Below are positions 1 through 64,000 of a stretch of DNA of 64,000 nt, piece by piece. The stretch is from a virus (lineage: Duplodnaviria; Caudoviricetes), in IMG/VR virus record IMGVR_UViG_3300002307_000018, positions 128,001 to 192,000 of that record. One strand, given 5' to 3'. Each line of letters begins with the position of its first letter. Positions within the stretch are counted from its first letter, which is position 1. The position numbers and the translations under genes were made by a program. The notes beneath the pieces were generated by a model that worked only from the letters and a program-made list of their open reading frames with translations, was not told the origin of the DNA and searched no databases.

Positions 1-2
1 TC

Positions 3-254
3 AAACGTGCCACCATTGATGACGTTAAGCAATGGTACGCAACAGGAATGGGCACATGCCCGCCTGACCATGGAGTTGTAGATGTCGATATGGTAGATAT
101 CACTATGCCACAAGATCGTCTTATAGACTTATATAGGTCGCAGGAGAACTATCTATATCGTCGTGAGCGTGAAGAACACCGACTACGTGAAGAGTACCCA
201 GCACTGAAAAGTGCTTGGGAACAATATCAAATTGTATTAGCAATGGTGAAATAA
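3..254 (+). CDS. Hypothetical phage protein, 5'-truncated by window edge
   Basis: Frame of ORF 48..254 stays open back to base 3; TAATG overlap with next gene. Confidence 0.6.
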   Translation, partial: KRATIDDVKQWYATGMGTCPPDHGVVDVDMVDITMPQDRLIDLYRSQENYLYRREREEHRLREEYPALKSAWEQYQIVLAMVK

Positions 255-1024
255 TGAAGTCTTTAAAATCAATAAACACTGTAACTCCTCCTATACTTTC
301 GTGGCCATTTTTGACCTCTGCCGAGTTGGTTGAGGTCCACTTACCGCCGTGGGCCAACCCGCTGGCTAAAAACGTCAAAGAATCAGAATCAACGGTTGAT
401 TTGTTGGCAGTCAGTGCATTCTTGTATAGAACACATAAGGATGATCCTGATAACATCAACAGATTTTCCGATCTATTTCTAGCAGCAATGGCCAACACTA
501 TCACGCAAGAAGATCACGATATGGCAGAGGACATTGCTCAGCACTTTGGCAAGCAAGTGGTCATGGCACAACTGCGTGGTGAAGTTAGTGATTTTCAACG
601 AGCAGTGGGAGTATTTCTTAGCGGCAAACGATTAAGACTTGAGGAAACTAGTGCCGGATTAGTATACAGATTGCCTGAGTACTATGATGTGGATATGAAG
701 ATTCTTGCATTGCGTGAGAAACACTTTGCTGAACACGAGCACGTTGAAGTCATTGATGATTTTTATACTCGCAAACTAATTCCACTAGACTGTATTCGAC
801 ATCACACACGTAATTTCAAAGAAACCAGATATTGGTTTAAAGATGTACAGACTGGTAATCCTGTTGCTTTAAAAATCGATACTAACAACCAACTCAAATA
901 TATTTGGGACAGTATTTTCAACAGTCACAAAGATTCTGTACTAGAGGTAACGGGAATGTTTCAAACACGCAAGATATCGGGAACACAGTATATGTGCTCT
1001 CACAAATGGAAACTGGAAATTTAA
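254..1024 (+). CDS. Hypothetical phage protein
   Basis: Long ORF; likely ATG at 254 overlapping upstream TAA. Confidence 0.7.
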   Translation: MKSLKSINTVTPPILSWPFLTSAELVEVHLPPWANPLAKNVKESESTVDLLAVSAFLYRTHKDDPDNINRFSDLFLAAMANTITQEDHDMAEDIAQHFGKQVVMAQLRGEVSDFQRAVGVFLSGKRLRLEETSAGLVYRLPEYYDVDMKILALREKHFAEHEHVEVIDDFYTRKLIPLDCIRHHTRNFKETRYWFKDVQTGNPVALKIDTNNQLKYIWDSIFNSHKDSVLEVTGMFQTRKISGTQYMCSHKWKLEI

Positions 1025-1026
1025 TC

Positions 1027-1398
1027 ATGACACTACTCTACTTGTTAATCGCACTGCAACTTAAACATTTCATTATCGACTTTCCATTACAGACTAAATA
1101 TCAGTGGAGTAACAAGGGTACTTACGGACATTTAGGTGGCATCTTACATGCTTTTCTACATGGCTTAGGTACCACTGGTGTACTGTGTTATTTTACCGGC
1201 AGTTTAGAAATGGCAGTATTGTTAGGGTTTCTTGATATGGTGATTCACTATCACATTGATTGGGCTAAGATGCGACTGAATGCTAAGATGGGTTGGGGCC
1301 CAACAACACATCCTGAATTTTGGGTTCTGTTAGGCTTAGATCAGTTGTTGCATCAATTGACCTATATTGGAATTGTGTTTGTGTTAATGATCGACTAA
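1027..1398 (+). CDS. DUF3307-like integral membrane protein
   Basis: KHFIIDFPLQ, HAFLHG, HYHIDWAK and GLDQLLH motifs; hydrophobic. Confidence 0.7.
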   Translation: MTLLYLLIALQLKHFIIDFPLQTKYQWSNKGTYGHLGGILHAFLHGLGTTGVLCYFTGSLEMAVLLGFLDMVIHYHIDWAKMRLNAKMGWGPTTHPEFWVLLGLDQLLHQLTYIGIVFVLMID

Positions 1399-1676
1399 TG
1401 ACGCCAATCAAAGAGTTTGTTCATGAATATTTTGAACGTGAGGGTGGGCAAAATCTTCCCTATGGTCAGAACCCTGGTATTAAAAGCTGGAATGACATAC
1501 TAGGGTCAGGTGGATATATCAGAGTTATAATAACTCACGAACACTGGACTGAAACTCGCATTATAGCACAGTGGTGTCGTGAGAAGTTTGGAGCAGATCA
1601 CTACTACTGGACAGGTGGAGCATTTTGGTTTGACTCAGAAGAACACGCAGCAATGTTTATGTTAAGGTGGAAATAA
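1398..1676 (+). CDS. Small 'LRW-tail' family protein (array A, member 1)
   Basis: QWCREKFG and C-terminal AAMFMLRWK; TAATG coupling. Confidence 0.75.
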   Translation: MTPIKEFVHEYFEREGGQNLPYGQNPGIKSWNDILGSGGYIRVIITHEHWTETRIIAQWCREKFGADHYYWTGGAFWFDSEEHAAMFMLRWK

Positions 1677-1930
1677 TGGGTTACGATCCAGAAAAGCATT
1701 ACACAATGATGAAACATCACATTGTAGTGGCAAAGCAGAAAAACGTCAAACATTTTCTCGTAGATCAAAACACGATCACAGTAATTAGATTTTACGGCGG
1801 CGCTCATGCAGAAATGGAAGCATGGTTAGTAGATCATGGTGCAGTGCCCGATGAGGACTCGTATTCTTATTTTCGTGAATACACTGTTACCGAGGATCAG
1901 CAAGTACTATTTTTATTGAGATGGGGATGA
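1676..1930 (+). CDS. Small 'LRW-tail' family protein (array A, member 2)
   Basis: C-terminal QVLFLLRWG; TAATG and ATGA overlaps. Confidence 0.7.
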   Translation: MGYDPEKHYTMMKHHIVVAKQKNVKHFLVDQNTITVIRFYGGAHAEMEAWLVDHGAVPDEDSYSYFREYTVTEDQQVLFLLRWG

Positions 1931-2124
1931 ATACACTACCAATTACACACAAAGGAGTTGCTCGTGCTTTAGCGTGGCTAGAGCGTGAGTTGTTTTTATG
2001 CACCATCGATGAACTTGAAGTGGAGTTTGAACGAATGTTCTCCTGCAAATTCAGCGAAGATCGTCAATCTGTTGTCTTTGATGATGACAAGTGCTGTTGG
2101 TGGTTCATGTCTAAATGGAAGTAA
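1927..2124 (+). CDS. Small 'LRW-tail' family protein (array A, member 3, divergent)
   Basis: C-terminal FDDDKCCWWFMSKWK. Confidence 0.6.
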   Translation: MNTLPITHKGVARALAWLERELFLCTIDELEVEFERMFSCKFSEDRQSVVFDDDKCCWWFMSKWK

Positions 2125-2125
2125 A

Positions 2126-2341
2126 ATGAGTTATAAAGACTTTGCAACCGAAATGTCTAGACTGTTGTTATTTGAACTCGTTGATCAAGCTACGATAGAT
2201 TATCTTGACGAAGAGTTTAGAAGTAGATATCCCGGCAACTATCAAATGGAATGGACAACGAATGGTATCAATAACATAAGCTGTAGCATAGCGTTCGATA
2301 CACCGGAAGATGAAACTATGTTTTTACTAAGATACCTATGA
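2126..2341 (+). CDS. Small 'LRW-tail' family protein (array A, member 4)
   Basis: C-terminal FDTPEDETMFLLRYL. Confidence 0.65.
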   Translation: MSYKDFATEMSRLLLFELVDQATIDYLDEEFRSRYPGNYQMEWTTNGINNISCSIAFDTPEDETMFLLRYL

Positions 2342-2628
2342 AAACTAACGCAGATCAAAAAGCGTACGCTGAATGGTATGGCAATACACAGGCTAGAATC
2401 AATACAATAGTTGGCGGCAGTTACAGTAGTCACTGGAACGCAATCAAACAAGCTCGTCAAGACTGGCTAGACACTATATCAGATCCACATACAGGTGATC
2501 CCACATTTCCCGTGTGGTTACAAGACAAGTATGGCATCAAGTTGATTCAACTGGATAGCGGACTGAGTACTGATTTTGATGTAGTAGACGAAAGCAAGTA
2601 CATTATGTTTCTTTTAAAGTATAAATGA
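2338..2628 (+). CDS. Small 'LRW-tail' family protein (array A, member 5)
   Basis: WLQDKYG and C-terminal YIMFLLKYK; ATGA coupling. Confidence 0.65.
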   Translation: MKTNADQKAYAEWYGNTQARINTIVGGSYSSHWNAIKQARQDWLDTISDPHTGDPTFPVWLQDKYGIKLIQLDSGLSTDFDVVDESKYIMFLLKYK

Positions 2629-2924
2629 GCGAAGAACAAAACAGAATACATCGTGCTTTACACAACTTCACTGTTCATAAAAACTATGAACATGAAATAG
2701 AATTTCCCGCTCCAAACAGACTAAGCTACAATCACGCTTACGCATGGGCACTAGAGAAGTTTGGCAAACCCGGCGACACTTGGGACTTTTACATTCTCAA
2801 GCGATATGTGGCTCCAACATTAACCAATCGCTATAATGTTCACAGACAGCTAGAATTGTGGGTAGATGTATTTGGATTTGAACGATCAGAAGATGCCACC
2901 ATGTTCATTCTAAGATGGTGCTAA
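2625..2924 (+). CDS. Small 'LRW-tail' family protein (array A, member 6)
   Basis: WALEKFG and C-terminal FERSEDATMFILRWC. Confidence 0.75.
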   Translation: MSEEQNRIHRALHNFTVHKNYEHEIEFPAPNRLSYNHAYAWALEKFGKPGDTWDFYILKRYVAPTLTNRYNVHRQLELWVDVFGFERSEDATMFILRWC

Positions 2925-2946
2925 GCAATTTTTAGAAAAATAGTTG

Positions 2947-2975
2947 TTGACAGTAAATCAACAATATGCTATAAT
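2947..2975 (+). promoter_or_regulatory. sigma70-type early promoter
   Basis: TTGACA-17 bp-TATAAT with extended -10 TG, upstream of ORF 2999. Confidence 0.85.
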
Positions 2976-2998
2976 AACACATTGAATGGAACACTAAC

Positions 2999-3658
2999 AT
3001 GAAAATATACATCAACAAGTACAGAAGTCATTGGCTATCTCCGTACAAGATTTTGGAGAAAGTGTTCTTTTGGCGTAAAATCGACTATGACGAGCCAGTG
3101 ATCGAACGCTGGAGTGATCGTCTACAACCCGTGTGCGAAGGACTGCGCCGTGTGCTAGACGTAGTTCACCCAAAAATCGACTATGTAAAAGTTGATCGTT
3201 GGGATACTTGGTCTATGGACAATACGCTTTCAATGATCGCACTGCCTATGCTGATTCAACTTAAAGCATCCAAGCATGGTGCACCGTGGACTGATGACGA
3301 AGACGTGCCAGAAGAATTACGCAGCACCACCGCCCCGCCGAAAGCGGATGAACATGACACTGATGGCAATCATTTTAAGCGTTGGGACTGGATCATGGAT
3401 GAAATGATTCACGCACACAGTTGCAAAGTCGATGATTCATGGGAAGAGCAATACTGGACTGGCGAATGGGGCAAAACCATTTGGACAGAATCAGAAGAAG
3501 AATATCTTAATCCCTTGACTGGGGTGATGGAAAAAGTATACTCAATGGACAACGATGGAAATCGTGAGTGCGATTGGGAGGGACTGAAACTGGCTCAAGC
3601 ACGTATTGACAACGGTTTCAGATTATTCGGAAAATATTATCAAAATTTGTGGGACTAA
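2999..3658 (+). CDS. Conserved hypothetical phage protein
   Basis: 219-aa ORF directly behind a consensus promoter. Confidence 0.7.
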   Translation: MKIYINKYRSHWLSPYKILEKVFFWRKIDYDEPVIERWSDRLQPVCEGLRRVLDVVHPKIDYVKVDRWDTWSMDNTLSMIALPMLIQLKASKHGAPWTDDEDVPEELRSTTAPPKADEHDTDGNHFKRWDWIMDEMIHAHSCKVDDSWEEQYWTGEWGKTIWTESEEEYLNPLTGVMEKVYSMDNDGNRECDWEGLKLAQARIDNGFRLFGKYYQNLWD

Positions 3659-3659
3659 T

Positions 3660-3992
3660 ATGAGTTCAATATACAGATCAGACCTATGGGTCATTGTAGA
3701 GTTTAAAGAAAATGGTAGCGATGAAGTTACTCGCAAAGTATTGGCCAGTTGGTACGGCGGATACGGGGGTAGTGATCGCTGGAAACTGAGTTCGGGTGTC
3801 ACCAACATTGTTGAACACGAACATCACTATGAGATTCACAACCACAGTGGCAGTATCTATGAGTGCGGTAAGCATACATATGGCATGAGCGGATACACCA
3901 GCAGTGTGTACGAATCGTTTGTCAAAGACCTTGAAGGTCGTGGTACAATCACAGTAATCGATAAGGATAAAGTAAATGAAAGTTGTAATTAA
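3660..3992 (+). CDS. Hypothetical phage protein
   Basis: ORF in closely packed operon; ATG 1 nt after upstream stop. Confidence 0.65.
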   Translation: MSSIYRSDLWVIVEFKENGSDEVTRKVLASWYGGYGGSDRWKLSSGVTNIVEHEHHYEIHNHSGSIYECGKHTYGMSGYTSSVYESFVKDLEGRGTITVIDKDKVNESCN

Positions 3993-4398
3993 CAGTTGTT
4001 TTGGTGGGTTCGGACTGTCACGTATGGCAGTCGAACGCTACTTAGAGTTAAAGGGCGTTACCGGCTATCTTGAGAAAGACAAGTATGGCATGGACAAATT
4101 CTGGCTAGTTCCGCCGGGACCAGAGCGTGTCATGGAAATGACCAACGAACAGTGGTGGGAAATCACTGATGAAGAACGCATGGCGCATAACCGTCGTTGG
4201 GAATCTCAGGTGTTTTATGATCGTGATCTTGAACGCAATGATCCACTCTTAGTTCAAGTAGTCGAAGAACTGGGACAAGCGGCAAGCGGTCAATTTGCAG
4301 CATTGGAAATCGTAGAGGTTCCCGATGGTGTAGAGTGGCAAATCGAAGAGTACGATGGCAGCGAACACGTGGCGGAAAAACACAGAACGTGGGGTTAA
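3976..4398 (+). CDS. Conserved hypothetical phage protein (CFGGFGLS / EYDGxE type)
   Basis: Motifs I recall from many phage early proteins; operon context. Confidence 0.65.
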   Translation: MKVVINSCFGGFGLSRMAVERYLELKGVTGYLEKDKYGMDKFWLVPPGPERVMEMTNEQWWEITDEERMAHNRRWESQVFYDRDLERNDPLLVQVVEELGQAASGQFAALEIVEVPDGVEWQIEEYDGSEHVAEKHRTWG

Positions 4399-4399
4399 C

Positions 4400-4816
4400 A
4401 TGAGAGAAGAACTAGACAACGCACTGTGTCAAAAGTATCCCAAGATTTTTGTCAATCGTGGTGCAGACATGAAAGAATCGTGTATGTACTGGGGATTCAG
4501 TTGCGGTGATGGCTGGTATGATCTACTTGACAGGCTTTGCGAAAGTATTCAAAGCTATATCGACAACAACAGTACAGAAAAAAACCCAATTCCGCAATTG
4601 GTAGCAGAACAAGTCAAAGAAAAGTTTGGCACACTCAGGTTTTATACCAGCGGCGGTGACAGACTGATCGACGGTATGATTTGGTTTGCTGAATCAATGA
4701 GTGGCAGCACTTGCGAAGAGTGCGGAAACAAGGGTAAACGTAGTAACACAGGGTGGATTCGCACACTGTGTACAGAACATACAAAGGAAGATAATGAAGG
4801 TAGCACTATGCAGTGA
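4400..4816 (+). CDS. Conserved hypothetical phage protein (GDGW / KEKFGTLRFY type)
   Basis: Motifs plus C-terminal CxxC...CxxH. Confidence 0.65.
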   Translation: MREELDNALCQKYPKIFVNRGADMKESCMYWGFSCGDGWYDLLDRLCESIQSYIDNNSTEKNPIPQLVAEQVKEKFGTLRFYTSGGDRLIDGMIWFAESMSGSTCEECGNKGKRSNTGWIRTLCTEHTKEDNEGSTMQ

Positions 4817-5642
4817 TCTCCATTTGGAATTTGGTGATATCACTTTGACAAATACAGACACCGCTGATGTACTGGTGTTGGCTGGAGACATTTTAGTTGC
4901 ACAAGACTTGCATGACTTTGCAGAAGATGAGATAAACCCACTTTGGGGTAACATTATCCCTACTCGTGCAGAAAAGGCACAGCAATATCGTGCTTTCTTG
5001 CGTCGTTGCAGCGAACAGTTCCCGCACGTGTTGTTTGTGGCGGGAAACCATGAGTACTACAACGGTAAGTGGGATCAAACATTGATCACACTGCGCGAAG
5101 AATGCGCTAAGTTTCCCAATGTTCATTTCATGGAGAATGAAAAGTTCGTACTTGACGATGTAACATTCGTTGGTGGAACACTGTGGACTGATATGAACAA
5201 GGGTGACCCACTGACACAGCAAGTTGTTATGGACAAAATGAATGACTATCGTATCATTCGTGTTGAGTCACGTAATTACGGGCGTTTGCAGCCTACTGAC
5301 ACAATCAAGCGTCATATTGCTACGCTTGATTACATTCGCAAGACAGTTGACAGTGACCCAACACAAAAATACTTTGTGATCGGTCATCAGGCACCCTCTA
5401 AACTGAGCACCAAGCCTCGCTACGAGAAAGATGTTCACATGAATGGTGCGTACAGCTCAGACTTAAGCGAGTTCATGCTGGATCGTCCACAAATCAAAGT
5501 GTGGGTTCATGGCCATACTCATCATGAGTTTGACTATATGATTGGATCCACTCGTGTGGTTGCCAATCCACGTGGGTATGTTGGTTACGAGCGCCAGTCA
5601 CAAGAGGATGATCCGTACTTCCCACAGATCATCGAAGTCTAA
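4794..5642 (+). CDS. Calcineurin-like metallophosphoesterase
   Basis: SDLH, AGD, GNHE, GH and HGHTH metal-binding motifs. Confidence 0.85.
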   Translation: MKVALCSDLHLEFGDITLTNTDTADVLVLAGDILVAQDLHDFAEDEINPLWGNIIPTRAEKAQQYRAFLRRCSEQFPHVLFVAGNHEYYNGKWDQTLITLREECAKFPNVHFMENEKFVLDDVTFVGGTLWTDMNKGDPLTQQVVMDKMNDYRIIRVESRNYGRLQPTDTIKRHIATLDYIRKTVDSDPTQKYFVIGHQAPSKLSTKPRYEKDVHMNGAYSSDLSEFMLDRPQIKVWVHGHTHHEFDYMIGSTRVVANPRGYVGYERQSQEDDPYFPQIIEV

Positions 5643-5644
5643 AG

Positions 5645-5681
5645 AAAATGGACACATATCTTAGCGTATGTGTCCATTTTT
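5645..5681 (+). terminator. Rho-independent terminator
   Basis: AAAATGGACACATA / TATGTGTCCATTTT inverted repeat plus T run. Confidence 0.8.
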
Positions 5682-5683
5682 CA

Positions 5684-5712
5684 TTGACGACAACTAAGAA
5701 TTATGTTATAAT
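5684..5712 (+). promoter_or_regulatory. sigma70-type promoter
   Basis: TTGACG-17-TATAAT. Confidence 0.75.
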
Positions 5713-5768
5713 AACTACACACGACGACAGAAATATGTCTAGTGACTTAAACTTAAAAAGGAAATAAA

Positions 5769-6026
5769 ATGAACGTAACTACTAAACAAGGTCGTTTGAC
5801 CGAAGCCCTCTTGAACGGTGAGCAACTTACAGCAGCACAAATCGCCTCACGTTTTGCAATCAAGAACCCAACAGCAACTATCAGCGATATTCGTTTCTCA
5901 GGTATCCCAGTTTATGCTAACACTGTAAAGTCAGGCAAAACTGTATATCGTACAGGTAAAGCGTCACGTGCTGTAGTAGCAGCAGGCTATCGTGCGTTAG
6001 CTATGGGCTTGTTTACACAAGAGTAA
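5769..6026 (+). CDS. Putative winged-HTH DNA-binding protein
   Basis: LTAAQIASRFAIKNPTATISDIR helix pattern; AAGGA RBS. Confidence 0.5.
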   Translation: MNVTTKQGRLTEALLNGEQLTAAQIASRFAIKNPTATISDIRFSGIPVYANTVKSGKTVYRTGKASRAVVAAGYRALAMGLFTQE

Positions 6027-6132
6027 TTAGTATTCCGAGAATTCCACTCGTTGATCGGACCCCGCATCTAGCGCGACAATAGTTTGAGAGCACTATGTCC
6101 CAAAGCTCTCCCAAATTTTAAATAGACACTAT

Positions 6133-6411
6133 ATGAAAGAACACACAAGAGAAGCACTACTTATTCTACAAGAAGAATGCAGTGAAGTTACACAAGCCAC
6201 TTCAAAGTGCTTTAGGTTCGGCATAGACGGTCTATATCAAGATTGTTCTAACCGTGATCGATTGGAACAAGAACTGGGCGATGTATTAGCAATGATTGAT
6301 ATCTTAGTCAGTCAAGGGCTTGTTTCTAGCGATGCACTACAAGCAGCCAAGCAACGAAAATTCAAAAAGCTTCAGCAATGGAGTACAATCCCACGTGAGC
6401 ATATGGAGTAA
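6133..6411 (+). CDS. MazG-like nucleotide pyrophosphohydrolase
   Basis: EECSEV...ELGDV acidic motifs. Confidence 0.7.
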   Translation: MKEHTREALLILQEECSEVTQATSKCFRFGIDGLYQDCSNRDRLEQELGDVLAMIDILVSQGLVSSDALQAAKQRKFKKLQQWSTIPREHME

Positions 6412-6413
6412 TC

Positions 6414-6731
6414 ATGGAAGTCGTAATCGCTATAGTGTTAGTAGTAGCAGTATTCGCTGGTGGTTTCTACTTGGGATATGTTCGTTGTAGTCGGGACATG
6501 ATCAATGAACTTACCGAGTTAGTAATGGACAACATCATTGATCTAACCTATGAGATTGTTGACGAACAGCATTTTCTATATTATGTAGAAAACGAAGAGT
6601 TCGCAGCACAGGGTGCAACATTAGACGAGGCAGCTAAGAACTTTAGCAATCGTGACGAGAATATCGGACGCTTTATGTCTCCTCTTGGAATTCCCATGTT
6701 CATTGTCAACGGTAAGATCGAGACAGAATGA
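6414..6731 (+). CDS. Hypothetical protein with N-terminal TM helix
   Basis: Hydrophobic N-terminus; GGAG RBS. Confidence 0.6.
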   Translation: MEVVIAIVLVVAVFAGGFYLGYVRCSRDMINELTELVMDNIIDLTYEIVDEQHFLYYVENEEFAAQGATLDEAAKNFSNRDENIGRFMSPLGIPMFIVNGKIETE

Positions 6732-7066
6732 ATTCATTGAATCCATACACACAACTTTTACCATTAGAAAAAGTAGAGGCATGGGAGCAATGCTATGAGC
6801 TTATTCAATCAGACAAATTTCATGATGATGTCAAATGTCACTATCACACACCTAGTATAGAAGACGTGAATCTATATAACACCATTACTCAAGAGCAATA
6901 CGAAGAATTTCAGTACTACTGGATTCTAGATGCACTCAAGGGCTGGCGCTACGGTCAAGCATTCTGTGAGCGATTTCATATATCAAACGCAAGTCCGCTG
7001 TATTATTTTAAGACACATGAAGTAGCAGATCACTGGATTCGTACAAACTATTTGGTGAAAAAATGA
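6728..7066 (+). CDS. Hypothetical phage protein
   Basis: ATGA coupling on both sides. Confidence 0.6.
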   Translation: MNSLNPYTQLLPLEKVEAWEQCYELIQSDKFHDDVKCHYHTPSIEDVNLYNTITQEQYEEFQYYWILDALKGWRYGQAFCERFHISNASPLYYFKTHEVADHWIRTNYLVKK

Positions 7067-7476
7067 AACAAAAATTCATTGACCTTTACATGAACCTGGC
7101 CGAAAGTGTCAGTCAAATGAGTACAGCAGTCAAACTCAAAGTAGGTACAGTCATTGTCAAAGATCATACTATCACGTATGGCTACAATGGTACACCCTCG
7201 GGTTGGGACAATAACTGTGAGACAGTATTATCGGACGGGTCACTCAAAACAAAACCAGAAGTGTTGCACTCAGAGGCAAACGCTCTGATGAAGATCGCTA
7301 AGAGTACCATCAATAGCGAAGGCGCAACCCTATTCTGCACACACGCACCCTGCATTGACTGTGCTAAGATGATCCATCAAGCTGGTATCTTTAGTGTATA
7401 CTATCGGAATGAGTATAGAAGTACAGACGGTATCAACTTCTTGGAAAAAAGTGGGATCACTATTCAGAAAGCCTAA
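7063..7476 (+). CDS. cd: dCMP deaminase
   Basis: GYNGTP, HSEANA and APCIDC zinc motifs. Confidence 0.88.
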   Translation: MKQKFIDLYMNLAESVSQMSTAVKLKVGTVIVKDHTITYGYNGTPSGWDNNCETVLSDGSLKTKPEVLHSEANALMKIAKSTINSEGATLFCTHAPCIDCAKMIHQAGIFSVYYRNEYRSTDGINFLEKSGITIQKA

Positions 7477-7678
7477 GAAAGAGCCATTCAAACATAACAG
7501 CGTCATACAGCTTGCTCATGGCCAGCTTGATCCTGTGCTTGAATGGTGCAACGAACACTGCGTGGGTGAATGGGGCTGGATGGATCATACTGATTTTGAA
7601 AAATCACTTAATAATCATTGGATATTCTTATTCGATAACGATGTTGATTATACGTACTTTCTATTACGTTGGAAATAG
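7451..7678 (+). CDS. Small 'LRW-tail' family protein (orphan; start uncertain, GTG 7451)
   Basis: EWCNEHCVG...W...FDNDVDYTYFLLRWK. Confidence 0.6.
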   Translation: MGSLFRKPKKEPFKHNSVIQLAHGQLDPVLEWCNEHCVGEWGWMDHTDFEKSLNNHWIFLFDNDVDYTYFLLRWK

Positions 7679-7696
7679 GGCTTAGTGCCCTTTTTT
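7677..7696 (+). terminator. Rho-independent terminator
   Basis: AGGGC-TTAGT-GCCCT followed by T run. Confidence 0.65.
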
Positions 7697-7719
7697 GTTG
7701 GCTGTAAAATAACGGTAAA

Positions 7720-7727
7720 GATAAATA
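7720..7727 (+). promoter_or_regulatory. T4-late-like promoter motif GATAAATA
   Basis: Same motif recurs before many genes (10538, 14488, 19888, 21489; minus strand 54060..54067). Confidence 0.6.
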
Positions 7728-7734
7728 CTGTATC

Positions 7735-9360
7735 ATGAAAATCAACCACATCACCCAATCAGTCAGCGAAGCTGCAAATCCTGCTCAACAAGCGGCTATT
7801 GCAGTCAACATGAAGCGGGCGCATAAGAAACCTAAAGCGGTGTCTGAAGTCAGTAATAAGACGCTAACGAGCTATCAGAAAAAAGTAAGTGCTGATACAA
7901 TGAAAAATAACATGGACCCAACAAAGCGCAGTCCAGAAAAAAGAAATCGTAGTGTTGCGGGCGTTGCTAAGGCTCATAATCGTTTAGAAAAAAGATTGGG
8001 TGAAGGTCGTGATCAGGATGACAAGATTCTAAGACTGTTCACTAGTGGAAAATCTCCCGAGGCAATCGCAGCACAATTGAGTATTGACGTTGATACTGTC
8101 AACGATTACATCAATAACAGAATGCCGGATTCGCAAGACAATAGCCCTCGTGGTTACAGTTCTAATCGCAATGTCGGTCAGGGAATGAACGAACAATTCG
8201 ATCCGGCGACCAAGATGATGTGGATAGATCAAGTCAGTCAATTGGCGCAAGCTGTTTCACAAATGAGTCCAGAAGAGTTAGTCAAACTAAATGATGCGTT
8301 TGAGAGTTTTTATAGAGTTGCGGGCGGTGCAACTGCCGGCGCCACCGCAGTTGGTCTCGGCAATATGTTTTATTCATTGTTGAAGGATACTTTGTACGCA
8401 GCCAAGCGTAAGGCTAGAGTTGATACTGATGAAATTCTACAACTAAAGCGTCAAATCATCAGCATTCACAAAACGTTAAAGCGAGTTAAATCTGAAAAAG
8501 CTGTTGCCAAGTATCAAGCAATGCTGAAACAAGCATTTGAAGTACTGGGAGAGTTAGAGGCTCGTCAGAGCAATCGGGTGGCTGAAGGCACAGAATCAGA
8601 ACAGGAAGAACTGGCTAAAAAAATAAGAGAGTTATTGGCAGCAGGTAAAGATAGAGAAGCAAATCATCTTCGTCACAAATTAAATAATCTCCGAGATCGA
8701 AAAAGAGATAAACATAACAGACATCAAAGTGTGGCGGAAGGCTTTGGACGCGATGATGATGATTATCATCTATTAGATGTGGGACCAACTCGTTGGTATA
8801 GGTTTAAAGATGGTAGATTTTTCACGTTTAATGTTTATCCTGGTGAAGAAAAACAAGCAGAAAGAGATGGATATAGTCGTACTCAAGCTGAAGCCAGACA
8901 AAAATCTGATCAGGGCACGGACGAGCAAAGTGTGGCGGAAGACTCTGACCCATGCTGGGATAACTACAAGCAAGTAGGCATGAAGAAGAAAAATGGTCGC
9001 AAAGTTCCCAACTGTGTGCCAAAAGAAAGCTCAAACTACGGTGATCTAGACGAAGCATTCAATCTTGAAGAAGAAATCAACAAGCTAGATGAAAAGTCAG
9101 CAGCATGGCAAAAGAAGTCAGGCAAGTCTAAGTCAGGTGGACTCAATCAAAAGGGTGTAAACTCATATCGTCGTGAACATCCTGGATCAAAACTACAAAC
9201 AGCAGTGACTACCAAGCCATCAAAACTAAAACCGGGTAGCAAGCCAGCTAAACGTCGCAAGTCATTTTGCGCTCGTATGAGTGGTATGAAGGGTCCGATG
9301 AAAGACGAACACGGTAAGCCAACACGCAAGGCACTAGCACTACGTAAATGGAACTGCTAA
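7735..9360 (+). CDS. Modular basic protein, probable internal head polyprotein (C-terminal RRKSFCARM domain)
   Basis: Repeated (S/R)VAE/VSE/LDE junctions. C-terminal WQKKSGK...RKSFCARM...RKWNC domain that I recall from T4-like phages. Confidence 0.6.
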   Translation: MKINHITQSVSEAANPAQQAAIAVNMKRAHKKPKAVSEVSNKTLTSYQKKVSADTMKNNMDPTKRSPEKRNRSVAGVAKAHNRLEKRLGEGRDQDDKILRLFTSGKSPEAIAAQLSIDVDTVNDYINNRMPDSQDNSPRGYSSNRNVGQGMNEQFDPATKMMWIDQVSQLAQAVSQMSPEELVKLNDAFESFYRVAGGATAGATAVGLGNMFYSLLKDTLYAAKRKARVDTDEILQLKRQIISIHKTLKRVKSEKAVAKYQAMLKQAFEVLGELEARQSNRVAEGTESEQEELAKKIRELLAAGKDREANHLRHKLNNLRDRKRDKHNRHQSVAEGFGRDDDDYHLLDVGPTRWYRFKDGRFFTFNVYPGEEKQAERDGYSRTQAEARQKSDQGTDEQSVAEDSDPCWDNYKQVGMKKKNGRKVPNCVPKESSNYGDLDEAFNLEEEINKLDEKSAAWQKKSGKSKSGGLNQKGVNSYRREHPGSKLQTAVTTKPSKLKPGSKPAKRRKSFCARMSGMKGPMKDEHGKPTRKALALRKWNC

Positions 9361-9361
9361 C

Positions 9362-9772
9362 ATGAGAGCCAGCGAATTCATTACCGAAGCAAAGAAAGAG
9401 TCTCATCCTGAACGAGAAAAGGGCAAGAAGTCTCCGAAACTTAATCCAGATCATGAATCCACTATGAAAAACGTTCACAAGACACGTGACGTAGGTGGAT
9501 ATGATCGTATATATCACATGAATCGCATGGGTATGGCAATGGCAATGGCAGACGGTAAGAGTCATAAGCCTGTAGATATGGATGCATCCAGTTGGACAGA
9601 AAAGTACAATACGCTACACCCATACACCGATGAAGAAGAAAACATGATTCATCAGGCAATGGCGACTATTCCAACTGATCATAAACACGTGTCTAACTCA
9701 AGAGACAGCAAAGAACCAGATCACGTACATAGAATAAGCCCAGTAACCGGCTTCAAAGGATACGCAAGATGA
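9362..9772 (+). CDS. Hypothetical protein with capsid-targeting-like N-terminus
   Basis: MRASEFITE; paralogue of next gene. Confidence 0.6.
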   Translation: MRASEFITEAKKESHPEREKGKKSPKLNPDHESTMKNVHKTRDVGGYDRIYHMNRMGMAMAMADGKSHKPVDMDASSWTEKYNTLHPYTDEEENMIHQAMATIPTDHKHVSNSRDSKEPDHVHRISPVTGFKGYAR

Positions 9773-10179
9773 GAGCAAAAGATTTTCTAACAGAAGCATC
9801 TGATGACATGTTCAATCTGCCAACATCAAAATTACCGCCTGATGTAGCAGGTGCACTGCCCGCCACCTATACAATCCCAAAATTACAAAACAACGATCCC
9901 TATCATCAATATAGATTTGGTGTAGCAATCGCCTCGGCCAAAGGTCGTGCATATGACAGAAAACAGGGTACAACACGGCTTGCACCAGCTACTCCCTGGG
10001 GCGAAAATGAAATTGTAGTAAGTTTTGATCCCGATATTGCAGAGTGGATTGATGATGCTCTAGAACAGATTGGTTTAAAACCTAGTGATAAGAAACTAAT
10101 CAGTACAATGAAAAGTCAGGAAGCGCCGGACGTTGAATACAAAAGTCCGATTCAAGGATTTAAAGGTTACGAACGATAG
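9769..10179 (+). CDS. Hypothetical protein with capsid-targeting-like N-terminus
   Basis: MRAKDFLTE; shares SPxxGFKGYxR C-terminus with previous gene. Confidence 0.6.
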   Translation: MRAKDFLTEASDDMFNLPTSKLPPDVAGALPATYTIPKLQNNDPYHQYRFGVAIASAKGRAYDRKQGTTRLAPATPWGENEIVVSFDPDIAEWIDDALEQIGLKPSDKKLISTMKSQEAPDVEYKSPIQGFKGYER

Positions 10180-10187
10180 GAAACACT

Positions 10188-10508
10188 ATGGACTTAAATG
10201 AAATACTAACAACAATAAAAAATGATTGGGCATTCTTGATGTTTGCGTTTACAATCGGTGGTATCTGGTGGCAGGGTAAAGCTTGGTTCAAAAAGATTGA
10301 TTCCGCTCTTAGTCGTGAGGGCGATGAGCATAATTCTCAATCTGCCATGCTACAGTCAATACACGATAAGATAGAAAATCTAGAAGATCGTACAACCAAG
10401 GTTGAAGAAATCGTTACACGCATACATGAAGAACAGCATGAGCAAGAAGTCAAGCTTGCAGTGTTAGAGTCAACTGCGTCACGTCGTCGCAACACATCAA
10501 GAACGTAA
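10188..10508 (+). CDS. Single-TM coiled-coil protein
   Basis: One hydrophobic helix then heptad pattern; AGGA RBS. Confidence 0.5.
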   Translation: MDLNEILTTIKNDWAFLMFAFTIGGIWWQGKAWFKKIDSALSREGDEHNSQSAMLQSIHDKIENLEDRTTKVEEIVTRIHEEQHEQEVKLAVLESTASRRRNTSRT

Positions 10509-10566
10509 ATCTCAAATAATCGTCGTTAACAAGTTTAGATAAATAGTTTATACACTCTTATAAACT

Positions 10567-13137
10567 ATGAAACCATTTGAATTTATCTATGAAAGTTTTC
10601 TAAAAGAAAGATTTAACGGCTGGAAACCAGAAATTTTCAGACGTTATGCCGACGGCACTTTCAGTGTTAGATTGCCTGACGGCTCTACACGCAAATTCAG
10701 AAACATGCAACAGTTGTATCACTATAGACGTGCAAACAATTTATTGTCTGCCAGTGAACAAGCCGCCGATGCTGTACAAGAACCAGAAGACCCAGTACAA
10801 GCTCCTGCAGTTACAAAACCAAGAGCAGTTGCAAAACCAAGAGCAGTTGCAAAACCAACGATCACAAAACCAGCAGATGCAACTCCGCCAGCAGAACCCT
10901 TATCAAAGAGCAATGTTCAACAGGGCATTGATGCTGCACAAGCAACCAAAGCAACAGGCTTTACGGCAGACCCAGAAGATCCTTCTAAAAGTTATGCAAA
11001 GTCAGTTGTTGCTAACAAGTCAAGAGAAGCAAGTACAAATCGCTATGGTATCGACAACGTATATCTTATCAATGCTGATGGTGAAGCACTAGTGTTTCAC
11101 GGGTTCGCAACAGTTCCAATGATCATGGACAGCTTTCATCAGTCTACTAGCTTTGGATTAGGCGTAGACTTGGTTAAAGCAATGGCAGCAAAGTTCCCAC
11201 ATCCAAAGCAAAGCGCAGTTATCGCTGATATTGAAGCGACTGGATATACATCTAAGAAAGATGCGTATCCTCTAAAAGTATACGGAAAGCAATACCCAAC
11301 ATTGGGCTGGGCATCAGCTGGAAAGGCAAAGATTCAGTTTGAAAGTGGAGACATGAACAAAGCAGTTGCAACAGCGGAAAGTGCTATTGCTAGTGCATTC
11401 AAGGGCAAAAATCTGCGTGGACCCGAAGGTGGTATCATATGGGTAAATCCAGGTGATCGTGCGTCTGCTATTGGATTCGCTTTAAGTCATTGCGTAAAGA
11501 CTCCAACAAAAGATTTCCCACAAACAGGCGCAGACAAAGATTGGTCTGCATATACAAAAGACAAAGAGATTACACACTATGTGTTTGGATACTTCAACAC
11601 ATCTACTGGCGGTATCGATGTTAACCCAGACAGCGGTAAGCAAGTATTCCCACAGTTTACTGTTGGTCTGATTGAGAAACTAACAGGCTTTCGTGGAGCA
11701 GGTAAGAAATCAGAAAAGCGTCAAAGTGACATCAAACCTAACACTGTACTGGGAATGTCTCCCGGCATGGCTGGTTTGAACACAGTCAATGAATTGGGTA
11801 TTGCAATTGAGGGTAGAACTCTTAACAGTCCGTTCAGTGACATATACTCTCTTATCAAGACTAACTGTGCTGATCCTAAGAAGCCACAAAAAGTCAAGAA
11901 ACTAATTGAGATCACTGACGAAACAATTGGTAAGTCAGCCAATCAAACAGTTAGCTATCCTGTAGTTATCGATGACATTTCAATGGACGAAGCTGGTTTT
12001 GCAACCAATGCAGTTACAGTTGACTTTATGGAAATTCTACACCCGCTTATTCTTATGAAGCCTGATGGCGCAGTGAATGAAGGTTTCATGGACAACGGTA
12101 TTTACGAAGCAGCATTGGCGTTCTTGGGTACAACTGATCTAAGCAAGTGCAAGGTGTTTTATCCCGCAGCGGCTAATGCTCCTATGTATGACAGTATACT
12201 GCTGTACAACAACAAGACACTAATGGTCAGTAGCAAGGGTAAAGTCGGTGCAACTCCTGCGGTTACAGGACTGGGTAGTGCGTATCTTACTTTAGTTACC
12301 AACCCTAATCTTCCAAAGCAAGTCAAAGCAGCATTCAAAGAGTTAATGACTGGTCACCCAGAGTACGGTAACTTGCTGAAATATTTCAACACAGGCGATT
12401 CATCTGACTTACCCAAAGTTGGTAAAGCAAAAGCAATTGGTCAGCAATTGCTGCAACTACAAGCAGCAAAGGGTCAAACAGCAAAACGAGCGATTGGTGT
12501 TAAAGTTGCAGCCGCACTGAATGAATTAGACAGAGGACAGTTTGTCGAGTTCTGTCAGTTTGTCATGAGTTCTACCAATCTTGTACAGGTCAACACAATG
12601 TATGACGAGCAAGATTCTAGTATCGTTGTAGAGGGTTTTACCGCTACATGGCCTAACGCAGTGTATGACAACATTGAGTTTTCATTCGGCAATCAACTTG
12701 CATTCAAACTAGCAATTGGTGGCATGGGTAGTGCAACATCCACAGATGGTCCCGACTTCGACTCGTACAAGACCATTGACAACAAGGGCAAGAAAACAGT
12801 CAAGCCACGTTTTGCAGGTTTGGGAAATTTCTCAGGTCTAACAGTTCCTGGAACAAAGGGATTGCCTTTCGGAAGAGGCGGAAAACCAGCACCAAAAGAC
12901 AATAACTGGCCCGCAACTCTAAAAGAGCTAGACACTAGATATACAAAGTTTATGCAAGAATATGAGGGACAATCTGATCGAGCCAAGAGAATAAATGCAA
13001 TAGATGAACTGCAACCATACTATGATCCTGTTGTGCAACTCGTAAGAAAGGTCGGTCACAATCCATCAATGGAAACCGGAACTACATACACAACCCGAGA
13101 TTTGCTCGATAGAATTAGAAAATTATTAGGACAATAA
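10567..13137 (+). CDS. Large hypothetical protein with capsid-targeting-like N-terminus; possible PD-(D/E)xK-like domain
   Basis: 856-aa ORF; MKPFEFIYE; KPRAVA repeats; YPxxxNxPMYDS...VSSKG. Confidence 0.55.
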   Translation: MKPFEFIYESFLKERFNGWKPEIFRRYADGTFSVRLPDGSTRKFRNMQQLYHYRRANNLLSASEQAADAVQEPEDPVQAPAVTKPRAVAKPRAVAKPTITKPADATPPAEPLSKSNVQQGIDAAQATKATGFTADPEDPSKSYAKSVVANKSREASTNRYGIDNVYLINADGEALVFHGFATVPMIMDSFHQSTSFGLGVDLVKAMAAKFPHPKQSAVIADIEATGYTSKKDAYPLKVYGKQYPTLGWASAGKAKIQFESGDMNKAVATAESAIASAFKGKNLRGPEGGIIWVNPGDRASAIGFALSHCVKTPTKDFPQTGADKDWSAYTKDKEITHYVFGYFNTSTGGIDVNPDSGKQVFPQFTVGLIEKLTGFRGAGKKSEKRQSDIKPNTVLGMSPGMAGLNTVNELGIAIEGRTLNSPFSDIYSLIKTNCADPKKPQKVKKLIEITDETIGKSANQTVSYPVVIDDISMDEAGFATNAVTVDFMEILHPLILMKPDGAVNEGFMDNGIYEAALAFLGTTDLSKCKVFYPAAANAPMYDSILLYNNKTLMVSSKGKVGATPAVTGLGSAYLTLVTNPNLPKQVKAAFKELMTGHPEYGNLLKYFNTGDSSDLPKVGKAKAIGQQLLQLQAAKGQTAKRAIGVKVAAALNELDRGQFVEFCQFVMSSTNLVQVNTMYDEQDSSIVVEGFTATWPNAVYDNIEFSFGNQLAFKLAIGGMGSATSTDGPDFDSYKTIDNKGKKTVKPRFAGLGNFSGLTVPGTKGLPFGRGGKPAPKDNNWPATLKELDTRYTKFMQEYEGQSDRAKRINAIDELQPYYDPVVQLVRKVGHNPSMETGTTYTTRDLLDRIRKLLGQ

Positions 13138-13138
13138 C

Positions 13139-14050
13139 ATGAAATTTAGTGACGTATTATTAGAAGCTGCGGACCCAAAGTTGTTAAAATATCTGTCTGG
13201 GAATAGTGACTACTATAAGGTCGGCCCAGACTATGTGTTCATTTGGACTAACGCTAGACTTCGTGAGTTGCTCAAGAACGGAGCAAGAATGGGCGATGCA
13301 GGTCTTGGAACAGTTACCACTCCAGTCAAGACATCAGATGGTCTTGGAGTTGTATCAGTGCGAACAGGAGATGTTTGCGTTGGAGCCGTTGACAGAGACT
13401 ATGTTGCCAGATGGGTAAGCAGTGTTCCTGATGGTGATCCTGCCAGATTTTTCAGAACAATTCAAAGCAGTAAGATCAGAGAGCTACCAACAAAACTTCA
13501 AGACTTGGGCGATTACTACAGCACTGAGTCGGAAAAGAGTGATCCTAATCGAGTGACTAGCAAGGGCGTTCAGAAAATTATTGACACCATCAACACGAAT
13601 GATGATTATGAATTTCTCAGAGATGACTCAGAAATTTTAGATATTGAAGATATGAGTCCTAGCGAAGCAAAAAGTCATTTTGAAGAAGCAATTAGAAAAA
13701 TGAAACACAGAGAAAAAATTCTTCAAAAACAAGTCAAGAAAATAATGGATATCATGAGAGAGAAAGAAGATCAACTTTCTGATGAAGAAATATTAGACTT
13801 GGGTAGACAAGCAAAAAGAATGGGTGGAACTGAGATTCGTGGAATTTCATTGGTAGTCAATGATCTAGAAAGATTCATCAAACGTGAAGCGAATCTATTC
13901 ATTGATGACACAGAAGAAAAAGCAGACGATGAAGAAGAAATCAACGACACCGACACTGACAACAAGATTGATCTGTGGATGGAAGAATTTGAAACTAACT
14001 TTCCTGGTCTTGAGATCAGAGACTCGCATCAATTTGACCCTAACATCTAA
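13139..14050 (+). CDS. Hypothetical protein with capsid-targeting-like N-terminus
   Basis: MKFSDVLLE; acidic C-terminus. Confidence 0.6.
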   Translation: MKFSDVLLEAADPKLLKYLSGNSDYYKVGPDYVFIWTNARLRELLKNGARMGDAGLGTVTTPVKTSDGLGVVSVRTGDVCVGAVDRDYVARWVSSVPDGDPARFFRTIQSSKIRELPTKLQDLGDYYSTESEKSDPNRVTSKGVQKIIDTINTNDDYEFLRDDSEILDIEDMSPSEAKSHFEEAIRKMKHREKILQKQVKKIMDIMREKEDQLSDEEILDLGRQAKRMGGTEIRGISLVVNDLERFIKREANLFIDDTEEKADDEEEINDTDTDNKIDLWMEEFETNFPGLEIRDSHQFDPNI

Positions 14051-14052
14051 CT

Positions 14053-14499
14053 ATGAAATGGCACGAGATCACCAACGAGGCTGTCAACGAGAAAATATTT
14101 CAGCGTGGGTTTGAAGAAACAAAACCATACGACAAATACATTCTTGTGGCCAAGCATGGTGAACTGCCCTACGTTCCCAACAAACGTGCTACACGCAGTG
14201 ATCAGTTTAGAGTAGAATGTCGCAAGGGTGGAGCTGTGATTGCATGGGTCAACTTTGCTCTTGCTAACGACCACTTAGAAGCTATCGATGTAAACGTTGA
14301 CAACAAGTATCGTCGTCAGGGTATAGCCACTGCTATGTACAAGTTTGCTCGTGAGTTAGGAAACGACATCAAACCATCATCAAAACAACGCCCACTAGGT
14401 CGTGCATTCTGGAGTGACAAGACATCGGAAGTTCTCAAAGAAGTTACCGATCTACAACCGCCGGCAATTCTTGACGGTCTTAACATAGATAAATACTAG
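14053..14499 (+). CDS. GNAT-family acetyltransferase
   Basis: VDNKYRRQGIATAMY acetyl-CoA motif A. Confidence 0.8.
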   Translation: MKWHEITNEAVNEKIFQRGFEETKPYDKYILVAKHGELPYVPNKRATRSDQFRVECRKGGAVIAWVNFALANDHLEAIDVNVDNKYRRQGIATAMYKFARELGNDIKPSSKQRPLGRAFWSDKTSEVLKEVTDLQPPAILDGLNIDKY

Positions 14500-14502
14500 A
14501 CT

Positions 14503-16350
14503 ATGAAATTTGAAGAACTCAACCAACAGCTAGATGAAGTACGCATGGCGCAAAGCAATTTGCAACAGTTCTTGAACTCGCCACGCGCCGCGGGTATGCG
14601 CGCTGGATTTGAAGCAGAACTTATTTTTGCCGGTGCTGCATATTCAATCTACGATGATAACAATGTACAGTACGTTGATGATATGTCAGAAGATGAAAGC
14701 ACTCATGATATAGACTCTATCATTGAGTTCTTTTCTCAGAATGATTACGATTCTCATCAGATACGCAGACTTAGAAACCAATTGTGGAACAATTATACTG
14801 AGTGGCGTGATAAAGTATCTCTAAATGATTTCAGACACAGAGATAAAGAAATGGTAAAGCTGTGGATTGAAGATTATGGCTGGGACGTGACTGCTAAAAT
14901 CGAAGAGTATCTTCGTGACGAGATGGGTCTTAATGAGAAACAAGTATCTGATGCACGTCGAAGAGGTAATTATTATGCAGATAAAATCGACAGTTCAAAA
15001 CAACAACAGAAATTTCGTGAAGCAGATAAGGACTATGATAATTTCTTAAAAGCATCTTTTGCAGTAGATGAAAAATTAGACGAACTAGTAGAAGAAGAAG
15101 TAGAGTTTGAGGGCAAGGCATGGCAAGCAGCCTACGATGAATGGCGCGATGAAGATGACTATGATCAAGAACACTGGTTAGAAGCAAATGATTATACTTC
15201 TATGAGTTCTATTCAGTATGACTATGACATAAATTGGCCCTTTCAAATCGAAGATGAGGATTCAGATCGAAGTGGATACTCTTATGAGGGCGCAGAGGCG
15301 CTTGCTAATTCGCTACATGATGATCTTGGAGTGCAAACAAAAGTAACAAGTAGCTATCACGCTCAAACAAAAGATGGCGTTAGTTGGTATTTTGAACCTG
15401 ATGGTTCATTACGTCCCGATGAAGAAGATGACATGCCATGTGAGATTGTATCTCCGCCCTTACCCTTAAAAGAAACACATGACATTCTTCCCTTATTCTT
15501 TCAATGGGTAGACGAAAATGAGGGCTACGCCAACAAGTCAACAGGCTTTCATATGAGCTTGAGTATGCCTGATCACAAGCCAGCAACAGTTGACTTTCTA
15601 AAGCTGGCATTGTTCATGGGCGATGAGCATGTACTAACAAATTTTAGCAGACAAGCAAACGAATACTGCGAAAGTTCACTAGGCATTATTAGAAATAGAT
15701 TGACAAATATGTCATCTCAAGAAGATATAACAACTAGATTAGATTTGGCATTCAGCGCAATGCGTAAAAATTTGCTTGATCTTGCAAGCAAGGCAGTAAA
15801 CACTCGTGGTCAGGGAAAATTCGTATCAATCAATGATCGTGGTAACTACATTGAGTTTCGTAGTGCAGGTGGATCAAACTACTTTAGCGACATCAATCTT
15901 GTGCAAAACACGCTGTTGCGTTATGCGTATGCTATGAGTATTGCTAGCGATCCCACAGCAGAACGTCAAGAGTATGCCAAGAAACTATACAAGTTCTTGG
16001 CTCCTGCAATTCAATCTAGCCCTGATGCAATGCAGTACTTTGTACAGTACACAACAGGTCAATTGACACGCCCAGAACTGGTAAGCGCCGTCAAACAAGT
16101 AGTCAGAAAGCGTCAACTAGCAAAACGTACACCAGATCAAATAGCGGCAGATCAAGATGGCGTACATAATTACTGGGAGTTACGCAATACTAGTCAGGGA
16201 AATGCACTTAATTTGTTTTCGGCCACCGGTCGTGAAGATGCTTATCGACAAGCACTAGATTGGGCGCAACGTCATCTTGGTCTGCGTATGTCAGCATTAC
16301 CTGCAAACTTAGAAGTTAATAGAGTAACTGATGATCCGGACCATTCATAA
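14503..16350 (+). CDS. Putative amidoligase (COOH-NH2 ligase type 2)
   Basis: GFEAE, PDGSL, EIVSPP, TGFH and IEFRS motifs. Confidence 0.72.
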   Translation: MKFEELNQQLDEVRMAQSNLQQFLNSPRAAGMRAGFEAELIFAGAAYSIYDDNNVQYVDDMSEDESTHDIDSIIEFFSQNDYDSHQIRRLRNQLWNNYTEWRDKVSLNDFRHRDKEMVKLWIEDYGWDVTAKIEEYLRDEMGLNEKQVSDARRRGNYYADKIDSSKQQQKFREADKDYDNFLKASFAVDEKLDELVEEEVEFEGKAWQAAYDEWRDEDDYDQEHWLEANDYTSMSSIQYDYDINWPFQIEDEDSDRSGYSYEGAEALANSLHDDLGVQTKVTSSYHAQTKDGVSWYFEPDGSLRPDEEDDMPCEIVSPPLPLKETHDILPLFFQWVDENEGYANKSTGFHMSLSMPDHKPATVDFLKLALFMGDEHVLTNFSRQANEYCESSLGIIRNRLTNMSSQEDITTRLDLAFSAMRKNLLDLASKAVNTRGQGKFVSINDRGNYIEFRSAGGSNYFSDINLVQNTLLRYAYAMSIASDPTAERQEYAKKLYKFLAPAIQSSPDAMQYFVQYTTGQLTRPELVSAVKQVVRKRQLAKRTPDQIAADQDGVHNYWELRNTSQGNALNLFSATGREDAYRQALDWAQRHLGLRMSALPANLEVNRVTDDPDHS

Positions 16351-17228
16351 TGAAATCAACAGAATTTCTAACTGAAACTCTGAGTCGTGTTGCGTATCAT
16401 TATACAAGACTAGACAAAGCGGCAAAGATCATGAAAGCTGGACAATTTGAATTGTCTAGTGATCTAGGCAGCGTAGAACAACAGTACTCACCCAAGGGCT
16501 ATCGTTACTTCTTAAGCACTGCTCGAACAAAAACTGGTGGATATCACGCTATGATTGGTAGTGATGCTACTATGTTTGTGCTAGACGGTAACTGGTTCAA
16601 TAATCACTATATATCAAAACCAGTAGACTACTGGCTCAATCGTGATCCATCACAATTACATCATCGTTCGCATGAAGCAGAAGATCGTGTGTTTTCAAAA
16701 ACACCCACAATACCTGTTGATGGAGTTAGTTCCATTCATATTCTAATCAAACCAGAACGTGCTCATGAATATGCAGGTGCTTGGGCAAGAACAGTACTGA
16801 TCAATGCAAAGAGACGAAACATACCAGCATACTTGTACAATGATGAAACTGCATGGCGTCGTTTAGACACCAGCAAAGCACAACCAATTTCCAACAACCC
16901 AGCATTGCGTGGTCAACAACACATTGTTACCAGACAATCTAGATACAATCTCAAAGGGTATTTACATTCATGGTTACAGTTGATCAATGCTACTGATCAA
17001 AAACAACTGACTAAAGATGCAGATAAACTACGCTATAGTCTAAAATATAATCAAGACTCTAAAGACGCTCTTCAAGGACTTGCAAATGAAATGTCTAACG
17101 CTCGTAAGCCTGACAATGGCATAGATCGTGAGAACGCAGTCAATATCATTCGCTATATGCAGAAGAATCGAATGAACGATTTAAGTGACTTGATAAAACA
17201 TTTACAAAAGAAGTGGTCTACAGAATGA
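16350..17228 (+). CDS. Hypothetical protein, possible ADP-ribosyltransferase fold
   Basis: YHYT...FLSTAR...FVLDG...EAEDR pattern; MKSTEFLTE N-terminus. Confidence 0.4.
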   Translation: MKSTEFLTETLSRVAYHYTRLDKAAKIMKAGQFELSSDLGSVEQQYSPKGYRYFLSTARTKTGGYHAMIGSDATMFVLDGNWFNNHYISKPVDYWLNRDPSQLHHRSHEAEDRVFSKTPTIPVDGVSSIHILIKPERAHEYAGAWARTVLINAKRRNIPAYLYNDETAWRRLDTSKAQPISNNPALRGQQHIVTRQSRYNLKGYLHSWLQLINATDQKQLTKDADKLRYSLKYNQDSKDALQGLANEMSNARKPDNGIDRENAVNIIRYMQKNRMNDLSDLIKHLQKKWSTE

Positions 17229-18022
17229 AGATCAATGAAATTTTACTAGAGTCTAGCTATCACAAGTTACCTGCGCTTCAAACTGTCTTTGAGGCAGGGT
17301 GGGATCGTCAACCTATCAAACACTACAGTGACAAGGAACAGGCGGAGATACATCGTGCGGAAGAATTGCCCTGGGATTCAAAAAATCAAAAAGATATCTT
17401 GGGCTATACCGGCAACGGCGCCAGTAAGTGGAATGATTTTCTACATCGTCACTATCGTGGGCTAGCCAAACCAGCAGCAATTGAAAAATACGGCAAGCGT
17501 GTGTCAGGTGTTGATCGTGAACTGGCAAAAAATGTGCTGAAGAAAGACTACGTTCTCTATACTGGTTTACCAGAAAGCCCAATTGAAGCATTCAAGCTGT
17601 ATAAACAGCCAACCAATCGACCACTGACTGTTCATCTACCTGCATACACCAGCACCATCACTAGATGGGACATTGCAGCCGGGTTTGCGACCAATCAAGC
17701 TAGTTGGGATCCTATTGATCGCAGTGGACATAAAGTTTTAGATCCAACGGGCAAACAAATAAAAAACTCACAAAAAAAGAATAAGAGAATTCGAGAATTT
17801 GACATACTCAGAATTTTTGTACCAGCAGGAACCACAGGTGCCAGCGTTGCAGAACTATCGCAGAACTACGATGAGGCTGAAGTATTACTGCCACGTGGAC
17901 TGAATATAGTTATCTCTCCCAATCCACATCAAGTTGAATATCGAGGCGATATCTTTTATGTTTGGAATGCAAAGGTAGTAGGACACACGCCACAGCCGAT
18001 TGTATTTGACCAAAAAGATTGA
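17225..18022 (+). CDS. VIP2/Alt-like ADP-ribosyltransferase
   Basis: YTG...N..L, YTST, LRIFVPAG and EAEVLLPRG (ExE) motifs. Confidence 0.72.
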   Translation: MKINEILLESSYHKLPALQTVFEAGWDRQPIKHYSDKEQAEIHRAEELPWDSKNQKDILGYTGNGASKWNDFLHRHYRGLAKPAAIEKYGKRVSGVDRELAKNVLKKDYVLYTGLPESPIEAFKLYKQPTNRPLTVHLPAYTSTITRWDIAAGFATNQASWDPIDRSGHKVLDPTGKQIKNSQKKNKRIREFDILRIFVPAGTTGASVAELSQNYDEAEVLLPRGLNIVISPNPHQVEYRGDIFYVWNAKVVGHTPQPIVFDQKD

Positions 18023-18046
18023 CATTACATCTGAGTATGCTATAAT
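18019..18046 (+). promoter_or_regulatory. sigma70-type promoter (leaderless start)
   Basis: TTGACA-16-TATAAT; ATG 6 nt downstream. Confidence 0.7.
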
Positions 18047-18052
18047 AGATAC

Positions 18053-18250
18053 ATGACTGAACAAACAAAATCAACCGTAGAAGCCGTAACTTACGAGGTC
18101 GTTACAAAGATCGATCCTGAAACTGGAGACACCATTCTTCCTATTCCACCAGAACTTCTGCAACGCATGGGTTGGAAAGAGGGTGATGAACTTGACATTG
18201 GACACGATACCGAGGGTCGCATTGTATTCACCAAGCGTGGTGGAACATGA
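18053..18250 (+). CDS. AbrB/MazE/SpoVT-like DNA-binding protein
   Basis: ILPIPPELLQRMGWKEGDELDI. Confidence 0.7.
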   Translation: MTEQTKSTVEAVTYEVVTKIDPETGDTILPIPPELLQRMGWKEGDELDIGHDTEGRIVFTKRGGT

Positions 18251-18621
18251 GTACAACTCCACCACTTACAATCAACACAGGAGCAGGCGTTGCCGGTAGT
18301 TCTGGTATCGGCGGTCAAATGCTGATACTTAGTGCCAACGGACCGCAATGGAACAAATCTGGCATCGACACCTCTTTGGGACTTTTTGTCAAGGGTGACG
18401 CTGAGATTGGGGGCACACTAACAGTGGGCGGGCAAGAAATCACCAAGACAATTGACGAACGATTATCTGCCATTGAAGAGCGTCTTGGCATTCTCAGAGT
18501 AGACGAAAAGCTGGCAGATCGCTGGGCAGAATTGGGCGAATTGCGTAAACGCTATAGAGAATTGGAACAAGAGTGCTGGGAAAAGGACGAAATCATTCGT
18601 TTGCTCAAGGGAAAAACTTGA
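18247..18621 (+). CDS. Hypothetical protein with C-terminal coiled coil
   Basis: ATGA-coupled ORF. Confidence 0.55.
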   Translation: MSTTPPLTINTGAGVAGSSGIGGQMLILSANGPQWNKSGIDTSLGLFVKGDAEIGGTLTVGGQEITKTIDERLSAIEERLGILRVDEKLADRWAELGELRKRYRELEQECWEKDEIIRLLKGKT

Positions 18622-18646
18622 CAATAAATCCCACTTGTGCTATAAT
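18618..18646 (+). promoter_or_regulatory. sigma70-type promoter
   Basis: TTGACA-17-TATAAT with extended TG. Confidence 0.8.
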
Positions 18647-18676
18647 GTACTATAATCTACTATTACGGTACAAACT

Positions 18677-19057
18677 ATGACAATGCACTTGACACACTTC
18701 ACGACTACTGGCAAACGCAAAGGTAAGCTTAAGTATGCTTCTGCCGAAGCCAAGCGTACGGCAGAACAATTGGAACAAGACTGGCAGGCACTAAAGAAAT
18801 CTTACAGTGCGCCACCAGTCAAAAAGCCCATCAAAAATTCCAGAACTCTTGGCAAAAGTCTGCCCACGATCCCGCAGCGTGGGTCATTGTTGTCTGCACC
18901 CTCGCTCAATTCTGGCATTGGCATTGCGGCAAAAGCACCTGTGCCTGTGTATACGGGCGACAAGATCAAGGGTATTGGCACAATGCACAAGAGTAATGCG
19001 GTGCCTGTGTTCAGTGATGAAGAAGCACACGACATTTCCAAAATGAGACGAGGATAA
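18677..19057 (+). CDS. Conserved T4-like phage hypothetical protein
   Basis: YTGDKIKGIGTMHKSNAVPV motif. Confidence 0.6.
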   Translation: MTMHLTHFTTTGKRKGKLKYASAEAKRTAEQLEQDWQALKKSYSAPPVKKPIKNSRTLGKSLPTIPQRGSLLSAPSLNSGIGIAAKAPVPVYTGDKIKGIGTMHKSNAVPVFSDEEAHDISKMRRG

Positions 19058-19071
19058 GCTAAATACATTAT

Positions 19072-19287
19072 ATGGCAAAAGAAGAACCGATTATATTAAC
19101 AGGAGTTGTCACTGAACTGCTTCCCGCTGGAACATTCCGAATTAAATTACCTAACGACAAACTCGTACTAGGGCATTTATCTGGAAAAATTCGTCAACAC
19201 GCAATAAAGGTGTTATTAGGTGATCAGGTATCTATCGAATTTTCCCCGTATGATCTGACTAAAGGCAGAATTGTCCGGAGATTATAA
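19072..19287 (+). CDS. infA: Translation initiation factor IF-1
   Basis: [47 protein letters not shown]. Confidence 0.92.
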
Positions 19288-19892
19288 TGTACTTTTTGTA
19301 TGAAAAAACTCACAAGCAGACCGGACTTAAATATCTAGGTCAAACAAAAGAGAACCCGTATCTTTATACGGGTTCTGGCATTGATTGGAGAAAACATCTT
19401 AAAGAATACGGTAGCGAGATAGATACTTATGTATTATTTCAATCTGAAATTTGGAATGAAATTGTTTATTGGGGTAGATATTACAGTCAACTATATAACA
19501 TCGTCAATGCTCAAGACGACTTTGGAAATAAAATCTGGGCTAATCGTATACCAGAAACTGGAGGTGGCGGAAGTGATTGGAACGAAGAAACAAAATTAAA
19601 GCACAAGATGTCGTTGAAAGCATCACATAGTATGTCATCAGTTAAAGAAATTGATAGATTAAATGGCATAAAAAGTGCAAATTTACGAATTCAAAATAAA
19701 ACACATAATTTATTGGGTTCTAATAATGTAAATTTTGATCACAAAATTCATGAATTTTATCATAATGATGGAACTGTCGAAAATGTCACACGAAAAGAAA
19801 TGATGATAAAATATGACTATCTATCTCATTCTGGAATGTCGTTACTCATAAATGGGCTTCAATCTCATCACAAAGGATGGAGAGTACGATAA
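19287..19892 (+). CDS. Seg-like GIY-YIG homing endonuclease (free-standing)
   Basis: LYEKTHKQTGLKYLGQT...YTGSG..W.KHL; AT-rich. Confidence 0.7.
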   Translation: MYFLYEKTHKQTGLKYLGQTKENPYLYTGSGIDWRKHLKEYGSEIDTYVLFQSEIWNEIVYWGRYYSQLYNIVNAQDDFGNKIWANRIPETGGGGSDWNEETKLKHKMSLKASHSMSSVKEIDRLNGIKSANLRIQNKTHNLLGSNNVNFDHKIHEFYHNDGTVENVTRKEMMIKYDYLSHSGMSLLINGLQSHHKGWRVR

Positions 19893-19901
19893 ATACTATC
19901 T

Positions 19902-20456
19902 ATGCGTGAACTCATTACCCTACTAGAAGCAAAGTCAAAAGACGATATCGGCATTGTCGATCTATCGTACAAAGAGGATGCGCTTGCTCCAACAATGAGC
20001 AAGGATACTATCAAGCTACATTGGGGTAAACTAGCATACGCTTACGCTGAACGATTCAACAAGGGCGAGGGCGATCCCGAGTTCAACTATGCAGGCGCAA
20101 TGCTGCATAACATCTTCTTTGCACAGTTTCGTGAAGGTAGAAACAAGAATGAACCCAACGGTCCCGTTGGTAATCTAATCAAACAAAAATTCAAAAACTT
20201 CTCTAACTTCTGTGATGAGTTTACATCATCAGCCATGTCTATTCAGGGCAGCGGATGGTGCTATCTATCACGCAGCGGAGAAATCAAAACAATACCCAAT
20301 CATGCAATGCGTACTGACATATTGATACTAGTCGATATGTGGGAACATGCTTACTTGCTAGACTACGGCAGTGACAAAAGCAAGTATCTAGCTGATATTT
20401 GGCGCATTATGGATTGGAACAAAATCAATGCAGTATGGGGTCAAGCTTACAAATGA
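19902..20456 (+). CDS. sod: Fe/Mn superoxide dismutase
   Basis: ALAP.MSK.TI.LH, HNIFF, GSGW and DMWEHAY motifs. Confidence 0.85.
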   Translation: MRELITLLEAKSKDDIGIVDLSYKEDALAPTMSKDTIKLHWGKLAYAYAERFNKGEGDPEFNYAGAMLHNIFFAQFREGRNKNEPNGPVGNLIKQKFKNFSNFCDEFTSSAMSIQGSGWCYLSRSGEIKTIPNHAMRTDILILVDMWEHAYLLDYGSDKSKYLADIWRIMDWNKINAVWGQAYK

Positions 20457-21136
20457 AACAGTCAGAGATCATAAACGAAATAATACCACTATCTCAAAGA
20501 GCTTTTAAGGGTGAAATTGAGCCTCTTAGCCCCGAAGAACGTAGACAGTTACGTGGAGCTAAACCACTTCCTGGAGGTAGCAAATACTTTTACAAAGTCA
20601 TTGCTAATACTAATGGCAATACCATTCGTCTTATCGATCACGATCACGCTAACAAAGTCATAGGTGAATTGATAATACTAACCGATGTGCAGTTTCCCAT
20701 AAAGAATTCTGCTCATATATCATCGATTGAAATAGACGAGGCGTATCGTGGTCAGGGACTAGCAAAAGCACTGTACGGTATTGCCATGGCTATACTAAAA
20801 TACACACTGATTGCTGGCAACAGTCAGACTCCCGGTGGCCGCAGAAACTGGGTCAGCTTGTACAATATACCCAATGTTGTAGTGCAAGGTTATGTCATGA
20901 TTGATGATGCATACTTGAAGAATGACAACGATTTTATCGACAGAATTATGCACATTGGCGCTGAGTATCTTGGTAAAATCGGTGGGAGAAAAAGAACAGA
21001 TCATTTCTTTGCATTCCCGCTTACAATTGACAAACTTCAACTGAAGAATGCAATCAAGGGCAGCGACTTTGATCTGTACAGCCATCACGGCCACGTGGCC
21101 ATAGAAGTAGGTATGTTTGCTCAATGGAAACCTTAA
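20453..21136 (+). CDS. GNAT-family acetyltransferase
   Basis: IEIDEAYRGQGLAKALY motif. Confidence 0.75.
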   Translation: MKQSEIINEIIPLSQRAFKGEIEPLSPEERRQLRGAKPLPGGSKYFYKVIANTNGNTIRLIDHDHANKVIGELIILTDVQFPIKNSAHISSIEIDEAYRGQGLAKALYGIAMAILKYTLIAGNSQTPGGRRNWVSLYNIPNVVVQGYVMIDDAYLKNDNDFIDRIMHIGAEYLGKIGGRKRTDHFFAFPLTIDKLQLKNAIKGSDFDLYSHHGHVAIEVGMFAQWKP

Positions 21137-21137
21137 C

Positions 21138-21464
21138 ATGATAACACTAACAGAATCAGCAATTACGAAAATTAAAGACATTATTATTGATGAACAGAAT
21201 CCACTGCTTAAATTGCGAGTGTTCATTGAGGGCGGAGGCTGTAGCGGAATGAACTACAACTTTACTCTTGATGAAGAACAAAGTGATGACGATTTTGTCG
21301 TTGATAGTAGTGATGTTCAATTGCTCGTCGATGGCTCAAGCATGGAATATCTACGTGGAGCAACCATCGACTACGTAGAATCAATACACGGTAGCAACTT
21401 TTCAATCTCAAACCCCAATGCTCAGACTACGTGTGGGTGCGGAAGCTCGTTCAATCCCTATTGA
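21138..21464 (+). CDS. erpA: A-type Fe-S carrier (ErpA/IscA/HesB)
   Basis: GGGCSG and TCGCGSSF motifs. Confidence 0.88.
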   Translation: MITLTESAITKIKDIIIDEQNPLLKLRVFIEGGGCSGMNYNFTLDEEQSDDDFVVDSSDVQLLVDGSSMEYLRGATIDYVESIHGSNFSISNPNAQTTCGCGSSFNPY

Positions 21465-21474
21465 CGCAATCGTT

Positions 21475-21506
21475 CTCTATCTATTTCAGATAAATAATAG
21501 ATAGAG
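21475..21506 (+). promoter_or_regulatory. RBS-sequestering hairpin with late-promoter motif in loop
   Basis: CTCTATCTATT / AATAGATAGAG 11-bp inverted repeat; GATAAATA at 21489..21496; GAGG RBS overlaps the 3' arm. Confidence 0.65.
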
Positions 21507-21515
21507 GAAAAAACA

Positions 21516-23879
21516 ATGGCGATCTCAGGTCAACAAAACATAAATATTGGTCAACCCAACAGTCCGGTGAATAGCGACAGTCTATACACGGCGTTTACCA
21601 CTATACAGAATAACTTCGATCAGTTATTTCAGCGTAGCAGTCCCATCACATCGATTGTTGCTGGTCAGGGATTAGTAATCAGTAACGCACAACCAAATAG
21701 TTACTCTATTACAAACACTGGTGTTATTAGTCTTGTGGCTGGTCGAAACGTAACGATCACTACACTAACAGGAACTCCCGGAAGCAATGGTACGCTTGTT
21801 ATCAACAGCACAGGAACGGGCGGTAATGGTGGCGGTACTGTTGACAGTGTAGGTGTTACTAGCTCAACGCTACTTGTAAACAACAGCCCAATTACAACAT
21901 CAGGAAATATTGACGTAGAATTGCTACCAATAACAGGCGTGGCTGGTTCATATCGCAGTGCTAACATTACAGTTGATGGATACGGTAGAATAATTACAGT
22001 TGCAAACGGTGCAAGCAGTGGAACTGTTACCAGCGTAGGTGTTGCGGCAGGCAATGGTATCGCAGTTGGTGGTAGCCCTGTTACAACAAGCGGAGTCATT
22101 ACTGTTACTAACACTGGTGTCACAAGCATTGTGGCAGGCTCTGGTATCACAATCAATCAAAGCAACGGTGCAGTTACAATCAACTCTACTGGTGGCGGTA
22201 ATGGGGGTAGCGGTACCGTTACTCGTGTATCAGTTGCATCAAATACATTATCAGTCACGGGCAGCCCAATTGTAAGCAGCGGAATCATCGATATTGAACT
22301 TCCTGCTAACTTAACTACAAACGTACTAACAGCAAACGCAGCAAACGTTGGTAATATTATTAGTAATCAACTACAAATCAATGCCTCAAACACCAACGTG
22401 GGTATTACACTTAGCACAGCAGGATCAACCGCTAACAATTACGGAATCGTCAGTAAGAAATCTCGCGGAACCGCTATTACGCCCACTGCATCTTTGATCG
22501 GTGATACGTTACTCAATCTACAATCGCAAGCTTACACGCAATTTAGCAAGTATCAGAATGGCGGCAGATTTGAAGTCGTGTCGAATGGACTTGCAACAAG
22601 CGGATCAAGTTATGTTCCGACAATCGTATCGATTAACTCAACCGGTAACACTGATGTTCAGTATTCAATGACACTAGATGATCGTGGCAATTTAGTATTG
22701 CCTGGTCGCATAAGCAGTCACGTGTTCAGTAACATAAGCAATCCAGCAACATACATAACCAGTCGTGCTCGTGGTTTGGATGAGGGAAATATCAGTGGAG
22801 TACAGATCGGAGATACGTTAGCACGTAATCTTACCTTTGGATACACCGGAAACGGATCAACAACTGTTGATAACATTGCGGGATTTAGTTATTCTGGGGG
22901 TTCAGAAATCTCAGTTTCGTCACTACCTACAAGCAACGGACAATTTATACCAAGTAACTACGTGATAAAGACAGTCAATACTGGAAACACAGTAGTCAAT
23001 AGTACATTCACTAGTGCAGGTAACTTAAACATTGTTGGATCATATGTTGGATCAACGCTTCAACTGTCTTCTTCTAACAGTTCAACTGGTGCAACCATTA
23101 CATCAGCAAGCAATACTAGTGCTATGTACGGATATGTATCACAAAAAGCACGTGGTACAATCGCTCTTCCAACACCGGCTCAAGTTGGCGATACACTGTT
23201 AAACATACAAAGTCAAGGGTACACCTCATTCAATACGTTTAACAATGCAGCCTCTATACAGGTACTAAGTACTGGAGTTGCATCGTCAAACAGTAGTTAT
23301 GTTCCAAGTACTATCTTTTTCAACAGCACGAGCAATACTGGTCTTGTTTACTCTATGTCATTAAATGACAATGGTAATGTTATTATTCCGGGACATATCG
23401 GTCAGCGCATATACAGCAATGTTTCAAATTATTCATCCGGTGCTGTTAGTCGTGCTCGTGGAACTGATTCTGGAAATATTGCAATCATTCAAGCGGGTGA
23501 TTCAATAGAAAGAAAAAGCTACTTTGGATACAGTGGCAACGGAACCACTACTGTAGATGGAATTACTGGATGGGCATATGCTGGTGGTACTGAGGTTAGA
23601 GTTGTATCAGCTCCGAGTTCTGGCGGAAATATTCCATCTAGTTTTTATGTAAATGCTATCGACAACAGCGGATCACTGCTGACTAGCACATTTGACAATA
23701 ACGGAAACTTGACTATACCAGCGGCATTCAATGGAACTAAACTTACAGTCAGTGGTAACGCAAACGTTGGTGGATTGGAAACAACGCTAAGCGCAACCGC
23801 TAATACTACTGCAACAGTAACCGCAACGATACCAATAGTGATCAATGGAGTAACTTATAAAATTATGCTGACCACATAA
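21516..23879 (+). CDS. Tail-fibre-like structural protein
   Basis: N-terminal DSLYTAFTTIQNNFDQLF attachment-like segment; GTVTSVG repeats; Gly/Ser/Thr/Asn-rich. Confidence 0.65.
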   Translation: MAISGQQNINIGQPNSPVNSDSLYTAFTTIQNNFDQLFQRSSPITSIVAGQGLVISNAQPNSYSITNTGVISLVAGRNVTITTLTGTPGSNGTLVINSTGTGGNGGGTVDSVGVTSSTLLVNNSPITTSGNIDVELLPITGVAGSYRSANITVDGYGRIITVANGASSGTVTSVGVAAGNGIAVGGSPVTTSGVITVTNTGVTSIVAGSGITINQSNGAVTINSTGGGNGGSGTVTRVSVASNTLSVTGSPIVSSGIIDIELPANLTTNVLTANAANVGNIISNQLQINASNTNVGITLSTAGSTANNYGIVSKKSRGTAITPTASLIGDTLLNLQSQAYTQFSKYQNGGRFEVVSNGLATSGSSYVPTIVSINSTGNTDVQYSMTLDDRGNLVLPGRISSHVFSNISNPATYITSRARGLDEGNISGVQIGDTLARNLTFGYTGNGSTTVDNIAGFSYSGGSEISVSSLPTSNGQFIPSNYVIKTVNTGNTVVNSTFTSAGNLNIVGSYVGSTLQLSSSNSSTGATITSASNTSAMYGYVSQKARGTIALPTPAQVGDTLLNIQSQGYTSFNTFNNAASIQVLSTGVASSNSSYVPSTIFFNSTSNTGLVYSMSLNDNGNVIIPGHIGQRIYSNVSNYSSGAVSRARGTDSGNIAIIQAGDSIERKSYFGYSGNGTTTVDGITGWAYAGGTEVRVVSAPSSGGNIPSSFYVNAIDNSGSLLTSTFDNNGNLTIPAAFNGTKLTVSGNANVGGLETTLSATANTTATVTATIPIVINGVTYKIMLTT

Positions 23880-23892
23880 TTTTACATAAAAG

Positions 23893-23915
23893 AAAAGCCC
23901 TCATAGAGGGCTTTT
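23893..23915. terminator. Bidirectional terminator
   Basis: AAAAGCCCTC-ATA-GAGGGCTTTT between convergent genes. Confidence 0.8.
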
Positions 23916-23917
23916 TA

Positions 23918-26023
23918 TTACTTAGACTTCAAGTGATGTTCTATTTCATCACGCTCTGCATCAGTCAATAACTCAGCGTCATATTCACCACTATCTATCT
24001 TTTGAATCAAGTACTGAAGATAGGGCGTGTAGTGCAAGTAACTTGCGTTTTGTTCTTTGTCAACACGAATCCATTTGCTGCTGTTAAACTTATATACAAT
24101 GTTTGGCATAGTGTCAGTGCGAATGTAAATGTCACCAGTCTTTGCAAAGTCTGGGAACATATTACCAAACATAATACGATTTACTGGATCGGTAGCTTTT
24201 AGTATTAGATCAGGGCGCATTGTACGTAGAGCATCTATGCTTACTCGTTTGCCATTGAAATTAACATATGATTCTGATGGATGAAATAACTGTGCCTCTT
24301 TGGTTACACCTACAGTTTGTATGTCATCTGGATTAACTGGTTCACCAATGAATATATCAGCATCGGCAGTTGGTTCTGGCTGTGGTTCGATCTCTACTGT
24401 CTCTACTACTTCTTTCAATAGTTGATCACGTTCAAAAGTCACGTGAGCCAGTGCGTCTTCAAGATCAGTAAGGTCTATTCTAAGGTCAGTGTAATCTTTA
24501 AGCGCACGATCACGTTCTGCTATCATCTTGTACAATTCGGCTTCGAGATTGGTATAATCTGTTTTGAGTTTGACGTTGGTCTCAAACACATCAACTCGTC
24601 CGTCTTCTAGTTCTTTAATGAAATAGTCAAGTTGGTCAATCTTGGCATGAAGGGCTGTGTTATCTCGTTCTTCATCGTCATGCGTCTTGATATAGGAGTT
24701 TTTGACTTCCTCTGATATCTGTAACCGTTCAGTTAAGTCTGAGATTTCACCTTTAAGACCTATGATTTCCACGTACAGTTCTTTTTGAGTTTCTTGTTCT
24801 GTGTTGTCAACCGGCGGTGTCGCTGCGAGTAGTTCGTCTAGTGTCTTACGTTCACGTCGGTGGAACTCAAATGAATACTGACTGGCTAATAGTAACAACA
24901 CCGCAAGCGGGTCGAATACAAAGATAATCGTAATGATTACCCATCGTACCGCACGTTCAAGCATGTTCTTGTCAGACTCTTCGCCGTAAACAAACTCTGC
25001 GATGTACTTGATCGGTCCAACTTCTGCCTCAAGTTTACGATACTCACTCTCAAGTTTGTATTTTTCTTTGGTGGCATCATCAAGAGCAGTCTGTGCAACT
25101 TTCAAGAGATTAGTTTGTTCCTTGAGTTGACTGTCAATGTCTTCATTCTTGTTCTTGCCCAGTGACTCACGTAGTCGCACGATAGTCTTGTTTGACTCTG
25201 CGACCTGTACGTCTACTGTGGCACGTAAGCGTTTGACTTCTTCACGTGCGGCCTGAATGTTGGAGTTGTCCTTATTGATGTCTTGAATCTTAGTAACTAG
25301 TTGAGCACGTTCTTGTGTCTTGGCTGCCTTCCACGTGTTGACTGCACGAGCGGTACCCGGACCCCAATCACCATCAGTCTTGACACCCACCATAGCCTGT
25401 GCTTTGTCTACTTCTTTGTTGTCAACATACTTTTGTAACTGTGCTAACTCCTCATCGATCTTGGTGATTTGATCTGAGAACAGTTTGCTTTGACCCTCAA
25501 TGATTTTGTTTTGTTCATCAATTTGTGGTTGAATACGTGCGTACGCTGAGTCAATACGTTTTTGTTCAGCATCGATTTGACTTTGTACTGACGCATCTGC
25601 ACCACCGCCACCACTTTCAAGTTGTTTGATGCGTGTTTCATATCGTTCAACCAGCGCAGTTTGACGCTTGATCTCGTTGTTGTATCGTTCAACCTGTGAT
25701 TGACTTTCTTGTGATGCGGAGGTTTGTTCAATGTGTGCCTTTGATAGAAAGCCAAAGATACCCATTGACGTAATAAACATCAACACAATAACTGCTATTG
25801 ACAAGTAGGTTTTCAACCACCATACTGCTTGCGACCAGTATCTATGTAGCCATACCGTAGTGACCAGTTTAGCGATTTCAAGTATACCGCCCATGATAAC
25901 AATGGGTATTACCGCTGCCGCAAAGATAGCAGCAAGACCAGCTACTGAATAGTAAATGGCAACAGCACTGATGCACAGTGCTGTAACGAATGTTAGATTG
26001 GTTAATAGTAGTTTGTTTTTCAT
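23918..26023 (-). CDS. Membrane-anchored coiled-coil protein with internal peptidoglycan-binding-like motif
   Basis: N-terminal TM helices, long heptads, VGVKTDGDWGPGT, further TM. Confidence 0.6.
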   Translation of the reverse strand: MKNKLLLTNLTFVTALCISAVAIYYSVAGLAAIFAAAVIPIVIMGGILEIAKLVTTVWLHRYWSQAVWWLKTYLSIAVIVLMFITSMGIFGFLSKAHIEQTSASQESQSQVERYNNEIKRQTALVERYETRIKQLESGGGGADASVQSQIDAEQKRIDSAYARIQPQIDEQNKIIEGQSKLFSDQITKIDEELAQLQKYVDNKEVDKAQAMVGVKTDGDWGPGTARAVNTWKAAKTQERAQLVTKIQDINKDNSNIQAAREEVKRLRATVDVQVAESNKTIVRLRESLGKNKNEDIDSQLKEQTNLLKVAQTALDDATKEKYKLESEYRKLEAEVGPIKYIAEFVYGEESDKNMLERAVRWVIITIIFVFDPLAVLLLLASQYSFEFHRRERKTLDELLAATPPVDNTEQETQKELYVEIIGLKGEISDLTERLQISEEVKNSYIKTHDDEERDNTALHAKIDQLDYFIKELEDGRVDVFETNVKLKTDYTNLEAELYKMIAERDRALKDYTDLRIDLTDLEDALAHVTFERDQLLKEVVETVEIEPQPEPTADADIFIGEPVNPDDIQTVGVTKEAQLFHPSESYVNFNGKRVSIDALRTMRPDLILKATDPVNRIMFGNMFPDFAKTGDIYIRTDTMPNIVYKFNSSKWIRVDKEQNASYLHYTPYLQYLIQKIDSGEYDAELLTDAERDEIEHHLKSK

Positions 26024-26068
26024 AGGTAATATTTATTTAGTTGGTTGAACTGTGTCAACAACTACTAC

Positions 26069-26290
26069 TTAATTCGTAGTGGGGAAAAACAAATGACCGA
26101 AAGAGCCGATAAACTCTTTCTCAGTCATTTGTAATCTTTTTGGTATGCCGTCTTTGGCAAATTTGATTTCGTACGTGACCCAGTACTCTGAATGGCCAAA
26201 GTCACGTAGATTTGTTTCAATGATCTTGATAGAACGATTGTCTTCAAACGTAAATTGTCTACCAACGTGTGGATCAAAAGCGCAACTCAT
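26069..26290 (-). CDS. Hypothetical protein
   Basis: ATGA-coupled ORF. Confidence 0.55.
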   Translation of the reverse strand: MSCAFDPHVGRQFTFEDNRSIKIIETNLRDFGHSEYWVTYEIKFAKDGIPKRLQMTEKEFIGSFGHLFFPTTN

Positions 26291-26499
26291 AGTGTAACAG
26301 TTGCTTTATCAGTAGTGTACCGTTCAAATTCACCAAACAAGTCTTCAAACTTTAGTTGGTATACGGTTGACAGTCCGATCAGAGCGTTGAGTAAATCATC
26401 TTGTGATAATTTCTGAGCGTGATTAGTAACAGTCTTGATGTCATCAACCACGTGCCAGCAATTCATGATCGCTTGTTCTAGTTCAAATGTATCTTTCAT
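26287..26499 (-). CDS. Hypothetical protein
   Basis: ATGA-coupled ORF. Confidence 0.55.
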   Translation of the reverse strand: MKDTFELEQAIMNCWHVVDDIKTVTNHAQKLSQDDLLNALIGLSTVYQLKFEDLFGEFERYTTDKATVTL

Positions 26500-26729
26500 T
26501 TTGGTATCCTTTTTGTTTCAATTACGCCCTTACAGTCAAAGAAGCCAACACGAGCGGCGCCTTTTGGACTACCAACGTATTCACATCCTGTACTTGCTTC
26601 CACTCGCTTAATCGCAGTATTAAACTCTCCAACGCTAATGAATGCAAAAACGATGGTTGCAACAAAGACTGTTCCTAGAATCAGGCATAGTATCCACCAA
26701 ATAAAATCTTCTTTATAATCTAATCTCAT
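26496..26729 (-). CDS. Small membrane protein
   Basis: One TM helix; ATGA-coupled to ligase. Confidence 0.55.
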   Translation of the reverse strand: MRLDYKEDFIWWILCLILGTVFVATIVFAFISVGEFNTAIKRVEASTGCEYVGSPKGAARVGFFDCKGVIETKRIPK

Positions 26730-28066
26730 TCTTTCTCTCCTGTAAATGTATCACGAAAGCGCATAAAGCGTGGGAAACGTAAAGAGTACGTACCGTCTTG
26801 ATTTTGACTAACGGTATCGCACATGATTTCAACTGTACGACCAATCACTATATCACGATTAGTCCAGTACTCGTCACGCTCAGTATCCGACACTCCGCTG
26901 CCAACGTTCACACTAATATGTTTTCCATTGTCAACGCCCTCGCACACGAATGCGCCCAAGCGACCTATGTTTCTTCCAGTGCCCTCTTGAAGATCAACAA
27001 CTTTTAGATCAACTGTGATCACTGGCTTCCATTTTAGCCAGAATGTCGAACGTCTACACTCATAGGGTGCGCCCATTGCCTTGATCATGATACCCTCGTA
27101 ACCCGCTTTTACACAGTCTTGAGCATATCGTTCCATTTGATTCCGACCCTGACTTGTATCCAAGTTCACGATAAGATGATCAGGATACTCAACGTTGGGC
27201 ATCTTGTCAATACAGGGTTTGATAGCGTCTAAGTATTGTAGACGTTTCGACAACTGTGCGTTCCAGTATCCACGGTTAAAGTCTGCGGTTGGAATAAAAT
27301 CGAACACATGAAATACGCTGTCATTGGCATCGGCGTCTTTCTTACGAGCCACACGCATTAGTTCATTGAACGATTTACCAACTACCTCACCGTCTAAGAA
27401 GAAACTTTTAAATCCGGGTTGACGACTTGTCATCTCCTTCATTTGATTACAAATTTGCGACTCAATGTGACCAAAGTTGTCAAACACTTTACCATTGCGA
27501 CTGTATGATACCGCCATTGTAGTGCCATCGTCTTGAATAGCACATAACATAAGTACACGAACGCCATCAAGCTTAGGCTCAATACGTTGTTCGCCCACCA
27601 TTTCTGGTCGTCCTTCACAGCTAGTAGCAAGCTGACAAGAGAACACAGGCACTTCATACTTGGTTTTCTTGCAGACTTTGTTGAAAGTCTTTTCGCTGAC
27701 GTTACAACGCAAATCTTTACGCAGCACCGCAGCACACATTAGATTCCATTCATCACTGTCAAAGCGTGTACTCATTGCTTCAATAGCATCACGAGCAGCA
27801 TGACCAGTAAGTTTACGCAATCGCAGATCATCTAACAACGAGTTGAATTCAGCCCATGGATTCTCAGCATCAGTGATACCAATGGTTTCTGGAACTTGTT
27901 TGACTCCAAATGTAATCATGGGATTGTAACACGCTTGTACTAGAGACAAGAACATATCGGCACTGGTACCGCCTAATAGTGCCATTTCTAATGCTTGTGT
28001 GAATACATCCTCTTTGTGTAGCTTAGAGTTGGACTCGTTTAGTCTGTTGATCCAGCCTGCACTCAT
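26726..28066 (-). CDS. lig: ATP-dependent DNA ligase
   Basis: EPKLDGVR, LDGE, EGIMIK, WLKWK and SLRFPRF motifs. Confidence 0.92.
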   Translation of the reverse strand: MSAGWINRLNESNSKLHKEDVFTQALEMALLGGTSADMFLSLVQACYNPMITFGVKQVPETIGITDAENPWAEFNSLLDDLRLRKLTGHAARDAIEAMSTRFDSDEWNLMCAAVLRKDLRCNVSEKTFNKVCKKTKYEVPVFSCQLATSCEGRPEMVGEQRIEPKLDGVRVLMLCAIQDDGTTMAVSYSRNGKVFDNFGHIESQICNQMKEMTSRQPGFKSFFLDGEVVGKSFNELMRVARKKDADANDSVFHVFDFIPTADFNRGYWNAQLSKRLQYLDAIKPCIDKMPNVEYPDHLIVNLDTSQGRNQMERYAQDCVKAGYEGIMIKAMGAPYECRRSTFWLKWKPVITVDLKVVDLQEGTGRNIGRLGAFVCEGVDNGKHISVNVGSGVSDTERDEYWTNRDIVIGRTVEIMCDTVSQNQDGTYSLRFPRFMRFRDTFTGEKE

Positions 28067-28491
28067 TATTGTTCCTTTGTACGTTCAACGATATCTTTGT
28101 ATCCAGACCAACTTGGATGAATACCGTCTGCTTGTAGCCCACGAATCGGTAACACGGTGTCACCGTTCTTTTGTGCAACTTCTGTTACCATGGCTTGAAG
28201 TTTCGGCAATGGCACTTCACTAGCGGCTAAGTTGCCAGCAGGTAGTACCCAGAACACACGCTTAGATACAACACGTGCCCGCATTTTTTCAAGCTCTTCA
28301 ACGGTCTTGACATATTTATGATCGTTGGTGCCCAGTGAGATAATGACCACACCAGCGGTCAAGTCTTGAGTTGGATACATCTTGTTCCATTGCCAAGTAT
28401 TGATGCCACCCTTGCCTACAAGTTGGCATTCTTTGGCAAACATTTGTGTACCCACTGCGATACTATCGCCTAATACAATACATTCTAACAT
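28066..28491 (-). CDS. SGNH/GDSL hydrolase
   Basis: GDS, G.ND and DGIHP blocks. Confidence 0.8.
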   Translation of the reverse strand: MLECIVLGDSIAVGTQMFAKECQLVGKGGINTWQWNKMYPTQDLTAGVVIISLGTNDHKYVKTVEELEKMRARVVSKRVFWVLPAGNLAASEVPLPKLQAMVTEVAQKNGDTVLPIRGLQADGIHPSWSGYKDIVERTKEQ

Positions 28492-28808
28492 TACTGTTTG
28501 TTCCTTAATAGCTGTACTACATAGTTTTGAATTTGATCGTTATGTGCGGGATACAGTTCCACAAATCTACCACCGCTCATTAACACATAGCCACGATCTT
28601 GCTTGTGTTTGATAATGCCAGTCATGTTCTTTTCATTTTCTTGAAACGACTTTAAGCGCATAGGCTTATCACTACGTCCCTCAAACGAGACGTAGGTATA
28701 GTTGTCAGCACCGTTCAAGCCATCATAGCCATTCTTGTGCATGGCCAAGATACCCCAAATCATGTGATAGTTCTTTTGTGAGTATTGACCCACCCATAAG
28801 TATTCCAT
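28491..28808 (-). CDS. Hypothetical protein
   Basis: TAATG-coupled ORF. Confidence 0.55.
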   Translation of the reverse strand: MEYLWVGQYSQKNYHMIWGILAMHKNGYDGLNGADNYTYVSFEGRSDKPMRLKSFQENEKNMTGIIKHKQDRGYVLMSGGRFVELYPAHNDQIQNYVVQLLRNKQ

Positions 28809-29059
28809 TATTCTTCCTCTGATGATTCGTCAAGAGTGCATTCAAGCATCTTGATAAAATGCCTGACAGCCGTTGGGTCCATGCTGAGTGTATATTGACC
28901 GCCATCACTTCGGAAAATCACCTGTGTCATGCCGTGTTTATTGAGACCAATGGTATAGTGCGCTGGTTCATAGATGTTTACTTCAGGCTCTTTCTCTGGC
29001 ACGTTCTCTGTCACCCGCTCTGGCATAACGTACTCCGACTTTTTAAAAAAATCAAACAT
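28808..29059 (-). CDS. Hypothetical protein
   Basis: TAATG-coupled ORF. Confidence 0.55.
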   Translation of the reverse strand: MFDFFKKSEYVMPERVTENVPEKEPEVNIYEPAHYTIGLNKHGMTQVIFRSDGGQYTLSMDPTAVRHFIKMLECTLDESSEEE

Positions 29060-29208
29060 TATTCTGGTTCCTTTTCTTCAGCGCCAACATACGTAAAGTC
29101 GTACATCTGCCCAAACATATTAAGCGCCGATTGCATTGTTGAGGCTACGATAACGGCAGTTTTAAGATGATTATGCTCGTCGTAGTAGTGTATTTCGTAA
29201 GTTTTCAT
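29059..29208 (-). CDS. Small hypothetical protein (leaderless)
   Basis: MKTYEIHYY...; ATG 6 nt after TATAAT. Confidence 0.55.
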   Translation of the reverse strand: MKTYEIHYYDEHNHLKTAVIVASTMQSALNMFGQMYDFTYVGAEEKEPE

Positions 29209-29214
29209 ATGTAC

Positions 29215-29243
29215 ATTATACCCTATGTTGTTATTGTTGTCAA
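29215..29243 (-). promoter_or_regulatory. sigma70-type promoter
   Basis: Perfect TTGACA-17-TATAAT on minus strand. Confidence 0.85.
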
Positions 29244-29252
29244 TGAATTCGG

Positions 29253-29408
29253 TCACTTTTGTCTGTGACGATACTCACGCTTGAGCCACCATTTGTATTT
29301 GGCAAAATACTGTTCTAGTGACAGCTCTGGATCACCCCAAATAAAATTCTCGGTACAGTTCTCACGCCAGATATTTCCTACCCACAATCTGAAATCGCCG
29401 TGTTTCAT
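29253..29408 (-). CDS. Small hypothetical protein not in ORF track (51 aa, MKHGDFRLW...KYKWWLKREYRHRQK)
   Basis: Translated by hand; AGGAG RBS; fills gap in operon. Confidence 0.6.
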   Translation of the reverse strand: MKHGDFRLWVGNIWRENCTENFIWGDPELSLEQYFAKYKWWLKREYRHRQK

Positions 29409-29417
29409 GTGCTTCTC

Positions 29418-29660
29418 CTACAACTTTTTAAGTAACGCTTGTACCTCAGGGAACTCAGTCTGATTCTCTAACTGTTGTTCGATATCTTCTTCGACTGCGT
29501 TGTCCATCATTTCACGAAAGTTCGCAGTAATTTCTCTGATAGCATCTCTGACAATCTCTATTGCCAAATCCCTATGTTCTTCGATAAGTCGATTTCGTTC
29601 TTCTTGAAATTCCCGACCTGGGTGATCTTCTAACCACTTATTCAATTCATTCTTAGTCAT
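29418..29660 (-). CDS. Hypothetical protein
   Basis: GGAGG RBS; ATGA overlap. Confidence 0.6.
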   Translation of the reverse strand: MTKNELNKWLEDHPGREFQEERNRLIEEHRDLAIEIVRDAIREITANFREMMDNAVEEDIEQQLENQTEFPEVQALLKKL

Positions 29661-29926
29661 AGTCCGCCTCCACAAGCGTGTATTTTACCCGTCAACAGCC
29701 CTGTACTGTATGCTGTTCTCCAACCATTTGGAGTTTCTATCCACCGCAAATTCTCAAATCCACAAACTCTACACTTGACTGACTTAGGTTCATAATGATA
29801 GTAATATGCACCCGTTCGATCACGTCTTCTTCCGCTGCTAACCCAGTCTTGATATTCCTCCCAATCATCACGATATTCTTCACCGAAGAATCCATCACCG
29901 TTCAGTCCACCATCGAATATTCCCAT
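29657..29926 (-). CDS. Small zinc-finger-like protein
   Basis: CRVCG...H.C; TAATG coupled. Confidence 0.5.
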   Translation of the reverse strand: MGIFDGGLNGDGFFGEEYRDDWEEYQDWVSSGRRRDRTGAYYYHYEPKSVKCRVCGFENLRWIETPNGWRTAYSTGLLTGKIHACGGGL

Positions 29927-30234
29927 TATGCCCACCGTAACATAAATTTTACTACATCTTCTTCTTTAGCAATCATGATTCTATTATAAAACAAAAAGAA
30001 TCCGTTGTCAAGCTTTTCTTCTGCCCATAATTTTATTTCGTCATGATTCACACTTCTGGCATATTCTGAGAATTTAACTTCAGTCCATTGACTACCCTGT
30101 GGGTTAACTTTTCTCATAATATCTAACAAAACACTCCAGTCGATCTCTTGCTGTATATCCTTAGCCAACTCATTCAATGACTCATCACTATTGTCAAAGC
30201 CTGATGTATTAAACGATGCCTTAAGAGTTTTCAT
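29926..30234 (-). CDS. 'LRW-tail' family protein (array B, member 13)
   Basis: C-terminal EEDVVKFMLRWA. Confidence 0.7.
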   Translation of the reverse strand: MKTLKASFNTSGFDNSDESLNELAKDIQQEIDWSVLLDIMRKVNPQGSQWTEVKFSEYARSVNHDEIKLWAEEKLDNGFFLFYNRIMIAKEEDVVKFMLRWA

Positions 30235-30446
30235 AGCCACCTCATTGCAAATAGTGTAAAGTCTTTACTGTCGCAAAAAGAAAACCCAATGTAGTGCATA
30301 GTATTACTCCAGCGATGTCCGACAATGCCAAATTTTTGTTGACACCATTCACGAACCTCCATGTAATCTTCATACGACATTGAATCTTGGATGACTGCGT
30401 GATATCGCCAGTATCTTGCTGCTTTTCTTCTTTGATGACTGTTCAT
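30231..30446 (-). CDS. 'LRW-tail' family protein (array B, member 12)
   Basis: EWCQQKFG...RW...FTLFAMRWL. Confidence 0.75.
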   Translation of the reverse strand: MNSHQRRKAARYWRYHAVIQDSMSYEDYMEVREWCQQKFGIVGHRWSNTMHYIGFSFCDSKDFTLFAMRWL

Positions 30447-30646
30447 AACCATCGTAATGCAAACATTGTTGCATCTTCTCCTGTTTTAAAATAGTAGTAG
30501 GTACGATTAACCACGTACCATCTGTCACCATGTATACCGAATTTTTTTATCATCCAGTTGATACATTCACGAAATTTCTTTTCCTCTTGCATGTTGTACA
30601 ATGTTATCATTTCTGGCCATATTTCTGCTTTTAGTTTTCTTGTCAT
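30443..30646 (-). CDS. 'LRW-tail' family protein (array B, member 11)
   Basis: WMIKKFG...RW...EDATMFALRWL. Confidence 0.75.
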   Translation of the reverse strand: MTRKLKAEIWPEMITLYNMQEEKKFRECINWMIKKFGIHGDRWYVVNRTYYYFKTGEDATMFALRWL

Positions 30647-30897
30647 AACCACCTCAACATGAATAATACCTTTTTCTCTTCAGTGTAGGTTTCTTTTCGC
30701 AATTCAAAAGCCGCAACCCCACCAGTTCTCTCTGACCAATGATTACGCAGCTTGACTTGAATATCATGTTGTTCGCACCACACAATCACATCAACAATCT
30801 CATTGAGTTGACAACGAACTTGTACGATTCTATTGTGCAGTTCATGAAATTCTTCCATCCACAATTTGAATTCTGGTGTATTGATATCAATTTCCAT
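30643..30897 (-). CDS. 'LRW-tail' family protein (array B, member 10)
   Basis: VWCEQH...KVLFMLRWL. Confidence 0.7.
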   Translation of the reverse strand: MEIDINTPEFKLWMEEFHELHNRIVQVRCQLNEIVDVIVWCEQHDIQVKLRNHWSERTGGVAAFELRKETYTEEKKVLFMLRWL

Positions 30898-31127
30898 TAT
30901 GCCCACCTCAATGCAAATTGTACTGCGTCATATTCATAAGCAAAGTCAAATCGACCATGACCAACGTATCTCCAGCGTACAGAACAAACAAGAGGAGATA
31001 TTTGCTGACCTCCAGGAGTGATCGTTCGATAAAAACTGGGCTGCCCAAATTTCTCCCGACACCATACTCTAGCCTCGGCCATATATGTAATGTCATGCTG
31101 ATCGGATACAATGTTAACAGTATTCAT
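30897..31127 (-). CDS. 'LRW-tail' family protein (array B, member 9)
   Basis: VWCREKFG...RW...DAVQFALRWA. Confidence 0.75.
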   Translation of the reverse strand: MNTVNIVSDQHDITYMAEARVWCREKFGQPSFYRTITPGGQQISPLVCSVRWRYVGHGRFDFAYEYDAVQFALRWA

Positions 31128-31408
31128 GCCCATTTCAATAAGAAAAATGTAAAACCCGACTCGTCATCAAATCTAAGTTTTGTTTTGTAGTCTCTGGTTT
31201 GGTCGACAATTGGGACACACTCACCACCAAACGGTTTGAGTTCACGGCTGATAATCTCGTTTTGTCTCTCATAGTCCATGTACTCGCTACCACGCTCCCT
31301 AACGTTTACTTCATGACAGTTAAAAATCATGTTGCGCCACCAACTAGGAACATGGATATCTGAAGGCTCCTGCCATGTAGGAGCATCTACCCAATAGTAT
31401 TCTTTCAT
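31124..31408 (-). CDS. 'LRW-tail' family protein (array B, member 8)
   Basis: C-terminal FDDESGFTFFLLKWA. Confidence 0.7.
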   Translation of the reverse strand: MKEYYWVDAPTWQEPSDIHVPSWWRNMIFNCHEVNVRERGSEYMDYERQNEIISRELKPFGGECVPIVDQTRDYKTKLRFDDESGFTFFLLKWA

Positions 31409-31623
31409 AGCCACCTCAATGCAAACATTGAAGCGTTCTCTTCACGAGCAAAATACCACCAGTATTCTTTGGTTTCTTCTGAGTAGTAACACAACCATGG
31501 GTGTGAGTCATCAACGGTCTCTCGTGAAAAGGCCACCCATCCAAATTGTTCTCGGCACCATTTAGCACATTCTGTGAGTTGTTTGATTCCCATCAATTTA
31601 GTTTTTAGTATTACAGCGATCAT
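31405..31623 (-). CDS. 'LRW-tail' family protein (array B, member 7)
   Basis: KWCREQFG...EENASMFALRWL. Confidence 0.75.
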   Translation of the reverse strand: MIAVILKTKLMGIKQLTECAKWCREQFGWVAFSRETVDDSHPWLCYYSEETKEYWWYFAREENASMFALRWL

Positions 31624-31865
31624 GCCCATCTCATTAAAAATAAAGTTACATCTTCTGAATTTTTGAAAAATAAATTGCTACGTTCGTCCATTGAAATAGA
31701 CCAACGAACGTTATCTTCGTTTATATATCGTGAGTTTGTACCAAATTTCTCACGACACCACGTTAAAATAGTATTGAACTCTTGAGTAGACATTTTTGGT
31801 GGTATTCCAACTCTACTCCATACCGTTCCATTTGATCTATGACAATCAGTTATTTTAAATTTCAT
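31620..31865 (-). CDS. 'LRW-tail' family protein (array B, member 6)
   Basis: TWCREKFG...RW...EDVTLFLMRWA. Confidence 0.75.
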   Translation of the reverse strand: MKFKITDCHRSNGTVWSRVGIPPKMSTQEFNTILTWCREKFGTNSRYINEDNVRWSISMDERSNLFFKNSEDVTLFLMRWA

Positions 31866-32074
31866 TTCCACCTCAGCGCAAATAATACTGCGTCTTCTTC
31901 ATTCATAAATGAGAACTTGCCCATACCAATATATCCCCACCGGCCGCTGCCATCGATTGGGTAATGACTCACTCCAAATTTTTCCTCACACCAAAGTACC
32001 GCATCATCTACCGGTTCACGCCTGCGTGATATCGACGGAAATTGGTATTGCATTTCAATCTGTATCGGACCCAT
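31862..32074 (-). CDS. 'LRW-tail' family protein (array B, member 5)
   Basis: LWCEEKFG...RW...EEDAVLFALRWK; start ATG at 32074 (TAATG). Confidence 0.75.
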   Translation of the reverse strand: MGPIQIEMQYQFPSISRRREPVDDAVLWCEEKFGVSHYPIDGSGRWGYIGMGKFSFMNEEDAVLFALRWK

Positions 32075-32274
32075 TATAGCCACCTCAAAGCAAAGAACAC
32101 CGCTTCTTCTTCGTCCCGAAACTCGAACGTGCCCATACCAACATAATTCCATTTTGGGTTACCGTACATACATGAACCGAATCTATCCTTACACCAGAGT
32201 ATGGCGTTATCGACCTCGACTTCGGGATAGTCCGTCATTTCCCATTTCATGTTAACACGTGTCATACGTTTCAT
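32074..32274 (-). CDS. 'LRW-tail' family protein (array B, member 4)
   Basis: LWCKDRFG...KW...EEAVFFALRWL. Confidence 0.75.
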   Translation of the reverse strand: MKRMTRVNMKWEMTDYPEVEVDNAILWCKDRFGSCMYGNPKWNYVGMGTFEFRDEEEAVFFALRWL

Positions 32275-32510
32275 GACCACCTTAGCGTAAATAGTACCGC
32301 ATCTTCACTTGTTTTAAAATAAAAATGGTAGTAATACAAATTGTCATTCCATGAACCGCTTGTATACCATTTCCGTGTAGACCACGTCATGTCGCTTCGG
32401 CTTTTGCCGTATTTTTTCTCGCACCACTCAACGGCCTGTTTATATAGATTAGGCTCTAGTAAGATACAATATTCGTAATGTTCTAATATATCAGAATTTG
32501 TTATTTTCAT
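32271..32510 (-). CDS. 'LRW-tail' family protein (array B, member 3)
   Basis: EWCEKKYG...KW...EDAVLFTLRWS. Confidence 0.75.
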   Translation of the reverse strand: MKITNSDILEHYEYCILLEPNLYKQAVEWCEKKYGKSRSDMTWSTRKWYTSGSWNDNLYYYHFYFKTSEDAVLFTLRWS

Positions 32511-32683
32511 ACCCACCTCAGTGCAAAGAACACTGCGTCTTCTTCCCGTTTAAATACGAACTCACCATGCCCAAGATAATTCCATTTGCCCGGCAATTTG
32601 CCGAATTTATCAACACACCAAAGTATAGCATCATCGACAATGGTATTATTGCTGAAGCCGTATTGTATTTGAATTCGTGTCAT
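32507..32683 (-). CDS. 'LRW-tail' family protein (array B, member 2)
   Basis: LWCVDKFG...KW...EEDAVFFALRWV. Confidence 0.75.
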   Translation of the reverse strand: MTRIQIQYGFSNNTIVDDAILWCVDKFGKLPGKWNYLGHGEFVFKREEDAVFFALRWV

Positions 32684-32898
32684 ACCCACCTCAACATAAA
32701 CAGTACGGCATCTTCTTCACGTTTAAACTCAAACGAACGCTGACCACAATAAACCCATCTGCCATTCTCACTAAAATTAGTCGTTGACAATTGTTCAAAG
32801 CCAAATTTCTCATAGCACCAATCATACGCAGCAACCGGCCAGGGTCCGGGAAAAGAAATCCTAGTCCAACCACTATGATACGTGGATAGATTGGTCAT
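32680..32898 (-). CDS. 'LRW-tail' family protein (array B, member 1)
   Basis: DWCYEKFG...RW...EEDAVLFMLRWV. Confidence 0.75.
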   Translation of the reverse strand: MTNLSTYHSGWTRISFPGPWPVAAYDWCYEKFGFEQLSTTNFSENGRWVYCGQRSFEFKREEDAVLFMLRWV

Positions 32899-33254
32899 GC
32901 AGGCATCACAAATTCATCAACATGCCGACACTTGGCACGGAACTTGAATCCGCTGCAAGAACATGACAGTTTAAGACCGTGACGTTCGATTGTATAGGTA
33001 CTGCCAGATGACGATTTAATTTGCCACGAGTTAGCAGTATTTACCAATTTGGGTTCGACATAGCCGAAGGTATTGGCAACTTCTGTAAACTTGCGGCGTC
33101 GAACATCGAACGGCAAGGGTTGCTTGAACATTTCAAGTACAGTAGTGCCAGAACGAACATAGCCCAACATCTTTTCCTTGCTATCAACAACAAGGTAAGT
33201 ATGATTAGGCGTTTGAGTAGTCCACTCTGTACGTTCTTGTAAAAATTTTGTCAT
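32895..33254 (-). CDS. SWIM-type zinc-finger protein
   Basis: CSCSGF...CRH. Confidence 0.65.
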   Translation of the reverse strand: MTKFLQERTEWTTQTPNHTYLVVDSKEKMLGYVRSGTTVLEMFKQPLPFDVRRRKFTEVANTFGYVEPKLVNTANSWQIKSSSGSTYTIERHGLKLSCSCSGFKFRAKCRHVDEFVMPA

Positions 33255-33685
33255 CAGCAGTCCTCGGCTTCCAGTTTCATGGCTTCTTCAACTGACACAA
33301 AATCAATTTCGCCGTAGGTAACTTCCCAGAATTCTCCGTTGAAGTAGTAATTATACTCTTCTCCTTGAAATTCGTCAAAGTATTCGGTTGTATTGGTAAA
33401 CGTGTTTGGTTCGGTATCTTCGTCGCCACGATCACGACCATAATACACGCATACGCCATTTTGCGCTACTTTAAAGTTATGAATTCCGACTTCAGGATTG
33501 GGCGTGACACGTTCTGCCAGTACTGACAGACTGCCTTTGCTTACCAAAAATTCAGCGGCAAGTAGTGAGTTATAGTGTGTCATCAACATTTTGCCAACGC
33601 CAGACAAATAGCCATCAAAGTGACAGTAGATTTGCGATACGGTTCCGTCTTCATGTTTCACAGCGATAGTTGAGCGAGTAGCCAT
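33254..33685 (-). CDS. Conserved phage early hypothetical protein
   Basis: MATRS.I...IYCHFDGY motif. Confidence 0.65.
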   Translation of the reverse strand: MATRSTIAVKHEDGTVSQIYCHFDGYLSGVGKMLMTHYNSLLAAEFLVSKGSLSVLAERVTPNPEVGIHNFKVAQNGVCVYYGRDRGDEDTEPNTFTNTTEYFDEFQGEEYNYYFNGEFWEVTYGEIDFVSVEEAMKLEAEDC

Positions 33686-33734
33686 TAAATATTCCTTGAT
33701 TTGATTTTATGAGTGTATGCGAGAAACGCAATGA

Positions 33735-33935
33735 TTAGAAAAAATCGCCAGCGAAATAGTCAACTGGGAGACCCAGCAAGTCGCACAATTTTGTGGGATT
33801 GCCGACTGCACCCTCACGTTTGGCGATCCAGCGAATGGCGCTCAAACGATCATGATAGCCATTGCTCATGACGAGAATGTACTTAATACGATTCTCAAAT
33901 TCGGTCACTGCCTGATTTTCTAATTGAGTATACAT
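33735..33935 (-). CDS. Hypothetical protein (paralogue of C-terminal half of 33970..34347)
   Basis: AIRWIA...LGLP.DYFAGDF. Confidence 0.6.
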   Translation of the reverse strand: MYTQLENQAVTEFENRIKYILVMSNGYHDRLSAIRWIAKREGAVGNPTKLCDLLGLPVDYFAGDFF

Positions 33936-33969
33936 TGAATTCCTTGATTTGATTTTGAGAATGCAGCGA

Positions 33970-34347
33970 TTAGTTAAAATCGCCGGCGAAATAGTTGTCT
34001 GGGAGACCCAGCACAAAGCAAAAATACGACTGATCATTAACGGCATCTTCAGCCTCAGCTAACCAGCGAATTGCCATGCGGCGATCTTTTGCGCCCGACA
34101 TCAACAGATTTTGAACACGCAGTTCAAAATCGTGAGCGGCTTTAGCCTCGCTTTCTTTTTGACGAATAGCATTGATACGACCCTGTTCACCCAGAGCCGT
34201 AAACTCACGGTCGAAATCCTCAGCAGTCCAAGTAGACGTATCGATGTGACGTGGGCGAAACCCGTGAACAGACTTATAGAAGTCCGAGAATTCCCAACCC
34301 AATTGCTCTAATTCCGTTACTGCAACTGCGCTTTCAAATGTAGTCAT
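33970..34347 (-). CDS. Hypothetical early protein
   Basis: Behind consensus promoter; AIRWLA...LGLPDNYFAGDF. Confidence 0.65.
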   Translation of the reverse strand: MTTFESAVAVTELEQLGWEFSDFYKSVHGFRPRHIDTSTWTAEDFDREFTALGEQGRINAIRQKESEAKAAHDFELRVQNLLMSGAKDRRMAIRWLAEAEDAVNDQSYFCFVLGLPDNYFAGDFN

Positions 34348-34378
34348 TTCTTTATCCGTTTTCTCAGTGTATGTGTAT

Positions 34379-34407
34379 ATTATAGCAGATTTCGGAATTA
34401 AAGTCAA
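34379..34407 (-). promoter_or_regulatory. sigma70-type early promoter
   Basis: TTGACT-17-TATAAT; palindrome at 34414..34431. Confidence 0.8.
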
Positions 34408-34431
34408 CATATTTGTTGTATAAAAACAACA

Positions 34432-34878
34432 CTACCAGCTAGACTGATAGTGATATCTCCAGTTTCCCGCATCAGGATTATTGACAATTTTCTCTAAAAT
34501 TTCTTTAGTATGCTGTAAGCTGTCAATATACCACTCGTCAACATCGGAATTTCCAAAGAAGAATCCCACAGACGGAGGCAGAATCTCGTGCGCCAGTGAA
34601 TTATCGTCCAAAACCATATCAACAATGGCAAGCAATTCTTTCAGTTGTCCCAGATCGACAAGCGTTTTTTGACACTCGTCCACTCCGTCTTGACAATTTT
34701 TGACGAACCAAAAATGAATAGCATTTGCCTTTCGCCAGTATCCGCATTCAAGTTGAACATGACAAACGGATCCAAGCGAAGTGACAAGAGCATCATTCAA
34801 TGCCGTGATAAGTACTTTTTCCTCTGGCACATATTCAGCAAAGAACCGCTCAGCGGTCAAGTACATATCTAAGCCCAT
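34432..34878 (-). CDS. Conserved phage hypothetical protein
   Basis: MGLDMYL...YWRKANAIH.WF motif. Confidence 0.65.
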   Translation of the reverse strand: MGLDMYLTAERFFAEYVPEEKVLITALNDALVTSLGSVCHVQLECGYWRKANAIHFWFVKNCQDGVDECQKTLVDLGQLKELLAIVDMVLDDNSLAHEILPPSVGFFFGNSDVDEWYIDSLQHTKEILEKIVNNPDAGNWRYHYQSSW

Positions 34879-34881
34879 CGA

Positions 34882-35307
34882 TTACTCCTGATCTGTTGCA
34901 ACAGACACAACAGCGGGAACAACAACCGGCGCCTGATCAACGTATGAGGCATAATTGCGAATGCGTGACTGACGCTCAGTATTGCGATGCACAAACTCGA
35001 CTTTCTTGCCTGCACGTTCCATGGCAAGCATAAACGTAGTCATATCTTGATCTTCCTCAAGATACGCATACTCAGTACGCATATAAGAGAATGGCGTAAT
35101 ATGAGCCGAGATACCCAGCTTGGCAAGCATACGATGCGGCACACGCAACCAGCCATGCCCTGCGTCAGAATACGACAGTAGCTTAATGGTGGTTTTCTTG
35201 GGCTTAGCAGGCTTAGCGACTTTAGGCGGTTTAACAGCTTTAGCGGGCTTAGCAGCTTTGACGGTTTTGACGGGTTTTGCAGCTTTGGGTGTGGTAACTG
35301 TGGTCAT
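34882..35307 (-). CDS. Hypothetical protein with KPAK-rich N-terminus
   Basis: SDAGHGWL...YLEED motif; histone-like KAAKP repeats. Confidence 0.6.
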   Translation of the reverse strand: MTTVTTPKAAKPVKTVKAAKPAKAVKPPKVAKPAKPKKTTIKLLSYSDAGHGWLRVPHRMLAKLGISAHITPFSYMRTEYAYLEEDQDMTTFMLAMERAGKKVEFVHRNTERQSRIRNYASYVDQAPVVVPAVVSVATDQE

Positions 35308-35358
35308 AAAAATTCCTTAATGTGTGTAAAAGTGTGTAAATTTAACTATTGAAACTAC

Positions 35359-35387
35359 ATTGTAGCAGATTCGGGATTTATTGTCAA
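35359..35387 (-). promoter_or_regulatory. sigma70-type early promoter
   Basis: TTGACA-17-TACAAT. Confidence 0.75.
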
Positions 35388-35390
35388 TAC

Positions 35391-35579
35391 TTAAAATACA
35401 GAATATCCGGCATAAGCATTGTATTGAGTGTAAAAGGCGATAATGAAATCCTCAACCGCCGTTGTTCCCTCGTTGGTTGTCGCTGGCTTTTGACCATAGA
35501 AAAACTCGTAAGCGCCTCGTGGGCCCGAACGTTCGTTTACTGTGAAGATATCTTGCAATTGCTTAGTTGTAAATTTCAA
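35391..35579 (-). CDS. Hypothetical protein
   Basis: ORF in operon; start uncertain. Confidence 0.45.
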   Translation of the reverse strand: MKFTTKQLQDIFTVNERSGPRGAYEFFYGQKPATTNEGTTAVEDFIIAFYTQYNAYAGYSVF

Positions 35580-35584
35580 TTGGT

Positions 35585-35863
35585 TTAGTCCGAAAGATTG
35601 ATAATGCGGGCATCGTATTCCATAAACGATACTTCTGCAGGCACGTGAGTTAGTTTGCCGACTCGACTATCCCGACCTTCTTCTAAGCGTTCGCCTGCCC
35701 ATACGTCACGGGTAGTCAGAATCTCAAAAGCCAAGTACCCGTTGACATTGGTCAATTCTAGCACTTTGCCCTCGACATAACAATTCTCACGACCAGCCAT
35801 TGGCTTGAAATCATAAGCACGAATCACGTCACCGACTTTGGCGATTTTCTCAAATTTTAACAT
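35585..35863 (-). CDS. Hypothetical protein
   Basis: Likely ATG at 35863 after AAAAGGA. Confidence 0.55.
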   Translation of the reverse strand: MLKFEKIAKVGDVIRAYDFKPMAGRENCYVEGKVLELTNVNGYLAFEILTTRDVWAGERLEEGRDSRVGKLTHVPAEVSFMEYDARIINLSD

Positions 35864-35882
35864 ACTTGTCCTTTTGTCTAGT

Positions 35883-36023
35883 TTAAACACGCTGCAAACG
35901 GGTCATGAGCATTGCAGTGAACAGCTTTGCTTTGAGTTCGGCACGTACTGCACAGGCTTCGGCAGTTTGCGGCATTGTGTGCGCTTGTGCGACCCGCTTG
36001 ACTACAGTGACTTTTGCTTTCAT
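35883..36023 (-). CDS. Small early protein not in ORF track (46 aa, MKAKVTVVKR...)
   Basis: Translated by hand; follows promoter and conserved leader with GGAG. Confidence 0.55.
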   Translation of the reverse strand: MKAKVTVVKRVAQAHTMPQTAEACAVRAELKAKLFTAMLMTRLQRV

Positions 36024-36053
36024 ATCTTTCTCCGTTTTCTCAGTTTATACGTT

Positions 36054-36082
36054 ATTATAGCAAAAAACTGATTTACTGTCAA
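36054..36082 (-). promoter_or_regulatory. sigma70-type early promoter
   Basis: TTGACA-17-TATAAT with TG extension. Confidence 0.85.
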
Positions 36083-36099
36083 ATTTTGCCACAAAAAAA

Positions 36100-36163
36100 G
36101 TGTTGTATTTTTACAACACTTTTTTGCTTACTTTTTGAGCATTATTTGCTCATTTTTTGAGCA
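36100..36163. repeat. Cluster of palindromic motifs (GTGTTGTA-N4-TACAACAC; two TGCT(T/C)A-N5-TGAGCA)
   Basis: Read directly; near-identical block at 46158..46197. Confidence 0.7.
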
Positions 36164-36165
36164 GT

Positions 36166-37137
36166 TTAAGCGAAGATTTCCAGTGCTGTTCCACACTCGA
36201 CACAGAACTTTGCCGTGGCTTTGTTCTGACGCCCACAAGTCACGCACTTTGGTTTAGTCTTGACTGTCACTGACTTGATCACAGGCTTGTTGTCTGGTGT
36301 CTCGCCCAATAGTCGAATGACCATTGAGAACTTCTCACTGTCCATGGCTCCCATTGTAGTGGTCGAGAATCGCTGATTACTCCGACTGCCGGACACCGTA
36401 ATACCCGCATCATTGAACCCCATGTCCATGGTAGCGCAGCCATCGTGAACTTCACCTGATGATGTGGGTTTGATATTGTTGTCCCTGAGATACTGATTGA
36501 CAGCCGCCGATGCTACCTCGCCAGTAAACTTTCCACTGCTCATATCAGCACTACGAGCGATACCGCCTACATTGTATACACCGCTTACGCCGGTATTGTT
36601 TGTAGTTAGACTAGCGTTGGTAGTATTAGTGGCAAGACTTGCGTTGTACGCATTGACCTGACCGCCGCTGGCTGATAACCAATGTCCCGGTACATCAAGT
36701 GAATTATACCCCGAGCCAACTTTCAAGCCATTGTAGTAGTGATCCTGACCAACATTTCTAAACACAGATGGTGTGCGAATCTGTGCGATACTTTCAAATT
36801 GATATTCAATTTTTACTAGTCCATCCTCCAGTTGAACGCCGCGATGTTGTTCAACTGCGCCAGTACGCTCAATGAACTTGAACCGGTTACCCGCTGTTAG
36901 GCTACCGTTGAGCAGACTACGCTCCAATTCACATTCACTGAGTCCATCGACTACAAGGCCGCCTGGAGTTTGGTTGACACCATCGATGAACACATTGACT
37001 ACTGCTCTGGTTGTGTGTTGATTTTTAAGTAAGATTGAATATTCTGTGCCGAACGGAATGTATACCGTGTCTTTGAATTCACGCAGAACTTTACCTTTGG
37101 ATTTTATGGCGAATGCCATCTTTGATTGGTACATCAT
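36166..37137 (-). CDS. Conserved phage protein with C-terminal zinc ribbon
   Basis: 323 aa; CVTCG...CVECG. Confidence 0.65.
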   Translation of the reverse strand: MMYQSKMAFAIKSKGKVLREFKDTVYIPFGTEYSILLKNQHTTRAVVNVFIDGVNQTPGGLVVDGLSECELERSLLNGSLTAGNRFKFIERTGAVEQHRGVQLEDGLVKIEYQFESIAQIRTPSVFRNVGQDHYYNGLKVGSGYNSLDVPGHWLSASGGQVNAYNASLATNTTNASLTTNNTGVSGVYNVGGIARSADMSSGKFTGEVASAAVNQYLRDNNIKPTSSGEVHDGCATMDMGFNDAGITVSGSRSNQRFSTTTMGAMDSEKFSMVIRLLGETPDNKPVIKSVTVKTKPKCVTCGRQNKATAKFCVECGTALEIFA

Positions 37138-37249
37138 TTCTTTTCCTTTTAGAACCGGTCACTGTCAGGGCCGCCAAGTTTAAAGACAGTAAGGACTACG
37201 CATTGTCTAGCGCAGTGAAAGTATTTAGTCTTGATGTGAGACTACAAAA

Positions 37250-37270
37250 AATAAAGGGGCATTGCCCCCT
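37250..37270 (-). terminator. Rho-independent terminator
   Basis: GGGGC-AAT-GCCCC then TTTATTTTTT on minus strand. Confidence 0.65.
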
Positions 37271-37273
37271 TAC

Positions 37274-37942
37274 TTAATCCTTTTTGTCGCCAAATAGTGA
37301 CAGTAAACTTAAGAAGATGTTGATGAAATTGAGATACAAACTCAGGGCTCCAAGAACCTCAATGCTTGTGGAATCGTCTTCAGATACCATTTCACGAATC
37401 GTCTGTGTGTCATACGCAGTCAAGCCCATGAACACAATGATCGCAACCGCTGAGACTACCATTGCTAACACCGAACTACCGATAAAGATATTGATAATCG
37501 ATGCGATAACAACTGCGATTAGTCCGACAAATAAGTATTGTCCCAGTGTATCTAAGTTTCGTTTGGTAAAGTAACCATAGAAACTCATTGTTCCAAACAG
37601 TACTGCGGCCCCCATAAACGCACTGACAATACTGGCGCTAGTATAGACTACAAAGATAGTAGCGAAACTTAGACCCATTAGTGCTGCGAACCCAAGTAGT
37701 GCCGCTAGTGCCACAGGCATTGGAGGATTGCTACTTAAGAACGGTGTAATGATAAACACCGCAACAAGTGGAGCAAACAGAACTACCCACTTCATAACGC
37801 CAGTAAACAAGAACTGCATAAATTCCGGTGAGGTGCTGGCAAAATAACTAACAAACATACTTGTAAGTACTGCCAGAAACATGTTGTTGTAAACACGTAA
37901 CATGGCATCATTTACTTGTGTTGCTGATTTAACTGCGTACAT
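37274..37942 (-). CDS. yccA: Bax inhibitor-1/YccA family membrane protein
   Basis: About 7 TM helices; TAYDTQ and ALSLYLNFINIF motifs. Confidence 0.85.
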   Translation of the reverse strand: MYAVKSATQVNDAMLRVYNNMFLAVLTSMFVSYFASTSPEFMQFLFTGVMKWVVLFAPLVAVFIITPFLSSNPPMPVALAALLGFAALMGLSFATIFVVYTSASIVSAFMGAAVLFGTMSFYGYFTKRNLDTLGQYLFVGLIAVVIASIINIFIGSSVLAMVVSAVAIIVFMGLTAYDTQTIREMVSEDDSTSIEVLGALSLYLNFINIFLSLLSLFGDKKD

Positions 37943-37963
37943 TTACTTCTCCTTTGAATAAAA

Positions 37964-38734
37964 TTACCAATCTGAACTATCAGAACTACTAGAATCACCA
38001 CCCCAATCGCTACTAGAATCGCTCATGCCGAAATTTTGTTCTGGAGCATAAGACGGAGTATAGGATGGTTGATGTTCAACAGGCGCAGCCGTAGCTTTAT
38101 TACCGTTTAGTAGATGATTAGCTAATGTTGCACCGGCAGCTACACCCACGCCCATTGCAGCACCAGTTGCTAAACTACCCATTAGTCCACTACCAGAAGA
38201 TGCAGGAGCACTAACAGCAGCGCCAGCGGGTGCAGGTGGTGTTGGTGTAACAGGTCTGTACTGTGTGTTGTGTGCGTCAGGATATTGCTGATATGGCGAA
38301 TATTGCTGAGCGGGTTTCTTGCGCTTGAATAACATGATCACAATCAACAATGCTAACAGAATACCGCCACCCCATAACATAGCCTTGTCAGTATCAAATT
38401 TCAAAGTGTCGGTTTTCTTAACCCCAAGTGCAGTACGTAGACGTTCTACGCTTTCAGGCTTAGCAAAACTCATTGATGGGTCAAGTGACTGAGATTTTAA
38501 AAACGCAGTCTTTGCCTCGACTTTTTTGCCCAGTTGCAATAGCAAATCACTTTGAACGTAATGTGCTCGTGCGCTGTTAGGTCTAAGCTTGATTACTTCA
38601 TTGACCATTGTCAGTGCTTGTTGTTTATCTACTTGGGCGGTTTTATAAATGTCTTGAACTGTAGGTTCGGCCAATACGATATTGGCAGATAAAACAGCTA
38701 ATGACAGTACTAATGCTTGCATAAGTTTTTTCAT
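37964..38734 (-). CDS. Exported TPR protein with Gly/Ser-rich C-terminus
   Basis: Signal peptide, TPR-like P.SARAHY helices, TM, GSLATGAAMGVGVAAG. Confidence 0.6.
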   Translation of the reverse strand: MKKLMQALVLSLAVLSANIVLAEPTVQDIYKTAQVDKQQALTMVNEVIKLRPNSARAHYVQSDLLLQLGKKVEAKTAFLKSQSLDPSMSFAKPESVERLRTALGVKKTDTLKFDTDKAMLWGGGILLALLIVIMLFKRKKPAQQYSPYQQYPDAHNTQYRPVTPTPPAPAGAAVSAPASSGSGLMGSLATGAAMGVGVAAGATLANHLLNGNKATAAPVEHQPSYTPSYAPEQNFGMSDSSSDWGGDSSSSDSSDW

Positions 38735-38768
38735 TTGATCTCCTTGATCATAATTGATCTATCGAACT

Positions 38769-38797
38769 ACTATACACTGATAGTTGTTAATTGTCAA
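38769..38797 (-). promoter_or_regulatory. sigma70-type promoter
   Basis: TTGACA-17-TATAGT. Confidence 0.65.
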
Positions 38798-38812
38798 GCG
38801 TTTTGGATGAAC

Positions 38813-39121
38813 TCATTCTGGCCGTTTGATACCGGACAATTTTCTTAGATCATCAATATCAGGGTTCTCTTTAAGTATGCGTTTCATGTTGCGGCGTTGT
38901 TGATACTTCTTGTACTTGTTTTTGACTGGATCCCAGAAACCTTCAAAAAAGTTTTCCCAGTTTTTGTGTACGATGCCTTGATGTAGCCACACAAATGCAA
39001 GCAGATACCACCAGAGCGGTCTGGCATACCAATGCCACTTTTCTCTGTCACTAAATGCCATGGCTTGAAATGCTTGGTAATGGTCTTCAACTATTTTCAT
39101 TCTGTACCTTCCTTTGTCCAA
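38813..39121 (-). CDS. Hypothetical protein
   Basis: ORF in operon. Confidence 0.5.
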   Translation of the reverse strand: MDKGRYRMKIVEDHYQAFQAMAFSDREKWHWYARPLWWYLLAFVWLHQGIVHKNWENFFEGFWDPVKNKYKKYQQRRNMKRILKENPDIDDLRKLSGIKRPE

Positions 39122-39435
39122 CCACGTGGTCTGCGAGTATATCCGGCAGCGGCCATTTTCTGAGATTCGGTCTGTTCTTTAACTCCGTAAAAATGTTTTG
39201 CGAGTACTTCGTCCGCATATAAAAAATGTCCACAACATTCTGGTGGGACTTGTCTATAAACATCAGCAAGAACATTTCTACATTCTTCTACAATCAACTC
39301 AGCGAACTTTTCCCTAAAGATTTCTTCTTCCATATCACCGGTGCAATATCTATTATGTAATCTTTCCCGATATGAAACTTCATCTTTTTTAAGTTGCTCG
39401 GCCCATTCAACAAGTTCTCGAATTCGTTCGTTCAT
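39097..39435 (-). CDS. Hypothetical protein (MNERI/EKFAELI family)
   Basis: MNERIREL...EKFAELIVEEC. Confidence 0.6.
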   Translation of the reverse strand: MNERIRELVEWAEQLKKDEVSYRERLHNRYCTGDMEEEIFREKFAELIVEECRNVLADVYRQVPPECCGHFLYADEVLAKHFYGVKEQTESQKMAAAGYTRRPRGWTKEGTE

Positions 39436-39572
39436 CATTCAACTCCAATATATTTCATAAACATTACAAACCCACCGTGTATCATTAGCGCAATGAACAG
39501 GGCCATGAATAGTGCTACCAGTAAGTACAGTGCGCCGAATACAATGGCCACGAAGTGACCTACTGTCTTCAC
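39435..39572 (-). CDS. Small membrane protein not in ORF track (GTG start)
   Basis: 45-aa hydrophobic ORF filling the gap; TGATG overlap. Confidence 0.4.
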   Translation of the reverse strand: MKTVGHFVAIVFGALYLLVALFMALFIALMIHGGFVMFMKYIGVE

Positions 39573-39575
39573 AGT

Positions 39576-39941
39576 TTAACGCTTCAAAAATGGCGCAAGA
39601 TTTGGCGGTACCCAACCCTCAGGCTTCAATACTTTTCCGTCTTCACGCTTGCGTACTTTGCCAGTATCAAGATCAATCTTGGCTGCGTTAGTCTTCATGA
39701 CTTCTTCCCACGCGCCTTCCGCATCAGCGCCCATGCTGTGAATAGCGCCTATCGACACTACGATTATATCGATCAAGGCGTCTAAGGTTTCAACACGATC
39801 ATTTTCCCGAATCGCAACCGCAAGTTCAAATGCCTCTTCACCGATTAAATTAGTGTATAGAGCAAACTGCTCTTCATTGTTTATGCCCACTGTTTGGTCA
39901 CACGCCCGCATAAACCATTCCTGATCTTTAAATGGATTCAT
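39576..39941 (-). CDS. MazG/PRA-PH-like NTP pyrophosphohydrolase
   Basis: EEAFEL...ETLDALID...N.AK...REDGKVLKP motif. Confidence 0.75.
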   Translation of the reverse strand: MNPFKDQEWFMRACDQTVGINNEEQFALYTNLIGEEAFELAVAIRENDRVETLDALIDIIVVSIGAIHSMGADAEGAWEEVMKTNAAKIDLDTGKVRKREDGKVLKPEGWVPPNLAPFLKR

Positions 39942-40185
39942 CTACTTTCCTTATCATAATTGTAATATCAGATGGGCAACCGCAGCCCATTAGCTGCTCA
40001 AAACGTAACCCACATACCTCATACCCAGTGTCATCATTCTCGTCAACACACTCTACCCTAATGTCACTAACAATCTTGTGCGAACCCATCCAACCTTCGG
40101 GATTGTCCATACAGCCAACTTCTTTCAAGTAGTCAGCAAATGCTTCCGCAAATTCTTTGAGTTTTGGCTCTTTTTTCCAGTCCAT
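39928..40185 (-). CDS. Hypothetical protein
   Basis: ORF in operon. Confidence 0.5.
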   Translation of the reverse strand: MDWKKEPKLKEFAEAFADYLKEVGCMDNPEGWMGSHKIVSDIRVECVDENDDTGYEVCGLRFEQLMGCGCPSDITIMIRKVDESI

Positions 40186-40427
40186 TAGAATTTAATCCCA
40201 AAATGTTCACAATAAACTTCTACCATACGTGAATGTCCTGGCATGGCAAGTTCCTTGCCATTTAGGTTGATACATTCCTGTACCACCGCTTCCAGCAAGG
40301 TGTTCATTTCTGCCTGACTCACTGTATAAGTCACATGGGCAGTATGCTGACCCTGCTCGTCACGAGCCACAGCAAGTGCTGGCGGTGCGATATGCTTGAC
40401 TAATAGTTCTTTAAGTCGTTCGTTCAC
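40185..40427 (-). CDS. Hypothetical protein (MNERI family)
   Basis: MNERLKELL...VVQEC...HFG. Confidence 0.55.
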   Translation of the reverse strand: MNERLKELLVKHIAPPALAVARDEQGQHTAHVTYTVSQAEMNTLLEAVVQECINLNGKELAMPGHSRMVEVYCEHFGIKF

Positions 40428-40666
40428 TTGTTATTCTCCAAATAAAACATACCAACACGAACTAACGCTTCGGCGTGTTCACGGTCTTTTGGCAACACCA
40501 CTGCTTCACCATTGATAAGTTTGTTATACTCACTGGCACATTCCTTAATAATCAACTCGGCGAACTTTTCTGTAAATTCTTTTGGGATATTTGCCTCGTA
40601 ATTATAAACTGATTCATATTCTAAGAATGCTTGTTCAGCGAGTTTATTGATTCGGTCGTTCATCAA
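40424..40666 (-). CDS. Hypothetical protein (MNERI family)
   Basis: MNDRINKLAEQA...EKFAELIIKEC. Confidence 0.6.
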   Translation of the reverse strand: MMNDRINKLAEQAFLEYESVYNYEANIPKEFTEKFAELIIKECASEYNKLINGEAVVLPKDREHAEALVRVGMFYLENNK

Positions 40667-41145
40667 TAATCCTTAACGATAGTAATAAGATGTTCAATCA
40701 ACTCTTCGTACGTGTTGAACAGCGGAATATTGTAACGATCACAAACTATCTCAACATTACCCTTGCGCCAGAACCCGTCAGGACAACATACGTATACGTG
40801 ATCACTCCACGTGTCCGAGCTACATGCAATGCCCAGTTCCATAAGAGTAATGGGTGATTTTGTACTGGGATCAAAGTAAAAGATTACAATGTCAGAGTTA
40901 TCAATTCCATCAAGTTCCCATGTAACCTGTTTATTGAATTGTGGATCATCGATGGATTGGCGCCAAGACGAGTCCCAATCATCACGACGTGGATTGAGTA
41001 GAACTACATCAGAGTCGGCCAGATCACCGACAACACGGGTTTGCCAGTTTTCCGCCACGCCCATTTCAATCGATCCCGCCAAGAAGATTCTTGGCAGATA
41101 ATGGTCAATGTCATGATCACTATTAGGTGCTTTAATTTCAATCAT
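40663..41145 (-). CDS. Nucleoside 2-deoxyribosyltransferase-like protein
   Basis: IFLAGSI, NPRR, WEL and SPITLMELG motifs. Confidence 0.75.
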   Translation of the reverse strand: MIEIKAPNSDHDIDHYLPRIFLAGSIEMGVAENWQTRVVGDLADSDVVLLNPRRDDWDSSWRQSIDDPQFNKQVTWELDGIDNSDIVIFYFDPSTKSPITLMELGIACSSDTWSDHVYVCCPDGFWRKGNVEIVCDRYNIPLFNTYEELIEHLITIVKDY

Positions 41146-41214
41146 TGCTATTTCCTATAACAACAAACAAGGCGACCATGATCGCAATAGCGACAATGAT
41201 CACCGTATCCATGA

Positions 41215-41997
41215 TTACTGACCGTAGTTATCGTTAACGAACGAATTATCCCACTCGGTGTTGGCATTATCTTGCACTGCGGCCGTGAATGCGTCTTCTG
41301 GATTTACACCCAACTCGCCAATCACTTCGTAGCGTGAGCAACGACCTTTCGAGTTATTGTAGTCACTTGGGATAGACACAACATCACGTGGATTGATCTT
41401 TAAGATCATAGTGTGTTCGCCACCAAAGTGATTCAAGTACTCTTGTGAACAAAAGTGCAAGCCGGTTGAACAAGTACGATCCTTGTCATCATCAACTTGA
41501 TTACGTTCCATTTCGCAGATCATACCAATTGAATTGTTGAATGTGCCGCTATGACAGTCCATGTAGTCCGATCTTACTTTTTTATAAGCCAGAAAGTGAC
41601 CATCAGGTGTGATCGGCAGGTTGTTCTTTTCCAAGAAGCCATACAACTCGTCAACTGCACGTTTTGATGGATTGCTCATCAGGTTTTCCATGAACAACAC
41701 CAGTGGTTCGATTGGAAATCCTTCTTGAATCATAGCAATCATTCTGGATGTCAGAGCATTATGAAGTGGTTGTCCCTTCCAGAACAAATCATCTCCTTGA
41801 ATTTCAATGTTGCCTGCGCCATAATTCAGAACAACTTTTTTTGGATTTATAGTATCACGAACAGTGTTCCAATCACTAGATTTAATCGCATCAAGCACTT
41901 TTTGATAAGTAATGTGAGTACGACTCACGGTATGTGGTTCATTATCAATGACAACGACAATGTTTGAACCTTGAATAATGTATGGTAGTGCGTTCAT
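41215..41997 (-). CDS. rIIB: rIIB-like lysis inhibition protein
   Basis: PITPDGHFLAYK, CSTGLHF and KGRCSRYEV motifs; next to rIIA. Confidence 0.85.
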   Translation of the reverse strand: MNALPYIIQGSNIVVVIDNEPHTVSRTHITYQKVLDAIKSSDWNTVRDTINPKKVVLNYGAGNIEIQGDDLFWKGQPLHNALTSRMIAMIQEGFPIEPLVLFMENLMSNPSKRAVDELYGFLEKNNLPITPDGHFLAYKKVRSDYMDCHSGTFNNSIGMICEMERNQVDDDKDRTCSTGLHFCSQEYLNHFGGEHTMILKINPRDVVSIPSDYNNSKGRCSRYEVIGELGVNPEDAFTAAVQDNANTEWDNSFVNDNYGQ

Positions 41998-42029
41998 AGT
42001 AAGCCTTTAAAATTTAAGTTGAGAATGAT

Positions 42030-42058
42030 AGTATAACAGACAGCGTATATAAAGTCAA
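42030..42058 (-). promoter_or_regulatory. sigma70-type promoter for rIIB
   Basis: TTGACT-17-TATACT. Confidence 0.65.
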
Positions 42059-42178
42059 TAGAAAATGGATGAATTGCTTGTTGTATTTTTGATACAAGAA
42101 TGCTATAATGATAAATAGTTGTGAGTCACGATGCTACCAACATCCACTCACTCTAACAGTTTATAAGGAACTATCAGC

Positions 42179-42835
42179 ATGACTATTTATTTAATAAAAA
42201 AGACTCACAGAAAAACTGGACTCCAATATCTATGTAAAACGATTAGAAAAGATTGGCATAGATATGCGGGTTCTGGAAAATACTGGAAGAGACATATTAA
42301 AGAACACGGAAGAGATATTGATTCCGAACTCGTTCGTGAATGTGAAACCATAGAAGAATTCAAAGAGTGGGGCATTTATTACAGTACACTATGGAACATT
42401 GTGGAAAGCGACGAATGGGCCAATTTAAAACCAGAAGACGGAGATGGTGGCACGGGATGTCCCGGCTACAAGCATACTCCAGAAATGATAGAACATCTGC
42501 GTAAAACTAAAACTGGCGTTCCAAAATCCGAATCGCATAAAGATTCAATGAGTAAAGCAAGAATTGGATTTAAATGGGGTAATCATACTGACGAAACCAA
42601 AGAACGAATTAGAAATCAGAGTCATAGTGATGAATATATTCAATTTTTGAAAACAAGTAGAATAGGGAATGGAAATCCTAGAGCCGATAAAACAATTTAT
42701 ACATTCATTCACGATAGCGGTATTACAGAAATCTGTACTCGCTCTGATCTTAGAATAAAATATAATCTAAACAAAAACCACATGGGAACCATCATTGCCT
42801 CTCGTGGGAAAAGTAATGGATGGTCCCTTGGTTAA
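42179..42835 (+). CDS. Seg-like GIY-YIG homing endonuclease with NUMOD3-like repeats
   Basis: IYLIKKTHRKTGLQY..Y.GSG.YW.RHI; KHTPE / NHTDETK repeats; sits between rIIA and rIIB. Confidence 0.72.
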   Translation: MTIYLIKKTHRKTGLQYLCKTIRKDWHRYAGSGKYWKRHIKEHGRDIDSELVRECETIEEFKEWGIYYSTLWNIVESDEWANLKPEDGDGGTGCPGYKHTPEMIEHLRKTKTGVPKSESHKDSMSKARIGFKWGNHTDETKERIRNQSHSDEYIQFLKTSRIGNGNPRADKTIYTFIHDSGITEICTRSDLRIKYNLNKNHMGTIIASRGKSNGWSLG

Positions 42836-45039
42836 ACAACTTTCTTCTGACTGTCAATCAGGTTAATGTACTCTGCAAACCGTTCGGAAGAGAATGCAGT
42901 ACGATCAATCGAATTCTCTAACATTTCCAATAGTGGGTAATGCTTGTAACAAGCATCACATTCAATACGTAATTCTTTTCTGCCCTTTTCAATCAACGCC
43001 ATCATGTCAGGATTGTATGCAGTCATCAATACGTTCATTGAATGCTGATCAATTGCAAAGTCTCGTCTAAGATTTTTTACCTTATTGACAATAGTGGCAT
43101 AGGGCGCAGTTTTATCAACAACATAACGAAGAATAGACGTTGTGCTACTATTATACTTGACAAACGGATAGTTGTCAAGCGATCTGGACAACACCGATTC
43201 CACAATACCAGTTTGGTTCTTCTTTAGTACATCAACAATATGATCTTCCAAATTGACCCAGTTTTTCTTGGCTTTGATGGTTTCAATATCAGCCTTACGA
43301 ACACCATATACTGTAATAGTATTTAGAGCGCCAACACCAAAACATTTTAAATAATTGCCAAGATCACTGGCAGATAGACTCCACTTGTACTTGGAGTTCA
43401 TCATGAACCCATTCAATGGCAAGTAATAAAATAAAACGTTGTTGTCAAAGATGCTGCTATTGCCCGCATCACGCCATACCAAGTCATCGCTATTACGGCG
43501 ATATCCACCATCACGACGTTCCAATCGCATGATCGTGACATCACGACTCATTGTCTTACGTTCCTTTTCGTCAAGAGTGCTGACCTTAACGATATTCGGT
43601 GGATTCATGATGTCATTGAAGAATTCCTCAGTCAGCATGGGCTTGCTACGATCTGCCGGTTCAAGCAGAAACACGGTGGCGCCACCATCTCCACGTTTGA
43701 GATTTTGTCTGTAGTGATGCTTACAACGTTCCAGTCCGCCTTTCTTAGTGTCGTTGACTGCAAAGATATGGCTGGCACGTGTTTGAATCCGCATACCATA
43801 GCCCCACTCTGCCAGTGATCTGTTATCATCTGGATTGAGTCTAATGGCAGCATTATCATTGAACATCGAGACCGTTGGTTTGGCTGCATTTCCATTGTTA
43901 ACTTGAAATCCTTTGATAACCAAGTTAAACGTGTTTGCCAAATTGGTCTTGATAAGTTCGATCTCACGAAACGAACCGTACCCGTTACGTGGAGTATACA
44001 GTGTGAACTTGGTAGCAGTCACGTATTTTTCAACCGCAGCAGCCCACAAGCGGCGCCCGTTCAGTCGTTCCAATTCCTTGGCACGTACCCACAAGTTTTC
44101 AATCTTATCAACATCTTCTGTTAACTTAGCGGTCAGTGCGGTATTAAGAGCTTCAAGTTTACGCTTGATAGCATCAATAGTCTGCGGCACATATGATAAG
44201 CCCTCACGACTTGCCTGAAAGTCCAACTCGCCAATACCAAAGTGCATTTCCAACCCGCACTCTAACAGTCCAGATAAGCTGCCCAGTACTGTAACCGAGT
44301 TTGGAACTGCAATAGGGTACGCAATGTTGCCCATAACGGCAAAAGATCGACTAGAATGGCGACTTGCATACTCGTGTACGCCGGGAATAATATCTCGGGT
44401 AGCGTATTCATCTATCGGAACTTGTAAGCCAACATTAGTCTGTGGTTTCAGTGCAAAGTAACGGTAAACTTCACAAGCCTCGTCACGAAACTTAGAGTAA
44501 TCGTACTTGTCATTTACTGAAAACTTGATCTCAACGCCATTGGCTTCATCGGTGGTTTCAGTAGTCATTAGTGCAATTGAGGGCACTCCGTCACCGTTGA
44601 TAAACGCAGAGTAAACGCCACGCACACCATTTTGAACGGCGGCAACTGTGAAGTTATCAGTGTACGAGAATGGGGATTTTGAGCCAAGACCAAGCGCACC
44701 AATAAAGTCGTTCGATCCAGTTTTGGTCGATTCAAAGTATGTGGTGTAAATTTTGGTAACTTGATCGTGAGATAAGCCAATGCCATAATCACGTACGGCA
44801 AACCATGGCTCTAGATTGGTGGGAAGATGTACATCAAATGGTACGGTAGACTTGCCAGCAGCGGCGTGTGAGTCTACGGCATTACATGACAACTCACGCA
44901 CAATGGCACGAATTTTGTTGGCATACAAGCCCGATGATAGAATTGAAAATGCCTTAGCACTGTTGCGAATACGGAATTCCCCGATTTCGCCAACATTACT
45001 AAGAACTGCTTCGTGCGTGGGAGTGTTATTTAAAATCAT
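42832..45039 (-). CDS. rIIA: rIIA-like protein (GHKL ATPase N-terminus)
   Basis: LYANKIRAIVRELSCNAVDSH, DYGIGL, YFESTK, GLGSKS and SREGLSY motifs. Confidence 0.88.
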   Translation of the reverse strand: MILNNTPTHEAVLSNVGEIGEFRIRNSAKAFSILSSGLYANKIRAIVRELSCNAVDSHAAAGKSTVPFDVHLPTNLEPWFAVRDYGIGLSHDQVTKIYTTYFESTKTGSNDFIGALGLGSKSPFSYTDNFTVAAVQNGVRGVYSAFINGDGVPSIALMTTETTDEANGVEIKFSVNDKYDYSKFRDEACEVYRYFALKPQTNVGLQVPIDEYATRDIIPGVHEYASRHSSRSFAVMGNIAYPIAVPNSVTVLGSLSGLLECGLEMHFGIGELDFQASREGLSYVPQTIDAIKRKLEALNTALTAKLTEDVDKIENLWVRAKELERLNGRRLWAAAVEKYVTATKFTLYTPRNGYGSFREIELIKTNLANTFNLVIKGFQVNNGNAAKPTVSMFNDNAAIRLNPDDNRSLAEWGYGMRIQTRASHIFAVNDTKKGGLERCKHHYRQNLKRGDGGATVFLLEPADRSKPMLTEEFFNDIMNPPNIVKVSTLDEKERKTMSRDVTIMRLERRDGGYRRNSDDLVWRDAGNSSIFDNNVLFYYLPLNGFMMNSKYKWSLSASDLGNYLKCFGVGALNTITVYGVRKADIETIKAKKNWVNLEDHIVDVLKKNQTGIVESVLSRSLDNYPFVKYNSSTTSILRYVVDKTAPYATIVNKVKNLRRDFAIDQHSMNVLMTAYNPDMMALIEKGRKELRIECDACYKHYPLLEMLENSIDRTAFSSERFAEYINLIDSQKKVV

Positions 45040-45069
45040 TTTTTCTCTGTGTTTTGAGTGTAGATAGAG

Positions 45070-45098
45070 AGTATAGCAAGAATTTGATTTAATGTCAA
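45070..45098 (-). promoter_or_regulatory. sigma70-type promoter for rIIA
   Basis: TTGACA-17-TATACT with TG extension. Confidence 0.75.
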
Positions 45099-45103
45099 GG
45101 GTT

Positions 45104-45289
45104 TTATGCTACACGTTCGTATGTAGCGCGGAAGTAGCAGTCATAAGAACCGCTGGCATATTCTTCGCAAAAACGCTTGGCTTCTGCCTCGTTGTCAAAG
45201 TATTTAGTACCCATGGGACGTTGGCCCCAGCCACTTTCATACTCGGTCATTGTAACTTTATAAAGATGGGAAACATAGACTTCTGCCAT
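45104..45289 (-). CDS. Hypothetical protein
   Basis: AGGAG RBS. Confidence 0.6.
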   Translation of the reverse strand: MAEVYVSHLYKVTMTEYESGWGQRPMGTKYFDNEAEAKRFCEEYASGSYDCYFRATYERVA

Positions 45290-45306
45290 TTTTAACTCCT
45301 TTGTTA

Positions 45307-45540
45307 CTAACTGTAACTATCGCTTTGAAGATCGGGATCGATAACTGAAAAGGATAAGTTGGCACTGTATGAAATAAAGTGCAAACTGCCGACAACCAGC
45401 TTGTTTATATCTGCCTTTTGTGATTGCGTGATTTTAAACAAAACCCCGTTATCATTGATATCCATAATGATACCCTGTTTTGAGTAGTGATCATTTGGGT
45501 AAATGCGGGCTTCTTTGCCAATTAAGTCTTTGACTTTCAT
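45307..45540 (-). CDS. Hypothetical protein
   Basis: AGGA RBS. Confidence 0.6.
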   Translation of the reverse strand: MKVKDLIGKEARIYPNDHYSKQGIIMDINDNGVLFKITQSQKADINKLVVGSLHFISYSANLSFSVIDPDLQSDSYS

Positions 45541-45551
45541 AATTTTCCTGT

Positions 45552-45788
45552 TTAGCTTTGAACAAAGTGCATACGAACGGTGAAATGCACATCCTCTTGC
45601 CCTTTGTACTCTTTATTTTTTTGTGCTGCGTGATCTTTGGCGGCTTGCTCAGTAGCGAAAACGCCACGAACCATTTCCGAAACTTGATCAGCATCAACGT
45701 CATCAATGTCTTGACCGTCTAAGGTATACTTCATAGTAACGACAAAAACAGCGGGCATAGTCTCAAGTTTGAGAACGTCTGGATTCAT
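45552..45788 (-). CDS. Hypothetical early protein
   Basis: Behind promoter and conserved leader. Confidence 0.6.
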   Translation of the reverse strand: MNPDVLKLETMPAVFVVTMKYTLDGQDIDDVDADQVSEMVRGVFATEQAAKDHAAQKNKEYKGQEDVHFTVRMHFVQS

Positions 45789-45819
45789 GTTTATTTCCTT
45801 TTCTTCAGTGTATGTGTAT

Positions 45820-45849
45820 ATTGTAGCAGAAAAATAGATTTGTTGTCAA
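45820..45849 (-). promoter_or_regulatory. sigma70-type early promoter
   Basis: TTGACA-18-TACAAT. Confidence 0.7.
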
Positions 45850-45864
45850 CTAAAAGTGTTGTTT

Positions 45865-46089
45865 TTACGCAACAAGTGCGACACGCATTGCTTTAAGATT
45901 GCCATCACTAGCACAAAGTCGCACACTTTTGAGTTCATACATATCTGAAATCTGTACTAAGGATTCAACGTCAATCCACGGCGTAATAACGCCATTAGCA
46001 GCAGGGCTGAGAACAACGTTTTTAATAGTGCCACGCTTGACGCCTGCGGCTGATTCCCAACGCACTTTAGTGCCGATTGATAAATTCAT
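45865..46089 (-). CDS. Hypothetical early protein (SH3-like beta pattern)
   Basis: ATG at 46089 after conserved leader. Confidence 0.55.
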   Translation of the reverse strand: MNLSIGTKVRWESAAGVKRGTIKNVVLSPAANGVITPWIDVESLVQISDMYELKSVRLCASDGNLKAMRVALVA

Positions 46090-46120
46090 GTTTTCTTCCT
46101 TTTCTTCAGTGTATGTGTAT

Positions 46121-46149
46121 ATTTTACACGAAAATGGAATTAAAGTCAA
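46121..46149 (-). promoter_or_regulatory. sigma70-type early promoter
   Basis: TTGACT-17-TAAAAT; palindrome at 46158..46175. Confidence 0.7.
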
Positions 46150-46199
46150 GCTATTTTTGTTGTAAAAATACAACACTTTTTGCTTACTTTTTGAGCAAT

Positions 46200-46658
46200 T
46201 TATAAACGACCGTATCGTATGTTCCAGCCTTGCGAAACGTGTTCGATTGGCCTGTCTAGAAATACTGGCTCAAATGTCATAGGGTCTGGGTCGCCATAGT
46301 ATAGAGGCATTCCGACATTGTACCACAGATCGTACAGAAATATGTGACTTTCGCCCACAGCATCTTCACACAGTAAGATAAAATCGTCAAGTGAATCCAT
46401 ACTCACGGTTATCGCATGAAAATATGATCCACGATATTCTGCTACTGGTCCCGTCATGAATCCAGAAAGATTACAACGTTGATCCAGATAGCGAAGTCCT
46501 GGGATATCTCTGCACCATCCACCCTTATCATTGTCTTGCGATTTTTCTTTATCTTCGATCCATCGATCAAAGTCAATTGTAATGTTTGATGTTTTTCTGT
46601 AGCTCATTGTATGATTATACTCTATCAGTTGATATTGTTCAAGTATTTTGGACAACAA
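46200..46658 (-). CDS. Hypothetical protein (start uncertain)
   Basis: 152-aa ORF. Confidence 0.5.
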   Translation of the reverse strand: MLSKILEQYQLIEYNHTMSYRKTSNITIDFDRWIEDKEKSQDNDKGGWCRDIPGLRYLDQRCNLSGFMTGPVAEYRGSYFHAITVSMDSLDDFILLCEDAVGESHIFLYDLWYNVGMPLYYGDPDPMTFEPVFLDRPIEHVSQGWNIRYGRL

Positions 46659-46678
46659 AAAACCCGCCGAAGCGGGTT
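46657..46678 (-). terminator. UUCG-tetraloop terminator
   Basis: AACCCGC-TTCG-GCGGGTT plus T run on minus strand; identical hairpin at 47291..47308. Confidence 0.8.
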
Positions 46679-46683
46679 GTTGA

Positions 46684-46818
46684 TCAAAGTTCCATTAGTT
46701 CGTAGTCGTTCTTACTAACGCCGCATTCTGGGCAATTGACTTCATCTGGTAAACTAAGCCAATCTTCTTCGGATAAGGTGTGTCCACAGACAACACAAAC
46801 GTAAATGCGTTCGGTCAT
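46684..46818 (-). CDS. Rubredoxin (44 aa, not in ORF track)
   Basis: MTERIYVCVVCGHTLSEEDWLSLPDEVNCPECGVSKNDYELMEL; ATGA-coupled to rubrerythrin. Confidence 0.85.
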   Translation of the reverse strand: MTERIYVCVVCGHTLSEEDWLSLPDEVNCPECGVSKNDYELMEL

Positions 46819-47267
46819 TTTAGTTCTCCTAATACTTTCTGATAGGCCTCGGCGTGACGCTGTTCAACTTTAGCAAGAGCGGCGAATCGCTTTTCTGCTT
46901 TGAGTAGTACTGCCTTAAACTGTTCAGCGTGTTCACGTGATTCCGCAATTTGATTGTTTGCTTCTTCTGCGGCAAGTTCATTGCCTTCGGCTACAGCGAC
47001 TTCACGAAAACTTGGATACATTGTGGTGAACTCGTATGTCTCACCGTCAATGGCTTTTTGTAAACACTCACGTGTGGTTGGCTTACCAACTAACAACTCA
47101 AGATGTCCCCAAGCGTGAAGAATCTCTTGATCTGCGGTATGTTCAAAATGCTTTGCTACATCTTCAAACCCTTCTGCACGTGCCAATTTCGCAAAGTAAC
47201 GATACTTGATATGTGCCATACTTTCGCCAGCTAAGGCCGCTTCTAAATTTTTTAATGTTAGACTCAT
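46815..47267 (-). CDS. rbr: Rubrerythrin (short form)
   Basis: LAGES..KY..FA...E..H...GE.YE...MYP...E..H diiron motifs. Confidence 0.88.
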   Translation of the reverse strand: MSLTLKNLEAALAGESMAHIKYRYFAKLARAEGFEDVAKHFEHTADQEILHAWGHLELLVGKPTTRECLQKAIDGETYEFTTMYPSFREVAVAEGNELAAEEANNQIAESREHAEQFKAVLLKAEKRFAALAKVEQRHAEAYQKVLGELK

Positions 47268-47290
47268 AATTTTCCCTGTGTGTTATGTTA

Positions 47291-47308
47291 AACCCGCCGA
47301 AGCGGGTT
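47291..47308 (-). terminator. UUCG hairpin / terminator
   Basis: AACCCGC-TTCG-GCGGGTT. Confidence 0.6.
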
Positions 47309-47312
47309 TGTT

Positions 47313-47858
47313 TTAGTTAGAGATAACTACTCTGCGATCTGGTGCTAAACAGGCTTTGTATTTCTCAAAGTTTTTCATACCAGTACACAGCTTAGTTCCC
47401 TCTGTTGGTTGTGTTGAACCTACTCCACTAGCTGCAAAGGTCGCTTTGCTCTTAGAGCTAAGATACTGTGCAACAGCGTTGGCACGTGCTTCACTTAATG
47501 TTTGATTGTATGAACTTGCGCCAATACGATCAGCGTGTCCTACAACTTTAACATTACCAATGATTTTTGGGGCCGCCGCATCTAAAGCTGTACGACCCTG
47601 TGGAGTCAGTACTGCTGAATCAAATGCAAACAACACATCACTACTCAATGTAACTGCAACAACCGGTTTCTTGGCTACTGGGTCACATCCTTCTACTGCG
47701 TCGGCTGGTGTATATGAACCTGTGCGTAAACACAAGTCAGTACCAGTCTTTACGATCTTTCCGCTACCATCCACGACATAACCCTGTGTGCCTTGGGCAA
47801 CACACAGAGCAGTCACGAAGGATAACAAGATTGCGGAAACTACTTTCGCTACTTTCAT
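47313..47858 (-). CDS. ompA: OmpA-family peptidoglycan-associated protein
   Basis: Signal peptide; LFAFDSA, GHADRIG..YNQTLSEARA and DRRV motifs. Confidence 0.85.
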   Translation of the reverse strand: MKVAKVVSAILLSFVTALCVAQGTQGYVVDGSGKIVKTGTDLCLRTGSYTPADAVEGCDPVAKKPVVAVTLSSDVLFAFDSAVLTPQGRTALDAAAPKIIGNVKVVGHADRIGASSYNQTLSEARANAVAQYLSSKSKATFAASGVGSTQPTEGTKLCTGMKNFEKYKACLAPDRRVVISN

Positions 47859-47873
47859 TGTTATCCTTTATGA

Positions 47874-49058
47874 TTAGAATGCGTGACGCAAACCAACTGT
47901 GGCTGTATTACCAGACAAGCCGGCAACGTTCTGATAGTTGTTAACGTATGAGTAAATACCATATACGTTAGTGCGCTTAGTAAACGCATACGAATAACCT
48001 AAACCGTATGTGTTTTGTGTAGCACCACCAACATCAGCAACAGTACCTGTTGCAGACTGACCTTGATAGGCAGCCATTACAGTACCGTTCGCACCAACTG
48101 GAGCTGCCACGTTGATGTTCCATGCGTTTGTACCAGCGCCGTCAGCGAATACTACACCGCCGTTAGCCATTGGGTTAACAATTTCGCTTGACACAGTTGA
48201 CATACTGCCACCGTTGATCAAACCACCACGAACTTGGTTGTATGCGACACCAACTTTAGCAACTTTAGCGTCATACGCACCCGCAACAATCCATGATCTC
48301 ACGTTTGTACCGTTTGAGCCTGCAACAGTATTACTTGCTGGAGTAAACTGATCATAAACGGCTGACACGTAGATAGGACCATTTTCATAGCTAACTGCAC
48401 CTGATACGTTACGCATATTGTTACCAGTTTCAAAGGCGCTGCCAGTTGCTGCGTCGGCAGTTGCGGCACCGTTTGCTAACTGACGATTAGTAGTCAAGCC
48501 AGTATTGAATGAGTACTGAGCACCGACTTTAAAGCCTGACATCGAAGGCGACTGATACATCAACATATTGCTCTGACGAACAGCAGTTACGCCCATTACG
48601 CCAGAAATATTGATGATCGGAGCGTTAACACCGAAAGCGTTGTCGATTGGAGCACCGGCAAATTTATATGCCAAGTTCAATTGACGGCCTAAATCAACTT
48701 GGCCCCAAGCATCGTTACGCAAACCAATGATTGATGTACGTTGCCACTGACTGTATGATCCTTGTGAACCATCACCAACGTTGACTTGACCTTCCAAGTT
48801 CCAGACAGCTTGGTTACCTGAGCCGAGGTCTTCAACACCGCGAACGCCAAAGCGTGAGGTTGACTGAGTACCTGACACTACACCAATGCTGCTGGTTGAA
48901 ACGTCAGCTTTAGAGAATGGACCCGATGATAGATTCCAGTTTTGGTAGCGAACGCCACCGTCTAACACGCCGTAAAGTGTGACCGAACTTTGTGCCTGTG
49001 CTGCTGTTGCGCTTGCTGCAAGAATTGCTGCTGCGACTAAAGTTTTATTAAATTGCAA
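47874..49058 (-). CDS. Gram-negative (Burkholderiales-type) trimeric porin
   Basis: Signal peptide, SSVTLYGVLDGG, SRFGVRGVEDLG, C-terminal GLRHAF; TTG start with AAGGAG. Confidence 0.88.
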   Translation of the reverse strand: MQFNKTLVAAAILAASATAAQAQSSVTLYGVLDGGVRYQNWNLSSGPFSKADVSTSSIGVVSGTQSTSRFGVRGVEDLGSGNQAVWNLEGQVNVGDGSQGSYSQWQRTSIIGLRNDAWGQVDLGRQLNLAYKFAGAPIDNAFGVNAPIINISGVMGVTAVRQSNMLMYQSPSMSGFKVGAQYSFNTGLTTNRQLANGAATADAATGSAFETGNNMRNVSGAVSYENGPIYVSAVYDQFTPASNTVAGSNGTNVRSWIVAGAYDAKVAKVGVAYNQVRGGLINGGSMSTVSSEIVNPMANGGVVFADGAGTNAWNINVAAPVGANGTVMAAYQGQSATGTVADVGGATQNTYGLGYSYAFTKRTNVYGIYSYVNNYQNVAGLSGNTATVGLRHAF

Positions 49059-49164
49059 GTTACTTCTCCTTAAGGTTAATCATTATTGATATAATGAATT
49101 ATTGTACATCTTTCTATGACTATTATTTAGTAGTCACAAAAGATGCAAAATAATTTTGTTGACG

Positions 49165-49434
49165 TTACACTGTGATAATAGGAGTCACAGAGATAACATT
49201 GTTGGTGCGAAAGCTACGCCATTCTTTTTTGTCTAGTGCCCATACAGAGATAACTCCTGGTGTTGGTGCCTTAGTCTTGGCGTTCTCCACTACTACTCGT
49301 GGCGGAAGTTCTTCTGCTCGTAGAGTACATGACATCACACGAATTTCTCCATCGACCTTTCTAAAGGTGACTTCACAGTTGTGTTGATGTAGCAGTTCGA
49401 GAATTTCTTCTGCTGATAAGATTTTATTTTCCAT
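49165..49434 (-). CDS. WYL_2-like (SH3-fold) phage protein
   Basis: VTFRKVDG..R.M.CTL...VW......WRSFR. Confidence 0.6.
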   Translation of the reverse strand: MENKILSAEEILELLHQHNCEVTFRKVDGEIRVMSCTLRAEELPPRVVVENAKTKAPTPGVISVWALDKKEWRSFRTNNVISVTPIITV

Positions 49435-49437
49435 AGT

Positions 49438-49554
49438 TTAAAAGTTTAAGTATTTAACTGAGAACCAAATTACAAACGCTATAATGCCAGCAACTCCTAG
49501 TGCCATACCGATTACTGCAACTGTCGCTAAGAGTATGTTGAGCAGTGTTGTCAT
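49438..49554 (-). CDS. Small membrane protein not in ORF track (38 aa)
   Basis: MTTLLNILLATVAVIGMALGVAGIIAFVIWFSVKYLNF; ATGA overlap. Confidence 0.45.
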   Translation of the reverse strand: MTTLLNILLATVAVIGMALGVAGIIAFVIWFSVKYLNF

Positions 49555-49871
49555 TCGTCATCTGTTCCGGTTGATAAGAGACCATTGCTATGTCTTGAAC
49601 GAACATTATCAAGGTCTTGTGTTAAGCGTTTCTCTTGTTGAGTAGGCTCGTCAAAGAACTTTCTTGGGTTACCGCACATTACACAGTTACTATCACCACA
49701 AGTCATTCCACTTACTTTGTGATAACGATGCGGAGATTCGCTCGCTGAGAGTGTAGGCGTACCATAATCTGGCGTCGAATGAGCTTTCCGAATGCTCATC
49801 TGTCGATTGATATGATTTTCTTTCTGTTGCTGCCGTTTGCTATGTTTGAGTTTGTCTTCTTCGGTACTCAT
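49551..49871 (-). CDS. Conserved phage protein with C-x4-C-x2-C motif
   Basis: CGDSNCVMCGNPRK; GAGGTG RBS. Confidence 0.6.
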   Translation of the reverse strand: MSTEEDKLKHSKRQQQKENHINRQMSIRKAHSTPDYGTPTLSASESPHRYHKVSGMTCGDSNCVMCGNPRKFFDEPTQQEKRLTQDLDNVRSRHSNGLLSTGTDDE

Positions 49872-49899
49872 AGTAACACCTCGCTTTTCTAGTCTACTT

Positions 49900-49928
49900 A
49901 TTATACATTGATTACGTTATAACGTCAA
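49900..49928 (-). promoter_or_regulatory. sigma70-type promoter
   Basis: TTGACG-17-TATAAT. Confidence 0.75.
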
Positions 49929-49992
49929 CTATTTTGGTCACATTGAAATGATTCCAAAAGAATAAATACTTACAGAATAAGGAGAGACAATA

Positions 49993-50445
49993 ATGTCCGA
50001 AGAAGTTAAAAGCGAAAGCGAGAAGAAAAAAGAAGATTGGATGAACTCAAAGTGGCGCCCAATGATGGGTTGGATGTACATGTTGGTATGTACTATGGAC
50101 TTTGTGGCATTTCCAGTTCTATGGAGTTTAGTTCAGGCACTACACGGCGGTAATGTAACCACTCAATGGAGCCCAATCACACTACAGGGTGCAGGTCTAT
50201 TTCACATGGCAATGGGTGCTATTCTTGGTATCGCTGCATTTGGACGCACACAAGAAAAACTAGCAGGTGCTAATAACGGAAACGTCATAGCTCCAAGTAA
50301 TTTCAGCGGAGTGTCGGCATCTATGCCTGCACCTATGCCAATGCCAACTAACAACTATGTGCCAGCACCAGCAAGTGCGTCAGGCATTACATACTCGTCA
50401 ACTGGTAAAGCAATGCCAGAACAACCATTGCAGCCAGCACTATAA
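49993..50445 (+). CDS. Holin (GTA 3TM-like)
   Basis: KWRP.MGW.Y motif, TM helices, upstream of endolysin. Confidence 0.65.
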   Translation: MSEEVKSESEKKKEDWMNSKWRPMMGWMYMLVCTMDFVAFPVLWSLVQALHGGNVTTQWSPITLQGAGLFHMAMGAILGIAAFGRTQEKLAGANNGNVIAPSNFSGVSASMPAPMPMPTNNYVPAPASASGITYSSTGKAMPEQPLQPAL

Positions 50446-50454
50446 GGAAAAAAC

Positions 50455-50685
50455 ATGAAAACACTATTAGCAATTGTACTAGCGTCATTCAGCATTATCG
50501 CTTGCGCTCAAGATGCAAAGAAGGAAGAGCCAGCACAAGCACCAAAAACAAAACAAGTTTGTAAAGACGTGCTAGACAAGGATGGTAAGCCTGTTCTAAA
50601 CAAGGATGGTACTACAAAACAAAACTGTCGTACTATTCGTATTCACCAAAAATTCGAGGGCACAGAAATCCCTCCAAAGAAGTAA
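50455..50685 (+). CDS. Small exported protein / possible lipoprotein
   Basis: Signal peptide ending IIAC. Confidence 0.5.
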   Translation: MKTLLAIVLASFSIIACAQDAKKEEPAQAPKTKQVCKDVLDKDGKPVLNKDGTTKQNCRTIRIHQKFEGTEIPPKK

Positions 50686-50697
50686 TAGGAGAACACA

Positions 50698-51555
50698 ATG
50701 TCAGGATTTACATTTAACTTTACTGAACAACAACTGGCTCAAATGATTCCAGGTAACCCTTATGTTACTCAATGGTATCATGCGCTTTGTCAGATTCTTC
50801 CTGAGTACAACATCAATACACCACAACGTGTGGCTGCGTTTGTTGCTCAGTGTGCTCACGAGTCAGGTAACTTCCGCTTACTCAAAGAGAATCTTAACTA
50901 TACAGCAGCCAGTCTCGTGCGTGTATGGCCCTCTAGATTCCCGTCTATGGAAGTGGCAAATCAGTATGCCATGCAACCAGAAAAGATTGCCAACAAAGTC
51001 TACTGTGATCGTATGGGCAATGGCAGTGAAGCATCGGGCGATGGCTGGAAATATGCGGGTAAGGGCTTGATTCAACTTACCGGCAAAGACAACTACACTT
51101 GGTTCGCTGAGTCAATTGAAACTCCGCTTGATCAGATTCCTGAGTATCTGCAAACATTTGAGGGCGCAGTGCAGTCTGCGTGTTGGTTCTGGGAAGTTAA
51201 CAATCTCAATCAATGGTCAGATGCGGGTGATATTCTTACACTGACCAAGCGCATCAACGGTGGCACAATCGGTCTTGAAGATCGTCAGAAGCATTACGCT
51301 CACGCATTACAAGTGCTTGGTGGGCAAGTGTCGGAATCTGTTTCGGTGACTGAAAGTGGACCAGATATGTCTGCTGTGATTCGTCGCGGTAGTCGTGGAG
51401 CAACTGTTGCTGCGGTACAGGCTAAACTAGGACTCACTGCTGACGGAGACTTTGGACCAGGAACTGAACGTGCGCTAATGGGTTGGCAACGTGAACATGG
51501 TCTAGAGCCTGATGGTGTAGCTGGCCCACTAACTCTAGCTAAAATTTTAGGATAA
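50698..51555 (+). CDS. GH19 endolysin with C-terminal peptidoglycan-binding domain
   Basis: AQCAHES, ENLNY, GKGLIQLTG, INGG and ADGDFGPGT/PDGVAGPLT motifs. Confidence 0.9.
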   Translation: MSGFTFNFTEQQLAQMIPGNPYVTQWYHALCQILPEYNINTPQRVAAFVAQCAHESGNFRLLKENLNYTAASLVRVWPSRFPSMEVANQYAMQPEKIANKVYCDRMGNGSEASGDGWKYAGKGLIQLTGKDNYTWFAESIETPLDQIPEYLQTFEGAVQSACWFWEVNNLNQWSDAGDILTLTKRINGGTIGLEDRQKHYAHALQVLGGQVSESVSVTESGPDMSAVIRRGSRGATVAAVQAKLGLTADGDFGPGTERALMGWQREHGLEPDGVAGPLTLAKILG

Positions 51556-51558
51556 ATT

Positions 51559-52005
51559 ATGTGGCAAATTATGTGGCTGTTCTCATTACTACCTGACTTT
51601 GTATATCATATCTTATTGTTCGTGGGTGCATTGGCATTTGCTGCCAGTTATCTACTAACAATGATCCCGTTCTTGATGCAGAATGCCTATGTGATCAGAA
51701 TTGCCAGTTTATCACTGATCATATTTTGTATTTGGATCGAGGGTGGTCTTGCGATAGAGGCCAAATGGAAAGCACGTGTGGCTGAACTTGAAGTCAAGGT
51801 TGCGGCAGCGGAGAAAGCGGCCAGTGATGCCAATGGTAAGATTCAAACCGTGTATGTAGATCGTGTACAAACTGTAAAAGAGATTCAGTATGTGACTGTC
51901 AATAAGATTGCCAAGGATGCCGGTAAGCTTGACAAGAACTGCGTAATTGATCCAGAAGCGATTCAGATACTTAACGGCGCAGCGCACTCAGGAGCAAAGA
52001 AATGA
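51559..52005 (+). CDS. i-spanin (Rz-like)
   Basis: N-terminal TMs plus periplasmic coiled coil, after endolysin. Confidence 0.65.
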   Translation: MWQIMWLFSLLPDFVYHILLFVGALAFAASYLLTMIPFLMQNAYVIRIASLSLIIFCIWIEGGLAIEAKWKARVAELEVKVAAAEKAASDANGKIQTVYVDRVQTVKEIQYVTVNKIAKDAGKLDKNCVIDPEAIQILNGAAHSGAKK

Positions 52006-52262
52006 AAACAGTAATAGCAATTATGATGTCATTGTTGTTAGTAGGTTGTGTTACTCCTGTCAAGCGTGAGTTTCCATCTGTGCCTGAGCAGTTGATGCGT
52101 CCGTGCCCAGAGTTATTAGATGTACCCGCTACAAAGAAGTTAAGCGATGTATTGGTAGTAGTCACTAAGAACTACGGTCAGTACAACGAATGTGGTATCA
52201 AAGTTGACAGTTGGATAGACTGGTACAACAAACAAAAAGAAATATTCGATAGTGTAAAATAA
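52002..52262 (+). CDS. o-spanin (Rz1-like lipoprotein)
   Basis: LLLVGC lipobox, Pro-rich, overlaps i-spanin end. Confidence 0.7.
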   Translation: MKTVIAIMMSLLLVGCVTPVKREFPSVPEQLMRPCPELLDVPATKKLSDVLVVVTKNYGQYNECGIKVDSWIDWYNKQKEIFDSVK

Positions 52263-52280
52263 TAATAAGAAAGGGCTACT

Positions 52281-52562
52281 ATGAATGAAATATTTAAACT
52301 GATCTCTGATCTGGGATTTCCTATTGCTGCGGCAGTTGCAGGCGGATACTTTGTATTCTTGACAATCAAGTTGTTGTTGGCAGGTGTTCTATCGGCTGTT
52401 AAAGGTATGGCTGGTATTATCACTGCTCTTGATAATCGTGTTAAGACAATGAATCATGATGTAGTGCGTATTGATGCGGTAGTATCAAATGCGTTGGGCT
52501 TGAAACCTGACGTTGATCGTATTGCTCGTGCAGACGGCAAAACAGATGCAAGGAGAGACTAA
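52281..52562 (+). CDS. Small membrane protein (GFPI motif)
   Basis: LGFPIAAA; one TM plus coiled coil. Confidence 0.55.
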   Translation: MNEIFKLISDLGFPIAAAVAGGYFVFLTIKLLLAGVLSAVKGMAGIITALDNRVKTMNHDVVRIDAVVSNALGLKPDVDRIARADGKTDARRD

Positions 52563-52873
52563 TGGGTAACATAGCAGAACTAATTTCAAAGTATGGATTC
52601 CCAATCGTGGCTGCGGTTGGTATGGGCATGATGATCAAGTATGTATGGACATGGGCTACCACCGAGATCAAGCCTATTATCAGTGAAGCAAACACAGTGT
52701 TGATTGCACTGATTGATCGCATTCGTATGTTAGACAATGATCTAATCAGACTAAATCAAAAAGTCAATACCGTGTTACACTTACGTGGCAAGACAATTGA
52801 ACATGAGCGTGTAGAGGCTGAAGACAAGATCAACAGCAAGAATGACAGTGCTGCTAGTGGCGGCTCGTCGTAG
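52562..52873 (+). CDS. Small membrane protein (GFPI motif), paralogue of previous
   Basis: YGFPIVAA...LIDRIRMLDNDLIR. Confidence 0.55.
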   Translation: MGNIAELISKYGFPIVAAVGMGMMIKYVWTWATTEIKPIISEANTVLIALIDRIRMLDNDLIRLNQKVNTVLHLRGKTIEHERVEAEDKINSKNDSAASGGSS

Positions 52874-53372
52874 AATAGCGTTTGATAGTAGCAACACTAG
52901 CGGGATCGTTTAACAACAAAACTAATCCATTGTGTAGCGGACTGGGCAGAGTATCTAGTGTACACCATACATAGCCCTGAGTTTCCCAGTCTAGTGTAGG
53001 TTTGAATTCTGTTTGTATCAATGCTAGATAATTGTAATACTTGAAACCGCTTGGATGAGAAAACACATACAGTGGTACTAATTTAAGTTTTCCATGATAC
53101 CCAGATTCTTCCATAGCTTCTCGTTTGACTGCACTTTCAGGTGATTCATTAGAGTCGATTGCTCCACCCCATGTACCCCATGTTCCTGGCTGCTCTACTT
53201 GTGATGATCTGTGAGCGATACATAGTTTCCCTGTATCATGTGCTAAGAACAAACATCCTGCTCCTTGCTTGCCCCAAAAACCAGTTTGCTTTAATGCTTC
53301 TCTGTGTTCAGCGTCATCTTCTGCGAATATATTCCACGCACGACGTTCGTTAAGGATTTCTGTTATCTTCAT
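52854..53372 (-). CDS. NUDIX hydrolase with capsid-targeting-like N-terminus
   Basis: GGAIDSNESPESAVKREAMEESG Nudix box; MKITEILNE. Confidence 0.85.
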   Translation of the reverse strand: MKITEILNERRAWNIFAEDDAEHREALKQTGFWGKQGAGCLFLAHDTGKLCIAHRSSQVEQPGTWGTWGGAIDSNESPESAVKREAMEESGYHGKLKLVPLYVFSHPSGFKYYNYLALIQTEFKPTLDWETQGYVWCTLDTLPSPLHNGLVLLLNDPASVATIKRYSTTSRH

Positions 53373-54055
53373 CTTGTTGCCAGCGCAGTTCTGTCATATA
53401 CAGGATCAGTAAAGACCATTACTGGCCCACGCATCATAATGTTCTCGTCATGTATATCTAATCTATATCCCGACTGATTAACAAACTGATTTAAAATGTC
53501 AAGTGCAGGGACAAAATCAGGATATTTCTGAATGTAAGCATAAAAGCTGTTAGCTGCTGGCTCAGGATCATTGGGTTTTCTTTTAGCAATCAGATGATCA
53601 ACGATTTTACTAGGCGAAAGTTTAGTACGCATTGCGTTGGTAAGTAATGCATTGATTGGCTGCAGTAGTTCATATGCTTCTCTAGTGATACGAGTTAGTT
53701 TTTCCATTCTAACAGCCACAACACCAGGAACAATACGCATTGCTTTAGTACTGATAAAATGTGGCATGTGCGGGTTATCACTGTGTTGACGTGCAGTATT
53801 GATCCAGTCAATATATGCTTTGTCTTGATCAGTAAACACTTTTAACACATAGGGTAAGTTTGGATTGTCCCATACTGTACCAAATGATCCTGACCCTAGT
53901 GCTCTAAATCCATTGTTGTAAAGCAGCTTATGCCAGTCCATACCAAGGGGATACTCAGCAACTCTACGTGGGTCGCGTGGCATGTCCTTGACTACATTCT
54001 TGATGCCAGTCAGTTCTTCTAGGGTTTCTTCGGTTAGTATGTCTGCAATTTTCAT
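53369..54055 (-). CDS. Protein-kinase-like enzyme with capsid-targeting-like N-terminus
   Basis: LGSGSFGTV, VLK, DIHDENIM and TDP motifs; MKIADILTE. Confidence 0.78.
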   Translation of the reverse strand: MKIADILTEETLEELTGIKNVVKDMPRDPRRVAEYPLGMDWHKLLYNNGFRALGSGSFGTVWDNPNLPYVLKVFTDQDKAYIDWINTARQHSDNPHMPHFISTKAMRIVPGVVAVRMEKLTRITREAYELLQPINALLTNAMRTKLSPSKIVDHLIAKRKPNDPEPAANSFYAYIQKYPDFVPALDILNQFVNQSGYRLDIHDENIMMRGPVMVFTDPVYDRTALATR

Positions 54056-54070
54056 CTAGTATTTATCTAA

Positions 54071-56125
54071 TTACTTGCTTGTGGCTCTGTATACACCGTC
54101 CCAATCTTTGGGCAGCACTTGAGTTTTCATCTCTTCACAGCGTTCACGCCATGCTTCATAATAATCATTCATCTTACCGTCAAACTCGCCCTGTAAGTTA
54201 TCACATAGTGTAATACAGTGATCGAACTCTTGCTTGCGATATGCAACCAACATTTCATTGTGTTCTTGTTGTCCACGTGTCCAATCATTAGTGGCTTCAT
54301 CTAGTCTAGACAGCACAGTATAGATGTTGACACCAACTTTCTTTCCCTTGACTGCTATACAATCAAGCTCTAGTACAAAGTATTCGTCCATTATCTGTCT
54401 AGCAGTTTGTGAACCCAGTACGATTTTGACACCATACGGTTTGCTTTGCCCTTCAAGTCTGGCAGCAAGATTGACGCCATCACCAAGACAAGTGTAATCA
54501 AATCGCTGACTACTCCCCATATTACCCACAACAACGGTATCAGTGTTGATCCCAAGACCCATACCAAAAGCCGGTACACCTTCTGCGACAACTTCTTTGT
54601 TAAACTCATCTAAACTTCCCATCATTTGTAGTGCTGTACGTACTGCGTTCTTGGCATGATTGCTATCATCAAGCGGAGCATTCCAAAATGCCATCTGAGC
54701 ATCACCGATATACTTGTCTAGTGTGCCCTCGTTCTCAATAATCTTAGCAGTCATAGCAGTCATGTATCTGTTCATGATCTTGGTTAGACTCTGCACATCT
54801 TTGCCATAGTGCTCACTGATAGCAGTGAACCCACGAACGTCAGTAAACATGATCGACAGTTCACGACTTTCACCACCTAGTACAAGTAGTTCAGGGTTCT
54901 TCTGTAGTTTCTCAACCATAGCAGGTGACAAGTAAGTACCAAACTGTTTCTTTATCTGTTGCTTTTGTAAGAACTCACTTACGAACTTAACAACATAAGC
55001 ATGGAAAAGAACCAGAACAAGACCAACGCAGATAGCAGTACTATCCAAGAGCCAACTATAAGAAGAAAACAAATATATACTACCACCGGCAGCGCCAGCA
55101 ACAAAAACAATACCACCGATAATGCCGACATAAGTCCACCTTGTTAAGAAAAGTAATATGATACCACCAACTGCTAGTATCACGAGTTCTAAACCATCCG
55201 CATAGTCTGGTCTAGTAATATTTACACCGTTTGCTAGTGTACCAATAACTGTTGCTTGTACATAATGTGGGAACTGTGCGCCTAATGACGTAGGAACGGG
55301 GTTAGAGATACCAGCGGCAGTTGGCCCAACAATAACAATGGCGCCATCTAATTTTTGGGGTAATGTTAGTATACTAACACTTTGTGGTTGCTGTGACCAG
55401 TCAATCCAAATGCGACCTAGATTATCAGTGGTGATGGGTCCAAACTTTGGGATACGCATTCGCTCGACGCCATTCTCATTTAACTTTACCTGAAATGTTG
55501 AGTCGCCGACGGCAACACGTAGGGTTTCCATTGCTAAACTAGGATACAGATTGCCTTCAATAGAGGCGATAAGCGGAAGTCTACGATTAACGCCGTCTAT
55601 TTCCGGTAGTGTGTTGACTGTTCCGATACCGGCGGCACTGTCTTCTAGTTTAGGAACGTTTGCGATAATGCCTGGATAGTTGATGATACGATCCAGATAA
55701 TTACTGTTGATAACAGCCGAGCCTGGTTTGCGTGGTTGATTCTTTGTCCGGTCCGATGGCACGTTGACTAACACAACAGGAAACTCTTCCATTGTTTTTG
55801 CTAGTTTACTATCGCCGCACTGTCTATCTGTTTCACTCATCATTACGTTAAGCACGACGAGTCCAGCGCCTCGGCTGTACAGATCACGAATGATATCGGC
55901 ATATACCGTGCGATTGAGAGGCCACTGACCATACTTATCTAGTGTTGCTTCATCAATGTTAGCAGAAAATATGTTTAGTGGCTTGGGTGCTTGTGCGGTA
56001 ATCAGTTGATCAAAATAACGCAGACGAACCGATTCTACGAATTGATAATCGGCGACACGAATGCCTATGATTAGTGCTAGTGTAAGCAACGCAGTCCATG
56101 GTGATAGTAATATTCGTTTGAGCAT
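54071..56125 (-). CDS. CHASE2-domain class III adenylate/guanylate cyclase
   Basis: CHASE2 region, 3 TMs, MFTDVRGFT, KYIGD, GDGVNLAARLE and VKGK motifs. Confidence 0.92.
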   Translation of the reverse strand: MLKRILLSPWTALLTLALIIGIRVADYQFVESVRLRYFDQLITAQAPKPLNIFSANIDEATLDKYGQWPLNRTVYADIIRDLYSRGAGLVVLNVMMSETDRQCGDSKLAKTMEEFPVVLVNVPSDRTKNQPRKPGSAVINSNYLDRIINYPGIIANVPKLEDSAAGIGTVNTLPEIDGVNRRLPLIASIEGNLYPSLAMETLRVAVGDSTFQVKLNENGVERMRIPKFGPITTDNLGRIWIDWSQQPQSVSILTLPQKLDGAIVIVGPTAAGISNPVPTSLGAQFPHYVQATVIGTLANGVNITRPDYADGLELVILAVGGIILLFLTRWTYVGIIGGIVFVAGAAGGSIYLFSSYSWLLDSTAICVGLVLVLFHAYVVKFVSEFLQKQQIKKQFGTYLSPAMVEKLQKNPELLVLGGESRELSIMFTDVRGFTAISEHYGKDVQSLTKIMNRYMTAMTAKIIENEGTLDKYIGDAQMAFWNAPLDDSNHAKNAVRTALQMMGSLDEFNKEVVAEGVPAFGMGLGINTDTVVVGNMGSSQRFDYTCLGDGVNLAARLEGQSKPYGVKIVLGSQTARQIMDEYFVLELDCIAVKGKKVGVNIYTVLSRLDEATNDWTRGQQEHNEMLVAYRKQEFDHCITLCDNLQGEFDGKMNDYYEAWRERCEEMKTQVLPKDWDGVYRATSK

Positions 56126-56135
56126 TTAGTATTTA

Positions 56136-56912
56136 TTATTGTCTGACGGTAACAGTCCCGCATGCCGTGTAACAGGTTTGAGTGATTGAATAGTTCTTGC
56201 CGCCACTCTGATATAAATCAACGCTAGCGGGAGCACCGGCATTGACAAGAGTGATTGTGGCAGTGTTGGCGGTTGGACCACCCTGATTCACTGTAGCACT
56301 ATTGCCATTACCTGACATATTAACTATAAGTTGATGCTGACCCGTTCCTGTCTGTGTAGTAGTTAGTGTGTTGAGATTGCCTGTTATACTAGCATATAGT
56401 TGTTTTTGACCATCATTGTTTTGTACAATACCAACCGTGTTTGAGTTTCCAGTCACTCCTAATTCTAAGAAATGACCCCCGCCGCCGCTATTAGTTTGAC
56501 TAGTAGTGATAGAGTTGTTGAACCCGTTAATGTTGACTAGTTGAAAGTTATTACCGCCACTTACACCAGCGGGGTCACTGCCATTGACAAGATACAGATT
56601 ATTACTGCCACCTGTTACACTTAAATCAATCTCGTTCTTACCACCATTACCGGTGCCTTGTTTGATGCTGATATAGTTGTTGCCGTCTTGTATTTTAGCA
56701 AATTGTTCATTGATGCCACCTATTAAATTTCTGTCGCCTATTTGACTGATACCCACAACATCACCGTTGCCGGACTGACGTATATAAATGCCGTTATTGA
56801 ATATGGAGTTACTCGCAAAGTTTGTGACATCACCTTGCCCACCTGAAGTGATAGTAGACTGTGCCCACACACCTTCACACACTAACAACAGAACGAGTAT
56901 AAGTTTTTTCAT
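56136..56912 (-). CDS. Curlin-repeat protein (CsgA/CsgB-like)
   Basis: Signal peptide; repeated x-Q-x-G-x-x-N units. Confidence 0.7.
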   Translation of the reverse strand: MKKLILVLLLVCEGVWAQSTITSGGQGDVTNFASNSIFNNGIYIRQSGNGDVVGISQIGDRNLIGGINEQFAKIQDGNNYISIKQGTGNGGKNEIDLSVTGGSNNLYLVNGSDPAGVSGGNNFQLVNINGFNNSITTSQTNSGGGGHFLELGVTGNSNTVGIVQNNDGQKQLYASITGNLNTLTTTQTGTGQHQLIVNMSGNGNSATVNQGGPTANTATITLVNAGAPASVDLYQSGGKNYSITQTCYTACGTVTVRQ

Positions 56913-58048
56913 TAGTTTTGCTTGGTCACTATGGTTGTATTGTTGCCCTGATTTACACGATTTATAACAGTAGTACTGCCCTGTGTAATAGTGATTGTAC
57001 TGTGCTGAGTTTTAGGAGTAGAGATGCAGCTATTGTTAGCGGACGAATCGGGACGACATAACTGTAGTTCTACAGTGTCCATGATAGCAACAACGCCAGA
57101 TGATTTTTTGTAGTCGGGTAATATCTGCTCATTCTTTTGCGGCGCTATTAAGTTGCCAAATGTAATAGACAACTCTTCATTTGATAGCTGTAAGATGTTT
57201 GCTAAGAACTCATTGTCTAAGAAGTTACGGGCCAGTTGACTGGTAAGAATAGCACTGTTTTGTGCAGCTAACACATTGCCTAGATCAACGGGTCCTAAAA
57301 AGTTTTGTGAGAGTGCTGTTGTAGCTTCTTCACGTTCGCCACGTTGATCACGGATAGCCCGTTTGATTTCTTGAGGCGGAGATAATATCAGCATATTATT
57401 GATAGCGTCTTCGTTGAGTTTAAGAGTGACAGGCTTAGTAGGCGGAATATTTCTACTAGTAACGCTTGTTGCTTGAAATGCTACATCAAGGGTAACCGTG
57501 CCTGCATCGTTCTTGACATCTATTACACCTGTCTTACACTGCTTTTCGATTTCATCAGGCAGCATATTTTTTCGTGGACAACTAGGCAATAAAATAATAG
57601 TGCTGCCGCCTAATTCGTCCACAGTTGCGGTAAAATCCGTGCCGCGCACAGCAACAGTAGCAGTGGGAGTGTTAACAGCAACACTAGCAGGATTAGTTTT
57701 TGCAATTTGTCCACTAGCATAACGTACAGTTCCTTGTGCCATGTTAAGAGCAAGTTTGCCAACCTTTTTGTTAGGGTCGTACACAAAGTCATCAATGACG
57801 AGTTTGCTGCCTTCGTTGACCTGTACCTTTGTGTCATCTACGAATACGATACCAACTTTACCCCTGCGGGTGTTGATCTCGTCCTCCATCTCCACGCTCG
57901 TTCCCTTGCTGCCCGCCACCATCGTCTTCTTGCGTTGTATCTGGGCAGGAGAGTCCACGTGCTCTGTTATTGTCCCTACTGATGCGGCGATGCTGCTCTG
58001 CGATGTACTCAGCAAGAGTACCGATAGTATTGCCGTCCATATCTTCAT
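56912..58048 (-). CDS. FecR-domain protein with curlin-like C-terminal tail
   Basis: F.DDTKV.....S.L..DDF.Y, TPTA...VRGTDF; ends ITITQG...VNQGNN...TKQN. Confidence 0.78.
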   Translation of the reverse strand: MKIWTAILSVLLLSTSQSSIAASVGTITEHVDSPAQIQRKKTMVAGSKGTSVEMEDEINTRRGKVGIVFVDDTKVQVNEGSKLVIDDFVYDPNKKVGKLALNMAQGTVRYASGQIAKTNPASVAVNTPTATVAVRGTDFTATVDELGGSTIILLPSCPRKNMLPDEIEKQCKTGVIDVKNDAGTVTLDVAFQATSVTSRNIPPTKPVTLKLNEDAINNMLILSPPQEIKRAIRDQRGEREEATTALSQNFLGPVDLGNVLAAQNSAILTSQLARNFLDNEFLANILQLSNEELSITFGNLIAPQKNEQILPDYKKSSGVVAIMDTVELQLCRPDSSANNSCISTPKTQHSTITITQGSTTVINRVNQGNNTTIVTKQN

Positions 58049-58057
58049 TTATTCCTC

Positions 58058-58960
58058 TTAGTGACTACGCTGTGTAATAGACCAAGTGTTGCTGCTACCG
58101 CTCGACTGAATGTTAGTGATGTTGTTAGCTGATACTGCTGACTGGACAACACCGATTGTATTGTTGCTGCCAGTTAAACCTAGAACAAGAGTGTTATCAT
58201 AACTACCGGTCTGAGAGACTGTAACACCGTTACCACTCCCGGTAAGACTCCCACTTACGGTGGTGCCTGTAGCATTGTAACCACCGACTGTGATTTGATT
58301 GCCCAGTGTGCCGCCTGTTTGTGTCAGGTCAAACGTGTTGCTAGCGCCAGTTGATGCTAGTGTTAGTGTAGCATTAAGTGCTGCTGTGGTAGAGTTACCT
58401 TGAACCAGGGTCAGGCTGTTACTAGCACCACCGTTCATTGTAATTGTACTGGTGTTGTTAGTACCATTGACTGTAGCAACTACCGAGTTAGAGGCACCAC
58501 CCGCTGTTGTAGCAGTAAAGTTGTTGTTAGTGCCCAACATGTTTAGATTCAAGTTAGCAGTATTACCAGTTTGATTGACTGCGACATTGTTACTTGCTGA
58601 AGTGCCACTACCCGCATTGTTACTGTTGATGACCGCTGTTGCGTTGTTACCTGTTACGTTGTAGGTGTAGTTGTTACCCGTTAGACCACTAGCAACAGTT
58701 GTGCGGATGCCTAGTTCAAGTGTATTACCTGTACCCACTTGATTGACTGTAAGTGTGTTTGCAGTACCAGTGACAACGGCAGGAGTAGTGTTAGATGTAC
58801 CAACACCCTGAATACCCTCGATAGTGTTACCAGCGCCGTCCTGTGTCATGGTGATAGTAGAGTTACTACCACTTTGATTTAAGTAGATGCTGTTATCTGC
58901 TGCCCGTACCGACACGCCAACAAGTAGTAGGGCTAGTGTTAGATAGGTTAGTTTGTTCAT
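58058..58960 (-). CDS. Curlin-repeat protein (major subunit-like)
   Basis: Signal peptide; many Q-x-G-x-x-N repeats, Asn/Thr/Gly-rich. Confidence 0.72.
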   Translation of the reverse strand: MNKLTYLTLALLLVGVSVRAADNSIYLNQSGSNSTITMTQDGAGNTIEGIQGVGTSNTTPAVVTGTANTLTVNQVGTGNTLELGIRTTVASGLTGNNYTYNVTGNNATAVINSNNAGSGTSASNNVAVNQTGNTANLNLNMLGTNNNFTATTAGGASNSVVATVNGTNNTSTITMNGGASNSLTLVQGNSTTAALNATLTLASTGASNTFDLTQTGGTLGNQITVGGYNATGTTVSGSLTGSGNGVTVSQTGSYDNTLVLGLTGSNNTIGVVQSAVSANNITNIQSSGSSNTWSITQRSH

Positions 58961-58989
58961 GATTTTATTGCCTTTGACCTCATGGGTCG

Positions 58990-59958
58990 TTATTTTACTG
59001 CGCCAGTACGTGCAGCAACATCAGCAGGCGTGTCGATTGTCTTAGACATGCCAACTGGAATATTGGCATTGCCACTAGCCTTAGGGTTTGGTGTGGCTGC
59101 CTCTATTTTTTCTCTGTAATCCCATACACGGCGGCGTTCACCTTCCTTGATCAGTTCAACTACTGCGCTCTCAATTGTACTCTTGAGTGCTAGTGTAGTT
59201 GCCTCATTGATGACCATGCCAGTCTCTGCTTGGAAAATGCCAGCAGTAGGTGAGTTTGAGCCTGTGTTGTTTGCTAACACTTGACTTAGTATGCTAGTGC
59301 CGCCACGTGGGTCTACGCTTTTAAATACTGCGATAGTATCAGTAGTTGAGTAAACAATCTTTGTGACTGTTACTGCGGCTAGAATCTTGCCGGTGTTTAC
59401 ACTAATCGCACGTAGGGATACTGTTACAACATCTTTACTATATTGGGTTGTAGGACCAATTCCCAAGAAATTGTAGCCACTGCCACCAGACTCCATGCCC
59501 GTGTCAAAGCCAATGATGCCGCCCTCTAGAATGATACCAGCGAATGCTAGTGGCATTAACTTCTGAGCATCTTTGCCCTCGTATGCTTGACGCATTTGTG
59601 TAATGATCAATCTTTCTTTTGTTAGAGAGTCAATGTTACCACGCTCGACAACTTCAAACCATTGACCGTGACCCACGTCCTGTAGCGCACGAATAAGCAG
59701 TGCATCTGCGCCCTGTGTGACAGCAGTAGAGAATGATGCAATGCCTGGCACCTGTTTGCGCTGACCTGTCTTGTCTGCAAAACTGTACACGGCAACAGTC
59801 AGACGACCACGTGCAGGTGGTGGCACTTCATCTAGTTCCTGCTGCATGGAATTCTTAGCAGTTTGTGGCTTGTGTTCAACATCTACAGTTTGTCCTGCCC
59901 GTTGTGACAGGGAACAACCGCCTAACACGAGTAGGAGTGATAGTAGAAGTACACGCAT
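58990..59958 (-). CDS. csgG: Curli secretion channel CsgG
   Basis: LGGC lipobox; VAVYSFADKTGQRK, FSTAVTQG, WFEVVER and EGGIIGFD motifs. Confidence 0.9.
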   Translation of the reverse strand: MRVLLLSLLLVLGGCSLSQRAGQTVDVEHKPQTAKNSMQQELDEVPPPARGRLTVAVYSFADKTGQRKQVPGIASFSTAVTQGADALLIRALQDVGHGQWFEVVERGNIDSLTKERLIITQMRQAYEGKDAQKLMPLAFAGIILEGGIIGFDTGMESGGSGYNFLGIGPTTQYSKDVVTVSLRAISVNTGKILAAVTVTKIVYSTTDTIAVFKSVDPRGGTSILSQVLANNTGSNSPTAGIFQAETGMVINEATTLALKSTIESAVVELIKEGERRRVWDYREKIEAATPNPKASGNANIPVGMSKTIDTPADVAARTGAVK

Positions 59959-60434
59959 TATGGTTTCACTCCTGTGATGTTGAATGAACCAAGCGGCACT
60001 GTAATGTTAGTTGAGTTGCCTACATTGTCTACTACCTGCAATTGTATTGAGGTGCCATTGTTGGCCCAGAATATTGTGTTGCCTTGAAAGTCCATGCTAC
60101 CCGATGTTTTCTCGCCGCCTGCAAACATGGCAGTTGCCAAGTTCTGTGAAATTTGTGCGTAGATACGACTTTGTAGATTTGTCAGGAATTGATTGATTGG
60201 ATTATTAGCGGCGTCTGCTTTTGCTTGTGCTTTGGCTGCCTCTAATGCTTGAAGTATAGCTTGCTGACGCTGATACTGTTGATTTTCTAGGGCGATTTGA
60301 AAGGCACCGTAGCCGACGCCATTTAATGACGGACTCTTAAACTGATAGTCAGCAATTGGTGTTGCGGATGATGTAGAAAAGAGGAGGTATGACACTATCG
60401 ACAGTGACAAACCCCGAAGAATACTGTGGTTCAT
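59958..60434 (-). CDS. csgF: Curli assembly protein CsgF-like
   Basis: YQFKSPS..G.G, FLTNLQSRIYAQ; directly upstream of csgG. Confidence 0.75.
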   Translation of the reverse strand: MNHSILRGLSLSIVSYLLFSTSSATPIADYQFKSPSLNGVGYGAFQIALENQQYQRQQAILQALEAAKAQAKADAANNPINQFLTNLQSRIYAQISQNLATAMFAGGEKTSGSMDFQGNTIFWANNGTSIQLQVVDNVGNSTNITVPLGSFNITGVKP

Positions 60435-60521
60435 ACTTGCTCCCGACTCGTGGTCGATGTTGTTATTATAATCTTACTAAGTATTTAGAGCTAGTGTTTA
60501 CGAGGATATCTGCTACTATAT

Positions 60522-60986
60522 CTAGTGTGATTCCACCTCTACCCATGTGTGATCGCCCAACCAACGTACAGCCACAATATACTCATAGTGTTCAGGTACG
60601 CCACTTGACCATCCTGTGGGTCCCATGCCGCATAGTATAAGTTCGTTCTTGCGGTGATCTTGTGCTAGCCAGTATGTGTTACCGTGTGCTATTTGAAACT
60701 CATACTTGGCACTGTGTACCATGTCAGTCAAGTCTAGTCTACGCTTGATGCCGGCTGCTTGCTTTTGTAGTACCTCGATCAGCTCCATTATTCTGTTGTA
60801 CTCTTGCTCGGCGTGTAGTCGTGCAACGTTCAGCATAATGTCTTTCTGCTTGGTCACGGGAACTAGGTCGAAACTGACACTTCCCGATTCCGTTGGATAG
60901 GGTGTTACATTACGATTGAAAAAAGCCACACTAGTATTACCTAGTGTGGCATCAAAACTGTTTCTTCCTTTGGCTACATTTGTCAT
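60522..60986 (-). CDS. DUF2452-like hypothetical protein
   Basis: G.TYWL...P.GW...V.WLGDHTW pattern (recalled). Confidence 0.5.
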   Translation of the reverse strand: MTNVAKGRNSFDATLGNTSVAFFNRNVTPYPTESGSVSFDLVPVTKQKDIMLNVARLHAEQEYNRIMELIEVLQKQAAGIKRRLDLTDMVHSAKYEFQIAHGNTYWLAQDHRKNELILCGMGPTGWSSGVPEHYEYIVAVRWLGDHTWVEVESH

Positions 60987-61837
60987 CAGTTATTTATAAA
61001 TTCAGCCATGACTTCTTTTACTTTTCCTCTGGAAGTTCCTTTACTTGCTATACTTCGAGTGACATTGATTTCATGAATAATTGAATCTTTATAAATCTCT
61101 CTTGTAAATGGAGTATCATGATTTGAAATGACAATTTTTTTGACCGTGTTGATATGCTGTTTACATAATTCTACCAGCATTTTTTGATGTTCATCTGTAA
61201 AAGTTCCTGCGCTATAGCTCACTACATCCTGTTTGTCAGTCATCGGAACATATGGAGGGTCACAATATATTGCATCTCCGGGACGAATCAAATTGAAACA
61301 TTCTGTAAAATCAATATGTTTGAATTCTGCGTTTACTGATTTCGCATGAAAGTTTTCGATTTCGTTCTTGGGATAATATGGAATAGTTTTTGTCTTGGCA
61401 TATGGAACATTGAAATTTCCACTCTTATTGTATCTACACAGTCCATTGAATGCGTGTTTATTCAAATATAAAAATATAGCACTTCTTAGAATTTCTCCCT
61501 GAGAAGTAGAATTGAACAAACTGCGTAATTCGTAATAACTTGTTTCATTGGTAAATTTACCAGAAAAGAAATCATCAAGCAGAATTATCAATTCTGTTTT
61601 TGTTATCGGATCTTTGATATGATTGAACAGATTTATTAAGTCTGCGTTTGTATCGCAAAGTAAATATGATTTATAGTTTGTTCCTAAAAAAACAGAACCG
61701 GAACCAGCAAATGGTTCAACTAGTCTATCGCATTCTCCAATCACTTCTGAAATTTTGGAAGCGAGTTTAGATTTTCCACCCGCCCATTTTAGAAATGATT
61801 TGGTTGTTTTTTTAGATGATGTAGTATTCGTGATCAA
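60986..61837 (-). CDS. dam: Dam-family DNA adenine methyltransferase (likely TTG start at 61837)
   Basis: FLKWAGGK, EPFAGSG, YLNKHAFNGL.RYN and DPPY motifs; AGGA before TTG. Confidence 0.9.
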   Translation of the reverse strand: MITNTTSSKKTTKSFLKWAGGKSKLASKISEVIGECDRLVEPFAGSGSVFLGTNYKSYLLCDTNADLINLFNHIKDPITKTELIILLDDFFSGKFTNETSYYELRSLFNSTSQGEILRSAIFLYLNKHAFNGLCRYNKSGNFNVPYAKTKTIPYYPKNEIENFHAKSVNAEFKHIDFTECFNLIRPGDAIYCDPPYVPMTDKQDVVSYSAGTFTDEHQKMLVELCKQHINTVKKIVISNHDTPFTREIYKDSIIHEINVTRSIASKGTSRGKVKEVMAEFINN

Positions 61838-61847
61838 AATTTTTATC

Positions 61848-62456
61848 CTATTTTGTAAAGTAATCTTTCGGGACTCCGAAATAATACGAGCATTCAACGG
61901 ATTCAATGTAATTGAAAACGTCTGCATATAACTCTTTGTTTTTTTCAAAAAACGAACTTAAAATAAAAGAGTAGGTGATCTGCGCTCCAATTATATTCCC
62001 TAATTTTTCATATTGTTTTTTCTTGAAATCACAAGTTTGAAGTTTTTCGTCTACAGAACCTGCTCCGTTTTGATATTTTTTCTCAAAAACATGCAGCGTT
62101 TTTGAGTTATGATTGAAAATTGCTTCATCGGGTTCTAGTCCTTTTGAAAGAATTCCGTCACTCTTTGCTTTTTTCCCGGCTCCAGTTTTACTGACAATGA
62201 TTCCGTGTTCTTCTAAGAACCAAGAATTGATTCCACCCTTAGTAATGTGAGTAAACTTTTCATTATTTTTTGTCAATTCAATAACTGTTGATATTAACTT
62301 TTTCTTGTCGCTTTTCTTTTGTGGAATAGTAACATAGTATTTATGTTGAGTGTAGTCTGCAAACAAATTTAAAATGGATTCCTTTCCCTCGAACGGCAAT
62401 CCATTTCCGTTAGTTCCGGCGCCGCCTGCTCCTTGATTTCTTTTTTGCTCAGTCAT
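61848..62456 (-). CDS. PD-(D/E)xK nuclease, candidate restriction endonuclease
   Basis: EPDEA...FEKKYQ..GSVDEK; adjacent to MTase; AT-rich. Confidence 0.6.
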   Translation of the reverse strand: MTEQKRNQGAGGAGTNGNGLPFEGKESILNLFADYTQHKYYVTIPQKKSDKKKLISTVIELTKNNEKFTHITKGGINSWFLEEHGIIVSKTGAGKKAKSDGILSKGLEPDEAIFNHNSKTLHVFEKKYQNGAGSVDEKLQTCDFKKKQYEKLGNIIGAQITYSFILSSFFEKNKELYADVFNYIESVECSYYFGVPKDYFTK

Positions 62457-62467
62457 AATTTTTCCTA

Positions 62468-62845
62468 TTAGTGTAACGTTCTGCCGACACTCGCCGCAAT
62501 CTCAGCGGTGATATCCTGATCGTCAAGTGTATCCATGAAGTCATTCCAATCAATCTGAGTAACGATTTTTCCCTTATGATCTAAGAGATTGCCGTGTGCT
62601 GACAGTTCACTACCGTTGAAGAATCCAATTTCATAAAGAGTATTGATCTTGTGATGCAATTCACCGAGACTGTCTCCTTGAATATACGTGTCTAGTATGA
62701 ACCCCTTTGCCGACTTTTTCTTAGTTTCAAATCGTTTGACAAAGTGAAATGCTACTGTGTAAATATTATCTTCTGATCGAATGGCATCAGCAACAATCAT
62801 TTCAAAATCAGTTACGCTTAACTGCGGAAATTTCTTGAGGTTCAT
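62468..62845 (-). CDS. Hypothetical protein
   Basis: ORF with AGGA RBS. Confidence 0.55.
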   Translation of the reverse strand: MNLKKFPQLSVTDFEMIVADAIRSEDNIYTVAFHFVKRFETKKKSAKGFILDTYIQGDSLGELHHKINTLYEIGFFNGSELSAHGNLLDHKGKIVTQIDWNDFMDTLDDQDITAEIAASVGRTLH

Positions 62846-62854
62846 ACAGGTTCC

Positions 62855-63319
62855 TTAGATTGAAAATGCGGATTCACGTGAGAAATATTCTCGTTCTGCG
62901 TCTTTACTGCGATTCAGCGCTGCGTGTAGTTGGCGAGTTGAAACGTCATGATCACGATAGCCATTGATCAAACAGTTCCAGTAGCTTTCTCCCGGTGGCG
63001 CCTCGTGGCTTCCCGGTTGCATGAAATAAACCCATGCGGCATAAATTGTGTTCTTGCACTGTACAGACACAATCTTGCGATCATAGTATACAGGGTAAGA
63101 TTCAAGTCGATCTAGACTTGCCAAACACGTGTCAGTTAGTTCCCATAGTACGCCCACGGTCTTTGCACCCAGTTTTGGAACAACGTCAGCGTGATACGCA
63201 AAACGAAAATCCCAGTCGTAAAGTGCGGCGGCGCCAAGACTAACAGCAGCGGGGCATCGTGTTGCCATTGAGGCAACGTTTGTGTTAAGGCCGTAGCCAA
63301 AGTAAAAATGTTTGTTCAT
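62855..63319 (-). CDS. Gamma-glutamylcyclotransferase (AIG2-like)
   Basis: YFGYG.N....M..RCP, GVLW and LDRLE..P..Y motifs. Confidence 0.82.
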   Translation of the reverse strand: MNKHFYFGYGLNTNVASMATRCPAAVSLGAAALYDWDFRFAYHADVVPKLGAKTVGVLWELTDTCLASLDRLESYPVYYDRKIVSVQCKNTIYAAWVYFMQPGSHEAPPGESYWNCLINGYRDHDVSTRQLHAALNRSKDAEREYFSRESAFSI

Positions 63320-63362
63320 AATTCTCTTAAAAGTTTAGAGTAGAACATTCTACTCTAAATGT

Positions 63363-63391
63363 ATTATAACATAAGTTTGATTTAACGTCAA
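63363..63391 (-). promoter_or_regulatory. sigma70-type promoter followed by 12-bp inverted repeat (63334..63359)
   Basis: TTGACG-17-TATAAT. Confidence 0.75.
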
Positions 63392-63395
63392 GTTT

Positions 63396-63857
63396 TTATA
63401 CAGACGGCGGAATATATTCTTCGTCCAGTGGTTCCACATTCAGTGTATCATACAAGATTGATTTTGGAAATAATGGTAAATTATCAATTGATCCCGTGAA
63501 ATTGTATGACAGTGTTATATGAGGATTATACCGTTCATAATCACTTGTAGCTCCACAGTGAGTCAACATTTTGTTGAGATCACTGAGTTCGACCGATTCT
63601 ACCAATAATACCAAACAACTAGTTCCCTCTTTTGTGGGAAATATCTCGTATCTGACTGGATTTGCCAAAACGTTTAATTCAGGATTCAAGTACTCAGCCC
63701 ACGGCACTGGCGTGCGTGAGTAGACAACAGTTGTGTGCAGTGTATTAGACTCCACACGATCCTGTAGCGATAAAAATCGTATAGAAAAATCATCGATTAG
63801 TTGTCTAGTATACCAAGATACACCCAACGACACATACGTTCCGTTACTGTGATTCAT
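63396..63857 (-). CDS. acb1: T4 57B / anti-CBASS Acb1-like 2H phosphoesterase
   Basis: Two HxT motifs in the T4 57B context: LHTTVVYSR and YNPHITLSYN. Confidence 0.78.
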   Translation of the reverse strand: MNHSNGTYVSLGVSWYTRQLIDDFSIRFLSLQDRVESNTLHTTVVYSRTPVPWAEYLNPELNVLANPVRYEIFPTKEGTSCLVLLVESVELSDLNKMLTHCGATSDYERYNPHITLSYNFTGSIDNLPLFPKSILYDTLNVEPLDEEYIPPSV

Positions 63858-64000
63858 TAGAAAATTTTAGCGAAATAATATAAGAAAGAAAAAACCAATA
63901 CCGATTCTGCCACTAGCATAACTGCCAATGTCAGTACGGTTCTAGACATAGTGTTTGGATATGGTTTCATTTTCCCAATCCGTCCTCGTCTTCTAGTAGA

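Follow-up and report, generated by a model that had tools for sequence, protein, structure and literature searches.

A short N-terminal tag resembling the T4 capsid targeting sequence on a diverse set of late enzymes of a giant freshwater phage

Why would late genes coding for mostly unrelated proteins, among them acetyltransferases and a superoxide dismutase, begin with nearly the same nine residues? The question is raised by a window of 64,000 nucleotides (positions 128,001 to 192,000) of the IMG/VR record IMGVR_UViG_3300002307_000018, a 264,637-bp fragment amounting to about 74% of the genome of a giant, uncultivated freshwater myovirus of the T4 superfamily, recovered from lake metagenomes. 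The record codes for homologues of gp43, gp41, gp46/47, gp55 and nrdA, and the DNA polymerases of Atu_ph07, CBB and GAP32 share 44-50% identity with its own. We consider it likely that the N-terminus M-[KR]-x-x-[DE]-[IFVL]-[LIT]-x-E, together with a few longer or shifted variants, is the form that the T4 capsid targeting sequence (CTS) takes in this lineage, and that the enzymes bearing it are packaged, cleaved and ejected.

All thirteen ORFs that a sequence-only reading of the window had listed with their N-termini are present where it had placed them, eleven of them with Glu at position 9. Most of the enzyme assignments hold at the domain level. The cargo is made up of an Fe/Mn superoxide dismutase (SOD), an amidoligase, a NUDIX hydrolase, pairs of GNATs and of kinase-like proteins, two proteins of ADP-ribosyltransferase fold (an exotoxin-type and a DarT/Tpt1-like one) and several proteins of unknown function. 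Pfam bears out the names of the SOD (184 aa, 19902..20456, + strand, Alt-like tag MRELITLLE/AKSK, the slash marking here and below the putative cut; Sod_Fe_C, 6.7e-23; DMWEHAY signature present); the NUDIX hydrolase (172 aa, 52854..53372, - strand, MKITEILNE/R; NUDIX, E=3.1e-13; Nudix box intact); the two GNATs (148 aa, 14053..14499, + strand, MKWHEITNE/A; Acetyltransf_1, E=3.6e-6, with an RRQGIA CoA-binding motif; and 227 aa, 20453..21136, + strand, MKQSEIINE/I; Acetyltransf_1, E=1.6e-4); the Amidoligase_2 protein (615 aa, 14503..16350, + strand, longer variant tag MKFEELNQQLDE/V; PF12224, E=1.2e-9); and an ADP-ribosyltransferase (265 aa, 17225..18022, + strand, MKINEILLE/S; ADPrib_exo_Tox, E=1.3e-11; STI and EAE motifs). 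Supported more weakly than this Pfam-matched cargo, by fold, the 292-aa protein (16350..17228, + strand, MKSTEFLTE/T) appears to be DarT/Tpt1-like in its N-terminal part: with an AF2 model of pLDDT 86.9 (below 50 for residues 1-7), its best Foldseek matches in the PDB were DarT and tRNA 2'-phosphotransferase (prob ~1.0, E ~1e-3). The name "kinase" is likewise held more weakly, since the kinase-like proteins had no Pfam match and owe their assignment to motif conservation and a fold match of low TM-score; the 228-aa one (53369..54055, - strand, MKIADILTE/E) has the invariant G-loop, Lys, DxHxxN and D motifs, and the top Foldseek matches of its AF2 model (pLDDT 85.8, below 50 for residues 1-10) are all kinases or APH, at low TM-scores of 0.3-0.38.

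The tagged proteins of unknown function comprise a 136-aa protein (9362..9772, + strand, MRASEFITE/A) with tagged orthologues in the relatives G002 and G003; its 136-aa paralogue (9769..10179, + strand, MRAKDFLTE/A); an 856-aa protein (10567..13137, + strand, MKPFEFIYE/S) with no match in Pfam, PHROG, PDB or phages; and a 303-aa acidic protein (13139..14050, + strand, MKFSDVLLE/A). To these we add a modular basic protein of 541 aa (7735..9360, + strand, variant tag MKINHITQSVSE) with a C-terminal DUF6321; it may be a protease-processed polyprotein because of its internal (Q)SV[AS]E/[GAD] sites, and its 629-aa orthologue in G001 has a canonical start, MKITQILSE, followed by QGVAEG.

The consensus M-[KR]-x-x-[DE]-[ILVF]-[ILVFT]-x-E, searched at the DNA level as M-[KR/..]-x-x-[DE]-(xTx)-(xTx)-x-E with the same pattern reversed as a control, has 13 matches across the record, against 0 for the control; codons within the tag vary synonymously, so that the constraint acts on the peptide. 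When a gene was counted as a carrier if the strict peptide motif lay within 20 residues of its start, 13 of the 259 called genes qualified, whereas the motif began at none of the roughly 1,426 internal Met (Fisher p = 2e-11). Seventeen genes have the prefix M[KR]xx[DE][ILVF], and 10 of them add [ILVFT]xE at positions 7-9, for which composition predicts 1.6%; the [IL]xE half is thus coupled to the prefix about 35-fold above expectation. Overlaps with the upstream stop codon, ATGA at 9769, 17225, 20453 and 53372 and TAATG at 16350 (ORF coordinates), support the start codons of these five genes.

One should remember that a bare [IL]xE near the N-terminus is unspecific, as it matches 41 of 305 T4 ORFs; the three variant tags (7735, 14503 and 19902), which fall outside the strict consensus and owe their membership to orthologue evidence, are therefore less certain. 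The amidoligase orthologue in G001 begins MRYQEIKSLLE. A scan of the whole genome and of relatives, as the sequence-only reading had proposed, yielded four extra canonical carriers beyond the window (genome coordinates 63374-, 67972-, 103353+ and 208555-, signs giving the strand) and tagged orthologues in relatives; among cultured relatives, the exact 9-mer is found at near-background frequency, which counts against our reading. We, thus, count at least 14 and probably 17 tagged late proteins in this phage; they are mostly unrelated, as had been claimed, with just three paralogue pairs as exceptions (the two kinase-like proteins, 9362/9769 and the two GNATs).

The carriers had also been said to lie, in several cases, behind a late motif, and five in the window do, with [GT]ATAAATA 4-21 nt upstream: GATAAATA stands at 7720..7727 (+ strand, 7 nt before the 541-aa ORF), 10538..10545 (+ strand, 21 nt before the 856-aa ORF), 14488..14495 (+ strand, 7 nt before the amidoligase gene), 19888..19895 (+ strand, 6 nt before the SOD gene) and 54060..54067 (- strand, 4 nt before the kinase-like gene at 54055). 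Genome-wide, the motif is present within 40 nt upstream of 8 of the 17 tagged genes versus 24 of the 243 other genes (p = 2.5e-4); eight further tagged genes follow directly downstream, within the same operons as motif-preceded ones, and the genome codes for a homologue of the late sigma factor gp55.

Orthologues of the tagged proteins retain the tag, and the linkers behind it vary, as in the NUDIX orthologue of G002, where the tag is kept and the linker is different. Orthologues of 40-65% identity still have the tag, as do hundreds of metagenomic homologues; among the SOD homologues, 112 of 115 clusters keep [ILVFM]xE at the N-terminus, with its Glu at residues 7-11, and in the family of the 292-aa protein an N-terminal hydrophobic-x-E tag is borne by 104 of 120 members. 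In NUDIX-kinase, GNAT-like-kinase and other fusions, it is found at the extreme N-terminus only. The SOD is extended at its N-terminus by about 17 residues, Pfam Sod_Fe_N beginning at residue 19, and AlphaFold leaves the tag disordered in the 292-aa and 228-aa models (N-terminal pLDDT <50); the tag, thus, looks like an add-on. Counting against the capsid-targeting reading are untagged family members, such as kinase-like proteins starting MKITELVGIKN, and others keeping the prefix only (MRAHEFDQP). In the cultured phage PA5oct, the SOD homologue starts MNDSIKKYISIAE/A, and its GenBank record flags detection by ESI-MS/MS of purified virions; this supports packaging weakly, since the same set holds thymidylate synthase, FtsH and DNA ligase, and its authors term seven matches "virion-unrelated enzymes".

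Real, position-specific, selected at the peptide level, conserved in the clade and set on late-motif genes, the tag also matches the substrates of T4 gp21. T4 has a CTS on IPI, IPII and IPIII, and its prohead protease gp21 removes it, as it does the N-terminal propeptides of Alt and gp24 (Mullaney & Black 1996; PMC9026906, PMC3012670, PMC5694885). The N-termini read from NC_000866 are MKTYQEFIAE/A for ipII and ipIII, MAKINELLRE/S for gp24, MLKEQLIAE/A for gp22, MNEPQLLIE/T for gp21, MEGLIE/A for gp67 and MELITE/L for Alt. Our tag aligns through E5-[IF]6-[LI]7-x-E9 onto E6-F7-I8-A9-E10 of IPIII, in which residue 7 plays a part in targeting, and residues 8 and 10 do so in processing (PMC9026906). 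In both phages, a short peptide heads otherwise unrelated late proteins, with a basic residue 2, then an acidic, an aromatic/aliphatic, an aliphatic, any residue and Glu, the (I/L)-x-E cleavage-type end being mostly followed by a small residue; membership of the T4 superfamily and a gp55-type late sigma factor are shared as well, and an ADP-ribosyltransferase is part of the cargo, as with Alt. Compared with that of the T4 IPs, however, the tag lacks one residue, its Glu standing at position 9 and not 10; carriers probably number 17 in three quarters of this genome versus three IPs and Alt in T4, and the predicted cargo consists mostly of recognisable enzymes versus small basic proteins in T4. 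No homologue of a T4 IP or of Alt was found among the cargo proteins. As the CTS has already been published as a route by which T4-like phages load diverse proteins (PMC9026906, PMC3012670), the novelty claimed earlier was overstated: the finding extends the known T4 mechanism and adds no new one.

The core of the earlier proposal, a T4-type capsid tag, is well supported by the sequence itself, the phage's lineage, the late-promoter setting of the genes and the tag's conservation among relatives. A search of the record (~74% of the genome) for head protease, scaffold, portal and capsid genes found none. The link to a gp21-type protease consequently comes from a relative, which counts against it: G003 bears the same N-terminal tags and a T4-type head cassette made of portal, gp67-like protein, Peptidase_S77 (E=2.9e-26), a scaffold-position gene called gp22 from position alone, and Gp23 (E=1.7e-100); its prohead protease is 34% identical to T4 gp21 with the His and Ser motifs kept, and polymerase identity to this relative is just 60%. 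Given how closely the tag resembles the T4 signal for loading into the head and later removal, the phage probably packages its enzyme set for delivery with the DNA. The tagged proteins would be made late; the tag would bind the scaffolding core while the prohead assembles, and the protein would thereby be enclosed; a prohead protease of the T4 gp21 type would cut after the Glu of hydrophobic-x-Glu, freeing the mature protein inside the head; and this protein, present in the virion, would exit with the DNA into the host at the next infection. That delivery would precede all phage gene expression, as proposed earlier, is suggested solely by analogy with the T4 IPs and Alt.

Propeptides on head proteins are also found in giant phages of the phiKZ, 201phi2-1 and SPN3US type, where ejection and inner-body proteins have long N-terminal ones (Thomas, Black and co-workers; PMC5694885, PMC10052503). 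Many head-internal or ejected proteins there, including the virion RNA polymerase, are similarly cut by a gp21-related protease after small-x-Glu. Unlike our tag, those propeptides are mostly 80-130 residues long, share no common short tag and are cut at S/A/G-x-E; with its T4-type polymerase, its gp55 and a gp23-type capsid cassette in a relative, this phage lies outside the phiKZ-type lineage.

It is possible, although unlikely, that the tag loads the prohead and the proteins are not injected effectors: they would either act inside the head, where the SOD might protect packaged DNA and a GNAT or the amidoligase might modify head proteins, or be core or scaffold parts that are degraded and lost. 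All the head-targeting evidence fits this equally well; T4 gp22, gp67 and gp68, with similar N-termini, are destroyed rather than ejected (PMC5694885), and the 541-aa protein, with its repeated V-[AS]-E sites, looks meant for cutting into pieces. The enzymes argue for delivery, however: they are folded, their catalytic motifs are intact (Nudix box, SOD ligand signature, ART ExE and those of the kinases), and they need substrates such as NAD, ATP or acetyl-CoA, which are unlikely to be present in a DNA-filled head; moreover, a GenBank note has Alt, the enzyme cargo of T4, ejected and active in the host.

Less probable still than this, next to packaging and ejection, is a leader recognised by a partner other than the capsid, be it a RiPP-like radical-SAM maturase, a chaperone/protease adaptor or a signal for localisation within infected cells. 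The genome does have nine radical-SAM matches, with tagged genes 63374 and 67972 lying 6-11 kb beyond the nearest, and the PA5oct SOD homologue adjoins ClpS and ClpX genes; but no radical-SAM gene comes within 30 kb of the main cluster (12 tagged genes, genome 135-149 kb) or of the pair at 181-182 kb, and the tag ends in the exact P3-x-P1 motif of T4 gp21, with a residue-by-residue likeness to its proven substrates. A Sec or Tat signal was rejected, as the tag has no hydrophobic core.

Finally, a by-product of translation-start or leaderless-mRNA sequence preference, or of gene calling, with no function at the protein level, is close to refuted: Lys is common at position 2 (M[KR] in 64 of 256 starts, MKI in 16), several tagged genes begin 4-7 nt past the late motif, so that their mRNAs may be nearly leaderless, and similar starts occur in proteins of non-virion type (MKITDFQIHD in a dCMP-deaminase-like ORF), but codons at the conserved positions vary synonymously, [IL]xE is coupled to the prefix as described above, the motif is kept across diverged orthologues and metagenomic homologues, and other late genes with a short spacer do not have it.

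The tag is a nine-residue N-terminal sequence, M-[KR]-x-x-[DE]-[ILVF]-[ILVFT]-x-E, found in 14 canonical copies and 3 variants. The 13 ORFs on which the sequence-only reading was built are all present in the sequence with the N-termini quoted for them, and a scan of the whole genome adds four canonical carriers outside the window, starting at genome positions 63374 (−), 67972 (−), 103353 (+), and 208555 (−). These ORFs had been described as unrelated, which is mostly the case, except that three pairs are paralogous beyond the tag; whole-protein paralogy, being limited to these three pairs, is thus rejected as an explanation. Chance and a bias in start-codon context are both excluded by the sequences and the motif statistics: the strict motif is found at or near the start of 13 of the 259 called genes and at no internal methionine out of about 1,426 (p = 2e-11), and a degenerate DNA pattern for the consensus gives 13 matches in the record versus 0 for its reversed control. 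Codons differ at the conserved positions (GAA/GAG, ATT/ATC/ATA, CTA/CTT/CTG/TTA); selection, therefore, bears on the peptide. The two halves of the tag are coupled, since 10 of the 17 genes that carry the tag prefix continue with [ILVFT]-x-E at positions 7–9, where composition predicts 1.6%; these positions read [LIT]-x-E in all 14 canonical tags.

Shifted or longer tags are found in three members, namely the 541-aa protein (window 7735), the amidoligase (window 14503), and the superoxide dismutase, SOD (window 19902–20456). One has to consider that a bare [IL]xE near the N-terminus is unspecific (41 of 305 T4 ORFs have one), and the membership of these three, thus, rests on orthologues. In the IMG/VR relative G001, the orthologue of the 541-aa protein has the canonical start MKITQILSE and the amidoligase begins with MRYQEIKSLLE, while an extension of the MR[DE]LITLLE type is kept in 112 of 115 clusters of SOD homologues. 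Another relative, G004, whose record is labelled as a provirus in IMG/VR, has an amidoligase domain inside an open frame longer than 1,600 aa with QVAEG-type sites (stretches L118/L119, about 50.5–54.9 kb). We also observed degenerate tags, MKASEIISDD, MKIHEIHDT, MKITDFQIHD, and MKISDITIPK, at genome positions 100350 (+), 241386 (−), 102869 (+), and 103738 (+), respectively; the first has Asp in place of Glu, the third belongs to a dCMP-deaminase-like ORF, and these ORFs may encode cargo that stays uncleaved, or no cargo at all. Within the cluster itself, a predicted membrane protein of 106 aa (window 10188–10508 (+)) starts with a near-tag, MDLNEILTT, which has neither the basic residue 2 nor Glu9.

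Compared with N-termini read from 150 kb of the T4 genome (NC_000866), the tags have the same design as the substrates of the T4 prohead protease gp21. With a slash marking the presumed cut after Glu, ipII and ipIII begin with MKTYQEFIAE/A, ipI with MKTFKEF...ITE/A, and Alt with MELITE/L; gp24 reads MAKINELLRE/S, gp22 MLKEQLIAE/A, gp21 MNEPQLLIE/T, gp67 MEGLIE/A, and gp68 MLLIPE/T. In the present phage, we find, for example, MRASEFITE/A, MKSTEFLTE/T, MKINEILLE/S, and, for the SOD, MRELITLLE/A. Placed side by side, both sets close with the gp21 cleavage motif (I/L)-x-E, our tags being one residue shorter; a fixed-register profile built from them does not recover the T4 internal proteins because the Glu of the latter is at position 10. 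In IPIII, residues 4 and 7 matter chiefly for targeting and residues 8 and 10 for processing, and with Asp as residue 10 targeting persists but cutting is blocked (PMC9026906); IPIII residues 7, 8, and 10 are the conserved tag positions 6, 7, and 9. The capsid targeting sequence and its use by T4-like phages for loading diverse proteins are already published (PMC3012670, PMC9026906, PMC5694885). By analogy with T4, the tagged proteins would be packaged, cleaved, and ejected.

Other kinds of N-terminal peptides were also considered. Sec/Tat signal peptides have a hydrophobic h-region of at least 7–15 residues after a basic n-region; the tag has only nine residues, two of its positions are acidic, and polar linkers follow it, and a signal peptide is excluded. 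Nor does a leader for radical-SAM enzymes fit: radical-SAM matches do occur in the genome, at 43–57, 102, and 221–233 kb, with none near the tags at 135–149 and 181–182 kb, and the main tag cluster lies more than 30 kb from any such gene. One serious rival shares the first step with the T4-type scheme, as the proteins may be targeted to the head and either act or be destroyed inside it instead of being injected. Presence in the virion receives weak support from Pseudomonas phage PA5oct, whose SOD homologue has the N-terminus MNDSIKKYISIAE/A and is flagged in GenBank as detected by ESI-MS/MS in purified particles, in a set that also includes obvious non-structural enzymes.

The record (264,637 bp, without terminal repeats; the window is its bases 128,001–192,000) is 74% complete according to CheckV; tblastn with 49 T4 proteins identified homologues of gp43, gp41 (cut off by the end of the record), gp46/47, the late sigma factor gp55, and NrdA, and no structural genes. 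The DNA polymerase shares 44–50% identity with its counterparts in Atu_ph07, Phosso, CBB, GAP32, and comparable myoviruses of 350–490 kb. The record, therefore, is part of the genome of a giant T4-superfamily phage. Megablast of the region returned no close relatives in GenBank; at least nine studies have yielded freshwater and lake metagenomes with near-identical words, and IMG/VR holds many relatives. Five larger ones, with polymerases 60–81% identical, give 4–8 matches each to the tag pattern and 0 to the reversed control. In ten cultured phages of the T4 superfamily, the exact 9-mer is near background (0–4 matches versus 0–3 for controls); the tag in this form has, therefore, expanded in the freshwater clade.

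Neither Peptidase_S77 nor Portal_T4 was found in this 74%-complete record, which has no full capsid gene either; the only Gp23 match is a 119-aa ORF resembling the N-terminal part of gp23. This ORF (1354–1713 (−) of stretch L001, about 6330–6689 of the genome) adjoins the gp46/47 homologues and matches Pfam Gp23 at positions 7–61 only, on a conserved segment (QPM..G.IH.LR.RY) close to the N-terminus of the capsid protein. The tag-bearing relative G003 has a head cassette in T4 order: portal, gp67-like acidic protein, protease, a 363-aa gene, and Gp23. Its protease (Peptidase_S77, PF03420, E = 2.9e-26) shares 34% identity with T4 gp21, including the His and Ser motifs, and its capsid protein (Gp23, PF07068, E = 1.7e-100) has, by comparison with T4, I-L-E and L-K-E sites at the place of gp23 maturation. 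The 363-aa gene is assigned to the scaffold (gp22) by position only and has no Pfam match.

Several of the tagged genes had also been described as sitting behind a late motif. The T4 late promoter is TATAAATA; its analogue here, [GT]ATAAATA, is almost always 4–60 nt upstream of an ORF start and also precedes tail-fibre-like genes. It lies within 40 nt upstream of 8 of the 17 tagged genes, at 4–21 nt, versus 24 of 243 others (p = 2.5e-4), and 8 more tagged genes belong to the same operons through ATGA or adjacent junctions. With a gp55 homologue in the record, the tagged genes would, judging by sequence only, be expressed late together with the head genes. Fourteen late-motif sites are only 4–7 nt before the ATG, e.g., GATAAATACTAGATG, a second class being 17–27 nt away; short-spacer sites are found, for example, at window 54053–54067 and at genome 208553–208567 and 63372–63387, all on the (−) strand. 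In T4, transcription begins a few bases after the late motif; if this is also the case here, many late mRNAs would be nearly leaderless.

The tag behaves as a portable element. In orthologues at 40–65% identity, it is kept while the linker changes; the linker of the NUDIX gene (window 52854–53372 (−)), for instance, is seven residues longer than in its orthologue from the relative G002. AlphaFold models of two cargo proteins have a pLDDT of 86–87 except at residues 1–10 and 1–7, and the Pfam SOD domain starts at residue 19. In this genome, NUDIX and the kinase-like gene (window 53369–54055 (−)) are separate neighbours with one tag each; in fusions of the kinase-like family (NUDIX-kinase, GNAT-like-kinase, and others), the tag is solely at the extreme N-terminus, and some members of the family have lost it. 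Metagenomic homologues with fused cargo (P0024, P0019, P0021, P0026, P0030, P0225, and P0264) include single tagged polypeptides joining NUDIX and kinase-like, GNAT-like and kinase-like, or NUDIX and DarT-like modules. At the junctions stands E-[ET]-L-x-E-L, which is an L-x-E site in its own right, and the modules could thereby be separated after packaging.

Most of the enzyme functions first read from the sequence were recovered by Pfam, i.e., the SOD, NUDIX, two GNATs (window 14053 and 20453), Amidoligase_2, and ADPrib_exo_Tox (window 17225), with catalytic signatures visible in sequence; the two "kinases" had no Pfam match. The SOD (Sod_Fe_N, E = 1.1e-7; Sod_Fe_C, E = 6.7e-23) has the D-x-W-E-H-A-Y signature and the His residues of the N-domain. 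In the kinase-like protein, G54, G56, K72, D200, H202, N205, and D217 do not vary among 22 sequences, giving a G-loop, Lys, DxHxxN, and Asp, and all top Foldseek matches are kinases or aminoglycoside phosphotransferases with a TM of only 0.3–0.38; motifs and predicted fold, thus, indicate a putative protein-kinase-like enzyme, at low TM. The 292-aa protein (window 16350–17228), with H17-Y18-T19 and E109/E111/D112 invariant, has DarT and Tpt1 as top Foldseek matches (probability about 1.0, E about 1e-3, TM 0.3–0.64) and is predicted to fold like a DarT/Tpt1 ADP-ribosyltransferase. Sequence searches of the PDB with three cargo proteins gave no match, and 9 of 10 tagged proteins had none in PHROGs. 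For the 856-aa protein (window 10567), the Atlas search gave no usable lead, and tblastn against GenBank phages and a search for related loci were both empty; across the PDB, PHROGs, and Atlas searches, most remaining carriers belong to no known family.

New here are the nine-residue consensus shared by giant phages of a freshwater clade, the abundance of carriers, of which three quarters of a genome contain at least 17, and an enzyme-rich cargo whose modules undergo fusion and fission behind one address. The cargo list is unusual in including enzymes for the modification of proteins, nucleic acids, or small molecules; T4 internal proteins, in contrast, are small inhibitors, and we know of no function assigned to two of the three. 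ADP-ribosylation, phosphorylation, acetylation, hydrolysis of nucleotide signals, and superoxide removal point to early host take-over and anti-defence. As a tentative proposal, to which, taken as a whole, we give less than even credence, the tag would be the sequence-readable "injectome" of a widespread freshwater giant T4-like clade, a pre-loaded kit of DarT-like and exotoxin-type ADP-ribosyltransferases, kinases, acetyltransferases, NUDIX, amidoligase, and SOD delivered with the DNA, disabling host defences and signalling before phage genes are read, its modules shuffled by fusion and fission behind one address. Should the tag function as it does in T4, sequence would tell directly which proteins are carried into the cell, for a whole uncultivated clade of lake phages. 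The cargo proteins are concrete candidates for biochemistry, and the tags offer a natural set of variants for T4-based protein-packaging vectors.

Several neighbours of the tagged genes deserve mention. Three untagged genes lie in or beside the cluster: a homologue of translation initiation factor IF-1 (window 19072–19287 (+); Pfam eIF-1a, E = 2.1e-19) and a MazE/AbrB-like protein of 65 aa (window 18053–18250 (+); E = 4.8e-6) inside it, and an IscA/HesB-type Fe-S cluster biosynthesis protein (window 21138–21464 (+); E = 2.8e-21) after the tagged GNAT. A 684-aa adenylate/guanylate-cyclase-like protein (window 54071–56125 (−)), encoded just upstream of the tagged kinase-like and NUDIX genes, shares 38–42% identity with proteins encoded by Methylophilales phage Melnitz and Pelagibacter phage HTVC008M.

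What the first reader, a model, noticed from the sequence alone, without database searches (positions are those of the whole stretch)
7735..9360. Probable protease-processed polyprotein built from cassettes joined by a 16-nt repeat
Seen: the 541-aa ORF is a string of short, compositionally distinct, often K/R-rich modules. They are separated by QSVSE/A, KAVSE/V, RLGE/G, GMNE/Q, RVAE/G, QSVAE/G, QSVAE/D, LDE/A and LDE/K. Two junctions share the exact DNA repeat CAAAGTGTGGCGGAAG (8725..8740 and 8926..8941). Known: T4 prohead protease cleaves after hydrophobic-x-E. Inference: one packaged precursor is cut into about 10 peptides (DNA-binding/condensing or effector), and modules are swapped by recombination at the SVAE-coding repeat.
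Basis: partly seen in the sequence, partly recalled or inferred. Interest (0 to 1): 0.68.

Follow-up and report, generated by a model that had tools for sequence, protein, structure and literature searches.

The report
Shuffled head-cargo polyprotein of giant phage
A late gene of an uncultured freshwater T4-like giant phage strings about eight small, mostly basic protein modules together with short linkers that look like cutting sites of the phage's head protease; related phages have swapped modules exactly at these linkers, but neither cutting nor packaging has been measured.

Summary
The 541-aa ORF (7735..9360, +) is real. The exact 16-nt repeat (8725..8740 and 8926..8941) brackets one module, F.

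Recombination at the linkers is shown by comparison. Two syntenic orthologues (94% nt identity) share the ends of the gene. Their middle holds different modules, and the breaks fall at VAE|G and at the SSNYGDLDE joint. Cassette F with both linkers is 95-97% nt identical in three otherwise unrelated genes, and identity starts and stops inside the linker codons.

Packaging and cutting are inferred, not shown. The evidence is:
- a T4 capsid-targeting-like leader;
- a T4-late-promoter-like motif 7 nt before the ATG;
- a following block of ten tagged genes;
- hydrophobic-x-Glu kept at every joint, with synonymous codon changes;
- the same motif directly before the DUF6321 core in 116 of 121 relatives;
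- a complete 364-kb relative with a T4-type gp20-gp21-gp22-gp23 head module;
- a cyanophage homologue annotated as a virion protein.

This 74%-complete record holds no head-protease gene.

The same scan has already noted this kind of polyprotein on at least eight other genomes. I found no paper that describes it. I class it as a new variant of T4 internal-protein biology.

The parts
7677..7700 (+). Intrinsic-terminator-like hairpin and T run that ends the upstream unit
   Evidence: stem 7677-7691 with 4 G-C pairs, followed by a T run
7720..7729 (+). GATAAATACT, a T4-late-promoter-like motif. It ends 5 nt before the ATG (7 nt after the GATAAATA core), so the mRNA is probably leaderless.
   Evidence: ATAAATACT occurs 17 times in the record against 6 expected; 10 of these lie 3-8 nt before an ATG of an ORF of 50 aa or more, and at least 6 of those ORFs carry the tag
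7735..9360 (+). Polyprotein gene, 541 aa, pI 9.7, 61 kDa
7735..7770 (+). Leader, aa 1-12 (MKINHITQSVSE|A). It resembles a capsid-targeting sequence and ends in V-S-E.
   Evidence: T4 CTS as described in PMC9026906
7771..7848 (+). Module A, aa 13-38, basic (pI 10.5), ends KAVSE|
   Evidence: in P0109, P0116, P0147 and P0073 it follows an N-terminal tag directly
7849..8004 (+). Module B, aa 39-90, basic (pI 10.5), ends RLGE|. It is absent from orthologue P0004 and present in other contexts in P0011 and P0017-19.
8005..8193 (+). Module C, aa 91-153: a LuxR/GerE-like three-helix HTH (aa 91-130) plus a disordered tail that ends GMNE|
   Evidence: GerE 19.9 bits, below the 23.5 cut-off; pLDDT 78-90, then 27-38; LuxR-type HTHs, rmsd 0.6-0.9 A over 30-34 aa
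8194..8586 (+). Module D, aa 154-284: all-helical, with a Gly/Ala-rich hydrophobic stretch, ends N-x-V-A-E|
   Evidence: N, V, A and E invariant in 10 sequences; the start follows VTE|, VAE| or MNE|
8587..8739 (+). Module E, aa 285-335, basic helical. This is the first module of the replaceable middle.
   Evidence: homology to L004 stops at 8589; P0015, P0016
8725..8740 (+). Left copy of the 16-nt repeat, coding QSVAE|G
8740..8940 (+). Module F, aa 336-402, acidic (pI 4.7): the mobile cassette
   Evidence: 95.3-97.3% nt identity to L007, L008 and L009 over window 8723/8729 to 8941/8942 only
8926..8941 (+). Right copy of the 16-nt repeat, coding QSVAE|D
8941..9054 (+). Module G, aa 403-440: a two-Cys beta-hairpin (CW..YK..G.KKK...VPNCVP) plus the SSNYGDLDE| joint
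   Evidence: strands at model residues 14-22 and 25-32, pLDDT 85; 93 proteins, 38 different left and 69 different right neighbours; the joint is duplicated in P0003
9055..9357 (+). Module H, aa 441-541: an acidic helix, LDE|KS, then the DUF6321 core (Pfam match aa 463-539), very basic (pI 10.5)
   Evidence: PF19846, 76.1 bits, cut-off 28.5; pLDDT about 93
9362..21136 (+). Downstream block of ten genes whose products start with the M-[KR]-x-x-[DE]-[IFV]-[ILT]-x-E tag. This is context, not part of the ORF.

Best explanation
What it is. The gene encodes a precursor of internal head ('cargo') proteins of a T4-like jumbo phage.

Shown by comparison. The gene is a chain of eight modules of 26-131 aa behind a 12-aa leader. 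Related phages exchange, insert and delete single modules in frame by recombination within the short DNA that encodes the linkers. Cassette F, bracketed by the 16-nt repeat, is a recent import.

Inferred.
1. The gene is transcribed late from a TATAAATA-like promoter.
2. The N-terminal capsid-targeting-like leader takes the whole chain into the scaffolding core of the prohead.
3. The gp21-type prohead protease cuts after Glu of each hydrophobic-x-Glu linker. This releases a leader and about eight or nine small peptides or domains in equal amounts.
4. Five of these are strongly basic, so they probably stay with the packed DNA as T4 IPI-III do and enter the host with it.

One targeting tag would thus load many cargoes. 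Because the cut site is also the recombination joint, any module placed between two linkers is automatically packaged and released. That would let the cargo set change quickly.

What each module does is not known. C is a LuxR-type HTH, D is helical with a membrane-like segment, and H is DUF6321.
For: Mosaic structure and recombination:
- homologues share 72-96% identity over only 14-49% of the query.
- syntenic orthologues differ by whole modules. DNA homology breaks at window 8589 (aa 285) and resumes at 9031 or 9014.
- cassette F is 95-97% nt identical in L007, L008 and L009, while the shared DUF6321 part is only 76-77% identical.
- of 51 fragment families, 37 have at least 2 different left and at least 2 different right neighbours.
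- QGVAEG linkers in the clade use the rare codons GTG (15% background) and GCG (9%).

Protease-site reading:
- motif enrichment, and homology breakpoints close to the motif.
- V-A-E is kept through synonymous change (GTG GCT GAA in the window, GTA GCG GAA in L004 and L005), and other joints use other residues and codons (VSE, LGE, MNE, VEE, VTE).
- N-x-V-A-E is invariant at the end of module D.
- modules A, G, the GLWANIHAK module and DUF6321 follow an N-terminal tag directly in other proteins, so tag end and linker are interchangeable.
- [LIVMF]xE lies 0-2 aa before the DUF6321 core in 116 of 121 relatives.
- linkers fall in low-confidence stretches between confident small folds; the Atlas whole-protein model has pTM 0.22.

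Head context:
- 77 of 166 relatives start with the tag, against 17 of 1922 internal Met.
- tagged-gene block and shared promoter-like motif.
- G001 is a complete 364-kb relative (rIIA 50% identical over its full length). It has gp20, an acidic core protein, gp21 (Peptidase_S77, 95.5 bits), gp22 and gp23, plus a polyprotein of more than 900 aa joined by GVAE and ending in DUF6321, followed by tagged genes.
- 4 of 5 large IMG/VR records with DUF6321 proteins have the protease.
- cyanomyovirus homologues lie in the structural module, after g16 in Syn9 and just before g17 in S-SCSM1. S-SCSM1 gene 29 is annotated 'virion protein' in a record whose paper (PMC9602691) named virion proteins by mass spectrometry.

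Established knowledge: T4 gp21 cuts after L/I-x-E, and a 10-aa CTS suffices for packaging (PMC9026906; PMC3012670).
Against: - No proteomic or biochemical datum shows that this protein, or any homologue, is cut at these sites.
- The protease, scaffold, portal and capsid genes are absent from this 74%-complete record. The near-identical 353-355-kb relatives could not be searched. The link to a gp21-type protease therefore rests on a more distant complete relative.
- Most linkers have Val at P3, whereas the T4 rule and the phage's own N-terminal tags have Ile or Leu. Cutting at V-x-E is assumed.
- This gene's leader is atypical: 12 aa, with Gln where the usual tag has its Glu.
- Rare-codon identity of the QGVAEG DNA shows that part of the linker conservation is at the DNA level and needs no protease.
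- One natural linker reads SVTKG, with Glu lost, without loss of the gene.
- The C-terminal half of DUF6321 also occurs in T7-like cyanophages, which have no such protease.
- The S-SCSM1 'virion protein' label could not be traced to peptide data in the supplement.
Confidence: 0.6

Rival explanations
1. The protein is a packaged, or at least late, multidomain 'polyvalent' protein that stays whole or is cut only behind the leader. On this view the linkers are flexible joints. Their conservation comes from their role as DNA-level recombination joints, or from hitch-hiking with cassettes, not from proteolysis.
For:: QGVAEG linkers are identical down to rare codons across genes and genomes; flanking linkers match each other within each genome, and a linker with Glu changed to Lys persists in L008. 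Polyvalent phage proteins that act as one chain are known (PMC5512222; N4 vRNAP is packaged unprocessed).
Against: Hydrophobic-x-Glu is kept with different residues and codons at joints that share no DNA motif. The same motif ends the N-terminal tags and precedes DUF6321 in 116 of 121 relatives. Modules occur directly behind tags as if the two contexts were equivalent. None of this is explained by DNA-level recombination alone.
Confidence: 0.2
2. The protein is a scaffold or core component like T4 gp22, gp67 and gp68. It is packed into the prohead and cut at many sites so that the pieces can leave the head before or during DNA packaging. The modules would then be disposable filler, not delivered cargo.
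For: T4 core proteins are cut into several fragments that mostly leave the head (PMC9026906). Multiple sites that help to clear propeptides are described for phiKZ and SPN3US (PMC5694885). The acidic core protein of G001 carries similar SVEE|G and GVVE|G motifs.
Against: Five of eight modules are strongly basic (pI 9.4-10.5), like the DNA-bound T4 IPs and unlike acidic core proteins. Modules include folded domains (HTH, DUF6321 with pLDDT about 93) and, in relatives, enzyme-like modules. The gene lies among tagged enzymes, not in the head-assembly module. The rapid cassette turnover seen here is not what I would expect of an assembly scaffold.
Confidence: 0.1
3. The protein is not a virion protein. 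It is a cytoplasmic late protein, for example a DNA-binding or regulatory protein, and its leader and Glu motifs only resemble T4 signals by chance.
For: No head genes lie nearby in this record. The leader departs from the phage's usual 9-aa tag. An HTH module is present.
Against: The tag is about 50-fold enriched at true N-termini over internal Met. The gene shares a promoter-like motif with tagged genes. Homologues lie in the structural module, between g16 and g17, in cyanomyoviruses and are annotated as virion or structural proteins. A DUF6321 gene lies between the scaffold and capsid genes even in a T7-like phage.
Confidence: 0.05

Closest known systems
T4 and T-even internal proteins IPI, IPII, IPIII and Alt: capsid-targeting sequence removed by prohead protease gp21 (PMC3012670, PMC9026906)
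   Same: Both have a short N-terminal leader ending in hydrophobic-x-Glu and late expression. The products are small and basic. The set is highly variable between related phages. The phage lineage is T4-like (rIIA, a gp23-derived peptide, a TATAAATA-like motif; head module seen in a complete relative).
   Different: In T4 one gene gives one cargo protein, cut once behind the tag. Here one gene carries about eight cargoes joined by internal cut-site-like linkers, and exchange happens inside the reading frame. There is no sequence similarity to IPI-III. P3 is mostly Val rather than Ile or Leu.
T4 core proteins gp22, gp67 and gp68, and phiKZ/SPN3US inner-body and ejection proteins, which are cut at several sites by gp21-type proteases (PMC9026906, PMC5694885)
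   Same: One precursor with several x-x-Glu sites is processed inside the prohead.
   Different: Those are single conserved proteins whose fragments are propeptides or scaffold debris. They are not chains of unrelated, independently recurring modules, and shuffling at the sites has not been described for them.
Polyvalent proteins of phages and conjugative elements (Iyer et al. 2017, PMC5512222)
   Same: Many unrelated domains sit in one polypeptide in a late or virion context, and are predicted to be delivered with the DNA. The domain sets vary combinatorially. ParB-like and methyltransferase-like modules occur in relatives, below Pfam cut-offs.
   Different: Polyvalent proteins are anchored by MuF, portal-associated or relaxase-type domains and, where processed, by their own zincin-like peptidase. 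Here there are a T4-type tag, uniform protease-type linkers and mostly tiny non-enzymatic modules. None of the hallmark domains was found.
PeSL cassettes of T4-type genomes (PMC2839356, PMC4122927) and the glycine-rich motifs of gp38 adhesins (PMC3157838)
   Same: Short conserved DNA motifs that flank variable segments serve as joints for modular shuffling between T4-type phages.
   Different: PeSLs are intergenic promoter and stem-loop units that move whole genes. Here the joint is a 15-17-nt coding linker that keeps the frame and, by inference, also specifies a cut site.
Pfam DUF6321 (PF19846)
   Same: The C-terminal module is a clear member (76.1 bits, cut-off 28.5).
   Different: The family has no assigned function or solved fold. 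No convincing structural match was found (Foldseek no E <= 0.001, VIA-align best Z 3.7).

Membership tests
T4-type internal (head cargo) proteins | N-terminal capsid-targeting sequence of about 10-19 aa that ends in L/I-x-Glu | tested here: inconclusive
   The leader MKINHITQSVSE|A starts like the phage's common tag (MKINEI.TE) but is 12 aa long and ends V-S-E. No targeting assay is possible with these tools.
T4-type internal (head cargo) proteins | The phage encodes a gp21-type (Peptidase_S77) prohead protease and a scaffolding core | tested here: inconclusive
   Absent from this 74%-complete record. Present in the complete relative G001 (95.5 bits, with gp20, gp22 and gp23) and in 4 of 5 large records with DUF6321 proteins. 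The near-identical relatives were not searchable.
T4-type internal (head cargo) proteins | Late transcription | tested here: inconclusive
   The GATAAATA core of GATAAATACT ends 7 nt before the ATG. The motif is enriched and placed the same way before other tagged genes.
T4-type internal (head cargo) proteins | Physical presence in the head, and cleavage after Glu | not testable with these tools
   The only lead is a homologue annotated 'virion protein' (S-SCSM1 gene 29; virion proteome by mass spectrometry, PMC9602691). No peptide-level data were found.
T4-type internal (head cargo) proteins | Sequence homology to IPI, IPII, IPIII or Alt | tested here: not met
   No Pfam or PHROG match to these. 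Residues 1-402 match nothing in GenBank phages. T-even internal proteins are themselves mutually unrelated apart from the tag (PMC3012670), so this does not exclude the functional class.
DUF6321 (PF19846) | Profile match above the curated cut-off | tested here: met
   aa 463-539, E 3.3e-21, 76.1 bits against 28.5.
Polyvalent proteins (Iyer et al. 2017) | Between 2 and 15 unrelated domains in one chain, in a phage late or packaging context | tested here: met
   Eight modules with independent distributions, next to tagged putative cargo genes.
Polyvalent proteins (Iyer et al. 2017) | Hallmark domains (MuF, DarB-like helicase or methylase, ART, MPTase peptidase, relaxase and others) | tested here: not met
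   None in the query. Relatives show only sub-threshold ParB_N and methyltransferase matches.
LuxR/GerE helix-turn-helix (PF00196), module C | Profile match above the cut-off, and the fold | tested here: inconclusive
   19.9 bits, below the 23.5 cut-off. The AF2 model is a three-helix unit with pLDDT 78-90. Local Foldseek matches to DesR, RcsB, VqmA and VpsT HTHs have rmsd 0.6-0.9 A over 30-34 aa and probability 0.97-1.0, but E > 0.1.
PeSL-type shuffling cassettes | Intergenic early promoter plus stem-loop flanking whole genes | tested here: not met
   The joints lie inside the reading frame and code for the linker. The resemblance is one of mechanism only.

The most novel reading that the evidence does not exclude
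The linker is a dual-use element. The same 15-17 nt would specify a head-protease cut site in the protein and act as a dedicated in-frame recombination joint in the DNA. It might be serviced by copy-choice, single-crossover insertion or an endonuclease-triggered conversion, which would explain why the two linkers flanking a cassette match each other within each genome. Together these would form a phage 'exon-shuffling' system that builds combinatorial arsenals of injected mini-proteins across thousands of aquatic T4-like phages.
Probability: 0.3. Interest if true: 0.8.

Novelty: new variant of a known kind. Interest (0 to 1): 0.66.

Why it matters
T4 internal proteins are the textbook case of phage proteins delivered with the DNA, and at least one of them (IPI) is an anti-restriction weapon.

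If this reading is right, many aquatic T4-like phages load not one protein per gene but a whole, quickly re-assortable set of mini-proteins from one tagged precursor. The cut site doubles as the joint where modules are exchanged between phages.

That would:
- give a concrete mechanism for fast turnover of injected cargo;
- name candidate cargo for hundreds of uncharacterised small phage domains, among them DUF6321, the Cys-hairpin module and the GLWANIHAK module;
- offer a natural design rule for packing several foreign proteins into T4-type capsids.

It can be tested directly by virion mass spectrometry in cultured cyanophages that carry homologues.

Tried and rejected
- Close DNA relatives in GenBank phages: none. 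Residues 1-402 match nothing there by tblastn.
- T4 head and tail proteins, and the head proteins of the closer relative G001, against the own record: the only hit is the small gp23-derived peptide gene. The protease cannot be shown in this genome.
- Whole-record search of the two 353-355-kb orthologous contigs: these records are not held.
- Search with G001 gp21 for a hit on those contigs: the best 120 of more than 8000 hits were all at least 90% identical, and none lay on a contig of those lengths.
- One alignment of 96 homologous fragments for a whole-protein fold: MAFFT misplaced the fragments (mean column identity 8%). I folded two parts instead.
- Fold searches of the G+H model: Foldseek found no match with E <= 0.001, and VIA-align against 48,161 chains gave a best Z of 3.7. 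The beta-hairpin's likeness to defensin hairpins (22 aa) is trivial.
- Atlas search for module D: only generic matches of the transmembrane-helix-plus-long-helix kind.
- Papers: no paper holds 'DUF6321', none holds Syn9 together with gp114, and none that held at least two of 'polyprotein', 'prohead protease', 'ejection proteins' and 'internal proteins' used 'polyprotein'.
- The S-SCSM1 supplement lists gene 29 only as a hypothetical protein, without peptide data.
- Rejected readings: an artefactual fusion of several genes (the frame is continuous in several independent assemblies), and internal translation starts at the linkers (no ATG follows them).
Full report
**The object.** The window is bases 128001-192000 of a 264,637-bp IMG/VR virus record rated 74% complete. 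It carries rIIA (42832..45039, minus strand), an ATP-dependent DNA ligase and a small gene holding a gp23-derived peptide. It has no close DNA relative among GenBank phages.

The ORF 7735..9360 (+) encodes 541 aa with pI 9.7. An intrinsic-terminator-like hairpin (7677-7691 plus a T run) ends the unit upstream. The motif GATAAATACT (7720-7729) ends 5 nt before the ATG. ATAAATACT occurs 17 times in the record against 6 expected. Ten of these sites lie 3-8 nt before an ATG that opens an ORF of at least 50 aa, and most of those ORFs begin with the tag described below. From my own knowledge, the motif resembles the T4 late promoter TATAAATA.

**Checking the observation.** The 16-nt repeat is exact, occurs only at 8725 and 8926, and does not extend on either side. 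About 3e-4 such repeats are expected in an ORF of this length.

Pfam recognises only DUF6321 at aa 463-539 (76.1 bits), plus a sub-threshold GerE-type HTH at aa 97-129. PHROGs matches cover only aa 370-541, in families of unknown function.

**Mosaic relatives.** A search with residues 1-400 returned proteins that are 72-96% identical to the query over only 14-49% of its length. Their sequences show the same blocks in other orders and combinations. The blocks are always joined by G/S-V-[A/S/T/E]-E followed by G, A or D.

Two of these proteins, P0002 and P0003, lie on 355-kb and 353-kb contigs. Their loci are syntenic with the window: metallophosphatase and dCMP deaminase upstream, the two small tagged genes and the roughly 890-aa gene downstream. 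At the DNA level they are 94% identical to the window.

The alignment of P0001-P0004 shows three things:
- a shared leader, modules A, C and D, and the DUF6321 tail;
- module B missing from P0004, and an extra module inserted right after RLGE|G in P0002 and P0003;
- a middle region (query aa 285-432) that holds different modules in every orthologue.

DNA homology to L004 stops at window 8589, the third base of codon 285 and directly after VAE|G. It resumes at 9031, at SSNYGDLDE. In P0003 that nine-residue joint occurs twice and brackets one further module.

**The cassette between the repeats.** Window 8723/8729 to 8941/8942 matches L007 at 95.9% nt identity, L008 at 97.3% and L009 at 95.3%. 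In the same genes the shared DUF6321 part is only 76-77% identical, and the flanks that adjoin the cassette are not alignable.

The four-way alignment shows near-identity that begins inside the left linker codons and ends with the right linker. Module F with its two linkers is therefore a discrete unit of about 217 bp that has moved recently between genes in different contexts. L004, L005 and L007 come from one metagenome sample.

In three of the four genomes the two flanking linkers resemble each other more than they resemble their counterparts elsewhere: QSVAE/QSVAE, SVTE/SVTE and PGVAE/PGVAE. In L008 the left linker has Lys in place of Glu.

**Family-wide tests.** The exhaustive search found 5350 representative clusters at E <= 0.001, nearly all through the DUF6321 tail. 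I analysed 166 proteins:
- V, I, L and M two residues before Glu are 1.5-2.0 times over-represented against shuffles (z 6-18).
- GVAEG is the commonest such pentapeptide.
- Internal ends of ungapped homology lie a median 4-5 aa from the nearest [LIVM]xE, against 15 aa for random positions.
- After in-silico cutting at the motif, 51 fragment families have at least 3 members, and 37 of them have at least 2 different neighbours on both sides. The Cys-hairpin module G occurs in 93 proteins, with 38 different left and 69 different right neighbours.

These proteins are related to each other and were selected through the query, so the figures describe a pattern and are not independent trials.

**Is the linker a protein signal, a DNA signal, or both?** The evidence points to both.

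For a protein signal:
- Joints use different residues and codons (VSE, LGE, MNE, VAE, VEE, VTE).
- The joint after module D keeps V-A-E through synonymous change (GTG GCT GAA in the window, GTA GCG GAA in L004 and L005).
- N-x-V-A-E is invariant in ten diverged copies of module D.

For a DNA signal:
- The QGVAEG linkers of the clade (L008, L019, L020, and L031 of G001) are written CAAGGTGTGGCGGAAG almost without change.
- They use GTG and GCG, which make up 15% and 9% of Val and Ala codons in the rest of these genes.

**The head-protease reading.** T4 gp21 cuts after Glu of L/I-x-E. The 10-19-aa propeptides of IPI-III are capsid-targeting sequences, and ten residues are enough to pack foreign proteins (PMC9026906; PMC3012670). 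The following observations fit that scheme:
- 77 of 166 relatives begin with M-[KR]-x-x-[DE]-[IFV]-x-x-E-like tags. The same pattern fits 17 of 1922 internal Met.
- In the own record about 15 ORFs carry the tag. Ten of them form an uninterrupted block at window 9362-21136, directly behind this gene.
- This gene's leader starts like the tag but has Gln where the tag has its Glu, and ends three residues later in V-S-E.
- Modules that follow a linker here follow an N-terminal tag directly elsewhere. Examples are module A in P0109, P0116 and P0147, module G in P0058 and P0064, and DUF6321 in P0120 and P0129. Tag end and linker therefore behave as equivalents.
- In 116 of 121 relatives a [LIVMF]-x-E ends 0-2 residues before the DUF6321 core. 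Glu is at position -2 in 98 of them, and L, I or V at -4 in 87. This is the canonical T4 rule.
- Structure predictions agree with beads on a string. The HTH has pLDDT 78-90, followed by a disordered stretch over GMNE|Q with pLDDT 27-38. The hairpin G has pLDDT 85, the SSNYG stretch is below 50, and DUF6321 is about 93. The Atlas whole-chain model has pTM 0.22.

**The protease itself.** Neither Peptidase_S77 nor T4 gp18, gp19, gp20 or gp23 is found in this record, even with queries from a closer relative. The structural region presumably lies in the missing 90 kb or so.

G001 is a complete 364,247-bp genome with terminal repeats, and its rIIA is 50% identical to ours over its full length. It has gp20, an acidic core protein, gp21 (95.5 bits), gp22 and gp23 in T4 order. 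It also has a polyprotein of more than 900 aa joined by GVAE and ending in DUF6321, followed by three tagged genes. Four of five large IMG/VR records with DUF6321 proteins have the protease, and the fifth is only 34% complete.

In cyanomyoviruses the homologues lie in the structural module, after g16 (Syn9 gp114) and just before g17 (S-SCSM1 gene 29). S-SCSM1 gene 29 is annotated 'virion protein', and the paper reports a virion proteome of 45 proteins by mass spectrometry (PMC9602691). I could not find the peptide list.

**What speaks against it.** Nothing shows cutting. Val rather than Ile or Leu at P3 is assumed to be tolerated. Part of the linker conservation is at the DNA level. A 71-aa gene with the C-terminal half of DUF6321 lies between the scaffold and capsid genes of a T7-like cyanophage, a phage type without this protease. 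That domain is therefore not tied to gp21 processing, although it is again found among head genes.

**The modules.**
- A, B, E and H are very basic, and D is moderately so.
- C is a LuxR-type HTH.
- D is helical with a Gly/Ala-rich hydrophobic stretch. The model has low confidence, and only generic matches of the transmembrane-helix-plus-long-helix kind were found.
- G is a two-Cys beta-hairpin.
- H (DUF6321) folds with high confidence, but no solved structure resembles it convincingly.
- Relatives carry sub-threshold ParB-like, methyltransferase-like and SutA-RBD-like modules.

**Comparison with what is known.** The system works like the T4 internal proteins and uses their signals. It differs in putting many cargoes behind one tag and in exchanging them in frame.
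- Multi-site processing is known for core and inner-body proteins (PMC9026906, PMC5694885).
- Multi-domain delivered 'polyvalent' proteins are known (PMC5512222).
- Motif-mediated shuffling in T4-type genomes is known for intergenic PeSLs and for gp38 (PMC2839356, PMC4122927, PMC3157838).

I found no paper that describes the combination. Earlier notes of this same scan describe the same kind of polyprotein on at least eight other genomes. They are unchecked AI notes and agree with what I tested here.

**Verdict.** I class it as a new variant of a known kind, with interest 0.66.

Noticed in passing
window 8725-8740 and 8926-8941; L007:6313-6330 and 6514-6530; L009:257-274 and 454-470: The two linkers that flank cassette F match each other within each genome better than they match the same linker in other genomes (QSVAE/QSVAE, SVTE/SVTE, PGVAE/PGVAE). 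This looks like concerted change. It may hint at insertion by a single crossover or copy-choice within one pre-existing linker.
   Followed up: partly
L008:6131-6150: The left linker of cassette F reads SVTKG: Glu is replaced by Lys through one G-to-A change. The presumed cut site is lost, but the gene stays open.
   Followed up: no
L005:11381-11407 and 11630-11656: In orthologue P0003 the SSNYGDLDE joint occurs twice and brackets an extra module of about 74 aa. This is a second kind of linker, flanking an insertion as a direct repeat.
   Followed up: partly
window 9362-9772 and 9769-10179: Two adjacent paralogous 136-aa tagged genes (MRASEFITE, MRAKDFLTE) overlap by ATGA and end alike (GFKGYAR, GFKGYER). 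They match no family.
   Followed up: no
window 9362-21136: Ten consecutive genes start with the capsid-targeting-like tag. In the syntenic relatives several of them carry enzyme-like domains (acetyltransferase, amidoligase, ADP-ribosyltransferase-like). Only a few have their own promoter-like motif, so they may be co-transcribed with the polyprotein gene.
   Followed up: partly
L097:3393-3608 (Synechococcus T7-like phage S-TIP37): A 71-aa gene holding the C-terminal half of DUF6321 lies between the capsid-assembly (scaffold) gene and the capsid gene of a T7-like cyanophage, a phage type without a gp21-type protease.
   Followed up: no
L004:73-2099 and L005:449-2087: Two ClpP-family protease genes lie about 8-10 kb upstream of the polyprotein gene in the 353-355-kb relatives. 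I did not examine whether they have any role in processing.
   Followed up: no
G000:C1:6354-6713 (locus L002:1354-1713, minus strand): A 119-aa gene joins a copy of the conserved N-terminal peptide of mature gp23 to an unrelated small domain. The peptide is 60.5% identical to G001 gp23 residues 64-101 and 45% to T4 gp23 residues 94-142. It is the only trace of the capsid gene in this record.
   Followed up: partly
L096:7876-8709, minus strand (G001): The acidic core protein upstream of gp21 in the complete relative contains SVEE|G, GVVE|G, LAE|A and VAE|S motifs. These are the same linker-like sites, in a presumed protease substrate.
   Followed up: no
P0021, P0006 and L031:137-2899: Relatives' polyproteins hold sub-threshold ParB_N (23.8 bits), SutA RNAP-binding-domain (25.2 bits) and methyltransferase (21.8 bits) modules between the same linkers.
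   Followed up: no

Follow-up and report, generated by a model that had tools for sequence, protein, structure and literature searches.

One small-protein gene family of an uncultured giant phage from freshwater has 13 members lined up head to tail in the window analyzed here (the 64,000-nucleotide stretch from positions 128,001 to 192,000 of IMG/VR record IMGVR_UViG_3300002307_000018), and about 25 copies in the 264-kb record. The array can be read as a battery of translationally coupled cassettes, each encoding one member of a large small-protein family, hereafter LRW, that seems restricted to viruses. It would be a clear-cut natural case in which the same bases carry both a protein motif and a translation signal, and would give a population-level view of a phage gene "accordion".

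Array Architecture and Family Membership

The initial annotation had described 13 consecutive minus-strand genes with ATGA or TAATG overlaps, and this is what we find at positions 29926-32898 of the window, where the genes encode 58-102 residues from their ATG starts and the 12 internal junctions comprise 10 ATGA and 2 TAATG overlaps. The array is joined to the preceding gene via ATGA and to the following gene via TAATG. These genes and the other family members in the window are as follows (L002 is the 355-kb relative used for comparison).

32895..33254, minus: 119-aa gene heading the array, ATGA to g13; not a family member; same position kept in L002
32680..32898, minus: g13, 72 aa; first array member; protein modeled; L002 orthologue 97% identical
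32507..32683, minus: g12, 58 aa; minimal domain; without L002 orthologue (best match 51%)
32271..32510, minus: g11, 79 aa; L002 orthologue has an insertion in the variable loop
32074..32274, minus: g10, 66 aa; absent from L002; g9 and g10 skipped in lake-metagenome contigs (31882 to 32302)
31862..32074, minus: g9, 70 aa; absent from L002
31620..31865, minus: g8, 81 aa; 97.5% orthologue in L002; identity block stops at the g8 stop codon
31405..31623, minus: g7, 72 aa; precise cassette presence/absence versus L002 and in a lake contig (31405 to 31622)
31124..31408, minus: g6, 94 aa; most diverged; own conserved N-terminal region; dS 1.75 versus L002 orthologue
30897..31127, minus: g5, 76 aa; 89% orthologue in L002
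30643..30897, minus: g4, 84 aa; diverged, without FG motif; 85% orthologue (P0016) on the 355-kb contig
30443..30646, minus: g3, 67 aa; absent from L002; g3 and g4 skipped in a lake contig (30444 to 30899)
30231..30446, minus: g2, 71 aa; 85% orthologue; dN/dS 0.79
29926..30234, minus: g1, 102 aa; last array member; long N-terminal extension; 98% L002 orthologue
29657..29935, minus: downstream small gene; not a family member; TAATG-coupled to g1; conserved in L002
1398..2924, plus: second cluster of six small genes (1398-1676, 1676-1930, 1927-2124, 2126-2341, 2338-2628, 2625-2924)
7409..7678, plus: solitary member, 3' of a dCMP-deaminase-like gene (by eye) and followed by a GC-rich inverted repeat, a possible hairpin (by eye)

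The start of g9 lies at its TAATG junction and not at that of a longer 96-aa ORF. The 119-aa gene at 32895..33254 weakly resembles a SWIM-type zinc finger, with a Pfam SWIM match (E 0.0035) that stays below the cut-off.

All 13 proteins match a self-built HMM at E 3e-17 to 2e-26, in agreement with the single family proposed earlier; with a profile dominated by outside sequences (A2), their scores span 9.5e-22 to 6e-4. The HMM built from the 13 matched no further frame in the array region and added the second cluster (1317-2921) and the solitary frame (7373-7675), thereby recovering the 20 members previously counted. Four of the six genes in the second cluster match family HMMs (2126-2341 at E 0.005 only), and the other two are weaker, with the ending as their only common feature. 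Homology of g6 to the family was found with hhalign against an independent orthologue alignment (95% probability, E 2.8e-8).

The conserved part extends over about 55 residues and runs from strand(s) through a W-C-x-x-x-F-G helix and a hairpin bearing R-W and F-x-F to a last helix with E-x-D-A-x-L-F-x-L-R-W. Every copy has its own N-terminus and its own version of the loop that follows the first helix. The variable N-termini and loops around a common core noted before are a genuine feature of this diversified family, as is the W(C)xxKFG motif, the helix Trp of which is kept in 12 of the 13 proteins. Isoelectric points span 4.1 to 9.4 and offer no common physicochemical clue. A recent duplication had been suggested for the trio at 31862, 32074 and 32507; these are nearest paralogues, but they are not recent duplicates because their identity is only 42-55%. 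Paralogues are mostly 20-40% identical and, judging from their sequences, the array copies are old. Orthologue pairs with the related phage have dN/dS values of 0.11-0.80 (most 0.1-0.4, two pairs near 0.8), and the array ORFs are therefore real coding genes, which are under purifying selection.

A Protein Motif on a Translation Signal

The ending [LM][RK]W plus one residue is present at the extreme C-terminus of all 13 array members, and the codon of that last residue ends in A before TGA or TAA in each of them (likewise in L001-L005). Among 170 proteins, including our own copies, orthologues and profile matches, 113 end in LRW, 23 in LKW and 10 in MRW, each plus one residue. The Arg codon of LRW is AGG in 9 of 11 cases compared with 1.5% genome-wide (p about 2e-15); AGG is the rarest Arg codon of the genome and is fixed at this site. 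The Arg-Trp codons AGG TGG, lying within GAGGTGG, make up the Shine-Dalgarno site of the following gene, the ATG of which overlaps the stop codon. The usual ribosome-binding motif of the genome is AAGGA at -11 to -7, and GAGGTG, ending at -4, is in register with it. Three members without a downstream gene retain LRW with AGA or CGT codons, among them the last gene of the second cluster (CTA AGA TGG) and the solitary member at 7409-7678, which ends in LRWK (TTA CGT TGG). Because of the AGG bias and of the retention of LRW with other codons where no gene follows, the ending is constrained at both the protein and the RNA level. On the basis of this codon usage, the embedded ribosome-binding site is part of the explanation for the conservation of the ending.

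Gain, Loss, and Exchange of Cassettes

Comparison with L002 and with lake metagenomes, of the kind recommended in the initial annotation, reveals that both copy number and gene order differ between related phages. Identity blocks versus L002 break at the gene junctions 32682, 31619, 31405, 30643 and 30451, and the dS of orthologue pairs ranges from 0.02 to 1.75. Lake-metagenome contigs skip g7, g9 plus g10, g3 plus g4, and g11-g13 at junctions. Phages whose flanks are 91-98% identical differ in how many copies they carry and in which ones. As seen in these alignments, whole cassettes are gained, lost or replaced at gene junctions between closely related phages.

Distribution and Predicted Structure

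The earlier failure to assign a named family is upheld by our searches, which returned no significant match in Pfam, PHROGs, NCBIfam or PDB. No Pfam model scored above cut-off in a scan of 10 of the 13 array members (g1-g8, g10 and g13) and of 125 relatives; the best PHROGs match was phrog_9571 at E 0.005, to g8 only, with none of the 125 relatives matching at E<=1e-3; the NCBIfam search of the family gave no match, and the best PDB chain sequence match, at E 0.53, was to unrelated proteins. Sequence and fold searches of PDB found no characterized relative. The RnlB antitoxin (PF15933) was considered for g1 and rejected, since the match reached 14.6 bits (E 0.041) against a gathering score of 27 bits and involved the N-terminal extension only.

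The family profile matches at least 1,810 clusters at 50% identity (E<=1e-3). Where look-alike clusters have a taxon label, they are at least 90% viral (90-100% for the nearest ones in the Atlas), and the BFVD matches of the family are proteins of uncultured phages; the family is apparently virus-only. The junction pattern was found in more than 119 IMG/VR contigs. Of 119 IMG/VR loci, 115 contain HMM members and 104 at least two, with 1 to 21 copies per locus (maximum 21 in 8.4 kb; longest run 14), and arrays are, in these contigs, the rule for the family. Orthologues of individual paralogues are conserved across many metagenomes. Diverged members occur in the cultured jumbo phages PA5oct, Phosso and Atu_ph07, which infect Pseudomonas aeruginosa, Sinorhizobium and Agrobacterium, respectively, and the function of the family is therefore directly testable. 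Shared neighbor genes place the phage studied here in the broad T4-like jumbo group that also includes 121Q and PA5oct.

An AlphaFold (AF2) model of g13 computed from a 125-sequence alignment (pLDDT 77.5, pTM 0.61) has the order E-E-H-E-E-H, and the predicted fold is a small β-β-α-β-β-α sandwich. A model of g6, built from 9 orthologues only, reached a pLDDT of 39.6, and because this independent prediction failed, the common fold is proposed on grounds of sequence homology. The conserved helix may be a docking helix or a simple core helix, the latter role being conceivable because the conserved residues are mostly aromatic or hydrophobic. Foldseek gave nothing with E below 1 for the g13 model, whose best structural alignment (VIA-align) was to 2ebb_A, with Z 5.0 and rmsd 2.5 over 61 residues at 5% identity. 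Membership of the DCoH/PCD fold was rejected, since Z 5.0 is below the noise level of the tool (typical best chance Z 7-8) and there was no Foldseek match.

Promoters and Genomic Neighbors

Two promoter consensus matches bear on the array.

33350..33378, minus: candidate sigma-70-like promoter, TTGACG-17-TATAAT (11/12); nearest candidate for the array transcript
29983..30011, minus: exact TTGACA-N17-TATAAT within g1, directed at the downstream genes

The window contains 6 exact TTGACA-N17-TATAAT sites versus 0.03 expected (consensus matches only), and additional 11/12 sites lie upstream of the array; by consensus matching, the array region is shown to be dense in exact sites of the host (sigma-70) type. 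A search for RNA sequencing runs that contain the stretch yielded none. In the GenBank record of PA5oct, in which the note "ESI-MS/MS" marks virion proteins, the family homologues EST35_0247, _0274 and _0275 do not carry this note while neighboring genes do. The neighbor genes in other phages are mostly those of replication and recombination.

Proposed Function and Alternatives

We tentatively favor, at somewhat less than an even chance, the interpretation that LRW proteins are made early, stay out of the virion and serve as accessory proteins whose binding surfaces have diversified. The array would be expressed as one early polycistronic message translated by coupling, and unequal recombination between the conserved 3' ends would expand and contract it. 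Its products would act as non-virion accessory factors in which a stable common scaffold, as the pattern of variation suggests, shows differing N-terminal and loop surfaces, each binding its own target while the cell is taken over, be it a host factor, a defense protein or a protein of the phage. The genomic context, namely the exact sigma-70-type promoters and the PA5oct homologues without virion flag, fits such an early accessory role.

The replication and recombination neighbors would be just as compatible with a function in the DNA metabolism of the phage itself. It is conceivable, if rather unlikely, that the proteins are accessory regulators or adaptors of phage replication, recombination or nucleotide metabolism instead of host-directed effectors: members adjoin a gp46-like recombination nuclease (by eye), DNA ligase and a dCMP-deaminase-like gene (by eye), those of PA5oct adjoin the annotated ribonucleotide-reductase beta subunit, metallophosphoesterase and thymidylate synthase, and the most recurrent IMG/VR neighbors include UvsW, primase, DnaB-like helicase, Mre11-like phosphoesterase and exoribonuclease. 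However, small accessory ORFs are generally interspersed among the replication genes of T4-like genomes, so that this neighborhood says little on function, and parts of a core machine would be expected to remain stable, not to vary in copy number and content between phages 91-98% identical in their flanks. It is difficult to see how a complex of fixed stoichiometry could tolerate the same variability, with 1 to 21 copies per locus and with 3 of the 13 copies unmatched by any counterpart in a close relative. We consider it very unlikely that the paralogues together build one mixed oligomer or self-assembling structure, even if translational coupling favors roughly equal amounts of product and the last helix (A-V-L-F-A-L-R-W) has hydrophobic residues on almost every side, beyond the need of an exposed helix in a monomer. 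The DCoH fold, to which the model is weakly similar, forms dimers and tetramers, a background point in favor of oligomers. Fast cassette turnover, strong codon-level selection at the junction and dN/dS near 0.8 in two orthologue pairs might also suggest that the cassettes are largely neutral or selfish duplications, the ending being only a ribosome-binding site and recombination junction and the proteins having no specific function. This appears highly improbable given that LRW is kept with non-Shine-Dalgarno codons where no gene follows, about 50 residues are conserved with varied synonymous codons, most dN/dS values are 0.1-0.4, paralogues are kept as orthologues across many metagenomes and the alignment supports a confident fold (g13).

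A different explanation ties the family to the major capsid protein, with the domain carrying or recognizing capsid segments and its members working as decoys, sponges or regulators; these would be directed at host sensors that recognize the capsid protein, at EF-Tu, or at the assembly and maturation of the capsid. We regard it as improbable on balance. An N-terminal stretch scores above the Pfam Gp23 cut-off in small family-type ORFs of G000 (6330-6683, 53.9 bits), L122, L035, L108 and L083; in Phosso gp170 the Gp23 segment is another one (profile positions 306-354), an IxGVQPM N-terminus is present in 7 of 543 family ORFs of the IMG/VR loci, and in G000, PA5oct and Phosso a ClpP paralogue is located close to one family cluster. 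Yet such chimeras make up about 1% of the members, the match of the G000 chimera to the family profile is only weak, and ClpP is present in only 7 of the 119 loci. Gp23 is matched by none of the 13 array members or the window's 20 (E<=1; the Pfam scan took in 10 of the 13, namely g1-g8, g10 and g13), and the members' N-termini match no other gene of the genome, whose sole Gp23 match is an ORF at G000 6477-6653. Moreover, Phosso has a Gol-like N-terminus also on an unrelated C-terminal part, and so the capsid fragment is not specific to the LRW domain. The Gp23 (PF07068) segment of the chimeras is the region called the Gol peptide in T4, which has been linked to EF-Tu and the Lit abortive-infection protease. 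A bolder proposal, to which we assign a low probability, is that the LRW domain is a general carrier showing N-terminal peptide "baits", copied in some members from the two most conserved segments of T4-type major capsid proteins (one being the Gol region); the arrays would then be libraries of early-made mimics that capture the sensors with which the host detects phage proteins, or that commandeer host factors, for example EF-Tu, with cassette turnover as the record of an arms race. The capsid-fragment chimeras provide a concrete lead to the binding targets of at least some members. If the early accessory role proposed above is right, LRW would rank among the larger protein families without annotation in aquatic and soil phages, often with 10-25 copies per genome in exchangeable cassettes.

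Comparison with Known Systems

DCoH (pterin-4a-carbinolamine dehydratase) has the same secondary-structure order as the LRW family (beta-beta-alpha-beta-beta-alpha); at 5% identity there is no evidence of homology or common function. ATGA stop/start coupling with a Shine-Dalgarno sequence inside the upstream gene is found in many bacterial and phage operons, and the LRW array shares with them the stop-ATG overlap and a ribosome-binding site in the last upstream codons. It differs in that the site is built from the near-invariant Arg-Trp of a protein family with the rarest Arg codon, an arrangement recurring in family arrays of more than 100 other phage contigs. With regard to T4 gp23 (PF07068), a minority of family-type small proteins begin with a segment above the Gp23 model cut-off; these fragments of 40-60 residues do not represent the capsid fold, and none of the 13 array members has one.

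In Bacillus phage G, zinc-ribbon proteins have undergone a lineage-specific expansion to about 35 members (Iyer et al. 2021, PMC7824862), which resembles the LRW family in being a small domain expanded in a jumbo phage, with many specific binders proposed. The zinc-ribbon domain is predicted to bind DNA, whereas LRW proteins have no metal-binding pattern (one conserved Cys), a predicted alpha/beta fold and isoelectric points from 4.1 to 9.4. Tandem arrays of duplicated small genes have been reported in the jumbo phages G and coliphage 121Q (Hua et al. 2017, PMC5646251), and the 121Q-type genome that we examined (phage ph0011) contains no family member. As in these arrays, a giant genome has been enlarged by head-to-tail copies of one small gene; in contrast to them, the LRW copies are old and their family comprises at least 1,810 sequence clusters, distributed among many phages.

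Organization of the Array and Membership of the Family

The minus strand of positions 29926-32898 carries 13 consecutive genes encoding proteins of 58-102 aa (from g13, the first, to g1, the last), which overlap by ATGA at ten junctions and by TAATG at two, as the initial annotation had described. The same kind of overlap couples the array to the preceding 119-aa gene, whose product has a weak SWIM-like motif, and to the small gene that follows. Alignment of all 13 products also bears out the proposed common core with variable N-termini and loops: they align over a W-C-x-x-K-F-G helix, followed by R-W, F-x-F and an E-E-D-A-V-x-F-A-L-R-W helix plus one residue, and vary in the length and sequence of the N-terminus and of the loop behind the first helix. 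The recent duplication suggested for three genes (31862, 32074 and 32507) is not supported, since these are only 42-55% identical to one another and paralogues mostly share 20-40% identity, indicating that the duplications in the array are old. For g6, the most deviant copy, homology follows from profile-profile comparison using the alignment of its own orthologues (95%, E 2.8e-8). An HMM built from the 13 proteins detects 21 significant members in the genome, plus a few proteins that have only the ending in common; seven of the further members lie in the window:

1398-2924, plus strand, second cluster of six small genes
7409-7678, plus strand, solitary family gene

Half of the second cluster (1927-2124, 2126-2341 and 2338-2628) is strongly diverged, with endings SKWK, LRYL and LKYK.

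Dual Use of the LRW Ending

The typical last codons in the array are TTG AGG TGG NNA TGA, in which GAGGTGG is complementary to the tail of 16S rRNA and the ATG of the next gene starts with the A that closes the last sense codon. AGG is the rarest arginine codon of the genome (1.5% of the 2,507 Arg codons counted across 184 long ORFs) and encodes nine of the 11 LRW arginines of the array (p about 2e-15). The usual ribosome-binding motif of this genome is AAGGA at -11 to -7, and the spacing of the junction fits because GAGGTG ending at -4 corresponds to the AAGGA site shifted along the anti-Shine-Dalgarno sequence. Owing to the overlap with the next ATG the last codon ends in A, and the last residue varies solely among A-ending codons (S, A, V, L, K, T). 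The rest of the last helix shows free synonymous variation. The protein motif is more than a by-product of this arrangement, since L-R-W is retained with AGA or CGT in three members that have no gene behind them (2625-2924, 7409-7678 and one in the contig L005). Arrays of distant relatives have the same junction, and a DNA pattern scan of IMG/VR for it found TTTGCNYTGAGGTGGNNATGA in more than 119 contigs. Array genes thus combine an embedded ribosome-binding site with overlapping start and stop codons, and these tests support the dual use of a protein motif as the ribosome-binding site of the next gene, which is new.

Turnover of Cassettes

Comparison of copy number and gene order across related phages, proposed earlier as a check, reveals differences by whole cassettes, present or absent. 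The 355-kb JGI contig L002 has the same flanks (91-98% DNA identity) and ten members versus 13. Eight of these are orthologues of g13, g11, g8, g6, g5, g4, g2 and g1 (61-98% protein identity in global alignments) and two have no orthologue in the present phage, while g10/g9, g7 and g3 are missing. The blocks of identity stop within 3 nt of gene junctions (32682, 31619, 31405, 30643 and 30451). Since synonymous divergence of neighbouring orthologue pairs spans 0.02 to 1.75, the array is mosaic, its parts having different histories. In contigs from other lake samples whole cassettes are skipped at these junctions by the following joints, with the reservation that applies to repeats in any metagenome assembly:

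31405->31622, joint omitting g7
31882->32302, joint omitting g9 and g10
30444->30899, joint omitting g3 and g4
32279->32897, joint omitting g11-g13
30442->32895, joint omitting nearly the whole array

This pattern is the expected product of unequal recombination between conserved 3' ends, and the array would presumably grow and shrink by such unequal crossing-over. At least two members are present in 104 of 119 IMG/VR loci, the largest of which has 21 members in 8.4 kb (one run of 14). Turnover is cassette-wise, and the polymorphism of cassettes documented here in natural populations is new.

Distribution of the Family

No named family could be assigned initially, and searches of Pfam, PHROGs and NCBIfam with the array members scanned and 125 relatives indeed gave nothing significant; a profile search of PDB sequences was equally without match. 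Among 1.84 billion representative proteins, 1,810 clusters match the family profile at E<=1e-3, the matched stretch reaching the C-terminus, or 1-2 residues short of it, in most matches listed. In BFVD, AFDB clusters and ESM Atlas the matches are uncharacterised and mostly viral (those of BFVD being 'uncultured Caudovirales phage' proteins, and the look-alike clusters of ESM Atlas 90-100% viral), except for one bacterial DnaJ-fusion cluster (TM 0.64-0.67). Against 50,697 phage records, neither megablast of the region nor tblastn of g13 and of the protein P0041 produced a match, and homologues in cultured phages were found by profile alone: 23 diverged matches in Sinorhizobium phage Phosso, three in Pseudomonas phage PA5oct and four in Agrobacterium phage Atu_ph07, with none in coliphage ph0011. 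All examined members of Phosso and PA5oct are annotated 'hypothetical protein'. The family is thus new, being unannotated, very widespread and anciently diverged.

Apart from Gp23 (the major capsid protein, PF07068), the N-terminal modules of longer members have no Pfam match. In the metagenomic protein P0033 (191 aa) the family domain follows N-terminal DUF4116 repeats (Pfam E 2.8e-9), a fusion for which a dedicated search returned P0033 itself as sole match. The possibility that N-termini are copies of other phage genes was rejected for this genome after searching them against it.

Predicted Fold

AlphaFold2 modelling of g13 with 125 relatives gave a small two-layer sandwich (pLDDT 77.5, pTM 0.61) with elements E3-6, E12-15, H22-32, E48-52, E55-58 and H61-71. 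Because many members begin at the second strand, the minimal unit is strand-helix-hairpin-helix. In the structural check envisaged earlier, the fold of g13 is confident, the model of g6 with nine orthologues is unusable (pLDDT 39.6), and no significant structural relative emerged. Foldseek with the g13 model found nothing in the PDB at E below 1, and the best VIA-align match among 48,161 chains, DCoH/PCD (Z 5.0), is not significant; its element order is alike, with just 5% sequence identity. The conserved positions (W27, C28, F32, G33, R47, W48, F56, F58, E61, D63, A64, F67, L69, R70 and W71) are chiefly of core type. The family shows no obvious signature of catalysis or metal binding. A free degron or docking tag at the C-terminus appears unlikely, because the LRW residues lie within the last helix of the model.

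Genomic Setting and Capsid-Fragment Chimeras

The source record has 264,637 bp (bases 128001-192000 forming the window) and an estimated completeness of 74%. The window, which encodes rIIA and ATP-dependent DNA ligase among other proteins, is represented in freshwater and lake metagenomes of about ten studies. In other phage contigs the LRW family repeatedly adjoins phrog_11058, a gene family whose nearest cultured relatives are in PA5oct, Atu_ph07, SCTP-2 and Phosso, T4-like jumbo phages of 'group 2.2' as named by Iyer et al. (2021; PMC7824862).

Other genes of the minus strand deserve mention:

33735-34046 and 33970-34410, minus strand, overlapping-frame neighbours, apparent paralogues with the common C-terminal ending ...IRW[IL]A...LGLPxxYFAGDF
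37274-37942, minus strand, Bax-inhibitor-1 family membrane protein (PF01027, E 4e-52)
37964-38734, minus-strand region, TPR-like gene adjoining the latter

About 121 kb before the window, positions 6330-6683 of the record (L007:1831-2184, minus strand) encode an ORF of 117 aa, and its N-terminus gives the sole Pfam Gp23 match in the record (52-54 bits, profile positions 7-61). The ORF ends in ...ALRFG and belongs to an overlapping mini-array of four genes that includes two true family members and lies downstream of a gene that by eye resembles gp46. The same capsid segment, which corresponds to the T4 region called Gol, precedes the domain of true members in other phages (L122, L035 and L108; 42-49 bits), and L083 has a further chimera of this kind. 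Phosso gp170 carries another Gp23 segment (profile positions 306-354). A 206-aa ORF of Phosso (PV764938.1, about 182.2-182.9 kb; L148:1390-2073) has a Gol-like Gp23 segment at its N-terminus (37.5 bits), which shares 41% identity with residues 77-117 of the capsid protein of Phosso itself; since its C-terminal part is unrelated to the LRW family, small proteins with capsid fragments are not confined to this family.

The 1398-2924 cluster is preceded, at a distance of 1.5 kb, by two ClpP paralogues (126245-126883 and 127296-127895 of the record, plus strand). In PA5oct, ClpP gp272 adjoins family genes gp274/275, and in Phosso, Clp gp173 adjoins the family array gp168-172. Despite this synteny in three genomes, a ClpP-like ORF occurs in only seven of 119 IMG/VR loci; we treat the link as a side observation, and the adjacency may reflect inherited gene order.

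Expression and Possible Function

Exact TTGACA-N17-TATAAT sites number six in the window, versus 0.03 expected by shuffling:

2947-2975, plus strand, exact promoter consensus
18618-18646, plus strand, exact promoter consensus
29215-29243, minus strand, exact promoter consensus
29983-30011, minus strand, exact promoter consensus inside the last array gene
36054-36082, minus strand, exact promoter consensus
43150-43178, minus strand, exact promoter consensus

On the array strand, exact or 11/12 sites lie upstream at 36082, 35387, 34407 and 33378 and downstream at 30011 and 29243. They resemble the early promoters that the host polymerase uses in T4-type phages, which suggests early transcription of the array; its genes would be expressed polycistronically with coupled translation.

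We tentatively consider the products, with rather less than even confidence, as accessory, non-virion proteins whose constant scaffold would present diversified N-terminal and loop surfaces, each to a different target. The three PA5oct homologues lack the 'ESI-MS/MS' virion note carried by neighbouring genes. A rival explanation is a capsid-related role, to which the chimeras are pertinent; the capsid segment is found in seven of 543 family ORFs overall and in none of the 13 array genes (Pfam for the members scanned, N-termini against the genome). We regard this segment as a pointer to what some members may bind, and not as indicating what the array does.

Involvement in the DNA metabolism of the phage competes with the accessory-protein reading on the ground of gene neighbourhood, as UvsW, primase, DnaB-like helicase, Mre11-like phosphoesterase and exoribonuclease recur beside the family in other phages. 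Paralogues could alternatively form a mixed oligomer; the homodimer prediction for g13 scored 0.00, which counts neither for nor against binding. Near-neutral cassettes, the remaining rival, have to be set beside the finding that the family is multi-copy, real, under selection and apparently restricted to viruses.

Small genes duplicated in tandem have been noted before in the jumbo phages G and 121Q (PMC5646251), and a zinc-ribbon expansion has been reported in phage G (PMC7824862). The LRW array represents the same general phenomenon; new with respect to these known arrays are the family itself, the motif doubling as ribosome-binding site and the cassette polymorphism in nature.
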